Positions 1 to 64,000 of a stretch of DNA of 64,000 nt are shown here, one piece after another. The position numbers and the translations under genes are program-made. A model generated the notes under the pieces. That model was given only the letters and a program-made list of their open reading frames with translations, did no database searches and was not told where the DNA came from. Every line of letters begins with the position of its first letter. The first letter of the stretch is position 1. Source of the stretch: Octopus vulgaris (lineage: Eukaryota); the NCBI GenBank assembly GCA_951406725.2, contig OX597822.1, forward strand, positions 110,112,001 to 110,176,000. The letters are read 5' to 3'.

Positions 1-37
<37 letters not shown>

Positions 38-43
<6 letters not shown>

Positions 44-204
44 GGTGCATTATGCCGCCTTCTCATCAGGAAAAACAAGGAACTTATGTCAGCATCAAGA
101 TGAACAAAAACTGTGGGCACTCATCTAAGAGTTTTTGTTCATCTTGATGCTGACATAAGTTCCTTGTTTTTCCTGATGAGAAGGCAGCATAATGCACCCC
201 TTAT
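38..204. repeat. Inverted repeat, arms of ~75 bp with a 17-nt spacer (Penelope-type 5' inversion)
   Basis: 38-112 is the reverse complement of 130-204 with one mismatch. The right arm runs into a hammerhead motif. Confidence 0.9.
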
Positions 205-258
205 TCCTTCGAAATTAGGAATATGCAGCCTTCGAAACATATGTCGAGAATAAAGGAA
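160..258 (+). ncRNA. Type I hammerhead ribozyme motif (Penelope-like), extended stem II
   Basis: CTGATGA 173-179; stem II GAAGGCaGCATA/TATGCaGCCTTC with inner TATTCCT/AGGAATA helix; GAAA 234-237; palindromic stem III CATATG; TC site 244-245; imperfect stem I TTCCTTGTTTTTC/GAGAATAAAGGAA. Confidence 0.8.
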
Positions 259-668
259 TTTTGTTAAATCGTCGTTCAACTCCATTCTTTCATTTATTTG
301 TATTAAAAAAAACACACAAATTTCCACACGAAAGCACGTGATCTCTGCCCTTGGCATGTAGCTTCAACCGTGTTTTTCTGACGTGAATTTGCTACCCAGG
401 TATCGGTTAACCGAATTATCCATACTAAGATAATTCATTCAACTACTTAAATATATATATGTATATATATACTTATATATATATATATATACACACATAT
501 TGAACCTGTAACAACACCATTTGCATTACCCTTTGGAACTGCCAATTTGACATATCATTTGAACACAATTATTTACACAATAGTTCACCAATATTTTTTT
601 CCAAAATGTCTATATTATATTTTTTCCAATGTCCACGTACCTTATTTTTTTCTTCAATATGCTGGTGT

Positions 669-1989
669 CTATTTTTTAGACCACCACTCACAGTCATAGT
701 TTTCTATATACCTGTGCACCTTCCACAGATTCTTCAGGTCCGTCAGCATAAAGTCGTTCTCGGGCAGACCCCTTACACCTGCTATATGCACCTTGACTAT
801 TCCGTCCCACGAATTTACTTCGTTATCCAATTCCTCAATCTGTCCATTGTACATCAATACGAATTTTTCATTACAGGGCGGGGTTGGTAATTTTGAGGCT
901 CCTGTGTGTTTGCCATAGTTATTTTTGTCTGACTGAGCATGGGGAGGGGTTGGTGTTAGTAGAGAGTGGCTTGGGTAGTGTGGATGTAGGTGAGGGTCGA
1001 GTGGGTGTGGGTTGGGGGAAAATTTTTACCTTGTGTGTTTTTCCTCCTCTTCCTATTCTTTTACTCCTCGATTTCCCAACTGGTATTTGATTCTTCCTCC
1101 TTCTCCTCACTGGCACCTGTTTTCTTCTGTACTTCCATCTCACTTATATCTACCTCCACAGGCAGTGTAACACCAACCACATTTTCCTCCTGTCTCTCTT
1201 TGTTTTTTCTAGTGGTACAGGACACTCCGCTCGAATGTGGCCTTTCATGCCACATTTGTAACATCGCGGAAGCCTCCCTTCCATTCTAACTTTTGAAGTC
1301 GACTCTCCCACTGTGATACTTTCACCCATTTTTTCCGAGTCCTCCTCCGCGACCTGTGCCACCATTTCAAAGGTTTGTCCCTTTCAATGCTTGTGGGGTA
1401 TTCTGGTGGCCTGCAGGACCACCAGCTTCTCTTCCGTGCCCAGCAGTATGGCAACCACCAGCCAGGCTACATCCACTTCTGGTGGTATATCTTCCACTCG
1501 CACCCTGGAAGTACGTCTCCCAAGGTACATGGGTAGAAGCACCACCTCGACTGTCTTCAGTGGTATGGTCGAGTATAGTCTGGCAGTTGCTATCTCCCTA
1601 AACTGCACCTCCACCGTTCCATATTATATACTACCTCCTGCCAGACTAACCTCAGTGCCTTTTCTACCTGTGCTTCCGACACCTCGTCAATTTTCCTAGC
1701 TGCTTTGGCATAAGTTCTGTGTACAATTATTCTTTCTTCCTTGTCTTTTAATACTTTTTTAGGGGAGCACCTTCACATCGTTCTCCTCCCTTTCAAGCAT
1801 TTCCTTGAACTCACTCAACCCTTCCAGATTGATTTCTTCAATTTTTTCTCTAGCCGTCGCTGTATAATCTATCTTCTCCATTTTCTTGTCCATCTTGTTC
1901 AAGTATTCAACTAAATCATCCTCAGACGAATCACATTCTAGGGAAGAATATCTCAACTCTTCCCAGCTTCTCGCGCGACGCCACTCCAT
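669..1989 (-). pseudogene. Gag/ORF1-like CCHC zinc-knuckle protein, frameshifted (L1/Tx1-type ORF1-like), no ORF2
   Basis: Successive minus-strand ORF pieces: MEWRRARSWEEL..., RVRVEDIPPEVDVAWLVVAIL, GRLPRCYKCGMKGHIRAECP (CX2CX4HX4C), then an acidic/charged tail. Confidence 0.7.
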
Positions 1990-2193
1990 TATACAAGAAG
2001 AAAAACCACACTCCACCAGGACAGCCAAAAACACGTGTGTACCCAACAAATCCAACAATGCAACTGAAGAACTATAAACTATCAAAACGCTCTCTCTGAC
2101 TATTACCGACCACTACTCTTTATAAGAGTTCGGCTAGTCCATTCTTCCAATTCACCAGGGGTGTCAATGACTCTCGCCACAACAATATACCTG

Positions 2194-2303
<110 letters not shown>

Positions 2304-2350
2304 TGTATACATACGTACATACATATATATGTACGTAATCTTTATTTGCA

Positions 2351-2730
2351 TCTCCTATATAAAATACACCTGTCTGTGTTCGTTTTCACGCGAAAACGGC
2401 TGCGCGAATTGCTTCCATACTTGGGATGCATGAATAATTTGACCTCAGATACATAATAGATCCTTCAGTTTATTTTTTTAATCAAAAATACATACTATTG
2501 TTTTATATATATGATTCTCTTCTTTAAAAAGGTTTCTCAATGTCAATTTCCGATATTGCTGTAGCAACGGCGAAATTTTCCATTTTCATTTGCGAAATCT
2601 CTAACTCTCTTTTTCAATGTTTTTATTTCAAGTTTTAATTCGCTATTTGCAAACAACTACGATAAATTACCGGAAGATATATTTATTAAGTTCATAAATT
2701 TTGCTTGTTAAGTTCCGGAAAAAGCTTTTA
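2351..2730 (+). mobile_element. Possible Helitron-type MITE 5' fragment
   Basis: Starts TCTCCTATATAAA then TGTCTGTGTTCG...CACGCGAAAACGGCTG, resembling non-autonomous Helitron 5' ends. No 3' CTAG/hairpin found. Confidence 0.3.
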
Positions 2731-2825
2731 ATTATTTACTTTTTGCCGTCGTGTTCAGCACAATATATTTGTAGTTAGTCACACACGCACATGTGTGTTT
2801 TTGTATGTATATTTGTATACATTTA

Positions 2826-2864
<39 letters not shown>

Positions 2865-5389
2865 TAGTGATGTCTCGGTGGCACTCTCAGTCTCACACAC
2901 ATACATATATTAAAACTAGATGTTTGCATATTTTTGTATGTACGTATACATGACAACACACCCATTCACACACACTCTCTCTCTTTCATTTTTTGTCAAG
3001 CATGCTTATCTCATCTTAGATACAGTGTACAAAAAGAAATCTTCAATAATAAATACTAGCATGGGCCTGTGGGGCCTTGTTGGTACATACTATAATATTT
3101 ATACTTAGCACAGTAAGTGTACATAACGTACAACTGTAATTTTCGTTCTGATATCTATTAATATATCAACACTTTATGTTATTTTTATATCTTATAACGA
3201 ATTCTTAATATCTTTTATTCACGGAATGTATTACACTCCTGCGGGCTTTATAATACTTACATATCTAGTTAATGTCACAAACAGATATAATATATCACCT
3301 ATAATATCACACATCATGCTAATGCTACTAAAAAATAAATATATAAAATCTATTTCGATTTCTTTATAACATAATGTAAAGAAAGAAAATTATAAAAGGG
3401 GAAAATAAATATAAAATAAATATCACCTGTTTAATTCCAGAAGTCGTAAACCAAACAATATATCTTTATATATTGATGCTTTAAAATATTTATTATAAAG
3501 TTTCTTCACGCAAACTCTTGGAATTTATTGCTTGGAAATTTTATTCTTTGGTAGCATTGTTAATACTGTTTGACTGGTTTAGAATTATTTATGGCTAAAA
3601 CTTTGACCGCCTTTAAACAACAAACAAATAAGGAATTATTTTATGGATTTGAGAGAAAGACGTTTGAGTGGGATGAAAATTTACAGACAAACCGATCTAT
3701 CACAGGCCAAGATACTTAATTCCATTGGATTCGGTTCAGTGAACTGGAAATTAACAGATTAGTCTCTTAGGAAAGTCACTGGCCATAACCCGATGTCTTC
3801 GAAGACATTGTAAGAGTTGTCTCTTGTTTGCTTAAGTCGAAATAAATTACATCGATGTTCCGACATTATGAGCCTCTGTGCCTTGCCTTCCAAACGGAAT
3901 TATTCTTATATTATTTATGGTGTGTCATACATTAAGTGCCACTCTTAGTTTATATTCTTTCTGAATGTATTTGAATATAAGTAAAAAGAAATTTTATAAT
4001 CTCGTACAATAGACTAAAGTGAGTGTACCATTTCCCTGTTGCCTAAACCCATTACTTCTGTTCCAGCCTTGACAATCGCTACTCTCAGATATCTTCAAAT
4101 ATTTACTATTGACGTTATAATATTCCCTATTATATTAACCATTCTTCCTAGATTAACAACGATTTTTTTGGTCGCTCTTTGATTTAATTCATCTGGTTTC
4201 TTTATATTTTACGCAAGCGTTTATTTTTCACGTTTCTAATGATAAGTCTGGGAGGAACGCTTGCATTTTTGAAGTGGAATTTCAGTTAAAAGGGGAAAAT
4301 TACTGCGTTATGAATACCAGTGTGAAGTTTTCAGCGAACAGACTCTTTGAAATATTTTAGATGCTTTATTGATTGGAAAGGCTTTCAACCCGTTCCGTTC
4401 TGATCAAAAATTCAAAATAACAATAAATATAGTGAAAAAACCCCACAATATTCCAATATAATTCCAAATTCTGAAACGCTTATGCTAACCAGTTAGTACT
4501 TCAGAAATATAGCTGTCAATTTATATTTTATGAACGCTTCTAATATCGCTGGGGGTAGCCATCACCAATTGTCAAAACACGTAAGTGATAAAGGAAAAGC
4601 AAGGAAACATTAATTTAAACAGACAAGTTAATAGCTGGTCACTAATGCGAAATTTATTGACTAGCATCAATAATCAATAGCTAATAAAATATAATCAATC
4701 AGTTGTTTTAATTAGTTTTATTCACGGTTAGCAAATGAATTAATATTGACCGACAGCCAAACAGTTATTTTTACTTTCAAATATATTGAAAAAAGAAACA
4801 AAACACTACGCTTGTGTGTATGTGTGTGTGAAGGTCTTTGTGTGCATATGGATGTTTACCGAAATTGGAGCTATTTGTCAATGTCAATAATGACAAACAA
4901 AATAATCAACAACCAAAACAACGCTTTATAACAGATTAGAAGTTGTACAGAACAAGTTCATCGCATAATTCTTTAAGCCTGCGTCAGGTGAAAGCATAAA
5001 TCTTGACAGTTAAAACCGCGGGATCTTTTCTTTTTGAAAGCCAGATTTTCCTAGTTAACTAAACAATTTGAAACTTCGCATACTGGTAGAATGTGTCAAA
5101 AGAAAACATAATTGTAAACCAAAATGAAAACGGAATTGTAATTTCTAAGTTTAACGTTGTTTAAAAATTCGAATTTTAACCAATGATATTCTTTCTTTCG
5201 ACCTCATATTATTTACTGCCTCTCAAAATATTGTTACTGTGACGTAAACAGCTATTTTGTGACGTAGTTAACGTAAACATGTAAATAGCTAACTAAAATG
5301 TAAACATCTCCGCTTATCATAAACTTCGTGGAGTATATATAAAATTTGTGTAGATCCTAAATAGCTACACACACATGTATACAAACATA

Positions 5390-5436
<47 letters not shown>

Positions 5437-5508
5437 ATACACACATATTCTAATGCATATGCATATATGTGTATATATTTATAATGTGTGTGTATTATAG
5501 ATGCATAC

Positions 5509-5546
<38 letters not shown>

Positions 5547-5674
5547 GATGTTTACATACAATATATATATGTTATATACATCTACATGTATATGTATGTA
5601 TGAATATATAAGAACCACAGAATTTGAATCAAACTGTTTTGATCCATACATACACACACACACACACACCAACA

Positions 5675-5857
5675 CTACCATCCATGAGACATCCTAACAT
5701 AATCAATGCTACTACTACTACTATCATCATCATTATCATCACCATCCACTGCCGCCACCACCACCACCTCTACAAAAACACCAACACTATAATTGCTGCC
5801 ATCATACACATCCACTGTCACCACTACCACCACTGCCATGATAACCACATCTACCAC
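5675..5857. repeat. Low-complexity (CAC/CAT/TAC-rich) segment, inverted copy at ~19015-19200
   Basis: CTACCATCCATGAGACATCCTAACATAATCAATGC... is found reverse-complemented ending at 19200. Confidence 0.85.
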
Positions 5858-5959
5858 AGCTGTTTGCTTACTGCTTACCCACTCACAAAATAGCTATCTA
5901 CGTCACATTAACACTATGCAGCTAATAATTTCAAATGAAAACAGACAATATGATTGGCT

Positions 5960-6055
5960 AAGGATAGAATAAGTACTGGGCTTACAAAAAGAATAAGTCC
6001 CGGGGTCGAGTTGCTCGAAATAAAGGCGATGCTCCAGCATGGCCGCGGTCAAGAG
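5960..6055 (+). mobile_element. SINE 3' fragment (same family as 62661-63016)
   Basis: GATAGAATAAGTAC...CCCGGGGTCGAGTTGCTCG...GCTCCAGCATGGCCGC matches the 3' half of the family. Confidence 0.6.
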
Positions 6056-6417
6056 TAACATTAAAAGTAAAATATGTTTTATATGACACATTAGGGTTAG
6101 GGTTAGTGTCCGAAGGTTGAAAGTGTTTAGTTACAAAAAATATATTTCTCGATCTGCCGTTGAAAGGGTAAAGATCCCTTATATTATTTATTTAAACCCT
6201 TTACAAACTAGAGGAAAATACATCAATCAAATGTTGGGAAGGCCATCGGTTGAATAAAACAGCATTGTTCCTCAACAGAACAATAAGGCTCTATAGTTAG
6301 GGGGAAATTTACCCATTCAGTTTCAAAACTCAGGTGGAGCCAAAAGAGGTCTCTACACATACATACGTATACACACACACACATACATACATACATATAT
6401 CCAGACAACTTCAGCTT

Positions 6418-6449
<32 letters not shown>

Positions 6450-7295
6450 CTAGCAGAATTGCCCGGTGTTGCTCGGGGCTGAATTGCTTGAAAGTACTGT
6501 TAATGATTGCACTGAATTATGATGATTATTCAGGCAAATATTGATATAAGTTTACGGTGGGAGATAAGGACTTAACGATCAAACGTGTGCCATTGCATTG
6601 TTTTTGGGGAACCAAATTTCTGATGAGCATTATAGGGGCACCAACTTTAAGTTTGAGAAAGTGTGGTGGTAGTCCGGGGTGCTCATAGGAATTGAGTACC
6701 TCTATTTGATAGTTGATGACGTCCTCTGGGTCAGGAGTTGTATCGATAGACTGATATACATAGACTTCCCCAGGAATGAGTTTTAGCATTTCATCATTAA
6801 TATGGTGAACAGTTTTATTCCTCGGGGCCAGTATAGCCTTTTTGCCAATCCAATCCATATTCTGATAATTAGCTTGTAGATCTGGGAACACTGCATCTCT
6901 GAGATCAGGAGGCGTCTTAACAATGGTACAAATGGAATCGATGGCAATATTACCATTTTCATACCCTGGTATTTTGCCTTCGCCAAGTGCAAGGAGGGTG
7001 TGAGGAAATGCTGCTGATGTGATATTACGTCGCATATGAGCACGCATATTGGTGTGAAGTTTGAGTGTTACTTCCCTTTATTAAAAAAATATGCATTAAA
7101 ATGGAAAAAAATGATGGTAAATTATTTTTTAAATCGTAGACTCATCATAGACGCGCGCTAATACCCAGAAGGGCTCGATATGAATCACGACTATAAGATA
7201 CCCGGTTTTGGTTAAACTGCATCGCAAAATGTGGGAGTAGTTAGGAATCTAAATCGTAGGAGACAGACACACAACCTTTCTTTTATATATAAAGA
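6450..7295 (-). mobile_element. Non-autonomous Helitron carrying a PIF1-like helicase fragment
   Basis: Minus strand starts TCTTTATATATAAA and ends CCCGAGCAACACCGGG hairpin + CTAG, inserted between A and T. Confidence 0.9.
6526..7070 (-). pseudogene. Helitron RepHel PIF1 helicase fragment
   Basis: AILAPRN...INDEML...YQSIDT...LNS..PGLPPHFLKLKVGAPIMLIRNL...CNGTRLIV, typical Helitron helicase motifs. Confidence 0.9.
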
Positions 7296-7296
7296 T

Positions 7297-7580
7297 TTTC
7301 GTCCGTCCTAAAAAACTTTGTGCGGAGTGAATGGTTACCTCTATGGAAATATATACACACATATTATACATACATGTGTGTATAGATGAATATATAAATA
7401 CATTTAAATATCTATATACACTTTTGGGCGATCTTTCTGCTACTTTAGATCTTATATTCGTCCAATTCGTCCTAAATAACTTTGTATGGAGTGAATGGTT
7501 ACCTCTATGGAAATATATACACACACATTATACATACATGTGTGTGTCTATAAACACTTTTGGGCGACTGCTACTTAGAG
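7297..7580 (+). repeat. Imperfect tandem duplication (two ~120-160 bp units)
   Basis: CGTCCTAAA.AACTTTGT..GGAGTGAATGGTTACCTCTATGGAAATATATACACACA...CTTTTGGGCGA occurs twice. Confidence 0.75.
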
Positions 7581-7809
7581 ATAACTTTAGATGTTAGGTG
7601 ATCTAGCAAAAAGGATGACCAGTTTGACTTGCTCATCCCTGTCACACACTCACACACACGCACACACACACACAGACACACACGCACCCTCACACACAAA
7701 CAGACGCACACACAGACGCACACACACACACACACACTCACACGTTAGCTTACAATTTTATTTATATATTTGCGTGTCTATGTGTGTAAAGAGGAAGTGG
7801 GAGTAATAT

Positions 7810-8365
7810 GCAGAGTGAAATGTTAATATATATTCTCGAATTTTGTCTTAATTGGGGGTAAAATTGAAAGAAATTTTGTATGGCATGACCCAACGGAAGT
7901 ACTTTGAAAAATCATGGGTAAACTCTAATTGAAGAAATTGTGTGAGGAGTAAATCGTTATGTATTTATTTGTTTCTGTTTGCTGTGTTTTTTTTTTAGTA
8001 GTGGTTTAAGGTACACTTCTCTCGTTTTATAGAAATAGTTTCACTTTAATCGTTGCACACTTGCAAAGAGATAGGAGTAGAAATTAGAGTGATAGCGTGA
8101 GTGAATCAGATTGCTCCGTTTTTGTGTGTGTGTGTGTGCGTGTGCTCTAGCCCACAATAAGAAAAGCACTTGCTTTACACACCACAATGTGAGTTTTCTC
8201 AAAATTTTGCTTAATTGGGGTTGAAATTTTAAAAACTGGACCTGGCATGACCCGATGCATTCTACTCTTAAAAATGCTAGGTAAATTGTAATTGAAGAAA
8301 TCCTATATTGTAGATTTCTATAAGAGACAAAGGGAGGCAGATAAAATCTGCCTTTTATAATAAGA
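7810..8365 (-). mobile_element. Helitron-family MITE (5' part); internal segment repeated at ~9895-10170
   Basis: Minus strand starts TCTTATTATAAAA at 8365. 7810-8050 is a diverged direct copy of ~9895-10170. Confidence 0.5.
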
Positions 8366-8723
8366 CTAGCAGTATCGCCCGGCGTTGCTCGGGTTTGTTT
8401 CGATCCGCTGGAATTGTAATTTTGAAAAGTAAAAATTTTGTGAACATTTTTCTGGTCGAAATACACCGAAAAGTGGCGACACAGCAGTGAAAAAATCGTA
8501 AAAAATCGGGATTTTCATAGAAAAAAGCATCTTTTTGATGTAAATAATTTTTGGTGTTAACATGGTCCGATTTGAATTTTATGTTCTACGGAAGGAAGAG
8601 CAACCCTTCTTCTATCATACTCTCAATTTTGGTCAACTTGCGCCGCAGGGTCTCGGAGGAGATAGTGTTAGTTGAAGGTTACCAAACGTGGCGCACACAG
8701 ACAACTTTAGCTTTATATAGAGA
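8366..8723 (-). mobile_element. Non-autonomous Helitron
   Basis: TC 5' end and CCCGAGCAACGCCGGGCGATACTGCTAG 3' end, inserted at A|T. Confidence 0.85.
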
Positions 8724-10889
8724 TAACACACACACATTAATACACATACATAGACACACACACACACATGTATGTATGGATGTATATATGGGTACTTGTA
8801 TCGCAGAGTGGTCCCGGTTGCGCACACGCGGATTCGCGCGTGCGAGCCAGACGTAGGTACTTGATACTCGATCGCCCTTAAATAATTACTTTTTTTTACA
8901 GAAACGCGAACGTATATAACGCGCAAAATTATTCCGTAGAATTTATCAAATTAAATAACGCAAAATTAATATATTTTTTGAAATTGCAAATTATTTAGAA
9001 TATAAAAATCTGGCTGCTATTTCTAGGTGCCTGAGTAACAACCTCGCGGATTTACAGATAAATGAATTAATTACTATTTTACAGAATAAAATTAAATAAT
9101 TCTTGAAAATTAATTAATATTAATATTTTTTGAACAAAGTAAATAATTTTTAAAACTTAAATAATAATTTTTTTTACACAAACGCGAACGGGGAAAAGGG
9201 GGTGGCGAATTCGATTTTTTATTTTCGTTGAATGAATAGAAAAAATGTATAATATATGTTGTACATACCTAAATTTTTTTCTTTTTCATTATATTGTAGC
9301 AAAATAGTAGTGAATTATATAAATACCAGCAGTACATTTTTTTTTCTGGGGTATTTTTTTTCAACCTCGTCACATATTTGCCCCTTTCAATTTAAACAAA
9401 GTCTTAATTAAGTCATTACGGCAGCTTAGCAATGGTTTCAATACAGGCGTGACATCTGTATCTCAATTGTTCAAAACCCTTCGAATTTTTTCGCACGTGA
9501 TGATATCATAGTGAAAACTTTCAATTACGCGCGCTTAGAAGTACGCTCGCAAATTAATACTACCAAAATTTTGAAGTTCGCGCTCCGCTTGTGTGTGTGT
9601 GTGTGCGTGCTTTAGGTGTACGTACGTATGTGTTTTTGTGTGTGTGTGTCACAGAAGCCATGCATACATATATACATACATAACCTCTCTCTCTCTTTTC
9701 TCTCTCAGTCACTCACTACAAAAAGTGAATAAAAAAAGTTCAGTTATTTCTGTCATTCACTCTCTCTGTCTCTTTACACACACTAACAAAAGCACTTCAC
9801 TTTCACACCACAATTTCTGTGTCGCACAACCCATCAAACACACACACACACACACACACACACTCACGCACGCACACATGTACATCAATGCTTTCGGAGT
9901 GAAATGTTAAAATATTGAGTTTTCTCGAATTTTGTCTTAATTGGGGGTGAACTTGAAAGAAATTTGTTATGGCATGACCGAATGGAGTACTTTGAAAAAT
10001 CTTAGGTAAACTCTAATTGAAGAAATTGTGTGAAGAGTAAATCGTTATGTATTTATGTATTTCTGTTTGCTGTGTTTTTTTATTCTTTGAGTAGTGGTTT
10101 AAGGTACACTTGCAAAGAGAAAGTGGGAGAAATTATGTTGATAGCATGAGTGATCCGTTTTATAGAAATACTTTCAGTTTAGTCTTCCTCAAATCACTGT
10201 CGCTATTTACTCTCTTCCAAGAGATTCGCTCCAAAATTTACAGGGACATGTAGAAATAGGTGACGAAGCTCGTGGGCTACTTTAGAAATCCCTATCTTAA
10301 AAGGTGTGGTTGCTAGGGGCCATCTTCCTCACTCACGCTATTTCCTCCAGTACCCTCTCACTCGCCTTTATGTATATATTTGATAGGTCCACTACCGTTA
10401 TTTAAAGTATCTGTCACTCATATATGTATATATAATGTATGTGTGTGTGTGTGTTCTATATATAAATATGTATATATAATGTATATATACAAAGTGTATA
10501 TATCTGTAGTTATGTATATTAAACTTTCTCATACTTTTTCATAGTTATATATATATTTTTAAACAAATTATAAATATAATTTAATAATTTTTATTTTCAA
10601 TTTAATTTAAATTTTTCAATTTTATATTTTCTATATTATATTTTTTTTTAATGTTTTTGTTTTTGGTTTTTCACTGTTTGATTTGCCTAAAAATTCCATT
10701 TTTCACTTTTATGATTATACCCAGAGTGCTCTAATCGAATATGAACTGTCTTCCCATTGGCGGACGTTTGTCTTTTTTATTTTTGAACCGAACACATTGT
10801 CTCTTTCGTTTTAAAACAATAAAACAATACTACCTTAATACTTTGGTCCAACAAACAAAACATCACCCACTCTCATTCTTTTATGTATC

Positions 10890-11450
10890 TGAGAATGTGT
10901 GTCTGTCTGTCTGTGTGTTTCCCTAAACCTTGAGAACTACACAACCAATTTCATTCAAATTTTACACATGACTTACTTGGGGTATAAGGAATGTGTTGAG
11001 CTGGGCTCTAGGCGCCATTGGGCTCACTGTCCACGGCTACGAGACCACAGTGAGCGCTATGGCGACCAGAGCTCGCTGGAATGGGATTAAAATTTAAAGG
11101 AGCGGGTGTTTAGGAATTCTCTGTTACATCAAGCTAAAAAATTTGTGCCAGCCTTTTAATCGTCAATGTGTTGCCGTCCATGATAAAGAGTCCATGATAA
11201 AGAGTCCATGGTGAGTCTACTGTCGTGAGAAAGAATCACTTCAAAACTTGGTGTTTACGAATTTTCTTTTACATCAAGTTGAAAATTTTACGCCAGTCGT
11301 TAAACTGTCACTACGTTGCTGTCCGTCGTTAAGAAATGAAAGCCATGGTGACTCTACTATCCTCAGATTCTATCCCTTCAAACTTTGGATTCCAATATTT
11401 TATTATTTTTCTTCAGCTCGCAAGTCCGTCTGTCCCTTTTAAATGTTAGC
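10890..11450 (+). mobile_element. Probable Helitron-type MITE fragment
   Basis: GTGTGTCTGTCTGTCTG...AACTACACAACCAATTTCATTCAAATTTT motif resembles non-autonomous Helitron 5' regions. Ends unclear. Confidence 0.3.
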
Positions 11451-11679
11451 ATTGTGCTGTCTGCCTTGAAGCAGACTTTTTCATTATCATTGTCTCATAT
11501 TTCTGATTGATCTTTCTAAATATTTTATTTCTCAACTTACTCAAGATATTCTGTTGTTTATAAATGGGAGAGAGAGAGATAAAGATAGAGAGTAAGAGAA
11601 AGCGAGGAAGAGTCCGAGAGATAAGAAAACTAAGAGAGTGGGAAAGTGAGAGAGAAAGGAGAGAGAAACAAATACGAGA

Positions 11680-11738
11680 ATCATCATCATCATCATCGTT
11701 TAACGTCCGTTTTCCGTGCTAGCAAGGGTTGGACAGTG
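11680..11738 (-). mobile_element. RTE-type LINE 3' end fragment with (GAT)n tail
   Basis: (CAT)n-CGTTTAACGTCCGTTTTCCGTGCTAGCAAGGGTTGGAC on the + strand, recalled as an RTE-like 3' end. Confidence 0.5.
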
Positions 11739-11820
11739 TATACTTTGTATACATTTGTATATATATATATATATATATATATAATTTCCCAAACAGAAAA
11801 TCTAAATGTTTTGTGTTTGA

Positions 11821-12939
11821 ATGAGATTGCCGAAAAAAACATCACAAGTGGTCAACACACGATCCGTCAAACAGATTCGTAGCAAACTGAAACATATCGA
11901 AGTATCTTTCAAACTGACAAAAGGCCATTATGAAAAGCTTCTTCATATTTTCACAGTTCAAGAACAGCAACAGCTAGAAAATCAGCAGCCACAACAACAA
12001 CAAGAACAGAATGAGCCACTCCTGGTTCCCAGCACAATGGCTGACCCTAACATCGGTCAAGCACAACAACAACAACAACAACAGCCACAGCAACAAGAAC
12101 AACAACAGCCACTCCTCAACTCTAGCTTACTAGATGATTCACTAAATGCCAGTATCTTTTCACCGCTCTCACGGCAACCACCACAATTATCATCATCATC
12201 ATCACCACCGCTGCCACCATCGTCTTCTATCACCAAAAATACCAACAAAAAAACAAATAAGAAACCACTGCCCTCTTCCCCCACATCACCACCTCAATAC
12301 TACTGCAGTAACAAAAACTTAAAGAAACATAGGAAGCAGAATGCGCCCCCCACGGCACAAACAAGAAATCCCCAAATATGCCGCTATTCACTGCGCCAGA
12401 GACTCTGCACAAATAGTGACTGCATCTTCACGCATCTACCCGGCACTAGACGCACTACCGACCAAGGCCAAAGCGTGCATCCCACAATAACATCAACACC
12501 ACCAAATAGTAAATCGAAATTCAAAACACACACAACTCGGAGTCCCAAAATCTGCCGGTATTCCCAACGTGAGAGAACATGTCTGCTGAGTGACTGTCCC
12601 TTCACTCATCTTCCAGGGACCCGACGCACAAACAGAAACGGGGCTTCAAGCCAACACACAAACCTGAATAAAAATAAAAATAGAAACACACCATGCTGCA
12701 GTAATGCTGGTCCAGTCTTTTCAGGAAGACACAAAAACAACAACAACAAAAGTGGAAACTACAACCCTATCCAACAGTACAACCACACCGCCAGCCAAAA
12801 ACTGCTCCCTAAGCAGGAAAATTCTTTTTTAGCCATGTTGAACATGGCAAAAGAGATACACAAAAACATTCTAGCCATCACTCAACACCATCCTATGCTA
12901 TTACCCCAGTGCACCAATTCCCCTCATTGCTGCCACTAA
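11821..12939 (+). CDS. LINE ORF1 with Q-rich region and two CCCH zinc fingers
   Basis: 372-aa ORF with CRYSLRQRLCTNSDCIFTH and CRYSQRERTCLLSDCPFTH (C-x8-C-x4-C-x3-H twice). Confidence 0.75.
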   Translation: MRLPKKTSQVVNTRSVKQIRSKLKHIEVSFKLTKGHYEKLLHIFTVQEQQQLENQQPQQQQEQNEPLLVPSTMADPNIGQAQQQQQQQPQQQEQQQPLLNSSLLDDSLNASIFSPLSRQPPQLSSSSSPPLPPSSSITKNTNKKTNKKPLPSSPTSPPQYYCSNKNLKKHRKQNAPPTAQTRNPQICRYSLRQRLCTNSDCIFTHLPGTRRTTDQGQSVHPTITSTPPNSKSKFKTHTTRSPKICRYSQRERTCLLSDCPFTHLPGTRRTNRNGASSQHTNLNKNKNRNTPCCSNAGPVFSGRHKNNNNKSGNYNPIQQYNHTASQKLLPKQENSFLAMLNMAKEIHKNILAITQHHPMLLPQCTNSPHCCH

Positions 12940-15900
12940 CACACACAAAAAATCCAAGCGCCCTGCAACAGTCAAAACCAGCCACTACACTAACCTCCAC
13001 ATTCCTACTCAATGCACAAGGTGTCAGCCCTTCCATCAATGCACAAAAATGGAAGGTCCAATTCATTGAAGACTGGGTTGGTAACCATTCACACCACATC
13101 CCTTTCTTCATTCTCACTGAGACCCACCTTGACAACTCCCACTTGGAAGCTGAAGTGAGAGTGAAGAATTTCACAACCATCCGCGCGGATCGTATCGGCA
13201 GGAGGAAGGGTGGAACTGCCATTTTCCTGCATGATTCATTTACGGCAGATGGAAATAGTATATTCTCCAACGGCTACTGTGAATCAGTCACCGTGCACAA
13301 CAAAGCCAATGACCTGACAGTAATTGGGCTCTATAGGCCGCCCCAAACACCCATACTGTGCTTTAAAGAATGCCTCAACAGCATTAAGTGCTTTATTCAA
13401 CAGTGCCATTCTAGCAACATACTCATGATGGGAGACTTCAATCTACCCTGTGTTGACTGGACTACAAACTGTTTGAAACCAAGCACTCCCGCCTCAACCG
13501 CTGACAAAGAAGCAGCAGAGTCACTTTTCGACTTTACGAATGAGTTTTTCTTGTCCCAACTTGTCCTTGCACCAACAAGACATCAGAACATTTTGGACCT
13601 AGTGTTTAGTAACCACACTAACACTATACATAACGTTACAGTGGGAAAAACCCTTCTTTCAGACCATGACATGGTTCTCTGTAACATGAAATTCCACCAG
13701 CCGAAAGCTAATCCTATTGACCTCCCTCCAGCCCACCCATTTGACAACATGGATCTCCATAATGCCAACTGGGATGCAATCAGGAACGAGCTATCACATG
13801 TTGACTGGTCCTTTACACATACACACATCTCCACCAACCATAAAACATCTTGGCAGATCTTTGTAGACACCGTCACAGACATATGTGCAAAACACTCCCC
13901 ACCAAGACCTGTGAACAAAAAGTGCAGAATCCCCCAAAACAGAAAAACCATTATCAGAAAAAAAAATAGAACAAACAAAAAAAATTAACAAACTAAAGTA
14001 CTGCCAACAGCAACACACAAATTCGACGGCTATCGCACTGCTTGAATCCAAAAAATATAACCTCCAACAATGCATGAAGACCCTCATCAAAAACCAAAGA
14101 TCAGCTGAGGAGAAGTGGGCCATTGAAAAAATCAAACTCAACCCCAAAGTGTTCTTTTCATTTGCGAGGAAACGCAGGGTCACTGTCTCCACTGTTGGCC
14201 CTCTAATTGACGAAACTGGCACTCTCCAAGATAATGCCAAATCCATGGTCGAGATACTGCAGAAACAATACTGCTCTGTTTTCAGCAATCCTGATATGGC
14301 CGATCTGGGCTGTATCAGTGATGTCAACCCCGAACACACTATATCGGACATAACGTTTAGTGCCCCTGATGTCTTAGCGGCGATAAACGAAATAAAACAC
14401 AATTCAGCAGTAGGCCCCGATAGGTTCCCTGCTTGTGTCCTGAAGGTGTGTCGACACCAACTTGCATCTCCCCTTGCTAATCTGTGGAGAAACTCACTGG
14501 ATGCTGGCTATATTCCAAAAAACCTTCTGTCCCAGTCTGTTGTCCCAGTTTTCAAAAAGAGAAACAAGTCCCTTGCAGTGAACTACCGTCCGATCTCACT
14601 CACCTCTCATATCATCAAGGTATTTGAGAGGGTGGTGAGATCTCGAATAACCCAATTTCTGGAAAGCAACAGACGGCTGATCTCCAACCAACATGGGTTC
14701 CGTAATGGAAGGGACTGCCTAACGCAGCCCCTGCATCACTTTGAGGACATTTTGAGAGCTTTGGGAGAGGGCTCCAACACCGATGTCATCTACCTTGATT
14801 TCAGTAAGGCCTTCGACAGGGTCGATCACAAGATCCTATTGAAAAAACTATCCAACATTGGTGTCTCTGGAAAGTTACTGAAATGGATCAGGTGTTTCCT
14901 GACAGACAGATCTCAACATGTTGTAGTTGAAGGGGTAAAATCAAGCCCAGCCAAAGTCAGTAGTGGCGTTCCGCAAGGCACTGTGCTGGGCCCACTTCTT
15001 TTCATCATTTACATTAATGACATTAATGACATCATCAAGCACAGCAACATAAAAATTTTTGCAGATGATTCCAAGCTACAGAAGGTCATAAATGAGGCGA
15101 GTGACCGGACATGCCTTCAGTCAGATCTACTGGCTGTTATCCAATGGGCAGAAAAAACAATATGCTGCTGAACGAGGATAAATTTGAGTTAATCCACTTT
15201 GGAAAAGAGGATGCCCTGAAACTCCCATACTCCCTTCCTTCAGGTGAAACTCTCGCGGCGTCCAACAACATCAGAGACTTGGGAGTAATTGTGGACAACA
15301 ACATAAGCTGGGCCACACATATAAACACCAAAGTTGACATGGCCCGCAGAATGTGTTCCTGGATTCTCAGAACTTTCCAGTCGAGAGATATCCACACCAT
15401 TATCCTTCTCTTCTCCACTTTTGCCCGACCCCACCTTGAATACTGTTGTCCACTGTGGTCTCCCCACACAATACAAGGTATCATAAAAGTTGAAGCACCT
15501 CAAAGGGCAATCACAAAAAAGATAGATGGCATGACAGGCCTCGACTATTGGGGTCGACTAGAAAAGCTAAAACTTTATTCTCTCCAACGTCGTCGTGAGC
15601 GCTACATCATCTGCATGATGTGGAAAATATTCCATCAGCATTGCCCAAATGATGTTGGCATCACCTTCAGGGTACATCCAAGGCTTGGGCCCCGTGCCAT
15701 CCGCCCAAAACAAAAATCGCACTCTCATCTCATAACAACAATACGGCACAGTTATTTCACCTCAATTGGCCCCGCTCTCTTTAACATTACACCAAAACAC
15801 ATTAAAACAGAAACTGACCCTATAGGGTTCAAGAAGTCTTTGGACAGATTCCTTCAAGAAATCCCGGATAAACCCCCTACACCCGGATATGTCTCTGTAA

Positions 15901-15944
15901 ACAATAACTCTCTACTTGAGTGGGCCATAGTGCCCAAATTCTGA
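12813..15944 (+). CDS. LINE ORF2: APE endonuclease + reverse transcriptase, two single-base frameshifts in A-runs
   Basis: APE motifs LNAQG, TETHL, GGTAI, YRPP, GDFNLP, ILDL, SDH; RT motifs NYRPISLTS, QHGFR, YLDFSKAFD, GVPQGTVLGP, FADD, DLGV. Frame changes at A-runs ~13958-13984 and 15152-15157. The frame opens at 12813 with no upstream ATG. Confidence 0.9.
12825..12848 (+). promoter_or_regulatory. Candidate -1 ribosomal frameshift signal (T TTT TTA + hairpin)
   Basis: Heptamer 12825-12831 is correctly phased in ORF1 codons (TCT TTT TTA). GCCATGT-TGA-ACATGGC stem at 12832-12848. The -1 frame is ORF2. Confidence 0.5.
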
Positions 15945-16042
15945 CTTGAAAGACTTCACCAGGTGGTGCTATTAAGTTGGACATGGCCTGGGCCAATAAT
16001 GGCCGAAACCTATCAAAGTATCAAAGTATCAAAGTATATATA

Positions 16043-16086
<44 letters not shown>

Positions 16087-16435
16087 TATATACGAAATAA
16101 TACGAAATACGAAAATATGGAATACGAACTTTTTTGCGAACAGCGAAAGAAACAATAGTATCGATAATGCCCGAAATTGCGTTTGACTCCTCTTGCTGAT
16201 AACTGATGAAGAATTTGTGACCTTGTGTGTTTTCTGTTCGCATGTGCATTTAGTATGTGTTCGTTTGTTTATTTACAATACGTTTATTTTTAATTATATA
16301 TATATAGATATGTCATATTTTCCGTTTGTTGTCTTTTTATTTAATCCTGAAGATATTATTTACGTAACGCACGCACTCATTAATCTTTTACCTATATATA
16401 TGTGTGTGCGTGTGTATGTGTGCGTGTGTGTGTGA

Positions 16436-16467
<32 letters not shown>

Positions 16468-16541
16468 GTGTAGTTCAAATTTACAGAAAACAAACGACGA
16501 AGACAGGTGAAAGAACAACAAGCAGAGTTTTAAGGTTTTTT

Positions 16542-17348
16542 AGTTATAGAAATCGCCCCCAGGAGTTACTCTTTGGAACCTGTAGTTCTTTTTTTCCTTT
16601 TGGTAAATTTCTTGTGTATATTGTAAACTCTGCCATTTTGTTATATTGTGTGCTATTTTGGTTATCTGGTATCCACCTTGAGTTTTATAGTCACTACAAG
16701 GAATTTTTGTTCGTGCTTAGGCACTGGGGGGGAGCTCTGTAGTGATTCTATACAACGGTGCGAGCGCGCGCGCCGCCCTTTTCTGTTTCGCGCGTGCGGG
16801 ATTGGTGCTTTCACCAAGGTAGAGGGGAGGGGCCCTCTCGCGCATGCGCGAAGACCGGAAGAGGGAATTTGCTGACGTGGCAGTTAGCCGAGGCAAGGGA
16901 GCGTAGAAACCTTGACCACCTGGGCGTCCGGAGAGATATAGCAGCAGTAGGCGGCGACTTGAGGCACAGCGATCGAAGGCACCAGACGTGTAATTCTCTC
17001 TCTCTCCGGATTTGATATAGCAGCAGTCAGCAGAAGACTTTCAACCTGACATTTGTTGCAGACCACATCATCTTCTCCCTCCGGACGCCATTTTGACCAG
17101 TTCTGTTTTTAGCGGCTGAACATTGTAAAATCTTACAAGCGATAAAGTTTCAGCTCTGACAAATCCATACCAAGCGGAACCAGATATACCACTTATTTCT
17201 TACCGTTATAAGAGAATAAAGTATATATATTTTTTACGTTTGCGTCTTGTTGTTTCTGACTGGTAGAATCTGGATATTAAAGCAACGGTAATTTGTATGC
17301 ACCAGTTGCACTCTAAAAGTGCATGAAGCTACTCGTTCCCGTTATACA
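16542..17348 (+). mobile_element. Putative solo LTR / CpG-rich promoter-like insertion
   Basis: ~800 bp with a GC/CpG-rich core (16750-17000), TATA-like GATATA, AATAAA at ~17215 and a ...TATACA end. Termini imperfect, no TSD identified. Confidence 0.35.
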
Positions 17349-17412
17349 CCCTAGCACTTATTCTATCGGTTTCTTTTTTCCAAAACGCTAAGCTACGGGG
17401 ACGTGTATATAA

Positions 17413-17444
<32 letters not shown>

Positions 17445-17447
<3 letters not shown>

Positions 17448-17665
17448 CGTAGGAGTGACTGTGTGACAAGAAGTTTGCTGCCTGGTCACTAGGTCAAATA
17501 GGTTTGGACGATGGAAACTGAAAAAAGCCCGTCGTATATACGTGTTTGTGGGCCGGAGGGGGCTAGCTTCGTGCTTGTCCCAGACAACTTCCTTTCCATC
17601 CCCGCAACTTAGAAGTTCGACGAAATTAACCGATAGAATATGTCGAATGACTGAGACAAGTAAAT
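17445..17665 (+). mobile_element. Degenerate tRNA-derived SINE (CORE-like family)
   Basis: AGGCGTAGGAGTGACTGTGTG head, GGAAACTGAAAAAAGCCCGTCGTATA, ACCGATAGAATA; internally deleted. Confidence 0.6.
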
Positions 17666-17907
17666 GTTTTTTTAGATATATCGTAGTAATATCTAATGTA
17701 GTTGTGGTTTACGACCAGTCAAGTAGTTACCATTGGTTTCAGACTTTTTATACTCTTAGCAATATAGACGTCTCCCACGGCTAAGAACGTAAAAGGCGCG
17801 AAAGCAAAGGTGACTCCCTGACCGGCCATACCAGCCACATAGTTTCGGGTTCATTCACACTGCGTGGCACCTTACAACCTAGGGTTGGATTCAAAATTCT
17901 ACCAGGA

Positions 17908-17949
17908 CACCTGATGAAGGCTGGAGAGTAAATCAGCCGAAATTTTGTG
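17908..17949 (+). ncRNA. Degenerate minimal hammerhead motif
   Basis: CAC-CTGATGA-A-GGCTG[10]CAGCC-GAAA-TT-TT-GTG. Stem III is no longer palindromic. Confidence 0.6.
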
Positions 17950-18542
17950 GTAGCAACAAACAAGATTAGGACAAATATCCGTCCAATGTAAAAAATGTAA
18001 ATATTGTACAGAATTCCTCATCCCTAAAATATAGAACAATTTATGATTGTTTCAAAAATTCCATGTTGACTTAATCTTGCATCGTGTTTTTAAACGACTC
18101 CACAATTAATGATGTAGTCATATCCGTTGTACAGATACCCCGTTCATAGAAATGATGCCTCGCAACTCTCTACAAAAAATAATATGCTGAAGTGTTTGTC
18201 TATCGCTTAAATATAGGACATTAATCAATGTTTATAGTGGACGGCACAGCGGTCACGTTTATAAACATGATTGAAGATAAGTCAAAATGAATTTGTAGAA
18301 ATAATTGTAAACTATGAAACAAAAATAATAACGCAAACTCCACTTTTCAGTGCTTATTACTTCTGTAACCCCTCAGAGGAAACATGACTCCTCCTTCACT
18401 CCTCTCCACCCTTAATTTATGGTTTGAGAATAATTCTATAATTGTTGTAAACTGGAATGGAACTTACTCTCTTTCTGCTCACATCCATTCACCATTTAAT
18501 GCTACTTGCTTTGCATCTTTTAGAGAGATAGATTAGATATAA

Positions 18543-18937
18543 CTAGCAGTATCGCCCGGCGTTGCTCGGGTTTGTAAGGAAAATAACTATATAAGCATTT
18601 TTAGAGAGTTATAGCCAAAAAATAGCAAAAATATGCATTAAAAATGGAAAAAAATGATGGTAATTTTTTTTTAAATCGTTGACTCATCGTAGACATTTTA
18701 GAGAGTTACTTCCCTTATATAATATCGAAAAAATGCATCAAAATGGAAAAAAATGATGGTAATTTTTTTTTTTAATCGTAGACTCATCGTAGACGCGCGC
18801 TAATACCCAGAAGGGCTCGATATGAATCACGACTATAAGATACCCGGTTTTGGTTAAACTGCACCGCAAAATGTGGAAGTAGTTAGGAATCTAAATCGTA
18901 GGAGACAGACACACAACCTCTCTTTTATATATAAAGA
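18543..18937 (-). mobile_element. Non-autonomous Helitron
   Basis: TC...hairpin-CTAG termini at A|T, internal tandem duplication, 5' 200 bp shared with 6450-7295. Confidence 0.9.
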
Positions 18938-20571
18938 TAAACTCAAAGAGCAACTAGAAAGTGAAAGTAGTTTCTAACTTAGGATGTCTCATAGATAGTG
19001 GTGGCAATGGTGTTGGAGGTGGTAGAAGTGGTTATCATGGCAGTAGTGGTGTAGTGGTGACAGTGGATGTGTATGATGGTAGAAATTATAGTGTTGGTGT
19101 TTTTGTAGAGGTGGTGGTGGTGGTGGCGGCAGTGGATGATGATGATAATGATGATAGTAGTAGTAGCATTGATTATGTTAGGATGTCTCATGGATGGTAG
19201 AGTTGAAGACATTGCAGAGTGTAGTGGTGGTGAAATTGGTGATTTTGAATATGATGCTGGTATTGATCTTGGGGTTGTGGTTGCAGAAGATGTTTGTGGT
19301 GGTGGCATTCGAGGTTGTAGTATTGGTTGTAGTGGTGGTTGTGAAGATGATTCTGATATTGATAGTCTTTGCATTGAGGTGGTGTCAGAGTCAGTGTAAA
19401 TAATAAGAGCCGAGTTAACACAAGATTCTTAAATTTCGGAGATCATAAGATAGAGAGCAAGAAGTTAAAAGTTCCAATACTGGCCCAATACCTACACCCC
19501 AGATTCTTCAACTATTTTATAAGAAAGGGGTTAATGGCAGGATAGGGATTCAGCTTTAAAATAAATTGTATAACAAAAAATACATAAATAAATTACTGCT
19601 CCAACGATGTAATTTTAGTATGTGTGTATGTATGTATGTGTGTGTGTGTAAGCAATGCAAACAATGGAAAATAATTTAAACACTCATTTTCTGATGTCTA
19701 AGGATGGATATTTATGCGTATGCATCTTTTTCTTTTTATTTTCTTTGAAATATAATTCTAGGGAAAAAGCTGTGTACGATGCCAAGCGAATTTAGCTATT
19801 TACGATGAGCGGATTTTTACGTTACAAACGAATCTGTAGGTCTGTTTACATGTTTACGTTAACTACGTCACAAAATAGCTGTTTACGTCACAGTAACAAT
19901 ATTTTGAGAAGCAGTAAATAATATGAGGCCGAAAGAAAGAATATCATTGGTTAAAATTCGAATTTTTAAACAACGTTAAACTTAGAAATTACAATTCCGT
20001 TTTCATTTTGGTTTACAATTATGTTTTCTTTTGACACATTCTACCAGTATACGAAGTTTCAAATTGTTTAGTTAACTAGGAAAATCTGGCCTTCAAACTG
20101 AAAAGATCCAAACCGCGATTTGTTTTAGAATTTAGCTGCAATGTACAAAAATAGCTGCAGAAACAAACTCGAGGGAAATGAAATTCCAAGTGGTAGAGAT
20201 TGTGTTTCCTGCTTTACAAAAACTAATGCTATAATTTAAAAAAATCCCTGGAGAGACATTAACTCCACCGAGCAATCTCTTTAAAGAATTATTTTATTTT
20301 TAAAAAATCATTCCCCCTTTTAATGTTTACTTTCCTTTTATTTATTTATTTATTTATTTATTTAAGTTTGTATTTTTATTTATAAAACAAGAAAAAAATC
20401 AGCAATAAGTTCTTAATGGACATTTTGATTTCTTATAGAGAACAGATTTTTACCCGTAGATGGATTTGAATTTCAAGCTATAATCAACAATGGACAGCTC
20501 TAACTGCTTAAGAGTTTATTTTACACAGCTTTCTATTCACAATTCTGTGTGAAGGCAGTGAGCTTGTAGAA

Positions 20572-20750
20572 TTGTTAGAGCATAGGCAAAAGACTGCGTT
20601 CTTCGGATTTTTGTGCTCTGTGTTCATATTCCTTCCGATGTCAACTTTACCTTTTACTCATCAAGGACCAATAAAATAACGCACCAGTTAAGTGAAGTAG
20701 TCGGTGATATTGACTCTCTCCTCCTCTCAAAATTGCTTGAATCTGTGCCT
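20572..20750 (+). mobile_element. Old tRNA-SINE copy (same family as 32749-32979)
   Basis: AAGGCAGTGAGCTTGTAGAATTGTTAGAGC...GTCAACTTTACCTTT...CACCAGTT, diverged. Confidence 0.5.
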
Positions 20751-21320
20751 ATAGTTTGAGGTAGTCCATATAAAGCAGGTGGTATATTTTCCCTTTGGTT
20801 ATGGTAACCCCATAGACAGGCCTGGATCTTTTCAATATATTGTCTGAGAGATTAACGCAATGGTGAAAGTAATGGAGATGGAGCGAATTTCACTGGAATA
20901 TCACTCTACGTATTTTCACGTTTGCTTACGACTAATTTTTAGTTTCAACGCTATCCTTGCTTTTCCAAAAAAGCAGTTTATCTTCTCATTGACTACGAGC
21001 GTCCTCAGGTATCTTCATTATCCAGCTTTGTGGAGCATTGTCGTAAGCCTTCTTGTAGTCTATCCATCCAACTGCTAAAGTTTTCTTTCTTATTCGTATC
21101 TCATTTATTATACTACTGACAATATACAGCAGATGAGTAACTCTCTTGAATACTTTCTGCATCCCTTATGCTCCTATGACAATAGATTCTCCTTATCCAA
21201 AAATGCTATATACACAATCTAATATGCCATCTAATACGAGAGACCATTTGATAATTTCCAGAGTAATCGTAAACTCGTAGTAAGTCGATAATTATCGGTT
21301 TCCGCTTTCTGTTTTTTGTC
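20750..21320 (-). pseudogene. Decayed R4/Dong-like non-LTR RT fragment
   Basis: Minus-strand pieces read DNYR...LWKL, KGCRK, LAVGWIDYKKAYDNAPQSWI, IFQ*..SPLLF, HLLYMDYLKL. Confidence 0.7.
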
Positions 21321-23813
21321 CTATACCGGTGCTTTTTGTCATCCATGTCAGTGTGTCATTTTCTATAGAGTTAATAAACGGTTCTATATAAATGTCTATA
21401 CTTGGAAACCTGAAACCTTGGACTATGATATTTGTTCCTTCTTCTTGATGCAGTCTTCCTGAGTTAAATTTCCACCGATGGCAACTTAATTTTTCAGCCT
21501 AATGAGGCTGAAAAAAAGGGAGTATCAGTCAAGTACCGCAATCGATTTTTTGATTAATTTATACCTCTAAATTTCTTAAACTTGAGCCTGTATCAGAAAT
21601 AATAATTATTATTATCAGAGCTTTTATAGATTCGCTTCTACTCATCTGACAAAATGTGTGATTGACAGAAACATTTTTTGTTGGATTATGAACAAGACAG
21701 AACGAGTAAAAGTTATCAACTATCTTAAAAAATCTATTATGATAGTTTAGCATATGGTATACTTCCTTTGGCTCATTGACAATATTCGTTGTTCAAATAT
21801 ACAAATATCACCACACATAAATTTGTCTTACCATGTCTTGTTCCCTTAACTCCTGGTGGAGTCTTTAGGGGCGGCATCGTGATATACGGCGTGTGTTGAG
21901 CTTTCATTAGACTCTTTAACTATAGCTTATTTCTTCTAGAAAGCGAGACAGACAAAGAAAATGAATGAGAGAACGAGAAGAATTGATCTCAGTACAGAAC
22001 TGGTTCTTTATTTAGAAAATTACATTTTTTAAAAATCTCACATCGTGAGAAATGCAGATATTGTTTTCAGCTGAGTGGGTTAACTTTATGTGTATGTATA
22101 AATACATACACATATATTATAGAAAGACAAACATATAAAGCTAGGAAGAATATGAAGTAGTGAGGAGACACATAATACATGCAATTAAAAAAAGACAACT
22201 GATGGAAAAGCTTAGACGCATGACGCGAAACAACAGCAATCAAAAAATGAAGAGAACAGAAGAGAACCTAAAGTTTTGTGCTATACTTTTAATCAAAAAG
22301 AAGAAAAGAAAAAAAAAACAGAAATAAGAGGTAAAGACAAAGGAATGATGGCTATTTTACACTTCTTTTTACAAAGTAGGATTGATGTAGAAAAACAGTC
22401 GAGGAGTGGATATAAAGCACCTGATATGGAAACACAATAAGGATCATGGGGAGAGTAAGTCTGGAAAAAGAGTGGGAGTATTAGTGAGGAAGAAGGGAAG
22501 GGAAGGAGAAAGGAGCGTGAGAGAGAAAAGTAAGTGCGAAATAGTGAAAAGCGAAGTGGGTGAGTTCAAAAAGAGATGTGTATGGATAGTGAAGTGTAGT
22601 TAAATGTGCAATGTTTCCATTTATGGAGATGTTAAATAGCATCTAATATTGTCTTCGATCTAGAATCTAAACCCGTATTTTGTTACTTTATTTGTAAAGA
22701 GTTTTCGACTACATCTGTTTCGTCGCCTATAATACTTGAAAATTAGTTAGACTAGTATTTTTAGAGTGTGTAAATGTTTTAGTTAAATTCGTCTTCAGTT
22801 GCTTTTCTTTCCATTAAAATTGGAAAAGATTTGTTGAAAATTATGGAATCGATTTCAGATGGAAGATTAGCAAAAATCGAACATGCTGGTCTTTTGAAGT
22901 TAGTTGTAAAAGAAAGATATTAAACACTGGGAGACATTTACTATGACACTTTCCCATTTCTTACAAATTCGCCATTTTCACTCGATTCTTTAATATATCA
23001 GCAACAACCGTGTGTAATAGAGTGATATTTGATGAGATATATCTTCAAATTATCGCTTACATCAATGTATGAGAACACTCTCCTTTTTATCCAGCTATTA
23101 ATATTCTTTACCTCCAAATATTTATGAAGTGTTTTTCCTTTACTTCTTTCGAAGAGAAATGAACTTTCATATCGCTGGTAGACATGTAATGGCTGTTTAT
23201 CTTCAAAGCTTTATAGCAGGATATTGTTTGGCAAATAAAACTGCATATTTGGTCAAATTTCCAGGTTATAGCGACCAGGTATGGCATAGATAATGATTTA
23301 TCTATGCCTGATATCAAACAGATATCGATTTCCTTAATATCTAATAGCAAGTTACAATAAAAATGTTATGCTCTCTTTCGAAAAACATTCCAGAGCAATT
23401 TTTTTTAATACGGAGTGCGACAGAAAAAAACTTCCTATATTTTACATGGCCATTGATGTGACGCTAATGAAGTTAGGCTCAAGGTAATGGTATCTTCATG
23501 TCGCTACTGTTTCGTGGTTTTCTTTTGGGCCGGTGCAGAACATCCGTTTGCGGTTGAAATATTTGAAACGCCCAGCATTTCATCGAATGGCACGATGTTC
23601 ATTCTGCTATCGTGTCTTTTTTTATTCAGCTCTGTCGGAATGACTGTACATGTAACTTAAGGGTCAGACGTGTCCCGTTGAATCTGACTGGCATTAGGTT
23701 CAGAAACAGAAAAAATGTTGGCGGAATGTTGAGGGATTTATACTTTCATTCAAAGAAAAGCAAAATATACATACATACGTACGTACGTACGTACATTTGC
23801 ATATATATGTCTA

Positions 23814-23855
<42 letters not shown>

Positions 23856-23933
23856 ATATACATGTGTATCTTTATATATAAATTTATATACATGTTTATA
23901 TCTTTATATATAAATTTATATACATGTTTATAT

Positions 23934-23979
<46 letters not shown>

Positions 23980-24117
23980 CGGAGATGTACTCGCATAGCA
24001 AGTAATTTGATCTGAGATCGTGTGCTGAAACGAAAACAATTGCAGTGTGGAAGGTGTTTATAAGCCATTTAAGAAACACACAAAAGCCGTTCGATTCACT
24101 TCAACATTTAAGTTTAA

Positions 24118-24167
24118 TTTGTCAAAATATTTTCGTCGCTAAAATCCGCGACCTGTTCACTGACAAA
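24118..24167 (-). ncRNA. Hammerhead variant with G3-C8 core
   Basis: Minus strand: TTTGTCA-GTGAACA-G-GTCGC[GGATTTTA]GCGAC-GAAA-ATAT-TT-TGACAAA. Confidence 0.7.
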
Positions 24168-24203
24168 AATGTTAGGAGGTAAAGAATATTAATAGCACGG
24201 ATT

Positions 24204-24253
24204 TTTGTCAGTGAATAGGTCGCGGATTTTAGCGACGAAAATATTTTGACAAA
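24204..24253 (+). ncRNA. Hammerhead variant, G3-U8 copy
   Basis: TTTGTCA-GTGAATA-G-GTCGC[8]GCGAC-GAAA-ATAT-TT-TGACAAA. Confidence 0.6.
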
Positions 24254-24347
24254 TTAAACTTAAATGTTGAAGTGAATCGAAATCGAAAGGCTTTTGTGTG
24301 TTTCTTAAATGGCTTATAAACACCTTCCACGCTGCAATTGTATATAT

Positions 24348-24437
<90 letters not shown>

Positions 24438-25049
24438 CATTATAATGTTGGTCCTGTACTATTATTGTCGCCACTAATATGTTGTGGCAGTATTCCACGT
24501 CTTAACTTTGACTTGTCAATCGTACCATCGCCGACAATGACTTTGAAAACGTTTGCCTTGACGGTAACTCGAACTCGTATACATCACGTAACTGATACTG
24601 ACTCCAACTCGTACAACGACTGTACTACTACTGACTTCCTACAACGACAGAGTTTCTGACTTAACAGTGGCTGAATCATACCACTTTGACACGTGGAAAG
24701 GAGTGTAACATTTTCACAACACACACACACACACACACACATATACATACACACACATACGCACACACAAACACGTGTGTACTTACATATACACATGTAT
24801 AATGTATATCTCTATATATATATATGCACAGACAAAATATTATGTGTATCTTATTAACAGGATTTAGTTTTTATTTGTATTATTGTGTTTTCTATGCATA
24901 TGCACAAACTCTCGATGTCCATTTTCCCGTAATCCACGACACTGGTCTAAGTATATAGAGGATCAGTCTTAAGGTTGCGGTCCTAGCTATGCTATGAATG
25001 TGTTTTTTGCCAGAAGAGATTCTCGATAATAGAGGAACATTAGCATTTA

Positions 25050-25520
25050 GAGAAACTGTGAGGATTCCTACTTAGTACTACTTTACTTCAGGAGGTGTAT
25101 GGTGTGTTCTTAATATTAATATGTTCTTAATATGAGCATGGATCAACTGAAAATGCTCTCAATGCCTTCATTAATAGAACCAATGCAGGCTTGGTGTTTG
25201 CACATGGATAAAAAAGGGTTGCGGAAAGTTAGAGAGAAATGGTCATAGCAATGTGGGCATTGTTGGATGTGCTACCAAGTCGATCATTAATGTTCGGAAG
25301 TAGGTCATTGGTATATGGATGGAAGAGAGTGAACAGCAAAACCGAATCCTGGGGGGTGGGGGACACTATAATTAACTGAGAGGGGAGCACAAAGAGCTTC
25401 GGCAACATATTACGTCAAGATGCAATTAGATAGGTAGGTACTAATCCAAGAGTTGAGAGATAGGTGATGCCTGTAGTGTTGATAGGAAATTTGTGTACCA
25501 GACATGGTCGAAAAAAAAAA
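25050..25520 (-). pseudogene. Highly decayed LINE RT fragment
   Basis: Minus strand FDHVWYTNFLSTL ... PQDSVLLFTLF..YTNDL resembles AFDxVWH / GVPQGSVL / YxND. Confidence 0.5.
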
Positions 25521-26090
25521 TACCCACCCAGTGTTCATTACAGTATCTTCTCTGTTTTACTGTACGTCTCCATCTAATCATTCTATTATCTATATTTATA
25601 TCTTCATAGCTAGCGATATTTAGTCCTCTCACGAATCTGTTTCGTTATAATTACTCCTGGCTTTAATTATTTATTGCTCCCTCTCTCTTTCACCCTTTCT
25701 CTTCAATTGTATACTCTGTTCTACCCGTCCCTTGTTTCACACTGATGTTTCCTTTCTGTTCCTCAATATCCAATGAACTCTAATCAATTTCTATACTTTT
25801 AATGAACACAATGATAAATAGGTATATGCTCACATCGTCCCATATTCTAATCCACGTGCGCATGCACAGAAACAGACATGGAGTGCAAGAGGGAGGAATG
25901 GAGGGAGGGAGAAAGCGAGAGGTGGAGATAAGCACAATGATTTTATACAAGACGTAATATGGTAAGTTCGAGAGATGTTTCATCAGGTAGGAGCTAAAGA
26001 GCATCTGAAAAACACGAGACGTCAAGGGAATTTGTGCGTGATCGGTTCTATTGCTAGAAACAGTAGGTAAATCTCCCGCAAGTCCCGACA

Positions 26091-26783
26091 TACCTATTTC
26101 ATACAGAGAGGACAAACAAGGACAAAGGCAAAGTCGACCTCGGCGGAATTTGAACTCAGAACGTAGCGGCAGACGAAATACCTATTTCTTTACTACCCAC
26201 AGGGGGCTAAACACAGAGGGGACAAACACGGACAGACAGACGGATTAAGTCGATTACATCAACCCCAGTGCGTAACTGGTACATATTTAATCGACCCCGA
26301 AACGATGAAAGGCAAAGTCGACCTCGGTGGAATTTGAACTCAGAACGTAGCGGCAGACGAAATGCCTATTTCCTTACTACCCACAGGGGGGTAAACACAG
26401 AGAGGACAAACAAGGACAGACGGACGGATTAAGTCGATTACATCGACCCCAGTGCGTAACTGGTACATATTTAATCGACCCCGAAACGATGAAAGGCAAA
26501 GTCGGCCTCGGCGGAATGTGAACTCAGAACGTAACGGCAGACGAAATACCTATTTCTTTACTACCCACAAGGGGCTAAACATAGAGAGGACAAACAAGGA
26601 CAGACATAGGTATTAAGTCGATTACATCGACCACAGTACGTAACTGGTACTTAATTTATCGAACCCCGAAAGGATGAAAGCAAAGTCGACCTCTGCGGAA
26701 TTTGAACTCAGAACGTGGTGGCAGACGAAATACCGTTAAGCATTTCGCCCGGCGTGCTAACGTTTTTGCCAGCTCGCCGCCTT
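26091..26783 (-). mobile_element. Head-to-tail array of tRNA-SINE (one full copy, two ~184-bp headless units, one deleted unit)
   Basis: Head AGGCGGCGAGCTGGCA, B-box GAGTTCAAATTCC, Meta-like core CTTTCATCCTTTCGGGGTCGAT. Junctions all at GACGAAAT(A/G)CCTATTTC. Confidence 0.9.
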
Positions 26784-26795
26784 AACAATGTGTGA

Positions 26796-26914
26796 TGCTT
26801 ACAGCACCAAGTTTTCCCAAGCGGTCACCCATCTAAGTACTAACTAGGCTCGACGTTGATTAACTTCGATGATCGGACGAGAACCGGTGCTTTCAACGTG
26901 ATATGGTCGTAAGC
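26796..26914 (-). rRNA. 5S rRNA copy, probably a pseudogene
   Basis: Minus strand GCTTACGACCATATCACGTTGAAAGCACCGGTTCTCGTCCGATC...AGTTAGTACTTAGATGGGTGACCGCTTGGGAA...GCTGTAAGC, ~119 nt. Apparent substitutions in the internal promoter and no oligo-T terminator. Confidence 0.85.
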
Positions 26915-26979
26915 ACAAGTCACGACATACCGTCTTTAAAATGGAAGCAACTTGGATATAAAGATAAAGTATATTACAT

Positions 26980-27304
26980 GGAAGCACTCCGTCGGTTACG
27001 ACGACGAGGGTTCCGGTTGATCCGAATCAATGCAAATTAACGTGTAAGTGGCTCAGCACTCCACAGACACGTGTACCCTTAACGTAGTTCTCGGGGATAT
27101 TCAGCGTGACACAGAGAGTGACAAGGCCGGCCCTTTGAAATACAGGTACAACAGAAACAGGAAGTAAGAGTGAGAGAAAGTTATGGTGAAAGAGTACAGC
27201 AGGGATCACCACCATCCCCTGCCGGAGCCTCGTGGAACTTTAGGTGTTTTCGCTCAATAAACACTCACAACGCTGCCCTAACCACTGGGCCATTGCCCCT
27301 TCAC
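26980..27304 (-). mobile_element. tRNA-derived SINE (third family)
   Basis: Head GCAATGGCCCAGTGGTTAGGGCAGCG with B-box region deleted; tail GTCGTCGTAACCGACGGAGTGCTTCC; TSD GTATATTACAT. Confidence 0.8.
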
Positions 27305-27909
27305 ATGTATATTACATAAGAATTAGAAGACTATATCTTTAACTAAGTTATGAGTTTACCTGAAATGAGAGCAAACTCTTAAAAATCCAATTTTGCTATA
27401 TCTTAATACAAATGCTGCTTTTATTTACAATTTGACTACCATTTATTTTTCTAAAAACCTACAGCTCACTTTGCGCACTTCCCTCTCAACACTTTTTATT
27501 CACTGCAAACGCCGTCTGTTCTTTTTCCTGTCGACTTCTTTAAACTTAGATTCAGCTATTTGTTACTTCCGCCCGCCAATTGTTACAGCAATTATAATTT
27601 TAAAGGAAGGAAGGAAATATTTGTTCGCGTATAGCAAAGAATACAAATCAAAGTACAGTTTCGTTACTTTTATAACTTACGGGTTTTCATATAAATGCTT
27701 CTTATAAAGAGTTATTTAATGTTTTCAAGTTATTTCACTTTTATTTACATCTTTCATATGATTATTTATTTCATTACTTTTTTTTCGTTCCCGTTCATAT
27801 TTCATTAAATTATAAGCTTCAGCCTTTCTTTAAAAGTTAGGAAGTAGTCCTATACACACACACACACACACACACATACATATACACACTCACACACACA
27901 CACGTGCAC

Positions 27910-28302
27910 GCACACACATTAACATATTTATATATATACACGCTCATTTACATATATACACGCACACACATGCACACACACACGCACACACATTAACATA
28001 TTTATATATATACACGCTCATTTACATATATACACGCACACACATGTACACACACACGCACACATACATTAACATATTTATATATATACACGCTCATTTA
28101 CATATATACACGCACACACATGCACACACACACGCACACATACATTAACATATTTATATATATACACGCTCATTTACATATATACACGCACACAGATGCA
28201 CACACACACGCACACATACATTAACATATTTATATATATACACGCTCATTTACATATATACACGCACACACATGCACACACACACGCACACATACCTTAA
28301 CA

Positions 28303-28310
<8 letters not shown>
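27910..28310 (+). repeat. Minisatellite, ~76-bp unit x5
   Basis: ATTAACATATTTATATATATACACGCTCATTTACA... recurs at 27918, 27992, 28068, 28144, 28220, with a partial unit at 28296. Confidence 0.9.
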
Positions 28311-28338
<28 letters not shown>

Positions 28339-28561
28339 CACGCACTCACATATATATACATATACACACACATACACATACATACACATAAATTATTCAC
28401 AATTTACAACCAGAAGGCACAAGTTTAGACGTCACTAAAGTGACAAAGGGCACTGGTCAGCACCAGCATTGCTAGAAATAAGAGTCAGAACCACTCTTAG
28501 CCACGGGGAAGCATTATTTATTTATTTATATGTATGTATGTATGTATGTATGTATATACAT

Positions 28562-28639
<78 letters not shown>

Positions 28640-28739
28640 TCCATGTGGTTGGGAAGCACGCTCCTTACCACATACACACACACACACACACATATATACA
28701 AGTGTCTGTGTGAGCGTCTTTGTGTATGCGCGTGTGTGT

Positions 28740-28928
28740 TTGTGTCTGTGTTTAGCCCTTTCCCCGTAACTTAGTGGTTCGACAAAAGAGACCGATAGAA
28801 TAAGTACAAGGCTTAAGGAAAGAAGTACTAGGGTCGATTTGTTCGACAAAAACCAATCAAGGCCGTGCTCCAGCATGACCGCAGTCAAATGACTGAAACA
28901 AGTAAAATAATAAAAGAATAAAAGAATA
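28740..28928 (+). mobile_element. SINE 3' part (CORE-like family)
   Basis: GGTTCGACAAAAGAGACCGATAGAATAAGTAC...GCTCCAGCATGACCGCAGTCAAATGACTGAAACAAGT, AAAAGAAT tail. Confidence 0.7.
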
Positions 28929-28929
28929 T

Positions 28930-29098
28930 CTACTATCTATCTATCTGTCTGTCTGTATGTCTGTCTATCTGTATGTCTATCTATCTAACCAACTATCTGT
29001 ATATCTATCTATCTATCTATCTATCTGTCTATCCATCTATCTATCCATCTATCTATCCATCCATCCATCTATCTATCTATCTATCCATCTATCTATCC

Positions 29099-29174
<76 letters not shown>

Positions 29175-29197
29175 GTCTATCTGTCTATCTGTCTGTG

Positions 29198-29242
<45 letters not shown>

Positions 29243-29252
29243 GTCTATCTGC

Positions 29253-29291
<39 letters not shown>

Positions 29292-29305
29292 CCTGTCTAT
29301 CTATA
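28930..29305. repeat. (ATCT)n/(GTCT)n microsatellite
   Basis: Direct observation. Confidence 0.95.
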
Positions 29306-29379
29306 TATGTATTATATACTTACCTATCTAAACAATATGTCTATACATACTCGCCACATAAGCATACACACCGAAAGAT

Positions 29380-29721
29380 ATTTATTTTTTGCCCACAGGG
29401 GCCTAAACATAGAGGGGACAAAGAAGGACAGACAAAGGGATTAAGTCGATTACATCCACTCCAGTGCATAACTGGTTCTTATTTAATCGACCACGAAAAA
29501 ATGAAAGGCAAAGTCGATCTCCGCAGAATTTGAACTCAGAACGGAACGGCAGACGGCATACCTATTTCTTTACTACCCACAAGGGGCTAAACAGAGAGAG
29601 GACAAACAAGGACAGACAAACGGATTACGTCGATTATATCGACCCCAGTGCGTAACTGGTACTTATTTAATCGACCCCGAAAGGATGAAAGGCAAAGTCG
29701 ACCTCGGCGGAATTTGAACTC
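29380..29721 (-). mobile_element. Dimer of headless tRNA-SINE units (same family as 26091-26783)
   Basis: Two units joined at GGCAGACGGCATACCTATTTC. Confidence 0.85.
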
Positions 29722-30004
29722 TCTAACGCCATTGTATCAATCTAACACCAATGTATCAATCTGTTCCCGAATAAAAGACACGTAAAAATTGTCAAATTTA
29801 GCCCGAACAACCTGTATATAACCTCTTACTACAGAAATTATATTCTATTCTTTTAGTCTTACACTAGAAAGTATAAAACCTTTTGTCGAAAGGATCTGCA
29901 TAGCAGATATTACATCAAAAGCAAAGAAACATATATACCTGTGCCGAAAATATTTCAAAAATCTATTACATAAAAATTAGAGTTATGAAATTTGTTAAAA
30001 ACAC

Positions 30005-31280
30005 TTATTTTTCGTTTAGAATATCTAAATAAAAAAAAATTGACAAATATTCATTTGGAGATAGACTTCCTTGAGAAACATCCGAATCTTTACAGAAACG
30101 ATAATGATAAACCGGAAACGAAGAATTTTAAGATATTACCTATTCATATAAATTGTCTCTTATGAAAACGTGCCTCGTTTTAGATTCATCGTATCAGTTT
30201 TGAGCAACTAGTAAATAAACTGAATAACTTAAAACTATTATCTACACATAAATATTATTTTCTCAGGCACTGTTTTTTTCCATGAATATTTTCGTCTTTA
30301 TTTAATAGACATCCAGTAATAGCTAGACTAAGTCATCTGTCACGTTTTTATTTGTGTGTATGTGTCGTGCTGTTCCGAACACTGTCAGTTTTCTTTTTCT
30401 GGAGCCAATAACGAATAAAAATATATTAGTAGTAATAAAATAATTGGTAAATCTTTGTGACGTGAAATCAAACATTCACTTATAACTTTCAGACTGATTA
30501 AGAAATGTTCAATCAAGTTGTCAGTCGATGTCTGTAAGCCCTAAAATATCACATCAATCTTCCAGTTATTTGGGTTCCCGAATATGAAAGATGTCTTTCT
30601 CTTTCTTCTTCTTGACTGCTATGACAGCACTGTGGAAGATTTTCATTGTTCAAACCACAATGTCAGTGACGAGATACAAATTTACAAGACTAATTACTCT
30701 GCAGTTACGATACGAACTTACAGGACACTCTCTCATCGTCAATTGCAAGTGCTTGTTCAAAGTAATTAATTTGCAATAAGGATCTAGTTTATTAAATACA
30801 GAGCACGTTCGGTAATTTATAGATTTGTTTTACTTCCTTCAATCATCTGAACAATTTCCCCGTCTCCTGCTACAGGCCTAAAGCACCATTTATTGCTCCT
30901 TTGGAACTATAAAGCTTATTTTATTTTACATCGTTATGAAAGAAACCGAATTAGTCGTATTTCCATTCACTGTTTCTCATGAGATACTTTATAGACACTT
31001 AATAATCAATATTGTATTTGGCAGCTTCCACATTCGAAGTTTTCATGTGAATGGTCAACTCAGAACCAAAACAAATCAAATAATAATTCCAAATGATGTT
31101 ACTATGCCTGCAAAATGGTGTCAATTAAGAACATTTACAAGAGTCTATTAAGAGGTTCAATCTTTGATTTTCATATTTGGTATTTTCTGGAAACATTATT
31201 TTTCGTTTAGAATATCTAAATAGAGAAAAAAAATTGGTAAATATTCATTTGGAAATAGAGTTCCTTGAGAGACATCCAAA
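30005..31280 (+). repeat. ~80-bp imperfect direct repeats (30005-30085, 31197-31280)
   Basis: TTATTTTTCGTTTAGAATATCTAAAT...AATATTCATTTGGA.ATAGA.TTCCTTGAGA.ACATCC occurs twice. Confidence 0.7.
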
Positions 31281-31587
31281 CAGGAATCTCTTCCGAGATC
31301 TATTTTTCAATTTTTTTTTGTAATTTTTTTTAATTAATGAAATAATTCATTTGAATTTTCAAGTTTATCGATTTACGTTTCGATTCTAAGCACTTTGTTA
31401 AACAAATCTTGGTGTTATGCATCATTTAAACATATCTTGATCGGATTTAGTCTCACTGCGTGGCACCTTTGGCAGGTGTCTTCTACTATAGCGTCGGACC
31501 AATTAAAGCCTTGTGAGTGGATTTCGTAGACAGAAACTGAAAGAAGCCAGTTGTGCGTGTGGGTGAGTGTTTATATATATATTTATT

Positions 31588-31647
<60 letters not shown>

Positions 31648-31740
31648 CATATATATACATATATATACATATATACATATATATACACTGCACGCATTTT
31701 TTTTCTCTCCTTCTTTCTGTGTTTTTTTTCTCTCTGTGTA

Positions 31741-31778
31741 TCTTTCTGTTGAAGAGCGTAGGCTCGAAACGTTAAAGA
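31741..31778 (+). ncRNA. Minimal hammerhead variant (CUGUUGA core)
   Basis: TCTTT-CTGTTGA-A-GAGC[GTAG]GCTC-GAAA-CG-TT-AAAGA, inside a ~190-bp unit (31690-31878) flanked by (TA)n. Confidence 0.65.
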
Positions 31779-31878
31779 CTTGTTTTATTTATATTTCCTG
31801 AGCGCCATACTAATACAATTGTTCGTTTGTTTTCCACCTGCCTTCGTCTTTTGTCTATTTTCATAAAGCTTCCCGTTA

Positions 31879-31897
31879 TACATATATATACATATAT

Positions 31898-31928
<31 letters not shown>

Positions 31929-31941
31929 CATACATATATAT

Positions 31942-31974
<33 letters not shown>

Positions 31975-32289
31975 CATACATATATATATACATACATATA
32001 TATATACATACATATATATATATATACATACACATATATATATATACATACACATATATATACATACATACATATATATATACATGCATATATATATACA
32101 TACATATATATATACATACATATATATATACATATATATATACATATATATATACATACATATATATACATATATATATACATACATATATATATACATA
32201 TATATATACATACACATATACATACATATATACATACATATATAGATACATATATATATACATATATATATACATACATATATATATAC

Positions 32290-32329
<40 letters not shown>

Positions 32330-32345
32330 ATATATGTATATATAT
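31879..32345. repeat. Compound (TA)n/(TACA)n microsatellite
   Basis: Direct observation. Confidence 0.95.
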
Positions 32346-32748
32346 GATGGTGCGTGTGTTTGTGTGCGTGTTTATCCCCTCACAGCTTGTCAACCTGTGT
32401 TGGTGTGTTTATGTCACTGTAACTTAGCAGCTCGGCATACGAGATCGATAGAATAAAATGTACTGCGGTCTAGTCATTCGACTAAAGATTCTTCACAGTG
32501 GTGCCCCAGAATGGCCACAGACTAATGACTGAAACAAGTAAAAGGTAAGAGATAATATAAAAAAAAATCTGAGAAAGAAATTTGGTTCCGGGATTATACA
32601 ACAGAATTTCTCATTTAATCATATTTCTTAAAGGAGAAGTGAAATAATAGTTTAAGATGTTCATGCTTTCATTTAGGAAATGTTACCCAAAAGAAGTGAG
32701 AAAAAAATAAGAAAAACTGAAAGCCGTTTGTAGATTTGATATATACCT

Positions 32749-32979
32749 ATTTCTTTATTACCCACAAGGGGCTAAACATAGAGGGGACAAACAAGGACAG
32801 ACATAGGTATTAAGTCGATTACATCGACCTCAGTGCGTAACTGGTACTTAATTTATCGACCGCGAAAGGATGAAAGGCAAAGTCGACCTCGGCGGAATTT
32901 GAACTCAGAACGTAGCGGCAGACGAAATACCGCTCAGCATTTCGTCCGGCGCGCTAACGTTTCTGCCAGCTCGCCGCCT
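32749..32979 (-). mobile_element. Full-length young tRNA-SINE with 14-bp TSD
   Basis: A/B boxes present; TSD TTTGATATATACCT at 32735-32748 and 32980-32993. Confidence 0.9.
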
Positions 32980-35900
32980 TTTGATATATACCTTTGATAT
33001 ACCTATATAGATTTGATGTATACCTTCAAATGATTCTCCGTTTGGATACTCAGCAAACTCTATGGAATTGCGATTCTTATAAAAGTGTGTATGTGTGTGT
33101 GGTGGTTTAAAAATGGATGTAAATTGGGTGAAGTGTTATCACTAAATAATTGTATCGACAACTCAATTTTCAACTACTATTTCGTAAATTTGTAATGCTT
33201 ATATCTCTTTCTATGTTTGTAACACACACGCACACAAACACGCACACGCACGCACGTACACATACACACTTACATACACACACACACACGCACACACACA
33301 TGTATTTAGAAAAGGGGAATTATGTGGCATCAGCAGAGAAAGAAATATAAATTTTTCAATAAACAATCCAATAAGAGTCAGCAGACGTATTTTATCATGA
33401 ATTTTGTACTTTCTTTATAGTTACCCGTATCATAGATAAAATTACTTGGCAACCAGACTAGGCACAAGTCACTATATTTTAGGAGCAATGAAAATGAGAT
33501 TTCGTCTTTTCCCAAAGATACTAGGAGTACAAGAGAAGTAAACATGGCAGTGAACATTCATAACCTTGTCAAAGTCTATATTCTCTAAGATCTTACTTCT
33601 TTCTTTATGTTATTCGTAACTATCAAATATAAAATATTACCACACAATAATATCCAATTATTATTGTATTGGATTAATGCTACTGCACTGTTTAAAAGTA
33701 AGCATTTTGTTTCAATTTAAACAATACCGAAATGAAACAATCAAATCGCAAACATTAAAAAAATACAATTTTAAAAAATCGCATATAAAAGATTTCTAAT
33801 GAAATCTTATTTAATTAATGTTGAATTAATTTTTGATTTAGATTAAAAAGTATTGAGAAAAATCAATAATTCAAACTGAACCCAAATAACTTTTTTCTTT
33901 ATTAACATTTATTAAAAATGCACTAAAACACGAAGTGAATTTAGTTCAGGCTGTTTTTCTTTTTTATATCTAAATGGTTTTGTTTGATCTTTATCGATTA
34001 CCTTATTAAAAGCTCTTGCTGATCGACTTCGATCAAATTTATTATCCTTCGAGATAGATTTTACTGCTTTTTTTCGTTCTTTTTATCATTGAAGATATCT
34101 AAGGACCATAAAATATCTTAAGAAAATTGAAATTATAATGTTTGTGTCACATTCATTAAAAGCTAGACATTTTTTTTTTTAACTGAAGAAATATGGAAAG
34201 TGAAACGAATTATTTCGTTAATTTCAAAAATTAGAAAAGAGATCTAGGTAACCCGAAAGCGTTACCAGAAATATTCCCAGAAATTAAGAAAGATGAACAT
34301 CTTTAAGATTAAAGTTCTAGTTGCGCCGTGTATATTAATATCAGAACGGTAAGTATTGCAACTGGTTCAATTGATATGGACTGTGGCTACAACGTAAAAT
34401 ATTAGGGTTTTAAATTAGTATTCACCACAGCGTTTTCTTTTGTCAAACACAGATGTTTTCCGTTAGTTTGCCGACCTAAACAGGTAACATGAATAAAACT
34501 CACTGCTATAAATGTTAAGGAACTTAAGATTCATTTAGTTGTCGAATGGAGTTGAAATCTTCCAATGAGACGAGTTTATGTTAGAAGTGCTGATACAGAG
34601 GGCTAGTTTATTTCCTTCCCCTCCATGGTACTATAACCCTGCATCAATCAGAAAACGCAGGAATATCTGAAACTGAAGGCATAACAGAAAATGAAAGAAT
34701 AATGAGCAAACCATTATTTCGGTTAAAATAGTCAATACAATATCGATTTATTTATACGAAACACAAGAATTTGTTTTCAAGAGAGTGTATTTTGTCAAAT
34801 AAATCAGACCCAACAACATAACTAGCACTTAAGCCAACGGCTCTTATCACACAGTCAAAAAAGTACCAATATTTATAAATCTAGTGTAGAACGTTCAACA
34901 CAAACCCTGATATAATTATCAATTAAAATCACTTTACAAAGTCGTCATTGTATTTTCTTTTGTTCTTCCTATTTCCCGGAGTCCAATATTTGCAATAATT
35001 AATTTTTAATTTTAAGGATGGGGATTATATGTCAGATTATAATTAGTTCTGTTTTTGAAAGAGAATATTAATTTTTGCCAAATCCTATGCGTGAAGAAGC
35101 AACATGTAATTTCAAAACGTAATTGTGACTAACAATGAAAGATAATCTTTCAAACAATTTAACTTATTAAAAAAAAACAAAAACAAAAAACAATTGGAGA
35201 TTTTGATTGACAAGGGGAAAGTTTTATTGTTTATTTGTTGGTATTTAAACATCTTCTGAATTAATACAAAGGCCTCATAATCTTAAGACAGGAGAATATT
35301 GTACGTTTTGATGTTCATCTCTTTCCAAAGACATTTACGACATAACTAAAACAGAATAGTTTGCAATGAAGAATGGAAACAGACTCGCAGACTCAGCTTA
35401 CCAACAGCTTATATATTTTATAGTTTTTACATTAAACATGCGAACTTCCTCATCCGTTACACGCTGAAGGGATTAAAGGATTTATCAAAATCTTTGCTGT
35501 GTATGTTCTTAGTGTATTACTCACCACAGTTTGCTGTGCATTTCTTTCTTGGGATAGATAAAATAAGTGGTGGAAGGAATTCATTGAACGCTGTCGGTTT
35601 CGGTTTATCTATTATTCAGAAAAGAGAACAGACAGCAATAAGCTTTGTAGGTGCCGGTAGAATAATGAGATTGGTTACGTCGATGTTTACTTCGAATCTC
35701 TATAGACTGGCGCATGCAAGAAGGAACTTGGGCGCGGAGAAAGTAACAGTGGAAGACGTGGAACTGGGGAAGAAATAATTAGGCAATATTTAGTGCGGAA
35801 TATGGCGTATGAAGAAGTGGTTGGATGGAGGGAGCACTGTTGTTGGATGAACCAGAAGATATAAAAATGGTAGTTATAAATCATCTATGAACAAGTAGCT

Positions 35901-37299
35901 GTAATATGGTGGTAAGTGAATCTTATCCAGTTTTCTAACTGGATGGGGTCTATATTGTATATATATTTCAGAAATCACTGTAGAAGATATGGGCAATACT
36001 TCAATATTGCGGGTATTTGAGCCTTGTAGAGGGTTAGAATTTGATTAACGTCGAAGTTTTTACAATCTCTGAATTCTAAATTTTGTAAGGAATATAGATT
36101 TGGCAACGTCATGTGTGAGTTCGCTATGAGATAGCTTGAGGTCTATCATATAGGACGATTTTAAGGATTTAGTTCTTTTTGTATACAGAAGGGCTATAAT
36201 GCAGAAGGTTTTCGTTCATATGTGTAGCAAATGCATCTTTGTACTGTAGAAGGAGACTGAGTTTTAATACCCTTTTAAGAATTTTACAGTTATCTGTTCA
36301 TGAAAGAAGTACGTATGTGACATCAGTTCGCTCTGATGAAGGGAAAATATAAGATTAAATGTCAAAATATTTTTCCAATAGCATGGCTACAAATGTATAG
36401 AAATATATATTGAAATTATATTCGTTGAGTAGGCACAAATATTTTATATTTTAGAGGCCGGTACTACGACGTTCATAGAACCTGTATTTTAAAGGTTTAC
36501 AATATTTTTGTTACTTTACCAAATTGACGACAGCTGTCTTTGTTTTGAAAATATAATATAATAAACAAAAAATATCCAGGGGGTGTTCTTTAATGAGAAC
36601 TGAAGGTTTTAAACTACGCAGTATTCATTTTAGCATCTTTTAAATTATTTTTAAAACTAATATTGTTGAATGTTTGACTCAATATTATTTACCTGATGCA
36701 AATGTGATAGTGCTGATTGCTTAAACTTTCGACGCCAAAGATATCCCTTAATATGTTAATCAAGCTTGATGGCGTCTGGTAGAATGGAAGTTGAAATTAT
36801 CGAGCAAATATCTCTCCCAAGAGAATAAGTGATTGAACTGAAGTGAAATTGTTGCAAACTAAATCGAAATCAACTGTTTGGTTTGGCTTGCTGGGATTTT
36901 ACATTATTGAAAATTCAATATTTTATTATGAGACATAGTAATTATGTAAATTAACATGACACAAAAATATGGATTAATTTTATGCAAAAAAAGGTATTTC
37001 TCGACATACTCTCAAACAATAATGTGTTTATAACTCAAACCATAACGTATGTGTCTAGCAAACGAAAGATGATAGTTCCGACACACCTGGATCTCAATAG
37101 TTTCAGTGCAGCTGGGATCACACGTTTTCTCAGTGAGATTATACACCCATCATTATTGCGAGTACGACTACTGGTGGGATACTTTTAGCAATCACTACTC
37201 AAGAAAAATTACGCAATGTGAAGAAAATGAATAAATTATTTCTATATTAGAGAGTCGTCCTGACCTTGCTTTATTTTAGAACAAGGGCAGATATAAATA

Positions 37300-39727
37300 C
37301 AGGCACACCACGGCTTGAGTTGTTTCGATTTAAGTCGTTCTCGATTATACGTCAGTTTTCAAAAATAATATATGGAAAACTAAAAACAAGTTAAATCATT
37401 TTACTCGATTTTACGTCTGTCCGCCACAAATACTGGAATCGTAAAATCACCAGAAAATCGTTAAAAGCACATAAAATCATGTTACTGAACAATAAACAAA
37501 AATAAAAGCATGTAAAAATTATTTTAAAATACGTACAGTAAATGTTAAAATGCACACCATAAAGTAGTATAGCTTAGTGAACGAAATCATGAAAACAGCT
37601 GTGTTTTCTCATTGATCGGTCTTTCGGAGCTCATATTCCAATATCTACAGTTAGGCGTCGCTGTCACTCGTGATTCCCGTGATTGTTTTGAATTCAGATT
37701 CGTTTACATCTGTTTATCGGCTACTTTCTCATTGTCATTCATTTGTGACTTTATTCTTTGCCTCATGGCTCCTAAGAAAATTCACAGTGAAAGTGCTATG
37801 ATAAAACGCCATGAAAAAGGTTAAAAAGTGGTAGCAATTGCACGATCTTTTGGGATGAGGTGGACAACTGTATCCATGTGTGTACATACTACGGACAAGA
37901 TTTTATCAAATATCAAATATGAAGCCCCAGGGATGAACAACACTGTCATCAATAAGAAAAGTGGCAAAATCTTTGAGGAAATGGAAAGGCTTGTTTCTCT
38001 TTGGATTGTTAGGTTGAATAATCAGCGTGCTACTATTAGTCAAACAATCATTCAAGAAAAAGCGTTGTCTTTGAGGACCTGAAGAAAAAATATCCAGGTG
38101 AGAAAGATGTAGAGTTCAAGGCAAGTCAAGAATGGTTCATGAGATTTAAGGAGCGAAGAAGTTATCACTCCATTAAGAAACAAGATGGAAGTGCATCAGC
38201 TGGAATTTCCTAATGCATTTAAGAAAACGGGTTTCTTCCCGAACAGATTTTTAACGTGGACGAAACTGGATTGTATTGGAAAAAAATACCGGACCAAGGA
38301 GAAGAAAACTATTCCCCGCTACAAGGTCTCAAATGAATTGAGGTAATTGTGCAGAATATTTTAAGTTTAATCCATTGCTTGTGTATCATGCAGGCAACCC
38401 CCGTGCCCTGAAAAACACACCCAAGACATCTCGCCTTGTCATACTGATGGCTAATTCAAAAGCATGGGTTTCTGTTGTTGTTTTTAAAGATTGGTTCTTC
38501 ATTCATTTTATCCAAACAGCAGAGAAGTACTGTAAGGAGAAGGCGATTCTTTTTAAGGTTTTACTTACCCTAGCTATTGCTCCTGGCCACCCGCAAAACA
38601 TCGTAGATTTTGACCTCAACGTTACCATCGTATATCTCCCTCCGAACACCACGTTTCTTCTGCAGTCAATGGGTCAGCGAATAACTGCTATCTTCAAGCG
38701 TTACTATATGAAGCGTGACTTTTGGAAGAAATGCGAAATCAACAAGGCTGTACAGAACATAGTGGTGGCATGGAATGATGTACAGAGCACGGCTATGAAT
38801 GGTGTATGGAAGAAGTTATGCCCACAATTTATGAATGATTTTAACGGGTTTTATAATGTTGCCATCAACAAAACGTTGGTGACTACGAACAAAGAACTGG
38901 AAATGGATTTGGAAGAGGAGAATTTCACAGATTTATTTGAAAAATACAAGAAGCCCATAACGAACGAACATTTGATAGAGCTTCACGAGCAGCAAAATAA
39001 AGAAGGGGAAGTCGAACCTTAGCCATGTCACTTTACCATTCAGAAAATGGAGCAAGCATTTGCATATATCGAAAAAGGTCTTTCTATGTTCGAGAATATG
39101 GATCCAAATGCCCAACGCTTTTCCAAGATTGTGGGGATTGTCATGAAGCTTTTGCTCCTTTTAATGTAATCCTTGAGGAAAAGAAGAAGACTGTTCAAGG
39201 AACTATCAACCGGTTTTTTTAAACGCATCGAACAAGAACAGCCAGAATCAGCTGTTGATGTTGACGATCCACAGCCATCTACATCCGTGATGCAAACCAC
39301 TAAATTTTATGTACATATTGATAAATTTAAAATAATTTAGTTTTTTTTTCTACTATTACAAAATAATAATTACTGAATTTGTTTTTTAAGCTTAAAAAAG
39401 GCTTTTATTTTACCATGTCTTATTGCAAACTGCATTCATAAATAAAGCGTCCGCGACGTATGATAAACACCGCCAAATTGTATTCATAAATTTAGATTAC
39501 TTTTTCTTTTAATGTACTGCATTAAAAAATAAACATTATTTGTTTGTAAGCTTAAAATAGGTTTTTATTAACCATGTATTATTGAAAATGCTTTTATAAA
39601 TAAAGTACAGAACTGGGAATGGTTATTATCGGTTTAGCCTAAAGACAAGTTAATTTGGCTTAAGTCATTTTTCGACTTAAGTCTTGTTTCTCGGAACCAA
39701 TTAACGACGTAGGGTGAGGTATGCCTG
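37300..39727 (+). mobile_element. Full-length decayed Tigger/pogo DNA transposon (~2.4 kb)
   Basis: TA-CAGGCACACC ... GAGGTATGCCTG-TA termini with a transposase relic inside. Confidence 0.9.
37765..39303 (+). pseudogene. Tigger-type transposase (CENP-B-like HTH + DDE), many stops and frameshifts
   Basis: MAPKK..IARSFGM..TTV, IIQEKAL, WFMRFKER, FNVDETGLYWKK, NSKAWV, APGHP, LPPNTT, NGVWKKLCP. Confidence 0.9.
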
Positions 39728-41199
39728 TATTCTATAATATCGTAGTTACATTTGCGTTGATGACTGATACTGAAGGTAAAATTACACAAGATTAACTATT
39801 GGCTGTTTTCCAAGCTTTATTCACTCCAGTTGTTTAGTTACACTTCAGAATATTATATCATTGCTTTGTTGCCTAGACGACTTCTGGTTGTACCTTTTAG
39901 TTTCGGTTATAAGTATGGAAGCCCATATATTTGCACATTAAATAATAGTAACATTACACGAAGTATTTTATATGAACAAAAATTTAATTATCTTCAGGTT
40001 ACATTTGTACTTGGGTAGTAGACTCAATCTGTCTACTGGCTTAACACCATTTCATCTTTGGATAACTTTAGCTGGTCCAATCTACTGCCGGCTTTCATTT
40101 GTTTTCAAGTAAATCATAATATCGTACATGGGCGCAGATCTTAGATTTATAGAGTTAAGAAAGTATGTTATGATATAATAGCGATATTTATGAAATAAGA
40201 CGATTAGAACCAGAAGAGAAATTGAAAAAAAAATAAAAAATTTCAGACTATATTTCTTATTTAGAGACTGTTTTGAGCAAAATGTTCCTTAGTGTTGTCA
40301 CGCTTAAGTTTTTGCATTAGACTGAAATCTCTGACAGGAATAACAATCAGATTGAACCGAATAGAATTACGGGAGGATACGATTATTGATCAAATGTGTA
40401 AAGCACCAGTAGGAAAATTGGTAGTCATAATGATTCACAGCATATTTTTAATATAATGAACATACAAATTCGCACACATAAACTTATATATATACAATTA
40501 CGCACAATCACATGCAAATACACGTTCATGATTTACATCAAAAGTTGAGAAATTCATCTCCATGTTGGAGATGAATTTACTTATTTTTTCACGTTGGAGA
40601 GATCTCCACGTAAGTGGATATTCTGTAGATATTTGTAAGTTCTTGAAAATAAATATTTCGTTAAATATGTATTTGGTTATTAAAAATAAATGACTACACT
40701 GAATGTATAAACGTGACGTGCATCACGTAACTACTTGGCAAATACACAGTAATAAGTTACGCAGAAGTTTTACACACGATACATCCTACAACTAAATTAA
40801 TATTACGTAGTATCTTTTTGTACTAGCTATACAGAGCAATTACCATTATTATTCATGTTATATATCTGGTCAGAAATGTATCTTTAGTTTTATGACACGA
40901 CTTATTGCAGGAACCACGGATTATGTTCATATGTTTCTGAACGAAGTAAGAATGATAATAACCTCGTTGACCCTGCTACGTGATGTTTCAAAATAAAAAG
41001 ATTTAGTGAGACATTTTAACCTCCGTGAACTTTTGTGAAACTCACCAACGATTTATATCATCAAAACAAATTAGAAAAAAAAGTTCTATTTTAAATCAAG
41101 ATTGGCCTTTTCTTTGATAGACTGTTAGAGAGTCGAAGATTTAATCCTATCAATAATATTTTAGTAACTTCTTATTGATTTCGATTAAAAGTTGTCAAC

Positions 41200-41540
41200 T
41201 CTCACAAGCATGTTACAATGTTCCCAGGAAAATGTCGTTATTTTCAACATTTAACAATCTCATTTAACGAACATTAGTGAAACTTCAAAAGAAAGTTACC
41301 ACTTCAAGTTCTGAGAAACGATTCAACAGCGAACAAATACCCTGCAATTATCGCCAAAGTGTGATAATTAGCGTTCTTTATGAAGAATAACTTTTTCCTA
41401 AGATAGTGGAGGTGTCGCCTCTGATGCTGTCTCCAACTACATTGATTAATTAGACAAAGTAGTAAAAATTTGTCCGTTCTAACTCAACAAATTCTCTCCT
41501 TAGATGACCTCAACGATAATTCTCTGAATATTTTAAAATC
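41200..41540 (+). pseudogene. Possible hAT transposase C-terminal relic
   Basis: ANKYPAIIAKV followed by FP..VE...SDAV-like residues resembling the hAT dimerisation motif. Very decayed. Confidence 0.25.
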
Positions 41541-44500
41541 ATAACATTAAAAAATATAAGCGCAGTGGTGAAGGCAGAGTGTCTGAAAAATAAATGCATA
41601 ACGATAGTTTACTTATCAATTTCTGATTTATAATTTCTCCCGAGTCGACTTTACCTTTAATTCTCAGGAGTCGATAAGATAAATACCAATAATGTATTAA
41701 GATTGATTCACTCATCTGTACAAACTCATTTACATAAAACTTCAGCATTTAAAACACATGGCAGACTCTCTTTTCCATTCACTAAAGTCAGTTATCTTAT
41801 TCAACAAAATATGAACATAACAAATCTTATTCCTTCTCTGCTGAAAATACTGGGCTTTTAGGTTTATGAAAAGAAGCAAATAATAAGAGGTATATTTAAA
41901 TAAAGTAAAAAGCTCCTGGTAAATTAAATAACTGAGCTAATTTCGAGTTTTGCTTTGAAGCTAATTACGTTTAGTAACCTTGTACATGATTTTCTATCGA
42001 GAAAGCATGGTTGTCTCACGCACTTTTTACAGTATTGTGCTTAATGACAACCTCACTGCCAAACCAAGGGCCATCTTCCATTCATTTTATTATACATAAT
42101 GAATTCATTTTATCATACATAATATTCAAAGAATGTAGAGAGGTGGATAATAAAATCTTACTGAGGTGTTTTATTGTTGTTTGCCTCCAGGTTATACTCG
42201 ATCGAATAAATGTATAATCAAAGGCTAGTCTTTATAACATAATTTATCTGGACTGGACGGTATACCATAATTTATCTGGACCGGACGTAGAAATTCTTTA
42301 TACTCACTGGCGCTGAGGTGAATTAATCTTTTCTAATGCAACAAAAGAAATTTAAATTATGATTGGATGTGAGGTGAGTTAAGCCCTAGAGGTAAGTTAA
42401 GCTCTAGAAATAAGTTAAGCTCTAGACATTCGCATTAGCAGTTTCTAATTTAAGATTTACATTTCACTTACGTTAACGCCTCTAGCAAAGTTTTGCTTCA
42501 AAAATTATAATTACTTCTCTTTTAAAATATAATCAGTCATAACTATAGATATAAGATATAATTATATAGACTGATATCTATATACATTTAGTTCCACAGT
42601 AATATTTGACCTACGAGAGGCTTTTAAGCATGATGAGGTGAAGATCGAACCGATCATTTTTATTCTTATTTAACAATTCATTGGAACTTCTCAATATTTT
42701 CCCTCAGATTGCCGATGATTGAGGTAGAATGCTATTTATTAAAGTGTAAATAAAACAAGAAACTAACAAACACCATTTATATAATGGATCAAGGTTGACA
42801 GCTCAACAATAATAACTAGAGGTTGTAAACGGGGGTTGTGATCAAATAATATTTGTACTTATATCTTGTTGAAAAATTAAAGGGAAGAAGACACCTGTAG
42901 TCCTAATTTCACGGTAAGACGACATGCATATGAGTCCATATATTCCTTATTCTTTACTTTTACTGTATTTGTACTCGAGCAGCTTAGATCGAATATATCA
43001 CTGAACATTGCAATATGTTATCTAGTTTATATGAAGTCTTCTGCTTTCAAATCCGTTCTGGGTTCCTTTTGCATTTTCCCGCCCGGATTGGTAAAGTAAC
43101 AATCAATAATGATTAAGTTGCTTCAGTCGGTTGCATTTCTTCTCAATTAAATAGGGTTCTATATATTTTGCAGAAGAAGGAAGTATTTACAATAACGCAG
43201 ATAAGACTTATAATATAAAAGTGACTTAAATTGTTGCGTTTTTCTTAAAACACCACAAGGAGATATAACTGTATATCAGTCTGATTTTCTTTATTTATCG
43301 TGTATTTATCGTATTACCAAATCTAGTGACTTTTCATTAATGATGTCTAAAAAGAAAAGATTCGATTATTTGATGTAATGTGTGATACTCTATTTAGTTT
43401 CCTACATTCTTCATATTAACAAAGTTTTTGTTATATCTTCTCTCAGACTTCATCAAATATTACCCTTCACTGACTCCCTATTCTCCGCCTTCTCCTTCTT
43501 CCAAGTTATCATTTTCTTTTCTTTCAAATTCCTTCATCTTTCCCCTAATATCCTACTTAAACAAGACCGTTTTCTCATGAAAAGACACAACATAAGAATC
43601 TCTTCAAATTACCTACCAATATAACTCCTATTTCAGGATTCGCTGAATTGGCTCCTCTTGCATTGTAGGCAAACATAATTTTCTTTGAATTCTAGTGACA
43701 ATATTTGTCTTTAGTTTATTGCCAGCCAGACGAATAATTAAGTAATTTAATTTATCAAGAATCTAAAGATCAATGAAATTATTTCTACTGTTAAAATAAA
43801 ATTATAAAGCTGCTCTGTGTGACAATTTTACGTAAATTAGAGAAAATAAACAACCATTTAAGTTGTTAAAAACAGTTTTAGCTTTTGTGTGTTTATATAA
43901 AGTCACGATTGATACAACAACTATAAAGAAACAAAGAATAATACGTCGCTTGAGGGACTACAGAACTACACCTTTATATATGAAGGTGTGTATGTGTCCA
44001 TCCATAAATTTCTTGTGAACCAATATCCTCAAACGTTGGGCAAGACATACCGTGGGCATTGATTGGGCAGAGATGGTGTATAGGATAGTGAAGGAAATAG
44101 ATTAAACCGAAATTCTTGAATATATAGTTCGTATCTGACAGATATCATGTGACGAAGACCTGAGCATGTTAGACAGTATTTCCAACCTTAACGATATTAA
44201 CAATCGTCGTATATATTTTCCCATGGCTGTATACTTTCTCTACTATAAATAGGTACACCACGTCTGTTGCAGTATTTTTCCACCGTAGAAGAATCTGCAA
44301 ATACTATGTAATTCTACGACACTATATAGAATGGAATATAGATCTGTTTTAGTTATAATGGCATCATAATTTTGGCATCATAATTATAATTATTCTGCCG
44401 GTAGAATTTATGGAGAAAGTAAAGTGAAATGGTTTAGCAGTCTATGACCGACACGAGCCTACATCATAATCTATAAAACTTCTACTAAATCTAGACAAAT

Positions 44501-45446
44501 AAATAATGATACCTTAAATAGACGACAGTCTGAAGCCTTCAGATGTACTTAGATATTACCATCACCATATGTAGCCAGTGAAATCTGCATCCGGTAAGCA
44601 AATATACAGAGTGGTCACTTGAAACGCATAAAATTCGTGAAAAGCTGATTTATATTTACACAAGATCTATCTGAGGTAAACAGTAAGAGTCACAAAGCGT
44701 GATGTCGTATTAACACTCACAAATGTTCAAAATGTCATCTTTGCACTTCGTGACAGTGTTTTAATCGTGATATCCAAGCTCGTGTGACATTTTGAAGTGT
44801 AATTTGAGGGTTGCCATTCCAAGCTTATTAAAAGCCCGTTTTCAATTCATCAATGACGGTTATATGGCATCGATATTTTTGTATCTCTGCTAATAGCAAG
44901 CTCCAGACACAATAATCAATAACAGAAACAACGAATCGCAACCAACTATTACACAATTTATTTATGATCTAATTAATGCTTGTTAATTTTGCTTTCAAAT
45001 TTGCCGCTTTTGTTGCGAACACACTGTATATTCGGTGTATGCAAATTAGATTGGTTGGAGATATAGGGTTTATACTTATATGAATTCCTAAATGCCATGT
45101 TATTAATTCGGGCCTCATCCATACACTCTTTTTTATATATTTAATTGATTTATCTAAATTGGAGTTCGTATTACTAGATTGCGAGTCAGTTCCGTTCAAG
45201 ATATTTGCAATTTTGGTCTTAAGAATTGTATCAGGGATGTAAAATATTGCTTTTTTAAAACCGCTTGGTTATAATACGGAGGGTGAGTATTGAATATCTC
45301 CTCATTCGCTGATAAATTTGAAATTCTAATTGAGATAGCTGTTACCATACCATTGAGGGATGATCTAGGATGATTAGAGAGAACATTTAGGTACTGAAGG
45401 GTTTTGTTTGGTTTTCTATATGGATGGTGAAGATTAGTGTTAAGAT

Positions 45447-45699
45447 GTGGTGGCGCGTGGCTTAGTGGTTAGGGTGTCAGCACTATGATCGTAAGAGTGT
45501 GACTTTGATTCTTGGACCGGGCGACGTGTTGTGTTCTTGAGCAAAACACTTCATTTCACGTTGCTCCAGTCGACTCAGATGGTAGAAATGAGTAACACTG
45601 CGATGGACTGGTGTCCCTTCCAGCTGGGGAACACATACGCCATTGAAACCGGGCCCATGAGCCTGGCTAGGCTTTAAAAATGCGCATTTATTTATTTAT
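45447..45699 (+). mobile_element. tRNA-derived SINE with V-domain-like core
   Basis: A-box TGGCTTAGTGGTTA, CTGCGATGGACTGGTGTCCC core, (ATTT)n tail. Confidence 0.85.
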
Positions 45700-46627
45700 A
45701 AAAAAAGTTTAAGTGTGACGTCTAAAAACTTAGCTATTTTATTATCTATTTTAAACACTATAGTAAAGTTATAATTTAAAAAATTATTTAATATTTCTTA
45801 GTACGTTCAATCTCCGGACGAGATAAATTGTTAGTTGCCAAAAGTGTGTTGTCGCTATAGGGACCCAGGATATGTTGCTTAATTTTTGAGAGAAGCAACA
45901 GTCCCACAAGGTCTGTTATTTGGGCTGAATTCGAAGAGCCCATTTTTATGTCAAAAAGGTCAGAGTTAGTATTTCGGATCCAATTTTTATCATTAAAGTT
46001 TATAAGGGATTTTCTAGTAGCTAGGACAATATCTATATGAGATGAAGAAATGGTTGTATAGTTTTGAGCAAATGATAATGCTTCACTCTGTAAATTAGGT
46101 GTTATTGAAGCATAACAACCTGAGATATCAAATTGGATGAAATTGATGTGATGTTTGTCCTTCAGGAAATGAAACCATGCAATTACGTCACCGTTAGAGT
46201 TCCGAACGGGGAGCTCTACATTTTTCTTTAATTTCAGGTAAAACTCTATCTAAAATTGTTTTACTAATCTTGCCTAAGACTGATTTTGTAGGACATATTA
46301 ACCGAATAGATGTTTTACTTTGAAAGTTAGGTTTATGGTCCTTCAGTGTAAAATGTAGTGTTCTCGAAATGTATGGTTCAGTTCTATTGTGCAGGTTTAA
46401 ACCCTTCAGTAGTTTATTATGTATTTTATTAACACCTTTCAATACATTTGCGTGAGCGTATTTGTAATTAGCGTTAAGCTCTTTTTGTATTAAACTATTG
46501 TAGGTTTCAATAGGTAATGAATAGAAGTTCTTAGTTTTATCAGAAAATGCATGTAAATATTGTGAGGAACATATTTTAGAAATGGTTTTAGAGGGTTCTT
46601 TTCAAAAAAGGATTAGTATATATAGAA

Positions 46628-47019
46628 CTAGCAGTATCGCCCGGCGTTGCTCGGGTTTGTAAGGGAAATAACTATATAAGCATTTTTAGAGATGTAAAGT
46701 ATAATAGCCATCTCAATATGGCTAACCACAAATGGGGGGTTACTGTAGCTTTTTACGTTCTGAGATTTAATAATACATTTTTAGAGAGTTACTTCTCTTA
46801 TATATGCCAAAAATGCATTAAAAATGGGAAAAAATGATGGTAATTTTTTTTTAATCGTAGACTCATCGTAGACGCGCGCTAATACCCAGAAGGGCTCGAT
46901 ATGAATCACGACTATAAGATTCCCGGTTTTGGTTAAACTGCACCGCAAAATGTGGGAGTAGTTAGGAATCTAAATCGTAGGAGACAGACAGCACACAACT
47001 TCACTTTTATATATAAAGA
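46628..47019 (-). mobile_element. Non-autonomous Helitron
   Basis: Same termini and family as 18543-18937. Confidence 0.9.
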
Positions 47020-47644
47020 TATTTTAGGTCTTTTATCATATGCATTAAATCTTTTTTCGAATTTCGTCTTTGCGGGATTTGGAGGAGTGTTCATATCAGA
47101 TTTCGTATTGTAAGTATCTTTTTCTATACTTTTAACAGGGCGTTTGCATTTTGATTTAGAATCATAATAGAATGTTCTGCATCTCATCCTAGTAATGAAA
47201 TCGTTAGTTTTTTTTTTTTGTAGAAGGGCTTTCGTATATGAACACGTAGATGGTATCGGGAGATTTTTAATTGAACAAATTGTGAATTGATTCTCCATTA
47301 ATATTGCCTATATGAAGTGCTCCAGGGAGCCAATTGTATATAGTAAAATTTCTTTGTGTATTGTATAGGCAGAAGTTAGAAGTGCTCAGATTAAAGCTCG
47401 GGATTCAAGTGGGATTAATTACATATACTTACTGAAAATCTAATCTCAGCGCTATGATTTTTCGTTATTCACACTTTTCGTAAGAGGAAATGTTATAGCT
47501 GGAATTATGGGGAATACAATTTAGAAAAGATTTTAAATGTTAAGCAGGTAATAATTAATCAACTTGCATCTCAGGCTTTTATGTGAGCACTTCAAACTAC
47601 TGCCGATACAATACACAAAGAAATTATACTACACACACACACAC

Positions 47645-47734
<90 letters not shown>

Positions 47735-47767
47735 TTGTAGATACATACTCATACAAACATACATACA

Positions 47768-47985
47768 TTTTCTTTACTACTCTATGCACAAGGCCCGAAA
47801 TGTCGGTAGAGGGTGCCAGTCAATTAGATCGACCCCAGTACGCAACTAGTACTTAATTTATCGACCCCGAAAGGATGAAAGGCAAAGTCGACCTCGGCGG
47901 AATTTGAACTCAGAACGTAACGGCTGACGAAATACGGCTACGCATTTCGCCCGGTGTGCTAACGTTTCTGCCAGCTCGCCGCCTT
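47768..47985 (-). mobile_element. tRNA-SINE (Meta-like core family)
   Basis: Head AGGCGGCGAGCTGGCAG, B-box, TSD AACATACATACAT. Confidence 0.85.
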
Positions 47986-48624
47986 AACATACATACATAT
48001 TTACATATATATGTCATTTTTATTTTCACGTGCCTTAAGTATGTCGTATAAATTGAAATTATTAAGTCTATTTATAAATACACTAATCGGCCACCATTTT
48101 TTTTTAGCGTGAACAACGAAAATCGTTCAATGAAAGTAACAAATATGTTTATCACTAGCTTCCCGTGTTCAGCTATCGTCTGTCTCCCTCTTAATCTTAT
48201 ATCTCAGTTCTAAAAGCTCTAGTAATTCCACGATTCATACTCTGGCAAAATATTTTGATGATATTCATATCGCCATAAAATACTTTATTGGTATATTGAA
48301 CGCTATAACAAATTCGTAGATATTCAGTTTGATAAAGGTATTTCACCAATATATATCTGCATAGAAGTGATTAAGGCTATTCAATATGATAAAGATATGT
48401 TATTGATATTCGTTCCGATAAAAACATAATCTGTCGATATCCATTATTGTGAAGACATTTTATTCAAATCGTCAGGCTACAAAACACTTTATAAAAACAA
48501 CCGGAGACAAAGACTAGCACATTGTGCTCTCTTTGTTGCTATAACAACACATTATGGCAAAAGTTTAACGCGATTTCTTCATAATATTTACTTCCAATAT
48601 TTCCCTCTCCATTTTATTTCCCAC

Positions 48625-49027
<403 letters not shown>

Positions 49028-49604
49028 ATACTATTCTTTAAGTCTTATCAGTTTATAATTTACTCGAAGGTATATTCATGCATATCAGCAAAAATGTTTA
49101 TGAAATCAATGAAATTTTACAGACTCAAGGATTAAGATTATATATTTACGATACCTTATTGTATATACAAAACGGTTTACTATTGGAAGGAATGTTTTTA
49201 ATGCTGTAACTTATATAGCAAAAAAGACTTTGTTTTTGGTACACTGAGAAGAAACAGCACAATTTATTTGGTTACAAGGCATAACCAAACTATTTGAGAT
49301 GTTGTTGTTAGCATTGTTATACACTCATATTTACAAAATATTCGTGATGTACTTGTTAACATCCTCATACTCTCATATTCTCCAAGTACTCATGATGTTG
49401 TTAGCGTTTTTTGTACATTCACATTTCTAAATTATTTGTCAAAAGAATGTATTTACAGCAACTTACATTTAAGAAACGGTTAACAGGGACTTCGAAGCTT
49501 CGGCTTGTTCGCCTTCATCTGACAAAGACAAGCAAGCTGAAGTGACAAAGTCACTGCCAATGAGTGCTTTGTAAAAGTTTAACAAATATGTTAAATAAAA
49601 AAAA

Positions 49605-49832
49605 GGATAAAAAACCTTGCCGGATGATATAGACCCATAGTGCCGGTTTCCGTGGTGCATATATTCCACACCTGGAGGGGACACAAGTCCATAGCAGGAT
49701 TACTCAATCTTTCCAGCTGAGTGGACTGGAGCAACGTGAAAGCTAACGGCTTCATTCAAGTGATTTCCCGTCCAGGAATCGAAACCACAGTGTTGATTCT
49801 AACACCTTAACCACTAAGCCACACACCTCCAC
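49605..49832 (-). mobile_element. Diverged V-like SINE copy
   Basis: CCAGCTGAGTGGACTGGAGCAACGTGAA and AACCACTAAGCCAC shared with 63054-63308. Confidence 0.7.
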
Positions 49833-49963
49833 GAACAAACGTACTCTACTAAAGAGTATTGAGTCATCTTCAGTTTAATGGTCTTGGAAGTATTCCATGG
49901 TAGTCTGAAACAAGCACATTAGTACTGGTGGGATTCAATTATATAATCGAAGAAGCTGTATAA

Positions 49964-50313
<350 letters not shown>

Positions 50314-51127
50314 TATAATTTAGGGTATCTAAGAGATACTACCATGCTGAAAATAGCAGCCAATATTTTACTCTAAAACCACGTTAAATGCCCATACAGC
50401 ATAAGGAGAGATGACAAAAAGACAATTACCTTTGAAGGTTTGTATTTCCATGCTGGCCACTTGATAAGATCATTATTTAATTTAAATTAGCGATCTTGTC
50501 CTTATATATATATATATACATATATATATATCTGTGTGTGTATATATATACACATGCGCACATATAAAAAAACGGAAATTAGAGCAGTGCATCCTTTTTC
50601 GGTGACAGAATTTGGTTATTTCGAATATGAAAAATCCCATTGTTCGATCTAATGTATTGTTTTATTTAAAATATTTGTTCGTTAAATTTCTTCAAAGATA
50701 AATTGTGTGTTTTTGTCAAAAGATTCTTCAGAGAAATGAAGTATGCAAATGTGTAGGTCTTTTTTTGTTTCATGGCGTCATTAGCATTAATTAACTTGTT
50801 TTTATGAAAAGTTGCCAGAGAACATTGCTCCTGAGTTCATATCAAAGTAGATATTGATTGTTGATGATTAACTAGTGACGCTTGCAATTATATTTCATTG
50901 GAATAACTGGCACCCTCTATAAAAAAAACAACAAAAGCAACTAAGAATAAACAATGAAATCAATAATAAAATATAGAACTATTTGGAGCCTAATCTATCT
51001 GAAGATTAATAGTGTTGATTGGAAGATAGAAAAAAGTATTCAAAAGGTTATCAGTTCCGTGGAGTTGGTTGACATAACGTAAACAAGGAATAGTAAAGCG
51101 TGACTGAAAAGATTTTACGGTAAATAT

Positions 51128-51276
51128 GAGTGGCTGTGTGGTAAGTAGCTTGCTTACCAACCACATAGTTCCGGGTTCAGTCCCACTGCATGGCACCTTG
51201 GGCAAGTGTCTTCTACTATAGCCTCGGGCCAACCAAAGTGGATTTGGTAGGCGGAAACTGAAAGAAGCCCGTTGTA
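51128..51276 (+). mobile_element. CORE-like tRNA-SINE 5' half
   Basis: TGGCTGTGTGGTAA A-box, GGTTCAGTCCC B-box, ACCTTGGGCAAGT core. Confidence 0.8.
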
Positions 51277-51369
51277 TACATACATACATACATACATTAC
51301 ATACATACATACATACGTTGGCGATTTTTTTCCTCCGTCTCCCATTCTCTGGATCTTTCCTTTTCCTAT

Positions 51370-51404
51370 GTTTCTGACGAAGAGCTCCGCTCGAAACTTT
51401 AAAC
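51370..51404 (+). ncRNA. Minimal hammerhead motif (stem III mutated)
   Basis: GTTT-CTGACGA-A-GAGC[TCC]GCTC-GAAA-CT-TT-AAAC, inside a ~190-bp unit (51315-51505) between microsatellites. Confidence 0.65.
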
Positions 51405-51529
51405 CCGCCTTCTTCCCTTCCTTCCTGAGCATCCAATAATACTATATTTGTTCTACGTCCTCGCGTTATTGTGTTTTCTCTTTGTGTTTTCATGTTTGGA
51501 TTAACTATATATATATCATTCATATTCCC

Positions 51530-51780
51530 CCTTCTCTTTCTTCTTCTTCCTCTTCTTCATCATCATCATTATCATCATCATCATTGTCATCATCATCAAC
51601 ATCATCATCATCTTCTTCTTCTTCTTCTCCTTCTTCTCCTTCTCTTCTTCTTCTTCTCCTTCTTCTTCTTCTTCTTCATCATCAACATCGTCATCATCAT
51701 CATCATCATCATATTCTTCTTCTTCTTCTTCTTCTTCTTCTTCTTCTTCTTCTTCTTCTTCTGCTCCACCTTCTACTTCT
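51530..51780. repeat. (TTC)n/(CAT)n microsatellite
   Basis: Direct observation. Confidence 0.95.
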
Positions 51781-52139
51781 TAACTTTATCACTAATGCTT
51801 TTTAGTATAACACCTACGCAAATTCTATAAACAAACCTTTCAATAGAAATATTCTCATGAATTGAACAGCAACTGCTAGCCGCCACTGACCATTCAAAAT
51901 ACGACAATCAAGGCACTCCCAAATTTTCCCACCCAATTAACAAACAAATTAATTCTATAATTTTGTTTGTTAATTCTTTAATTTATTTTCCATTGCTTTC
52001 GTTTTAGCCTTTCGTTTTTTTTTCTTAATTGTTATCTTTAAATTAATTTAACAATTAAGAAAAAGAAAACGAAAGGCAAAAATTTAGGCTGAGGGTGAGA
52101 GTGAGGGTGAGGGTGTTCTCTCAGTTTTAGACGCAGCAA

Positions 52140-52340
52140 ATGATTTTATCTCAATTAGAGGCAACTGATTGGTTAAAATTCGAAAAATTAAACTACGGTA
52201 AACAAACGAATTACTATTTTCTCAAGAAAGCCAAGAGAAAAACTGTTTTATTTTGACAAATTCTACCAGTATACGAAGTTTTAAAGCGTTTAGTTAAGTA
52301 GAAATTGTGTTGATATGTGCCGTTCAAAAGGAAAAGATCC
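52140..52340. mobile_element. Orphan right TIR related to the 5021/20109 TIRs
   Basis: ATTGGTTAAAATTCGAA...TTCTACCAGTATACGAAGTTT...TTTAGTTAA...AAAAGATCC. Confidence 0.7.
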
Positions 52341-53352
52341 AAGACATTGATAAAAATTAAAGTTGGAAGAGGACCCCCATGGATAGAACCTGAGTGGGTA
52401 ACAGTGGCCATTTTTGACTCGAAGCTGCAGAAAGGAAGCCCAGAGATTCAGCTGGTAAGCAAAACCGAATGCGGGAACTTCTGGGGTATGGCATTGAAAT
52501 AATCGGATCCATAATCCCAGAATATTATAAGGAAGTGCCCGAAGCGATAGAGATGCTGACAGGAGAGAGGCTGAAAATAATTATTACAGGAAGGCCACCA
52601 AGGTGTTACAGGTGCGGACTAAGAGGGCAGAAAATAAAAAAAATTGTGGTAAATCAGCTAAGGAGGTAACAAGAGATATACAAGAAGAAATAATGGAAGA
52701 ACAAAGGGAAAGAGAACTGGCAGCAAAAGAAAAACAGGCAGAAAACAGAAAGACTAGAAGAGACAAAAAGCAGAAAGCATGAAAGAAAGAAGTAAGCGAT
52801 AACAGCAAAAACAAAAAGGTGAAAGAGTATGGAAGAAGGAATGCAACAAGAAGCAGAAAACGAAGAAGAACTAATAACAGAGATATCAGAAGGGGAGGAG
52901 GAGGTGCAAAGCGACAAGGAAATCGCGGAAAAGAGCCAGGAGGCGTATGACAAAGGTGTACAGAAGAAAGGTGGGGAATTGCAGTCGGATGGAGATACAG
53001 GCAAGCAAGAATGCGAAGAAATACAGACAGACGAATTACAGTGGAGAGGAATACTAGAACAACAAGGAAATGGAATATGAAAGAAACATCGAGGGAAATA
53101 AACACTATGAAGAAAAACAAAACAGATAGGATGAAAAAATGGTGAGTATGATAAATTTGTGGAGAAACAAAAGAGAAAAAAAAGGACATGAACATTGTAA
53201 ATTATGTTAAACAAAAAGGAAATAATGAAAAAAGAACTGATGGATGGACAAGTATTAAAAGTTGTGAAAAAGAGAAAAAAGTTTAATTTTCTGTGGTAAA
53301 AGGACACATATGAACGGTTAAATGAAAGGAAAGGTCACAGTTTCGCATTGTA
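52341..53352 (+). pseudogene. Second gag/ORF1-like zinc-knuckle pseudogene, 5' cut by the TIR element, no ORF2
   Basis: KIKVGRGPPWIEPEWVTVAIF and ITGRPPRCYRCGLRGQ...C parallel the motifs of 669-1989. E/K-rich tail. Confidence 0.65.
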
Positions 53353-53622
53353 GCGAAACTAGAGGTAGTTGTAAAGTCAATTGTAAAGTCTAATTGTTAA
53401 GTTAATTTTAAAGTTTAATTGTATGTTTAATCATAAAGTCTAATTGTAAAGGTATTCACAGTTCATCTCGCAGCGGGAGTGAGGTGGCCGTCTCATTTGC
53501 TTCATATTTATGCTCATTTCATTTATCATTTTTCATTGGTCTTCATGTCCCCGCATGTCAGTTGTATGTCCCTTCTATATATCAAGCCTCGTGCCTATAA
53601 TAAAGAAATAACCGGTGATTGT

Positions 53623-53667
53623 CACACGCTGATGACGGGTCAATACCCAGAAACTCGAGTCCGTGTG
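53623..53667 (+). ncRNA. Type I hammerhead ribozyme motif
   Basis: CACACG-CTGATGA-C-GGGT[CAAT]ACCC-A-GAAA-CTCGAG-TC-CGTGTG: perfect 6-bp stem I, palindromic stem III, GUC site at 53659-53661. Confidence 0.85.
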
Positions 53668-53862
53668 TATCATACAGGTTGAAGATGGGAAGGATGGCTT
53701 CCCTTGGAAAATACTGATAGGCACAGAATGTGTGTCAATAGCCAGCTGGAGGAGGTGTCCTCCTGGGACTACAAGCTACAGTAGCATCCACATTTAAGTG
53801 GCAAATATACTTCACGATGTCGTGCAGTTACTGTTTATACCTGGGTCAGAGATTTATTATTG

Positions 53863-54760
<898 letters not shown>

Positions 54761-55754
54761 TATATATGTATATACATATTCATATGTTTACTCAACTCTC
54801 TCTATCTGAATATACATACATACATACATATACATATATATATATTTATATCATATAACATATGATATATATATATATATATATATCATATAATATATGA
54901 CAGTAAACTAAAGTAGTGGTCCTATGAAAATTTAGCTCCGAGCCAATAAATAGAAACCTACGTACTCAATATTTTTTCTCATTCTATATATAATGGTCGC
55001 ATATTTTAAGCATATAGAATTAATAATACGACAATAGGTATAATAAGTTCATGTTGAGCTGACGTAACATTTCAATATGTCTTTTTTTTATCAATATTAC
55101 TGACAATTCGACAAATAAAATATGTTTCCAAGATGATATTATTTATATCTAACATTTCCAGTTTCTTTATTCTCAAGGATTAATTCAGAGATCACGTATA
55201 AAAAAAGTGTCTAGAGAATGTCTTTTGAAATAGATTTCAAAAGTTGAAAGTAAAATTTAGAAAGTTAATGCAACATACTTAAGACTAGTTCTGAGCTATG
55301 AGAGACTGTGTCAAGTTTTGCGGCGTATTCAATGAACAGCTATTCAATGCAGCTTTTCATTACAGTTTCCGCAATGACGTTAGAATATTAAAAGACATTT
55401 CATAATTTATGTTGTTTTTGTGGCTTTGTGTCTAATGTAGTTTAATATTTCATTTTGAAATGGAATGTTACATAGTTTTTCTTTAAAGTGCCTTGCAGTA
55501 GATGCCTTGTTTCTGCGGTATTGTTATGAATTTTGCAATTTCTGTATAAACATTTTAAAGTAACTGACAACACTTAGTTCCACGTTAGTTTTTAGATTTG
55601 CGGTCGTTTTTCTTGCGACCTTTTTGTTTAATGGACACAACAGCGCACGTATTGAATCGATATTTTCTGTTGATCATGCTCAATGGAAGACGTAAAAATT
55701 TGTTACAGATATTGCTGTCCGTTATTCAAAATCATTAATATCAATGGTTTGTTA

Positions 55755-55775
55755 TCATTATTATTATTATTATTA

Positions 55776-55821
<46 letters not shown>

Positions 55822-55823
55822 CA
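55755..55823. repeat. (ATT)n microsatellite
   Basis: Direct observation. Confidence 0.95.
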
Positions 55824-56485
55824 TTCAAGACTTTTCGGTTTGGTTCCTGTTAAGGTATGTATTATAACTATATTGTTTGAGTGATTGTTATAAAGTTATT
55901 AACGATGTCGAATTATCAGAACTAGAATTCGGCTGGTATAGACTATTGTTTCCTCTTTCCAGTCCATGAATTTATTCATGAATGCATAGAAAATATAAGT
56001 TCGCTCAATAGAGGAAATGCAGATGGAATTATTTTACTATAATCAAAGAATGGTAAAAATATATTCTCTCGCTGTCGATAAATTAATTTGGCAGTGACAA
56101 GCCTGATCGACACGATAAAATTAATGTTATATATAAAAGGCTATCAAGGTGGACGCAGGAACATTATAGGCTTGGAAAATTCAAATGTTATTGAATATAG
56201 AAATGGACACAACATTCTACAAGTAATGTTAATTGTGTGTGTGTGTGTGTAAGCATTTATGTATGTATGTGTGAGAGTGTTTGCGTGTGCGCATGCAAGT
56301 ATATATGAGTTTTATCATGGCTACCGAATTATTGTAACATATTATATTTACAGATAAATTCCTCTAATTACTTAATATCGAGGTCTCTTTCATTTTTTTG
56401 TTGTCTTAACCTTTTTTATCAATATATATATATATATCGTTAGCCACTTCACACATTCTTTTCTCTCCTTGTTTTTTCTGTGTCC

Positions 56486-56521
56486 CTTTCTGTAGAAGAG
56501 CGTAGGCTCGAAACGTAAAAG
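56486..56521 (+). ncRNA. Minimal hammerhead variant (CUGUAGA core)
   Basis: CTTT-CTGTAGA-A-GAGC[GTAG]GCTC-GAAA-CG-TA-AAAG; unit homologous to 31690-31878. Confidence 0.65.
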
Positions 56522-56608
56522 ACTTTTTCTATTCATGAGCATTATACTAATACATCTGTTTGTTTTGTACACCACCTGTCTTCGTCTTTTGTTTTTTTCG
56601 TAAACTCT

Positions 56609-56672
<64 letters not shown>

Positions 56673-56899
56673 TGAGGACTCAACTTTGGGGTACAAACTG
56701 TTAAACCATTCCAAAAATGTTTATTTTCTCTGACTCACCTCAAAAATTCTTTTCTAATATTTCTAATATTTGATAAGATGGATGCATCGAGACCAGTAAT
56801 ATTTCATTAAATATTCTCAAAAATATACTTCTGTACCTTTTCCAACTTATTTATTTTTTTAACGATAATTTCTGATTTGTAAGGACTCTTAACCACTTT

Positions 56900-57180
56900 T
56901 CATATGTACTATGTCAACTTGCTGAGGCAGTTAGGAAAGGAAGGGATCTTATTTCATCAGGACAACACCCCGTCACACAAGGCCTTGGTTTCAATAATCG
57001 TTGCGCGTGACCGAGGCTTTGAATTGGTTGATCACACTTCCTATTCTCCTGAATTGGTCCCATCTGACCATCATTTGTTCCTAAAATGAAAAACCTCTTG
57101 TCTGGGAACTAGTATCGCCGTGATGATGACGTCATATTTTCTATAGATGACTTTTTTGAGGAACAAGATGGAAGCCTTAT
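56900..57180 (+). pseudogene. Mariner transposase C-terminal fragment
   Basis: ILFHQDNTPSH...GFELVDHTSYSPELVPSDHHLF (HDNA..H / YSPDLAPSD). Confidence 0.85.
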
Positions 57181-57712
57181 TATGAGGTAAATTTTAGCTT
57201 TAGCTTTTTTTTTAGGAATTTGATCTGGGACTAAAATCATTTTTTCGCTCTAATAAACTTGGATAGGATTTCTTATATGATTTTATATAGTCCTAATCCA
57301 GCCAAGAAACGCGCGTAGTCAATGTACAAATACTTACTTTTATACATTATATTATTGTATTAATTTTTATTGTTCAATTTATACTTTGTTTGATTTTAGA
57401 TTAATATTTTTATGATGAATGTCTCTTTGTATGGTATTCGGTATGATTTTAAAAGTATTTGCTTTTATATATTATATGATTGTAATAATATTAATGTCCA
57501 ATATTATATATTATTAAAATTTTAGATTAGTATTTTGTACGGTATATGTCTCACAGCATGGTTTTGGACGGGTTCTTCATTGACTGAGTTGTGGAATGGT
57601 GGTTCGTCTCTAAATTGGTTATATACATATTTTATATATTCTAATATTATTAAAATTACGGTTTCACTAAATTTTACTTGTAACGTTGGAATAATAATTT
57701 ATTCCCTAATAT

Positions 57713-57775
<63 letters not shown>

Positions 57776-57788
57776 TGCAACACGAAGT

Positions 57789-57839
57789 TTTGTCAGTAAA
57801 CAGGTCGCGGTCTCAAAGCGACGAAAATATTTTGACAAA
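57789..57839 (+). ncRNA. G3-C8 hammerhead variant, G5A-mutated copy
   Basis: TTTGTCA-GTAAACA-G-GTCGC[GGTCTCAAA]GCGAC-GAAA-ATAT-TT-TGACAAA. Confidence 0.55.
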
Positions 57840-57871
57840 TTAAATTTAAATGTTGAAGTGAATCTAACGGT

Positions 57872-58005
57872 TTTTGTGTGTTTCTTAAATGGCTTATAAG
57901 CACCTCCCACGCCGCAATTGTTTTCGTTCCAGCACACGATCTCAAATATATATATATATATATATATATATGTGTATATATGTATATATAAATATATACA
58001 TACAT

Positions 58006-58037
<32 letters not shown>

Positions 58038-58211
58038 TCTACATACACATACACACACACACACTCACACACACAGGCGCACCCCACCAGCACACACAGG
58101 GTACGGAAAATAACACTAACATCACATTTGAACAGATATATTTTGTGTGTTTCTTAAATTGCTTATAAACACCTCCCACGCCGCAATTGTTTTCGTTCCA
58201 GCACACGATCT

Positions 58212-58263
<52 letters not shown>

Positions 58264-58276
58264 AATATATACATAC

Positions 58277-58325
<49 letters not shown>

Positions 58326-58410
58326 ACATACACATAAACACACAGTCGCACCCCACCAGCACACGCAGGGTACGGAAAATAACACTAACATCACATTTGA
58401 ACAGATATAT
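57872..58410 (+). repeat. Tandem duplication (~270-bp unit x2)
   Basis: TTTTGTGTGTTTCTTAAAT..CTTATAA...GATCTCAAA(TA)n...CAGGGTACGGAAAATAACACTAACATCACATTTGAACAGATATA occurs twice. Confidence 0.85.
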
Positions 58411-59082
58411 TGGTGAATGCTGCCATAATCTTTGCCTTCAGTTCATCTTTGGTGTTACAAGGTGTTTTGTTGGTTTCTCGCTCAATTGCGTCCCATACAT
58501 TATAATAAAGGGAGTTGCAGCCTGGGGAGGTAAATGGCCAGATGTTTGGGGTGATGTGGTCGGAGAAATTGTCTGACAGCCATGACTGGGTTCTCCTCCT
58601 TGTGTGACATGGTGCAGAGGTCTGTTGCCAGACATAGGGTCTTCCAGTAGGCACCCTTTGACCGAGGACACCACTATCTTTTCCAGGAAGTTGATGTAGG
58701 TCTTTGTTGAGTGTGAAACCGTGTGGGAAGATGAATGGCAGCATAACATCGCCATCCTTAGTGATCATTCCAAACACCATGATGTTGACTGGATGTTTGA
58801 TTTTTATCACTCTCGGTACATGTCCTCAAATTGCACTCTCCTCAGATTGACACCCAAACATTCTGAAATGTTCGTATTGGAGCTTTCGGAGCGAATGCCA
58901 AGCAATACAGCATTCACTTCCAAATTTCAGGCAGAGTGAATTGCGTTATTGTGCTGTTTTTCTCACAGGCGGTGCCCAACTGACCCTACTATACTGTGTA
59001 GTCAACAAAATCAAAATAAAAAAATGCGCATGATCGAAATTAAAAGTATAAAATGGCGATAATTTACCCATCGCATCCTCTA
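58366..59082 (-). mobile_element. Internally deleted Tc1/mariner-superfamily (maT/DD37D-like) element
   Basis: KHPVNIMVFG, WQQTSAPCHT..TQSWL..IWP..SP..NSL.YNVW..IE...KDELKAKI. Confidence 0.75.
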
Positions 59083-59885
59083 TACATATCCTTAGATAGA
59101 TACCAGCTTGATGTTGCGGTTTATATGCTCACCTCGCGAACTCCTGACTTCAGATACAGCCCAACTTTGTGCTACCTTGAGCCAGTATCTTGCACACACA
59201 CACACGCACCCGCCCCCCACCACCACACAGAGGTAATTTTGAACAGCATAATCGATGCATCTGCTACAAAGGCACCTTACTTTCAATAGTTTATATTTAA
59301 ATGGGTATCATGCGGAAGTGTTAAACAATGTTTTGAATTTGATTAATATACGGACTCTTAATTTAACGTACACGTTTTTCATTAATTTTCTGGGTTGGTC
59401 TCAAACACTGATTAGCTAAATAAGAAATTGAATTAACGTTTCATTCACTGACAGAGACAAACATGTCGAAAGAAATGAGCTTATCTCTATTGGTATATAG
59501 AATTATTTATTATATTAAGTCGGTGAAGTAACCTATGTCAAAAAGTCATGATTTGTAGTCGTGCTGTCGGTAACGTCAATGTGAAGATACTTTCAGTAAT
59601 GCGTGAAAAAATGACAAAGATAAAAAAATAATACGTAAATCGGTATTTAAAGTAGTAGTTTACTGGTCGCAGTATGTATTTTTTTTGTCATTAAAGTCGA
59701 ATGTGTAGCATCTGAATATGAATACGGAGTTAATAAATCTGATTTAATATTTGGGAATAACCTCTTTACATCAGCAGCACGTCTCACTCAACTTATTGAT
59801 CGACGTACAATATAAAATACAACTTTGCTAACCACGAACTATATAATGTTAAAAATGTCTTTGTTATAAACATGTGATATCTATC

Positions 59886-59926
<41 letters not shown>

Positions 59927-61977
59927 ATTCAATAGCTATGTATCTATCTATATGCATCCACATGAAAATGACAATAGTTGCTTCTCTGACATCTACTTCT
60001 TAAATAGTTTGGTTGCAGAAAGTGACTTATTCAAATATTTTCTTTCCTAGATGTGATGTCATTCATTTCGCAGACAATTATGCCAAAAGAAAGTTTAATT
60101 GCATCAGTAAATATAAAGAAGGAAATAAACATATTTATCCTTCGACACGATATGGGACTAATAAATAAAGTGTCGCCAACCACTGTATGAAGCAGCTATC
60201 AAATCTGACATTTCTATGAAATCCGATAAAAAACTAACTTAAAATAAGTCCTATAACGAAAGAGGAATTGTATAAAAACATTTCAAAACATGATATATAA
60301 ACTCGAGAAAAGTAAAAAAGAGAAGTGATATAACATTTTTTTTCTTCCTATTAGGCTTAAAAATCAATAAGCCGCTAACATCCAACCTTTTTCTTGACAG
60401 AAGAAAGAATAAATACGTTTCTTTCTGTTTGTAATAAGGTGTTCTGTCTCTTGACACTTTTTAATTGAAAATATTTTGCACGGCTATCAATGTCATTCTT
60501 AAGTGCTGAGTTCTGGGTTGATGGTCTGGGACATTTTACTAAATAAATACTTATTAAGTTCCACGATTCATCATAATATTAACCAACTAAATCATTGGAA
60601 AGTAGATCCAAATTGGCATCAATGTCAATAGGTCTATAAATCATTTTTTTTTTTGTTACTTTCTATTTCTCAGACTTGATAAATAAAATAATACAAAATT
60701 CCATATCCAGATGTTAAATTTCCCCCCTTTTTTCTTTTCCACAATCAGAATTTTTGAACTTAGCCATTCAAATTGATCAAATATTTATACACTAAAGTAG
60801 AATTTTAAAAATTTGATAGGTAACACAAGTACGAGAAATTTAGCAATAAAAAATTTTCTCATCTCGTTTGAAAATTTTTGAAAATAATTAACTGTCTAGA
60901 GTTAAAAATAAAAGTTTAAATTTTCTCTGTCACCAACTAAAATGTAATGAATGAAATTATTTATTATTTTATAATAAAATAAAATATTTGAAATCTAGAA
61001 TCTTTTATCAAAAATATTGTGGAAACATTTAATTAGGCCTCGCAACAGGGAATATAAATTAGTTCTTTGTCTGACGTTAAATAATATAGATTCATTGCGC
61101 TTCTTCACAAATACAGATAATAGGGTTGATATAAACACATTTCACAAGAGAATCAAAACAAAAATGTTTTTTTTCTTTAAATTTTTTACTGAAAAACGTT
61201 TATTTGCGTGAGGTGAAGGAGAAATGAAAATTTGCGTTCTGTATTTAATCACACCAAAATTATTATAAAAGAAAGTTATGCTCTAATCATGCTTTTAATT
61301 ACGGGAATTCTGTGTAGGATATTATATACCCATTTGAACTGTAGAGTAAGATTTTAGTTTTTTTTTTTTTTATTTTGAGTGGGATAGAAGGTGTTATTAT
61401 CTGAAGTGTAATGTAATACTTTTAATGGATGTAATGCATTATTTATGATATTAAAAACTGAGGATCAATGATTGGTCGAAATCAACACCAATTACAGCCT
61501 AGATATATTTTAGCACCTTTGCCCTTTATCATGAAACATAAAAACAACTCACCAATTACAAAATGAAGCTTTGTGCTTAAGTTCAACATCATATACATTG
61601 GTCTTTATACTAATCACTGCAGTCCATCAGTTAATTCTTGACTGTGACTCTTTCCTACTTTATTTTATTTCAAATTCATGTAAACTAAACACACTTTCTG
61701 ATTTCACTTCCGTTTGAAACAGTTTATTACTTCAACACTGCAAGCCCACAAAGAGTATAAATGCATATTACTATACACCAAGTTTCTCATGGCTTGATTA
61801 TTTTTTCAATACAATAAAGATGAGCCTATATCTTTGGTTTATAAGATTAATGATTATAACAAAAAAATTCCTAATTAGTTGTCATCTGTTCACTATTTTA
61901 TTTCAATTTATATATTAAGGAAACACACACACACGTAAAGACATAGACACGTAGATACTAACTCGTGCACAGGCACA

Positions 61978-62085
<108 letters not shown>

Positions 62086-62660
62086 TATATATATAAATGT
62101 ATGTATGTGTTTGAGGTGAAAGAGTTGTAGGCATATGACTTGCAACTACAACTTATTGAAGTCAGGAAATTAATTAACTATTTTAATTAATTTCCCTTTC
62201 TTGTGTTTTCCTAAATATAAATTTAATTAGATGTTTTTAACGCATCTTCTAGTGAGTTTAGTAAATTCTTTTCCAATCCATTTTATGTTGGAAGTCGTAT
62301 GCTGAGAAACAGGAGAAAACACTTCCCCACAAACAACCACCAGGATAATTACACCCCCAACTCTCCCTCACACACACGCAAACAGACGCACACATGTACA
62401 CGCACGCACGCACACACACACACAAACACACACTCAAAAAAGGTGATCAAGTATTTACATTGTTAAATTGATAGGAATGAACACTAGGTATGTGACTCCC
62501 TATTTGTTGTAACTAAAAACATATAAAATTGAAGTAATTAAAAAACTGTTGAGTCGTACAATGATGGTGTCCCAACATAAATGTTTTATTATGCTAAAAA
62601 TCAGAAAATGAATGCGGAAAACCTGTTCCATGGTGTGAAGTCTTATATATATATATATAT

Positions 62661-63013
62661 TACATGTTTCAGTCATTTTGACTGCGGCCATGCTGGAGCA
62701 CCGCCTTTAATCGAGCAACTCGACCCCGGGACTTATTCTTGTAGTTTGCCGAACCGCTAAGTTGCGGGGACATAAACACACCAGCATCGATTGTCAAGCA
62801 ATGCTAGGGGGACAAACACAGACACACAAACATACACGCACATACATATATACGACGGGATTCTTTCAGTTTCCGTCTACCAAATCCATACACAAGGCTT
62901 TGGTCGGCCCGAGGCTATAGTAGAAGACACTTGCCTAAGCTGCCACGCAGTGGGAATGAACCCGGAACCATGTGGTGTGTAAACAAGCTACTTACCACAC
63001 AGCCACTCCTGCG

Positions 63014-63016
<3 letters not shown>
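62661..63016 (-). mobile_element. Full CORE-like tRNA-SINE
   Basis: Head AGGCGCAGGAGTGGCTGTGTGGTAAG, B-box GGTTCATTCCC, tail ATGACTGAAACATGTA. Confidence 0.85.
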
Positions 63017-63053
<37 letters not shown>

Positions 63054-63058
<5 letters not shown>

Positions 63059-63308
63059 AATGCGCCCTTTTAAAGCCTAGCCAGGCTCATGGGCCCGGTT
63101 TCCCGGTTTCAATGGCGTATGTGTTCCCCAGATGGACGGGACACCAGTCCATCGCAGCGTTACTCATTGTTGCCAGCTGAGTGGACTGGAGCAACGTGAA
63201 ATGAAGTGTTTTGCTCAAGAACACAACGCGTCGCCCGGTCCAGGGATCGAAACCACAATCTTACGATCAAGATGCTAACACTCTAACCACTAAGCCACGC
63301 GCCTCCAC
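63054..63308 (-). mobile_element. Full V-like tRNA-SINE
   Basis: Reverse complement closely matches 45447-45699. Confidence 0.9.
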
Positions 63309-63389
63309 TGCATATGTATGTGTGTGTGTGTGTGTGTGTATAATAAATTTAAAAGGATGGCTTATTAATAATTAGAATCTAAAGGCAAG

Positions 63390-63748
63390 GTTAACAGAAG
63401 TCACAAAAGTGACAGAGGGTACTGTCTAGCCCTAAAGGTACTTTTGCTAAAGATAAGAGTTTAAATAGCTCAAAAGCTACAAAAGTCTTAATGACTGACA
63501 AAGGAAGGTAAGTCCCCAGCGCACATAGCTGGTCCGCGATTTCTGATTTTAATGTAGGCAGCTAATGTGGATTAAGATGGTTTACATCCAAGTCCGAAAT
63601 CGCGATCCGGCTATGTATACTGAGGACGTACTTCTCTTCGTCAATCATTAAGACTGAGTTTGTGGCTTTTGAGCTATTTTAACCCTCATCTTTAGCAAAA
63701 GCGATGCTAGTCACTACCGTCTGTCATTTTATTGTGACCTCTATTAAT
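63390..63748. mobile_element. ~360-bp imperfect palindromic MITE / foldback
   Basis: Nested pairs TTAACAGAAGTCAC/GTGACCTCTATTAA, CTTTTGCTAAAGAT/ATCTTTAGCAAAAG, AAATAGCTCAAAAGC/GCTTTTGAGCTATTT, AGTCTTAATGA/TCATTAAGACT, CGCGATTTC/GAAATCGCG. Confidence 0.75.
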
Positions 63749-64000
63749 ACCTATGTATGTATCTTTCTCTCCCCCCTCTCTCTCTGTATATATATATATA
63801 AAATTAATTAAGGGTAGAAATCAATATTTATCAATTAAAACCAGTGGTCTAGCATATTAAAAAAGAATCCGAAGATTAAATATTTATATATACCAATTAA
63901 GGACTGAACACGAAAAAGTGGACAATCAACATGCTAGATATAGACGTCAAATCGCCATTCCCCACAAAAGATTATGTTCTCAAATCAAACTCAAGTTTGA

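What the first reader, a model, noticed from the sequence alone, without database searches (positions are those of the whole stretch)
5013..20117. 15-kb GG-ended TIR element with an 8-bp TSD enclosing a LINE, Helitrons and SINEs
Seen: ~265-bp almost identical inverted ends 15 kb apart, flanked exactly by AAACCGCG on both sides. No transposase inside. Known: 5'-GG termini with 8-9-bp TSDs characterise Merlin (IS1016-related) elements, whereas hAT and P elements start with CA/TA. Inference: the high TIR identity against the mixed-age cargo suggests the unit may have moved as a cargo-carrying composite transposon, able to shuttle a near-intact LINE.
Basis: partly seen in the sequence, partly recalled or inferred. 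Interest (0 to 1): 0.7.

Follow-up and report, generated by a model that had tools for sequence, protein, structure and literature searches.

The report
Young transposon shell around old DNA
A 15-kb stretch of likely octopus DNA has 268-base inverted ends that are 97% identical, a perfect 8-base target duplication and no transposase; its interior of likely much older repeats probably entered a small Merlin-like transposon as one Helitron-bounded block, so the claim that the whole 15 kb jumped is possible but unproven.

Summary
Observation confirmed. The TIRs at 5021-5288 and 19842-20109 match at 261 of 268 bases. The 8-bp TSD occurs only at these two places in the window. No transposase domain was found inside. 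The host is likely an octopod, a group rich in Merlin elements. The ends fit Merlin, but MULE is not excluded.

Removing that block leaves a 2,601-bp element.

The interior is old: SINE relics are 18% diverged, against 1.3% per TIR arm. Ordinary one-by-one nesting is therefore unlikely. The CR1-like LINE is young (about 2% or less), so it may have inserted afterwards.

Best reading (0.45): a small non-autonomous TIR element that received a 12.5-kb Helitron-delimited block. Main rival (0.30): capture and insertion of the whole unit by a transposase, like maize composite insertions. The host genome was not available, so other copies and the empty site are unchecked.

The parts
5013..5020 (+). 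Left target-site duplication (8 bp)
5021..5288 (+). Left TIR, 268 bp, starts GG; clustered GTAAAYA motifs at the inner end
5289..5669 (.). Left spacer, TA/CA-rich; homologous to the right spacer only in a 21/25 match just past the TIR
5670..5857 (+). Inner inverted block (CAC/CAT-rich); 176/182 identical to 19019-19205 reverse complement, with 3 small indels
5860..6177 (-). Old inverted TIR relic of the same family (136/197 = 69% to the outer TIRs), outer GG end at 6177; its flank is not the TSD; split by a SINE piece with loss of about 48 TIR positions
5963..6068 (+). 5'-truncated SINE piece inside the relic TIR
6450..7295 (-). Helitron H1 (A|TC ... hairpin CTAG|T) carrying a Pif1 helicase fragment (6529-7020); its 3' end is the left boundary of the cargo block
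7298..7579 (.). Local tandem duplication, 112/118 identical
7760..8365 (-). Helitron-like repeat (TC-start 5' end at 8365; left limit approximate), related to 9897-10184 (191/205)
8366..8723 (-). Helitron H2; last 33 nt identical to H3
11105..11388 (.). Old tandem duplication, 106/139 identical
11784..16034 (+). Young CR1-group LINE, about 4.25 kb: ORF1 11821-12939; ORF2 (endonuclease + RT) with two frame changes at A-runs; (TATCAAAG)3 tail; lies in a (TA)n tract. Clade assigned from features, no tree made
17350..17876 (.). Scrambled, deleted SINE relics, 38/210 (18%) from the leave-one-out majority of in-window copies
18040..18311 (.). Old MITE-like inverted repeat, 66/83 identical
18543..18937 (-). 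Helitron H3; 5' part young (2-3 private changes in 233); its 5' TC is the right boundary of the cargo block
18938..19841 (.). Right arm: GTG-rich region including the inner inverted block 19019-19205, an S/P/T-rich open frame with no convincing homolog, and the right spacer
19842..20109 (-). Right TIR, 268 bp
20110..20117 (+). Right target-site duplication (8 bp)

Best explanation
The locus has young 268-bp GG-ended inverted ends, an 8-bp target duplication and no transposase; it is likely a small (about 2.6-kb) non-autonomous Merlin-like transposon inserted by a transposase acting in trans, and its 12.5-kb interior of probably old host repeat DNA likely entered in one step as a block bounded by Helitron ends. 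Shown: TIRs, TSD, absence of a transposase domain, and the Helitron termini at 18937 (5') and 6450 (3'). Inferred steps: (1) a DDE transposase with an 8-bp staggered cut inserted the TIR element about 1-1.5% divergence ago. (2) A Helitron transposase started at the young 5' end of H3 at a donor locus, read through two terminators and stopped at the H1 3' end, placing the block at an A|T site in the element. Recombination between two direct Helitron copies would give the same outer borders. (3) The CR1-like LINE inserted into a (TA)n tract at about the same time or later. Whether the swollen element ever moved afterwards is open. I put about 0.4 on the large unit having moved at least once, summed over all mechanisms.
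For: TIR and TSD. No transposase. Interior older than the envelope: SINE relics 38/210 = 18% (CI 13-24%) against an upper bound of 2.65% per TIR arm; an internal tandem repeat at 24% and an internal inverted repeat at 20% divergence. O. vulgaris rates predict 0.064 young full-length insertions per 15 kb (from Table 1 of PMC13282606), against about a dozen repeat pieces inside. The block 6450-18937 has a 5' A|TC and a 3' hairpin+CTAG|T of one Helitron family on one strand. These ends lie 42-81 bp and 272 bp from the last envelope-type sequence; random placement of three Helitrons gives p 0.0005-0.003 for the observed gaps and 0.004-0.03 for lenient 300-500-bp windows (post hoc). Removing the block leaves 2,601 bp and brings the inner inverted repeat from 13.2 kb to 673 bp apart. 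Of the 4 copies of this Helitron 3' end in the window, 3 lie inside the unit. H3's 5' part is young. An intact Helitron read through at least 1.6 kb in about 11.7% of events in cells (PMC4778049, passages).
Against: The boundary test is post hoc. All copies of this Helitron family in the window lie on the minus strand, so correct polarity comes free. Read-through must bypass two intact terminators (H3, H2) and stop at H1's weaker hairpin (-2.9 against -4.5 kcal/mol) after 12 kb, well beyond the 1.6 kb tested in PMC4778049. Every Helitron sits at an A|T site, so the junction does not separate one block from separate insertions. The similarity of 2,601 bp to the mean length of recently active O. 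vulgaris Merlin copies (2,636 bp) may be chance. Internal clocks can be inflated by family-level differences between repeat copies. No second copy of the family, donor locus or empty site could be examined. The host species is not established.
Confidence: 0.45

Rival explanations
1. One reading: a TIR transposase captured about 12-13 kb of old genomic DNA during transposition (macrotransposition of two nearby ends, re-replication as in maize Composite Insertions, or fork stalling and template switching followed by transposition) and inserted the whole unit here, making the TSD.
For: The TSD flanks only the outer ends. The interior is old. Maize Composite Insertions of 14-24 kb have 8-bp TSDs (PMC4270019, passages), and a 28-kb Ac macrotransposon excised (PMC9910405, passages). 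The inner inverted block (3.3%) is about as old as the TIR pair (2.6%) and joins the relic TIR within 2 nt, as a template-switch scar would. The left arm looks like a small element whose dead right end was bypassed.
Against: No young inner TIR exists: the only inner end is a 69% relic, and the right arm has none. The two arms have different spacers, as the left and right ends of one element would. It leaves the Helitron-end boundary coincidence unexplained. No duplicate of the interior occurs in the 64-kb window.
Confidence: 0.3
2. An old TIR element accumulated nested insertions one by one over a long time, and its ends were later homogenised by gene conversion so that they look young.
For: Interior GC (36%) resembles the flanks (35% and 33%). 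Old relics of the same TIR family exist. A perfect TSD survives with probability 0.19 at 10% divergence per copy.
Against: It needs two separate conversion tracts (TIR and inner block) across 13-15 kb. TSD survival falls to 0.03-0.07 at the 15-20% age of the SINE relics. Without conversion the expected number of young insertions is 0.064.
Confidence: 0.13
3. Transposition-independent gap filling, unrelated to Helitrons: a break inside the resident element was repaired by copying about 12 kb from another locus (single-copy Pack-TIR route).
For: This is the commonest route for animal Pack-TIRs (PMC8277862, Results parts 1-2 of 4).
Against: The median captured size there is 224 bp and the largest human case 3.6 kb, though that screen stopped at 5 kb (10 kb in human). 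It does not predict Helitron ends at both borders.
Confidence: 0.08
4. Two independent insertions in opposite orientation with a chance 8-mer match, or an assembly artefact.
For: The family is frequent locally (4 ends in 64 kb). The LINE frame changes at A-runs could be read errors.
Against: A chance match has probability 5e-6 to 3e-5. Neither arm has a young second end. Misassembly would not be expected to create a TSD (inference).
Confidence: 0.04

Closest known systems
Merlin superfamily (IS1016/IS1595-related), non-autonomous members
   Same: GG termini, 8-bp TSD, TIR within 24-462 bp (PMC8101967). Abundant in octopods: 191 Merlin protein hits in O. bimaculoides; 2 families with 11 recently active insertions in O. 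vulgaris.
   Different: No DDE_Tnp_IS1595 transposase in cis. 15 kb against 1.6 kb (mean of 3 curated consensus sequences in a mollusc TE study) and 2.6 kb (O. vulgaris mean). It also has a second inner inverted block and an old relic end inside.
MULE/MuDR and Foldback-like elements (Tm1, FB4 and Ssk-FB4)
   Same: Long TIRs, composite inverted ends, cargo; TSDs of 8-10 bp in Tm1; 21 recently active Mutator families in O. vulgaris.
   Different: TSD is mostly 9 bp in Tm1 and 9-10 bp in FB4. No tandem arrays in these TIRs. No MULE domain found.
Pack-TIRs of animals (PMC8277862)
   Same: TIR ends around captured DNA, no transposase.
   Different: The cargo is about 55 times the 224-bp median and above the 5-kb screen limit. 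It is repeat DNA with no host gene domain found. The parental copy was not testable.
Maize Ac/fAc Composite Insertions and macrotransposons (PMC4270019, PMC9910405)
   Same: Transposon termini, 8-bp TSD, 14-28 kb of genomic DNA between them.
   Different: hAT ends in a plant, formed from two identifiable elements. Here there is no young inner end and no donor was seen.
Helitron 3' transduction / composite Helitrons (Helraiser, PMC4778049; PMC5148889)
   Same: 5' TC, 3' hairpin+CTAG, A|T target, several internal termini, captured flanking DNA.
   Different: 12.5 kb with two bypassed terminators, nested inside a TIR element; unit movement is inferred only.
KolobokP composite-like transposons (PMC9587614)
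   Same: Composite-like DNA transposon in molluscs.
   Different: Long direct (not inverted) terminal repeats, TTAA TSD, encodes its own transposase. Not this element.

Membership tests
Merlin | Terminal 5'-GG | tested here: met
   All 4 family ends in the window start GG; definition from PMC8101967
Merlin | 8- or 9-bp TSD | tested here: met
   8 bp, but at one insertion only
Merlin | TIR 24-462 bp | tested here: met
   268 bp
Merlin | DDE_Tnp_IS1595 transposase in the element | tested here: not met
   0 of 89 ORFs and 0 of 12 read-through frames. Expected for a non-autonomous copy, so it is filed as Merlin-like, not as a member
Merlin | Termini shared with a classified Merlin family (Repbase rule: same TSD length, positions 1-11 with at most 1 mismatch; PMC4455052) | not testable with these tools
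   No eukaryotic repeat library or host genome. Motif searches of papers and supplements showed no matching terminus (0 papers; 13 occurrences, 4 passages shown, all internal)
MULE/MuDR (incl. Foldback-like) | Long TIRs and 8-10-bp, mostly 9-bp, TSD | tested here: inconclusive
   268-bp TIR fits; 8 bp is at the short end
MULE/MuDR (incl. Foldback-like) | MULE transposase in cis or linked by shared termini | tested here: inconclusive
   None in cis; a link in trans was not testable
hAT | Short TIRs starting CA/TA (recalled, from no call) with 8-bp TSD | tested here: not met
   TSD fits, but the ends start GG and are 268 bp
Pack-TIR | Captured non-TE host sequence with an identifiable parental copy | not testable with these tools
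   No host-gene domain above a curated cut-off in the interior; no parent in the 64-kb window; genome unavailable
Composite Insertion / macrotransposon | Outer termini flanked by one TSD | tested here: met
Composite Insertion / macrotransposon | Built from two competent elements (young inner end, or a donor with a reversed-end pair) | tested here: inconclusive
   The only inner end is a 69% relic and the right arm has none; donor not testable
Composite Helitron (6450-18937) | 5' TC after A, 3' hairpin + CTAG before T | tested here: met
Composite Helitron (6450-18937) | Moved as one unit (donor copy, or empty 6449|18938 allele) | not testable with these tools
   Only a post hoc boundary statistic, p 0.0005-0.03
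CR1-group LINE (11784-16034) | AP-endonuclease + RT ORF2 and short tandem-repeat 3' tail (clade features recalled) | tested here: met
CR1-group LINE (11784-16034) | RT phylogeny places it in CR1 rather than L2/Crack/Daphne | not tested
   The hits carried no clade names; no tree was built

The most novel reading that the evidence does not exclude
A Merlin-type transposase in an octopus captured and inserted a 15-kb unit of old genomic DNA, the animal and IS1016-lineage counterpart of maize Composite Insertions and macrotransposons. The unit is multi-copy, carries a near full-length LINE and Helitrons as passengers, and gives a concrete route for the local reshuffling of cephalopod genomes.
Probability: 0.3. 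Interest if true: 0.6.

Novelty: new member of a known kind. Interest (0 to 1): 0.35.

Why it matters
Either leading reading has 12-15 kb of old chromosome copied or moved in one step within roughly the last few million years in an octopod. The size is far above the 224-bp median and the 5-kb screen limit of the animal Pack-TIR survey. If the TIR ends did it, it would be a cargo-carrying Merlin-like macrotransposon, which my literature searches did not find (open-access library only). If Helitron read-through did it, it is an unusually long natural transduction nested in a TIR element. The case also shows that young TIRs around old cargo do not by themselves prove that the unit jumped. No host-gene domain was found in the cargo, which limits the biological impact.

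Tried and rejected
Transposase search inside the element: none. Outside it, 218 ORFs of 55 aa or more gave three Pfam-positive ORFs: two from a pogo/Tc5-type relic (37.8-39.0 kb) and one zinc knuckle. None was Merlin or MULE.

Copies of the TIR elsewhere: 0 matches for a conserved TIR motif in GTDB genome contigs and no match in plasmids. Both are prokaryotic collections, so this says nothing about the host genome. Viral and metagenome contig collections stayed unchecked.

The 149-aa S/P/T-rich frame at 18982-19428(-) as a captured exon: one weak hit (E 7e-4, 32%) among 1.84 billion representatives and no Atlas hit. Not supported.

LINE ORF1: no Pfam hit, no Atlas hit, one unnamed 40% hit. Whether its 5' end is complete stays open.

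Rfam: 11 matches, all below the gathering score (10 miRNA models and 1 intronic-RNA model, on TA/CA-rich tracts). Rejected.

Solo LTR at 16.5-17.4 kb: three weak TG..CA/TSD candidates, none convincing.

Reconstructed empty site: no match to another repeat in the window.

Left arm as a complete young MITE: rejected. Its right end is 69% identical, SINE-split, and its flank is not the TSD.

over-masked (30%) and was replaced. The Helitron 3'-end scan missed the true ends; they were read directly. The printout had H2's 3' end two bases off; 8366 is.

H1 vs H3 (13/237) and the 7298 tandem (6/118) are not significantly older than the TIRs (p 0.11 and 0.23), so they are not used as evidence of old cargo.

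The original Merlin paper was not held. The O. vulgaris repeat library on Zenodo and that paper's supplement were not read; either may already classify this family.


Full report
1. Observation. The left end 5021-5288 and the reverse complement of 19842-20109 align without gaps at 261 of 268 positions, and both start GG. Three of the seven mismatches lie in the first 19 bases, at positions that also vary in older family copies. AAACCGCG abuts both ends (5013-5020, 20110-20117) and occurs nowhere else on either strand of the window. The chance of such a match is 5e-6 to 3e-5. No transposase domain was found in 89 interior ORFs or in 12 six-frame read-through translations of the non-LINE interior. 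The LINE, Helitrons and SINE pieces are present.

2. Host. The best hit of the LINE reverse transcriptase is from Argonauta hians (54%). The best named hits of the Helitron helicase fragment are from Octopus sinensis and O. bimaculoides (51-55%). The host is therefore likely an octopod; the species is not established.

3. (a) A second inverted block, 5670-5857 against 19019-19205, is 176/182 identical with three small indels, about the same age as the TIRs. The spacers between TIR and block differ on the two arms. (b) An old inverted TIR of the same family lies inside the left arm (5860-6177, 69%), split by a SINE piece. Its flank is not the TSD, and the right arm has no such end. (c) Three Helitrons with canonical ends lie on the minus strand: H1 6450-7295, H2 8366-8723 and H3 18543-18937. 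The 3' end of H1 and the 5' end of H3 enclose everything that is not envelope, except 272 bp on the left and 42-81 bp on the right. Removing 6450-18937 leaves 2,601 bp and puts the inner inverted blocks 673 bp apart.

4. Ages. TIR divergence is 2.6% pairwise, or 1.3% per arm (CI 0.5-2.7%). At the rate quoted in PMC13282606 that is about 3.6 My (1.5-7.4). The SINE relics at 17.3-17.9 kb are scrambled and differ at 38 of 210 sites (18%, CI 13-24%) from a leave-one-out majority of in-window copies; outside copies gave 4-29% per piece. An internal tandem repeat (33/139) and an internal inverted repeat (17/83) are also far more diverged than the TIRs, whereas H1 vs H3 and the 7298 tandem are not significantly so. 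These clocks can be inflated by family-level differences. O. vulgaris has 11,961 recently active insertions in 2.8 Gb, or 0.064 per 15 kb, so a dozen pieces should not have piled up after the TIR insertion unless the TIRs were homogenised. The LINE has no in-frame stop in 4,014 coding sites (95% upper bound 1.9-2.2%; P(no stop) 0.13-0.17 at 1.3%). Its two frame changes fall at or beside A-runs. Its length (4.25 kb) is close to the mean of recently active O. vulgaris CR1 copies (4.08 kb). It is near-intact but not older than the envelope, so it cannot be shown to be a passenger.

5. Mechanism. Shown: one TIR-type insertion event with an 8-bp TSD, and a young envelope. Inferred from in-window clocks: an old interior. 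Inferred: how the old DNA got inside. I favour one-step entry of a Helitron-bounded block into a 2.6-kb non-autonomous element (0.45). The borders coincide with Helitron ends (p 0.0005-0.003 for the observed gaps, 0.004-0.03 lenient, post hoc), H3's 5' part is young, and Helitron terminators are bypassed in about 11.7% of events (PMC4778049). Against it: two intact terminators must be bypassed over 12 kb, the last hairpin is the weakest, and same-strand clustering gives the polarity for free. It has a size-matched precedent in maize Composite Insertions of 14-24 kb with 8-bp TSDs (PMC4270019), and the inner block could be its template-switch scar. Serial nesting with TIR conversion (0.13), plain gap filling (0.08) and chance or artefact (0.04) follow. 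Summed over mechanisms, my estimate that the large unit moved at least once is about 0.4.

6. Comparison with known families. GG ends, an 8-bp TSD and a 268-bp TIR fit Merlin as described in PMC8101967. Merlin is well represented in octopods. Long TIRs and 8-10-bp TSDs also fit MULE/Foldback elements. With no transposase in cis and no library to link the termini, it is Merlin-like, not a proven member. It works like a Pack-TIR or macrotransposon in carrying foreign DNA between TIRs, but exceeds the size range screened in animals, and no host-gene domain was found in the cargo.

7. Papers and what I saw. PMC8101967: passages, supplement list, a supplement search and one unrelated supplement. 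PMC13282606: parts 1-2 of 3 of the text; supplement listed, not read. PMC8277862: abstract, Results parts 1-2 of 4, one Methods section, passages. Passages only: PMC10045372, PMC9587614, PMC10294476, PMC5753468, PMC4455052, PMC3169594, PMC9910405, PMC4270019, PMC5148889, PMC4778049. The original Merlin paper was not held. Searches listed no paper whose title or abstract start described a cargo-carrying Merlin or this family. Repbase, Dfam and the Zenodo library of PMC13282606 could not be seen and may already hold it.

8. Verdict. A real, recent TIR insertion with an unusually large old interior; a new member of a known kind. The decisive data are other genomic copies, the donor of the interior and the orthologous empty site, none of which was available here. 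Interest 0.35; novel case probability 0.3, interest 0.6 if true.

Noticed in passing
window 52063-52340: A third, old relic of the same TIR family (65-71% identity) with no partner in the window. It shares a 9-nt insertion with the internal relic relative to the young TIRs.
   Followed up: partly
window 52341-52349 and 19206-19214: The 9 bases flanking the 52-kb relic recur exactly at the edge of the inner inverted block. The 8-mer occurs 6 times in the window, so this is likely chance.
   Followed up: partly
window 5244-5306 and the mirror region of the right arm: Four GTAAAYA motifs per arm at the inner TIR end, against 0.07 expected per 160 nt. They may be transposase or forkhead-type binding sites (motif name recalled); absent from the relics.
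   Followed up: partly
window 17890-17990 and 51374: Hammerhead-like cores (CTGAnGA...GAAA with a stem), as in Penelope-type repeats (recalled). No Rfam hit at 17.9 kb; 51374 was not scanned against Rfam.
   Followed up: no
window 37825-39019: Degraded pogo/Tc5-type transposase (HTH_Tnp_Tc5 + DDE_1), outside the element.
   Followed up: no
window 46628-47019: A Helitron of the same family and strand as H1 and H3, outside the element.
   Followed up: partly
window 24010-24340 and 57781-58411: A palindromic MITE-like repeat of about 300 bp (88% self-inverted) with related copies near 58 kb.
   Followed up: no
window 26000-26790, 29379-29721, 32743-33009, 47818-48011: A 184-bp unit in tandem and dispersed copies, SINE-derived or satellite-like.
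   Followed up: no
window 700-2100 (-) and 52400-52700 (+): Zinc-knuckle hit at 1153-1383(-), as in a LINE ORF1 or gag relic; a similar-looking stretch next to the 52-kb relic had no Pfam hit.
   Followed up: no
window 45791-46249 (-): A 152-aa frame with no Pfam hit that by eye resembles a Penelope-type reverse-transcriptase fragment (recalled).
   Followed up: no
window 16540-17350: GC- and CpG-rich unclassified segment inside the cargo, LTR-like by eye, with no convincing TSD.
   Followed up: partly

Follow-up and report, generated by a model that had tools for sequence, protein, structure and literature searches.

How the second reading frame of a non-LTR retrotransposon is translated, when it opens inside the first and has no usable start codon of its own, is the question raised by an element in the 64,000-nucleotide stretch of Octopus vulgaris DNA analysed here (the window). 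Translation of ORF2 from the bicistronic LINE RNA is called unclear, with reinitiation as the working model, in passages of PMC3708506 and PMC5009743. In this study, we argue from comparison of the element's own copies, its sister families and its distant relatives that ORF1 and ORF2 are very probably fused through -1 ribosomal frameshifting on the heptamer U_UUU_UUA.

The element and its reading frames

The window holds, at 11785–16014 of the forward strand, a 5'-truncated and broken copy of family A, a young non-LTR retrotransposon of the APE type. It is about 98.5% identical to L033, an intact copy; its end is formed by TATCAAAG repeats, and it lies in (TA)n surroundings. The dispersed copies of family A, which share a 3' end made of short repeats and are truncated to varying extents at the 5' end, fit a retrotransposon of this type; we presume it to be CR1-like from its architecture, our tree being made up of unnamed relatives. 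ORF1 of the window copy (11785–12939, forward) lacks the first 27 codons or so and carries an extra A at 11833; in intact copies it encodes 409 amino acids, with a Myb/SANT-like N-terminus, CCCH-like fingers and a C-terminal tail beginning Ser-Phe-Leu. ORF2 (12813–15944, forward; in intact copies, 1043 codons from one stop to the next) encodes a linker, an APE endonuclease from about 12999 and a reverse transcriptase, in that order (domain matches PF14529, PF03372 and PF00078), and its best solved relative is L1 ORF2p. The domain search detected no protease in ORF2, so that a fusion protein would likely remain uncut. The 3' UTR (15945–16038, forward) includes the terminal repeats and a block common to a second family, B.

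The reading-frame features on which the original prediction rested proved exact. ORF2 lies in the -1 frame of ORF1 and opens after a TAA at 12810–12812 (forward) that closes its frame just upstream of the putative slip site; the heptamer T TTT TTA at 12825–12831 (forward) is in phase with ORF1, where it is read as TCT TTT TTA (Ser-Phe-Leu); and the ORF1 stop TAA at 12937–12939 leaves an overlap of 127 nt. The first ORF2-frame ATG, at 13425–13427 (forward), falls in the sequence LMMGDFN, some 140 codons into the endonuclease, and intact copies likewise have none before this residue, 205. What had been missed is that the window copy is 5'-truncated and carries three further one-nucleotide homopolymer indels, at 11833 in ORF1 and at 13977 and 15152 in ORF2. 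The frameshift claim is therefore about the family and not about the window copy.

The T-run in family A

Junctions of family A were counted in the 2.8-Gb assembly (G000) through exact flanks, copies with altered flanks being left out. Among 325 junctions, 200 have six Ts (T6), 99 five, 18 four, and all other forms together number 8; the 125 that are not T6 may reflect either biological slippage or assembly error. Intact ORF1 and ORF2, the latter with its first Met at residue 205, are present in 7 of 11 full-span copies chosen among the best matches, and an intact ORF2 in 5 of 20 T6 copies chosen regardless of score. Outside the assembly, all seven junction-spanning contigs, one from each of seven of eight public runs (organisms A–E), have six Ts and are gapless there; the eighth run (X6) gave short pieces only, and contigs lose minor variants. 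Six Ts is thus the source state of family A.

The original prediction had cautioned that a T6/T7 homopolymer error might conceal a single ORF. T7 is not the state of the family: apart from T6, T5 and T4, all forms together number 8 of 325. That the element is in reality one ORF and T6 an assembly error would agree with the other homopolymer indels of the window copy and with the 18 T4 copies, which are in frame because T4 fuses the frames, two of them carrying an unbroken ORF of 1410 amino acids. Against it stand the T6 majority in three families, in the contigs of seven runs from five organisms and in unrelated assemblies, and the absence of reverse transcriptase motifs from all of the best 150 of 2490 clusters of ORF1 relatives described below; we give this explanation next to no weight. 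A T4 in-frame source lineage, hinted at by four T4 copies and one T5 copy, was also rejected: 30 of its 32 marker copies were read and their junctions are mixed, from T3 to T7. Copies with four or five Ts turn up in each of the four sub-lineage classes, beside T6 copies.

In the assembly, the family A T-run (T4 in L245–L262, T5 in L263–L292) is far less stable than the other six-base A runs of the element, in which 11 single-base losses were seen in 296 observations (7 of 39 in one run), or than the T-runs of families B and D. Moreover, the ORF1 start is reached by all 18 T4 copies, compared with 29 of 49 copies with T6 and 18 of 30 with T5 (Fisher p 0.0006). An RNA-level slip that yields more fusion protein in cis would fit these two observations, and poorer polishing of long repeats would fit as well.

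The same observations favour a reading in which it is the RNA polymerase that slips on the T-run, so that U4 or U7 transcripts would encode a one-frame fusion and mobilise T6 RNAs in trans. We consider this quite improbable. The T-runs of families B and D are stable, the contigs of three runs guessed to be RNA (X2, X10 and X13) read T6, though contigs lose minor variants, and a polymerase would slip without regard to codon phase, whereas the heptamers of the wider set of relatives are phased, as reported below.

The heptamer in sister families

Family B was found in the same genome by a protein search with a distant relative; its ORF2 is 64% and its ORF1 about 25% identical to those of family A. 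Its junction is TAA C TCT TTT TTA, with T6 in 53 of 59 junctions. Two old copies of family C have TCT TTT TTA, and family D, whose ORF2 is 38% identical to that of family A, has a TGA followed by AGT TTT TTA, with T6 in 24 of 24 junctions. A tree built from 25 elements places L145, L147 and L148 together with families A, B and D in a clade with 100/100 support, the row for family D being long and only partly filled. All six have T TTT TTA between 3 and 12 nt past the stop of the ORF2 frame, behind TCT, AGT or CCT. Their ORF2s are 29–64% identical and their fourfold sites agree in only 20–39%, so that synonymous sites are saturated; the probability of the heptamer given each element's own codon use is 0.5–1.9%, and among other Phe-Leu pairs 1 of 28 is written T TTT TTA. 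The heptamer is in phase in families A–D and in L145, L147 and L148, and it is conserved beyond what the protein demands.

Five of the six clade elements have no ATG before the endonuclease, family D included. The exception is family B, whose ORF2 frame has an ATG ahead of the endonuclease, 23 codons past the heptamer and some 60 nt short of the ORF1 stop. This ATG bears on the alternative described for other LINEs, in which a separate ORF2 protein would arise by reinitiation after the ORF1 stop, at an AUG or a non-AUG codon, and the heptamer would be a by-product of a conserved Phe-Leu. Such routes are described in parts of PMC2881922 and PMC3708506 as an unconventional ORF2 initiation, proposed for L1, and a UAAUG termination-reinitiation, shown for SART1. 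There, as in the present case, a single bicistronic LINE RNA is involved and ORF2 output depends on ORF1 translation; unlike it, a separate ORF2p is made there whose start coincides with the ORF1 stop or follows it, whereas the ORF2 of family A opens 127 nt before that stop and has no usable ATG. Near-cognate GTG, TTG and CTG codons do occur within 40 nt of the family A stop, and most clade members have their ORF1 stop near the endonuclease start. However, A, D, L145, L147 and L148 have no ORF2-frame ATG that is close to the ORF1 stop and ahead of the endonuclease; D, L147 and L148 have no ORF2-frame ATG, CTG, GTG, TTG or ACG within 40 nt of it; and the TAAATG of B and L148 sets its ATG in the ORF1 frame and not in that of ORF2. 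Reinitiation also leaves unexplained why T TTT TTA is fixed at the synonymous level and why the -1 frame is open from the heptamer across an overlap of 100–400 nt. Thus we regard it as improbable, and -1 slippage as the better account of these junctions.

A further caveat of the original prediction was that TTTTTTAG could be a 3' splice site, which would give a spliced RNA joining an upstream start to ORF2. An AG does follow the T-run in A, D, L145 and L147; it is missing elsewhere, for the heptamer is followed by a C in family B, a T in family C and an A in L148. Nor did the eight runs contain a joint ending at 12832, and contigs cross the site unspliced, although the RNA nature of three of the runs is guessed. 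A splice site at the T-run is on this evidence highly improbable.

The ORF1 N-terminus changes within the clade (L031:511-1737, L085, L115, L145 and L148) while the CCCH fingers and Ser-Phe-Leu are kept; it is Myb/SANT-like in A and B, below the Pfam cut-off, and L145 has a PHD finger there, as does D, though weakly. A near-identical block of about 50 nt is common to the 3' UTRs of families A and B (window 15963–16011; L085) despite their saturated synonymous sites; it is likely a recognition element for the reverse transcriptase.

Distant relatives

Among 80 metagenome loci, 41 reach the start of the endonuclease; 17 have a -1 overlap (an ORF of at least 150 codons that overlaps so that ORF2 is in its -1 frame), 5 a +1 overlap, and 19 neither and were dropped. 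The median endonuclease identity in this set is 32%. When A, B and D are added to the 17, a heptamer of the form X XXY YYZ is present in phase in 17 of the 20 -1 elements, where 2.3–3.0 were expected from their own ORF1 background, and in 1 and 3 of 20 in the other two phases; the rule also accepts A-rich forms, which lysine-rich tails produce easily. Three of the 17 metagenome elements have no heptamer, and L147, whose contig starts 41 codons upstream, stands outside the count of 20. The same rule was applied to a second set of 80 loci from genome bins, taken to be host DNA binned with prokaryotes, 39 of them with an endonuclease start. Here the heptamer is present in 5 of 6 distinct -1 elements (0.7 expected), and the sixth has T TTT TTG. 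In-phase X XXY YYZ occurs in none of the 10 +1-overlap elements (0 of 5 in each set). P values for these heptamer counts treat related elements as independent and so overstate the case.

The ORF1 proteins themselves carry a compatible signature. A search with a single ORF1 sequence matched no homologue; a profile of four ORF1 tails matched 2490 clusters at 50% identity. Among the best 150 of these, 112 could be scored and 102 of the 112 have Phe-Leu past the last finger (22.7 expected), a count biased by the presence of Ser-Phe-Leu in the profile; when scoring used the zinc fingers only, 13 of 18 matches still had it (2.5 expected). No codon for Lys, Glu, Gln, Met or Trp ends in T. These five residues stand just before the Phe-Leu in 1 of 102 cases, compared with 24 of 102 at the preceding position, 30 of 102 at the one before that, and 30 of 80 before Phe-Leu elsewhere in the same proteins. 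The statistic concerns protein only, and such scarcity is the pattern that a constraint on T TTT TTA would predict.

RNA structure downstream of the heptamer

The original prediction also named a perfect 7-bp hairpin, GCCATGT-TGA-ACATGGC, as part of the signal. The hairpin is exact at 12832–12848 (forward), but as a conserved stimulator it failed, being seen only in family A and missing from B, C, D, L145, L147 and L148. It abuts the heptamer, and with a spacer of 0 it misfits the usual distance of 5–9 nt between slippery site and stimulator given in PMC5009743. Perfect 7-bp stems with loops of 3–8 nt number four in the 4620-nt element, so that such a hairpin is by itself no rarity; when the stem is lengthened to pair the T-run, it reaches -16 kcal/mol (z -3.7). 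Once its 5' arm is covered, folding predicts an alternative helix at 12836–12887 (forward), with a spacer of 4–5 nt, -10.3 to -10.7 kcal/mol and z about -1.5 to -1.8, which is a weak candidate stimulator. Short spacers are described in part of PMC5009743 as raising -2 shifting on U6A; in family A the -2 frame runs into a TAG straight away.

Among 20 junctions folded, only 9 rank in the top fifth when set against the background of the element they come from, and no stimulator shared on the 3' side was found. L147 has a clear strong stem at a spacer of 6, and the folds of B, D and L148 are unremarkable. Two other ideas were rejected. One was a pairing of the sequence past the slip site with the 3' tip of the element: family A has a 7-bp match 39 nt past the ORF2 stop, but 8 of 17 background windows match likewise, and no other element tested stood out. 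That T4 might be a better-folding form of the hairpin was dropped as well, T6 folding best.

Proposed mechanism

With the majority of family A junctions in the T6 state, no early ATG in ORF2 and an in-phase heptamer conserved among relatives, none of the computable grounds on which the original prediction could have been refuted applies, and the gag-pol-like fusion of ORF1 to ORF2 that it put forward is supported, at the level of sequence comparison. We propose that ribosomes translating ORF1 would slip by -1 on U_UUU_UUA after 374 codons and go on for 1037 codons, giving a fusion of about 1410 amino acids, the length of the single ORF in the two T4 copies. Tandem slippage of both tRNAs would yield the junction peptide ...ENSF(L/F)SHVEHGK.... 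Only a minority of ribosomes would slip and most would complete ORF1, resulting in a high ratio of ORF1p to fusion, like that of retroviral Gag to Gag-Pol. A ribosome positioned on the heptamer would unwind the abutting hairpin; it is possible that the weak helix at a spacer of 4–5 nt acts in family A, or that the site works with little structure. The overlap, its phase, the absent start and the conserved heptamer are plain in the DNA; the slip itself, its efficiency and its product we infer.

We see about an even chance that -1 frameshifting is the standard route to the reverse transcriptase in a large branch of animal LINEs, comprising 2490 or more clusters (50% identity) with this type of ORF1 together with relatives that use other heptamers. 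The slip would fall at the first residues of the conserved, helix-like C-terminal tail of ORF1, so that the fusion would keep the RNA-binding fingers and exchange the tail for the linker and the enzyme, and the dose of fusion in cis may set how often full-length insertions are made, as the uniformly full-length T4 copies hint.

Comparison with known systems

U_UUU_UUA is the -1 frameshift site of HIV-1 gag-pol, as given in PMC5009743. The two systems have an identical heptamer in identical phase, a nucleic-acid-binding first ORF overlapped at -1 by a reverse transcriptase ORF without its own start, and a predicted Leu/Phe heterogeneity at the junction. In contrast to HIV-1, family A is a non-LTR element (APE and reverse transcriptase), in which neither a conserved stem at 5–9 nt nor a protease was detected.

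Closer in element type are TRE5-A and TRE3-A of Dictyostelium, for which a figure legend in the review PMC5911963 states that ORF2 requires a -1 frameshift. Like family A, they are APE-type non-LTR elements with overlapping ORFs; unlike it, they are amoebozoan, tRNA-targeted and have a C-terminal zinc finger, and the portions of PMC5911963 that treat them give neither a slippery site nor an experiment. The word "frameshift" is absent from a 2017 review (PMC5633606). Recoding at the ORF1/ORF2 junction has likewise been suggested, from sequence alone, for groups 1–3 of the non-LTR elements of Paramecium, a ciliate clade, although there it is a +1 shift, reinitiation or readthrough that is considered in the relevant part of PMC5405496. 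The CR1/L2 lineages of the Jockey superfamily share an ORF2 with APE and reverse transcriptase, and the PHD fingers described for their ORF1s recall those of L145 and family D; the section on ORF1s in PMC4120745 lists PHD, RRM, CCHC, esterase and L1-type forms, and not Myb/SANT with triple CCCH. PMC4120745 does not use the word "overlap". We found no description in the literature of a slippery site at the junction of an animal LINE, CR1-like ones included; older subscription papers and Repbase Reports were largely outside the scope of this search, and an earlier suggestion may exist.

The junction is real, and -1 frameshifting at it is well supported as far as sequences can tell. A slippery site kept in phase would add a third route to ORF2 beside the two described models of LINE translation, and would answer how LINEs of the family A type translate their second gene. 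If this is correct, the active enzyme of many animal LINEs would be an ORF1-ORF2 fusion, the ORF2 proteins annotated in these families would carry a wrong N-terminus, and control of protein ratio in the style of Gag/Gag-Pol would be common to LTR and non-LTR elements.

Other arrangements among relatives

Several relatives join or separate their ORFs in other ways. Half of the 10 +1 relatives (L189, L191, L207, L371 and L402) carry C(C/T)(C/T)_TTT_C, in phase, within the overlap, where 1.3 were expected for a motif that was picked after seeing the data; it resembles the UUU_C sites at which some RNA viruses shift by +1. In four loci of the second set (L377, L379, L393 and L440), ORF1 and ORF2 are in the same frame with a single stop between them and no ATG before the endonuclease, which makes them candidates for readthrough. 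Single-ORF forms are predicted as well: P0020, with CCCH fingers, P0042, with a domain of the OTU family (PF02338), and P0043 have N-terminal domains in one frame with endonuclease and reverse transcriptase. No relatives were found among viral contigs, and a further motif had no copy in G000. Finally, ORF2s of the eukaryotic LINE type (L363–L442) lie on contigs in many prokaryotic genome bins, likely through contamination from the host or the environment.
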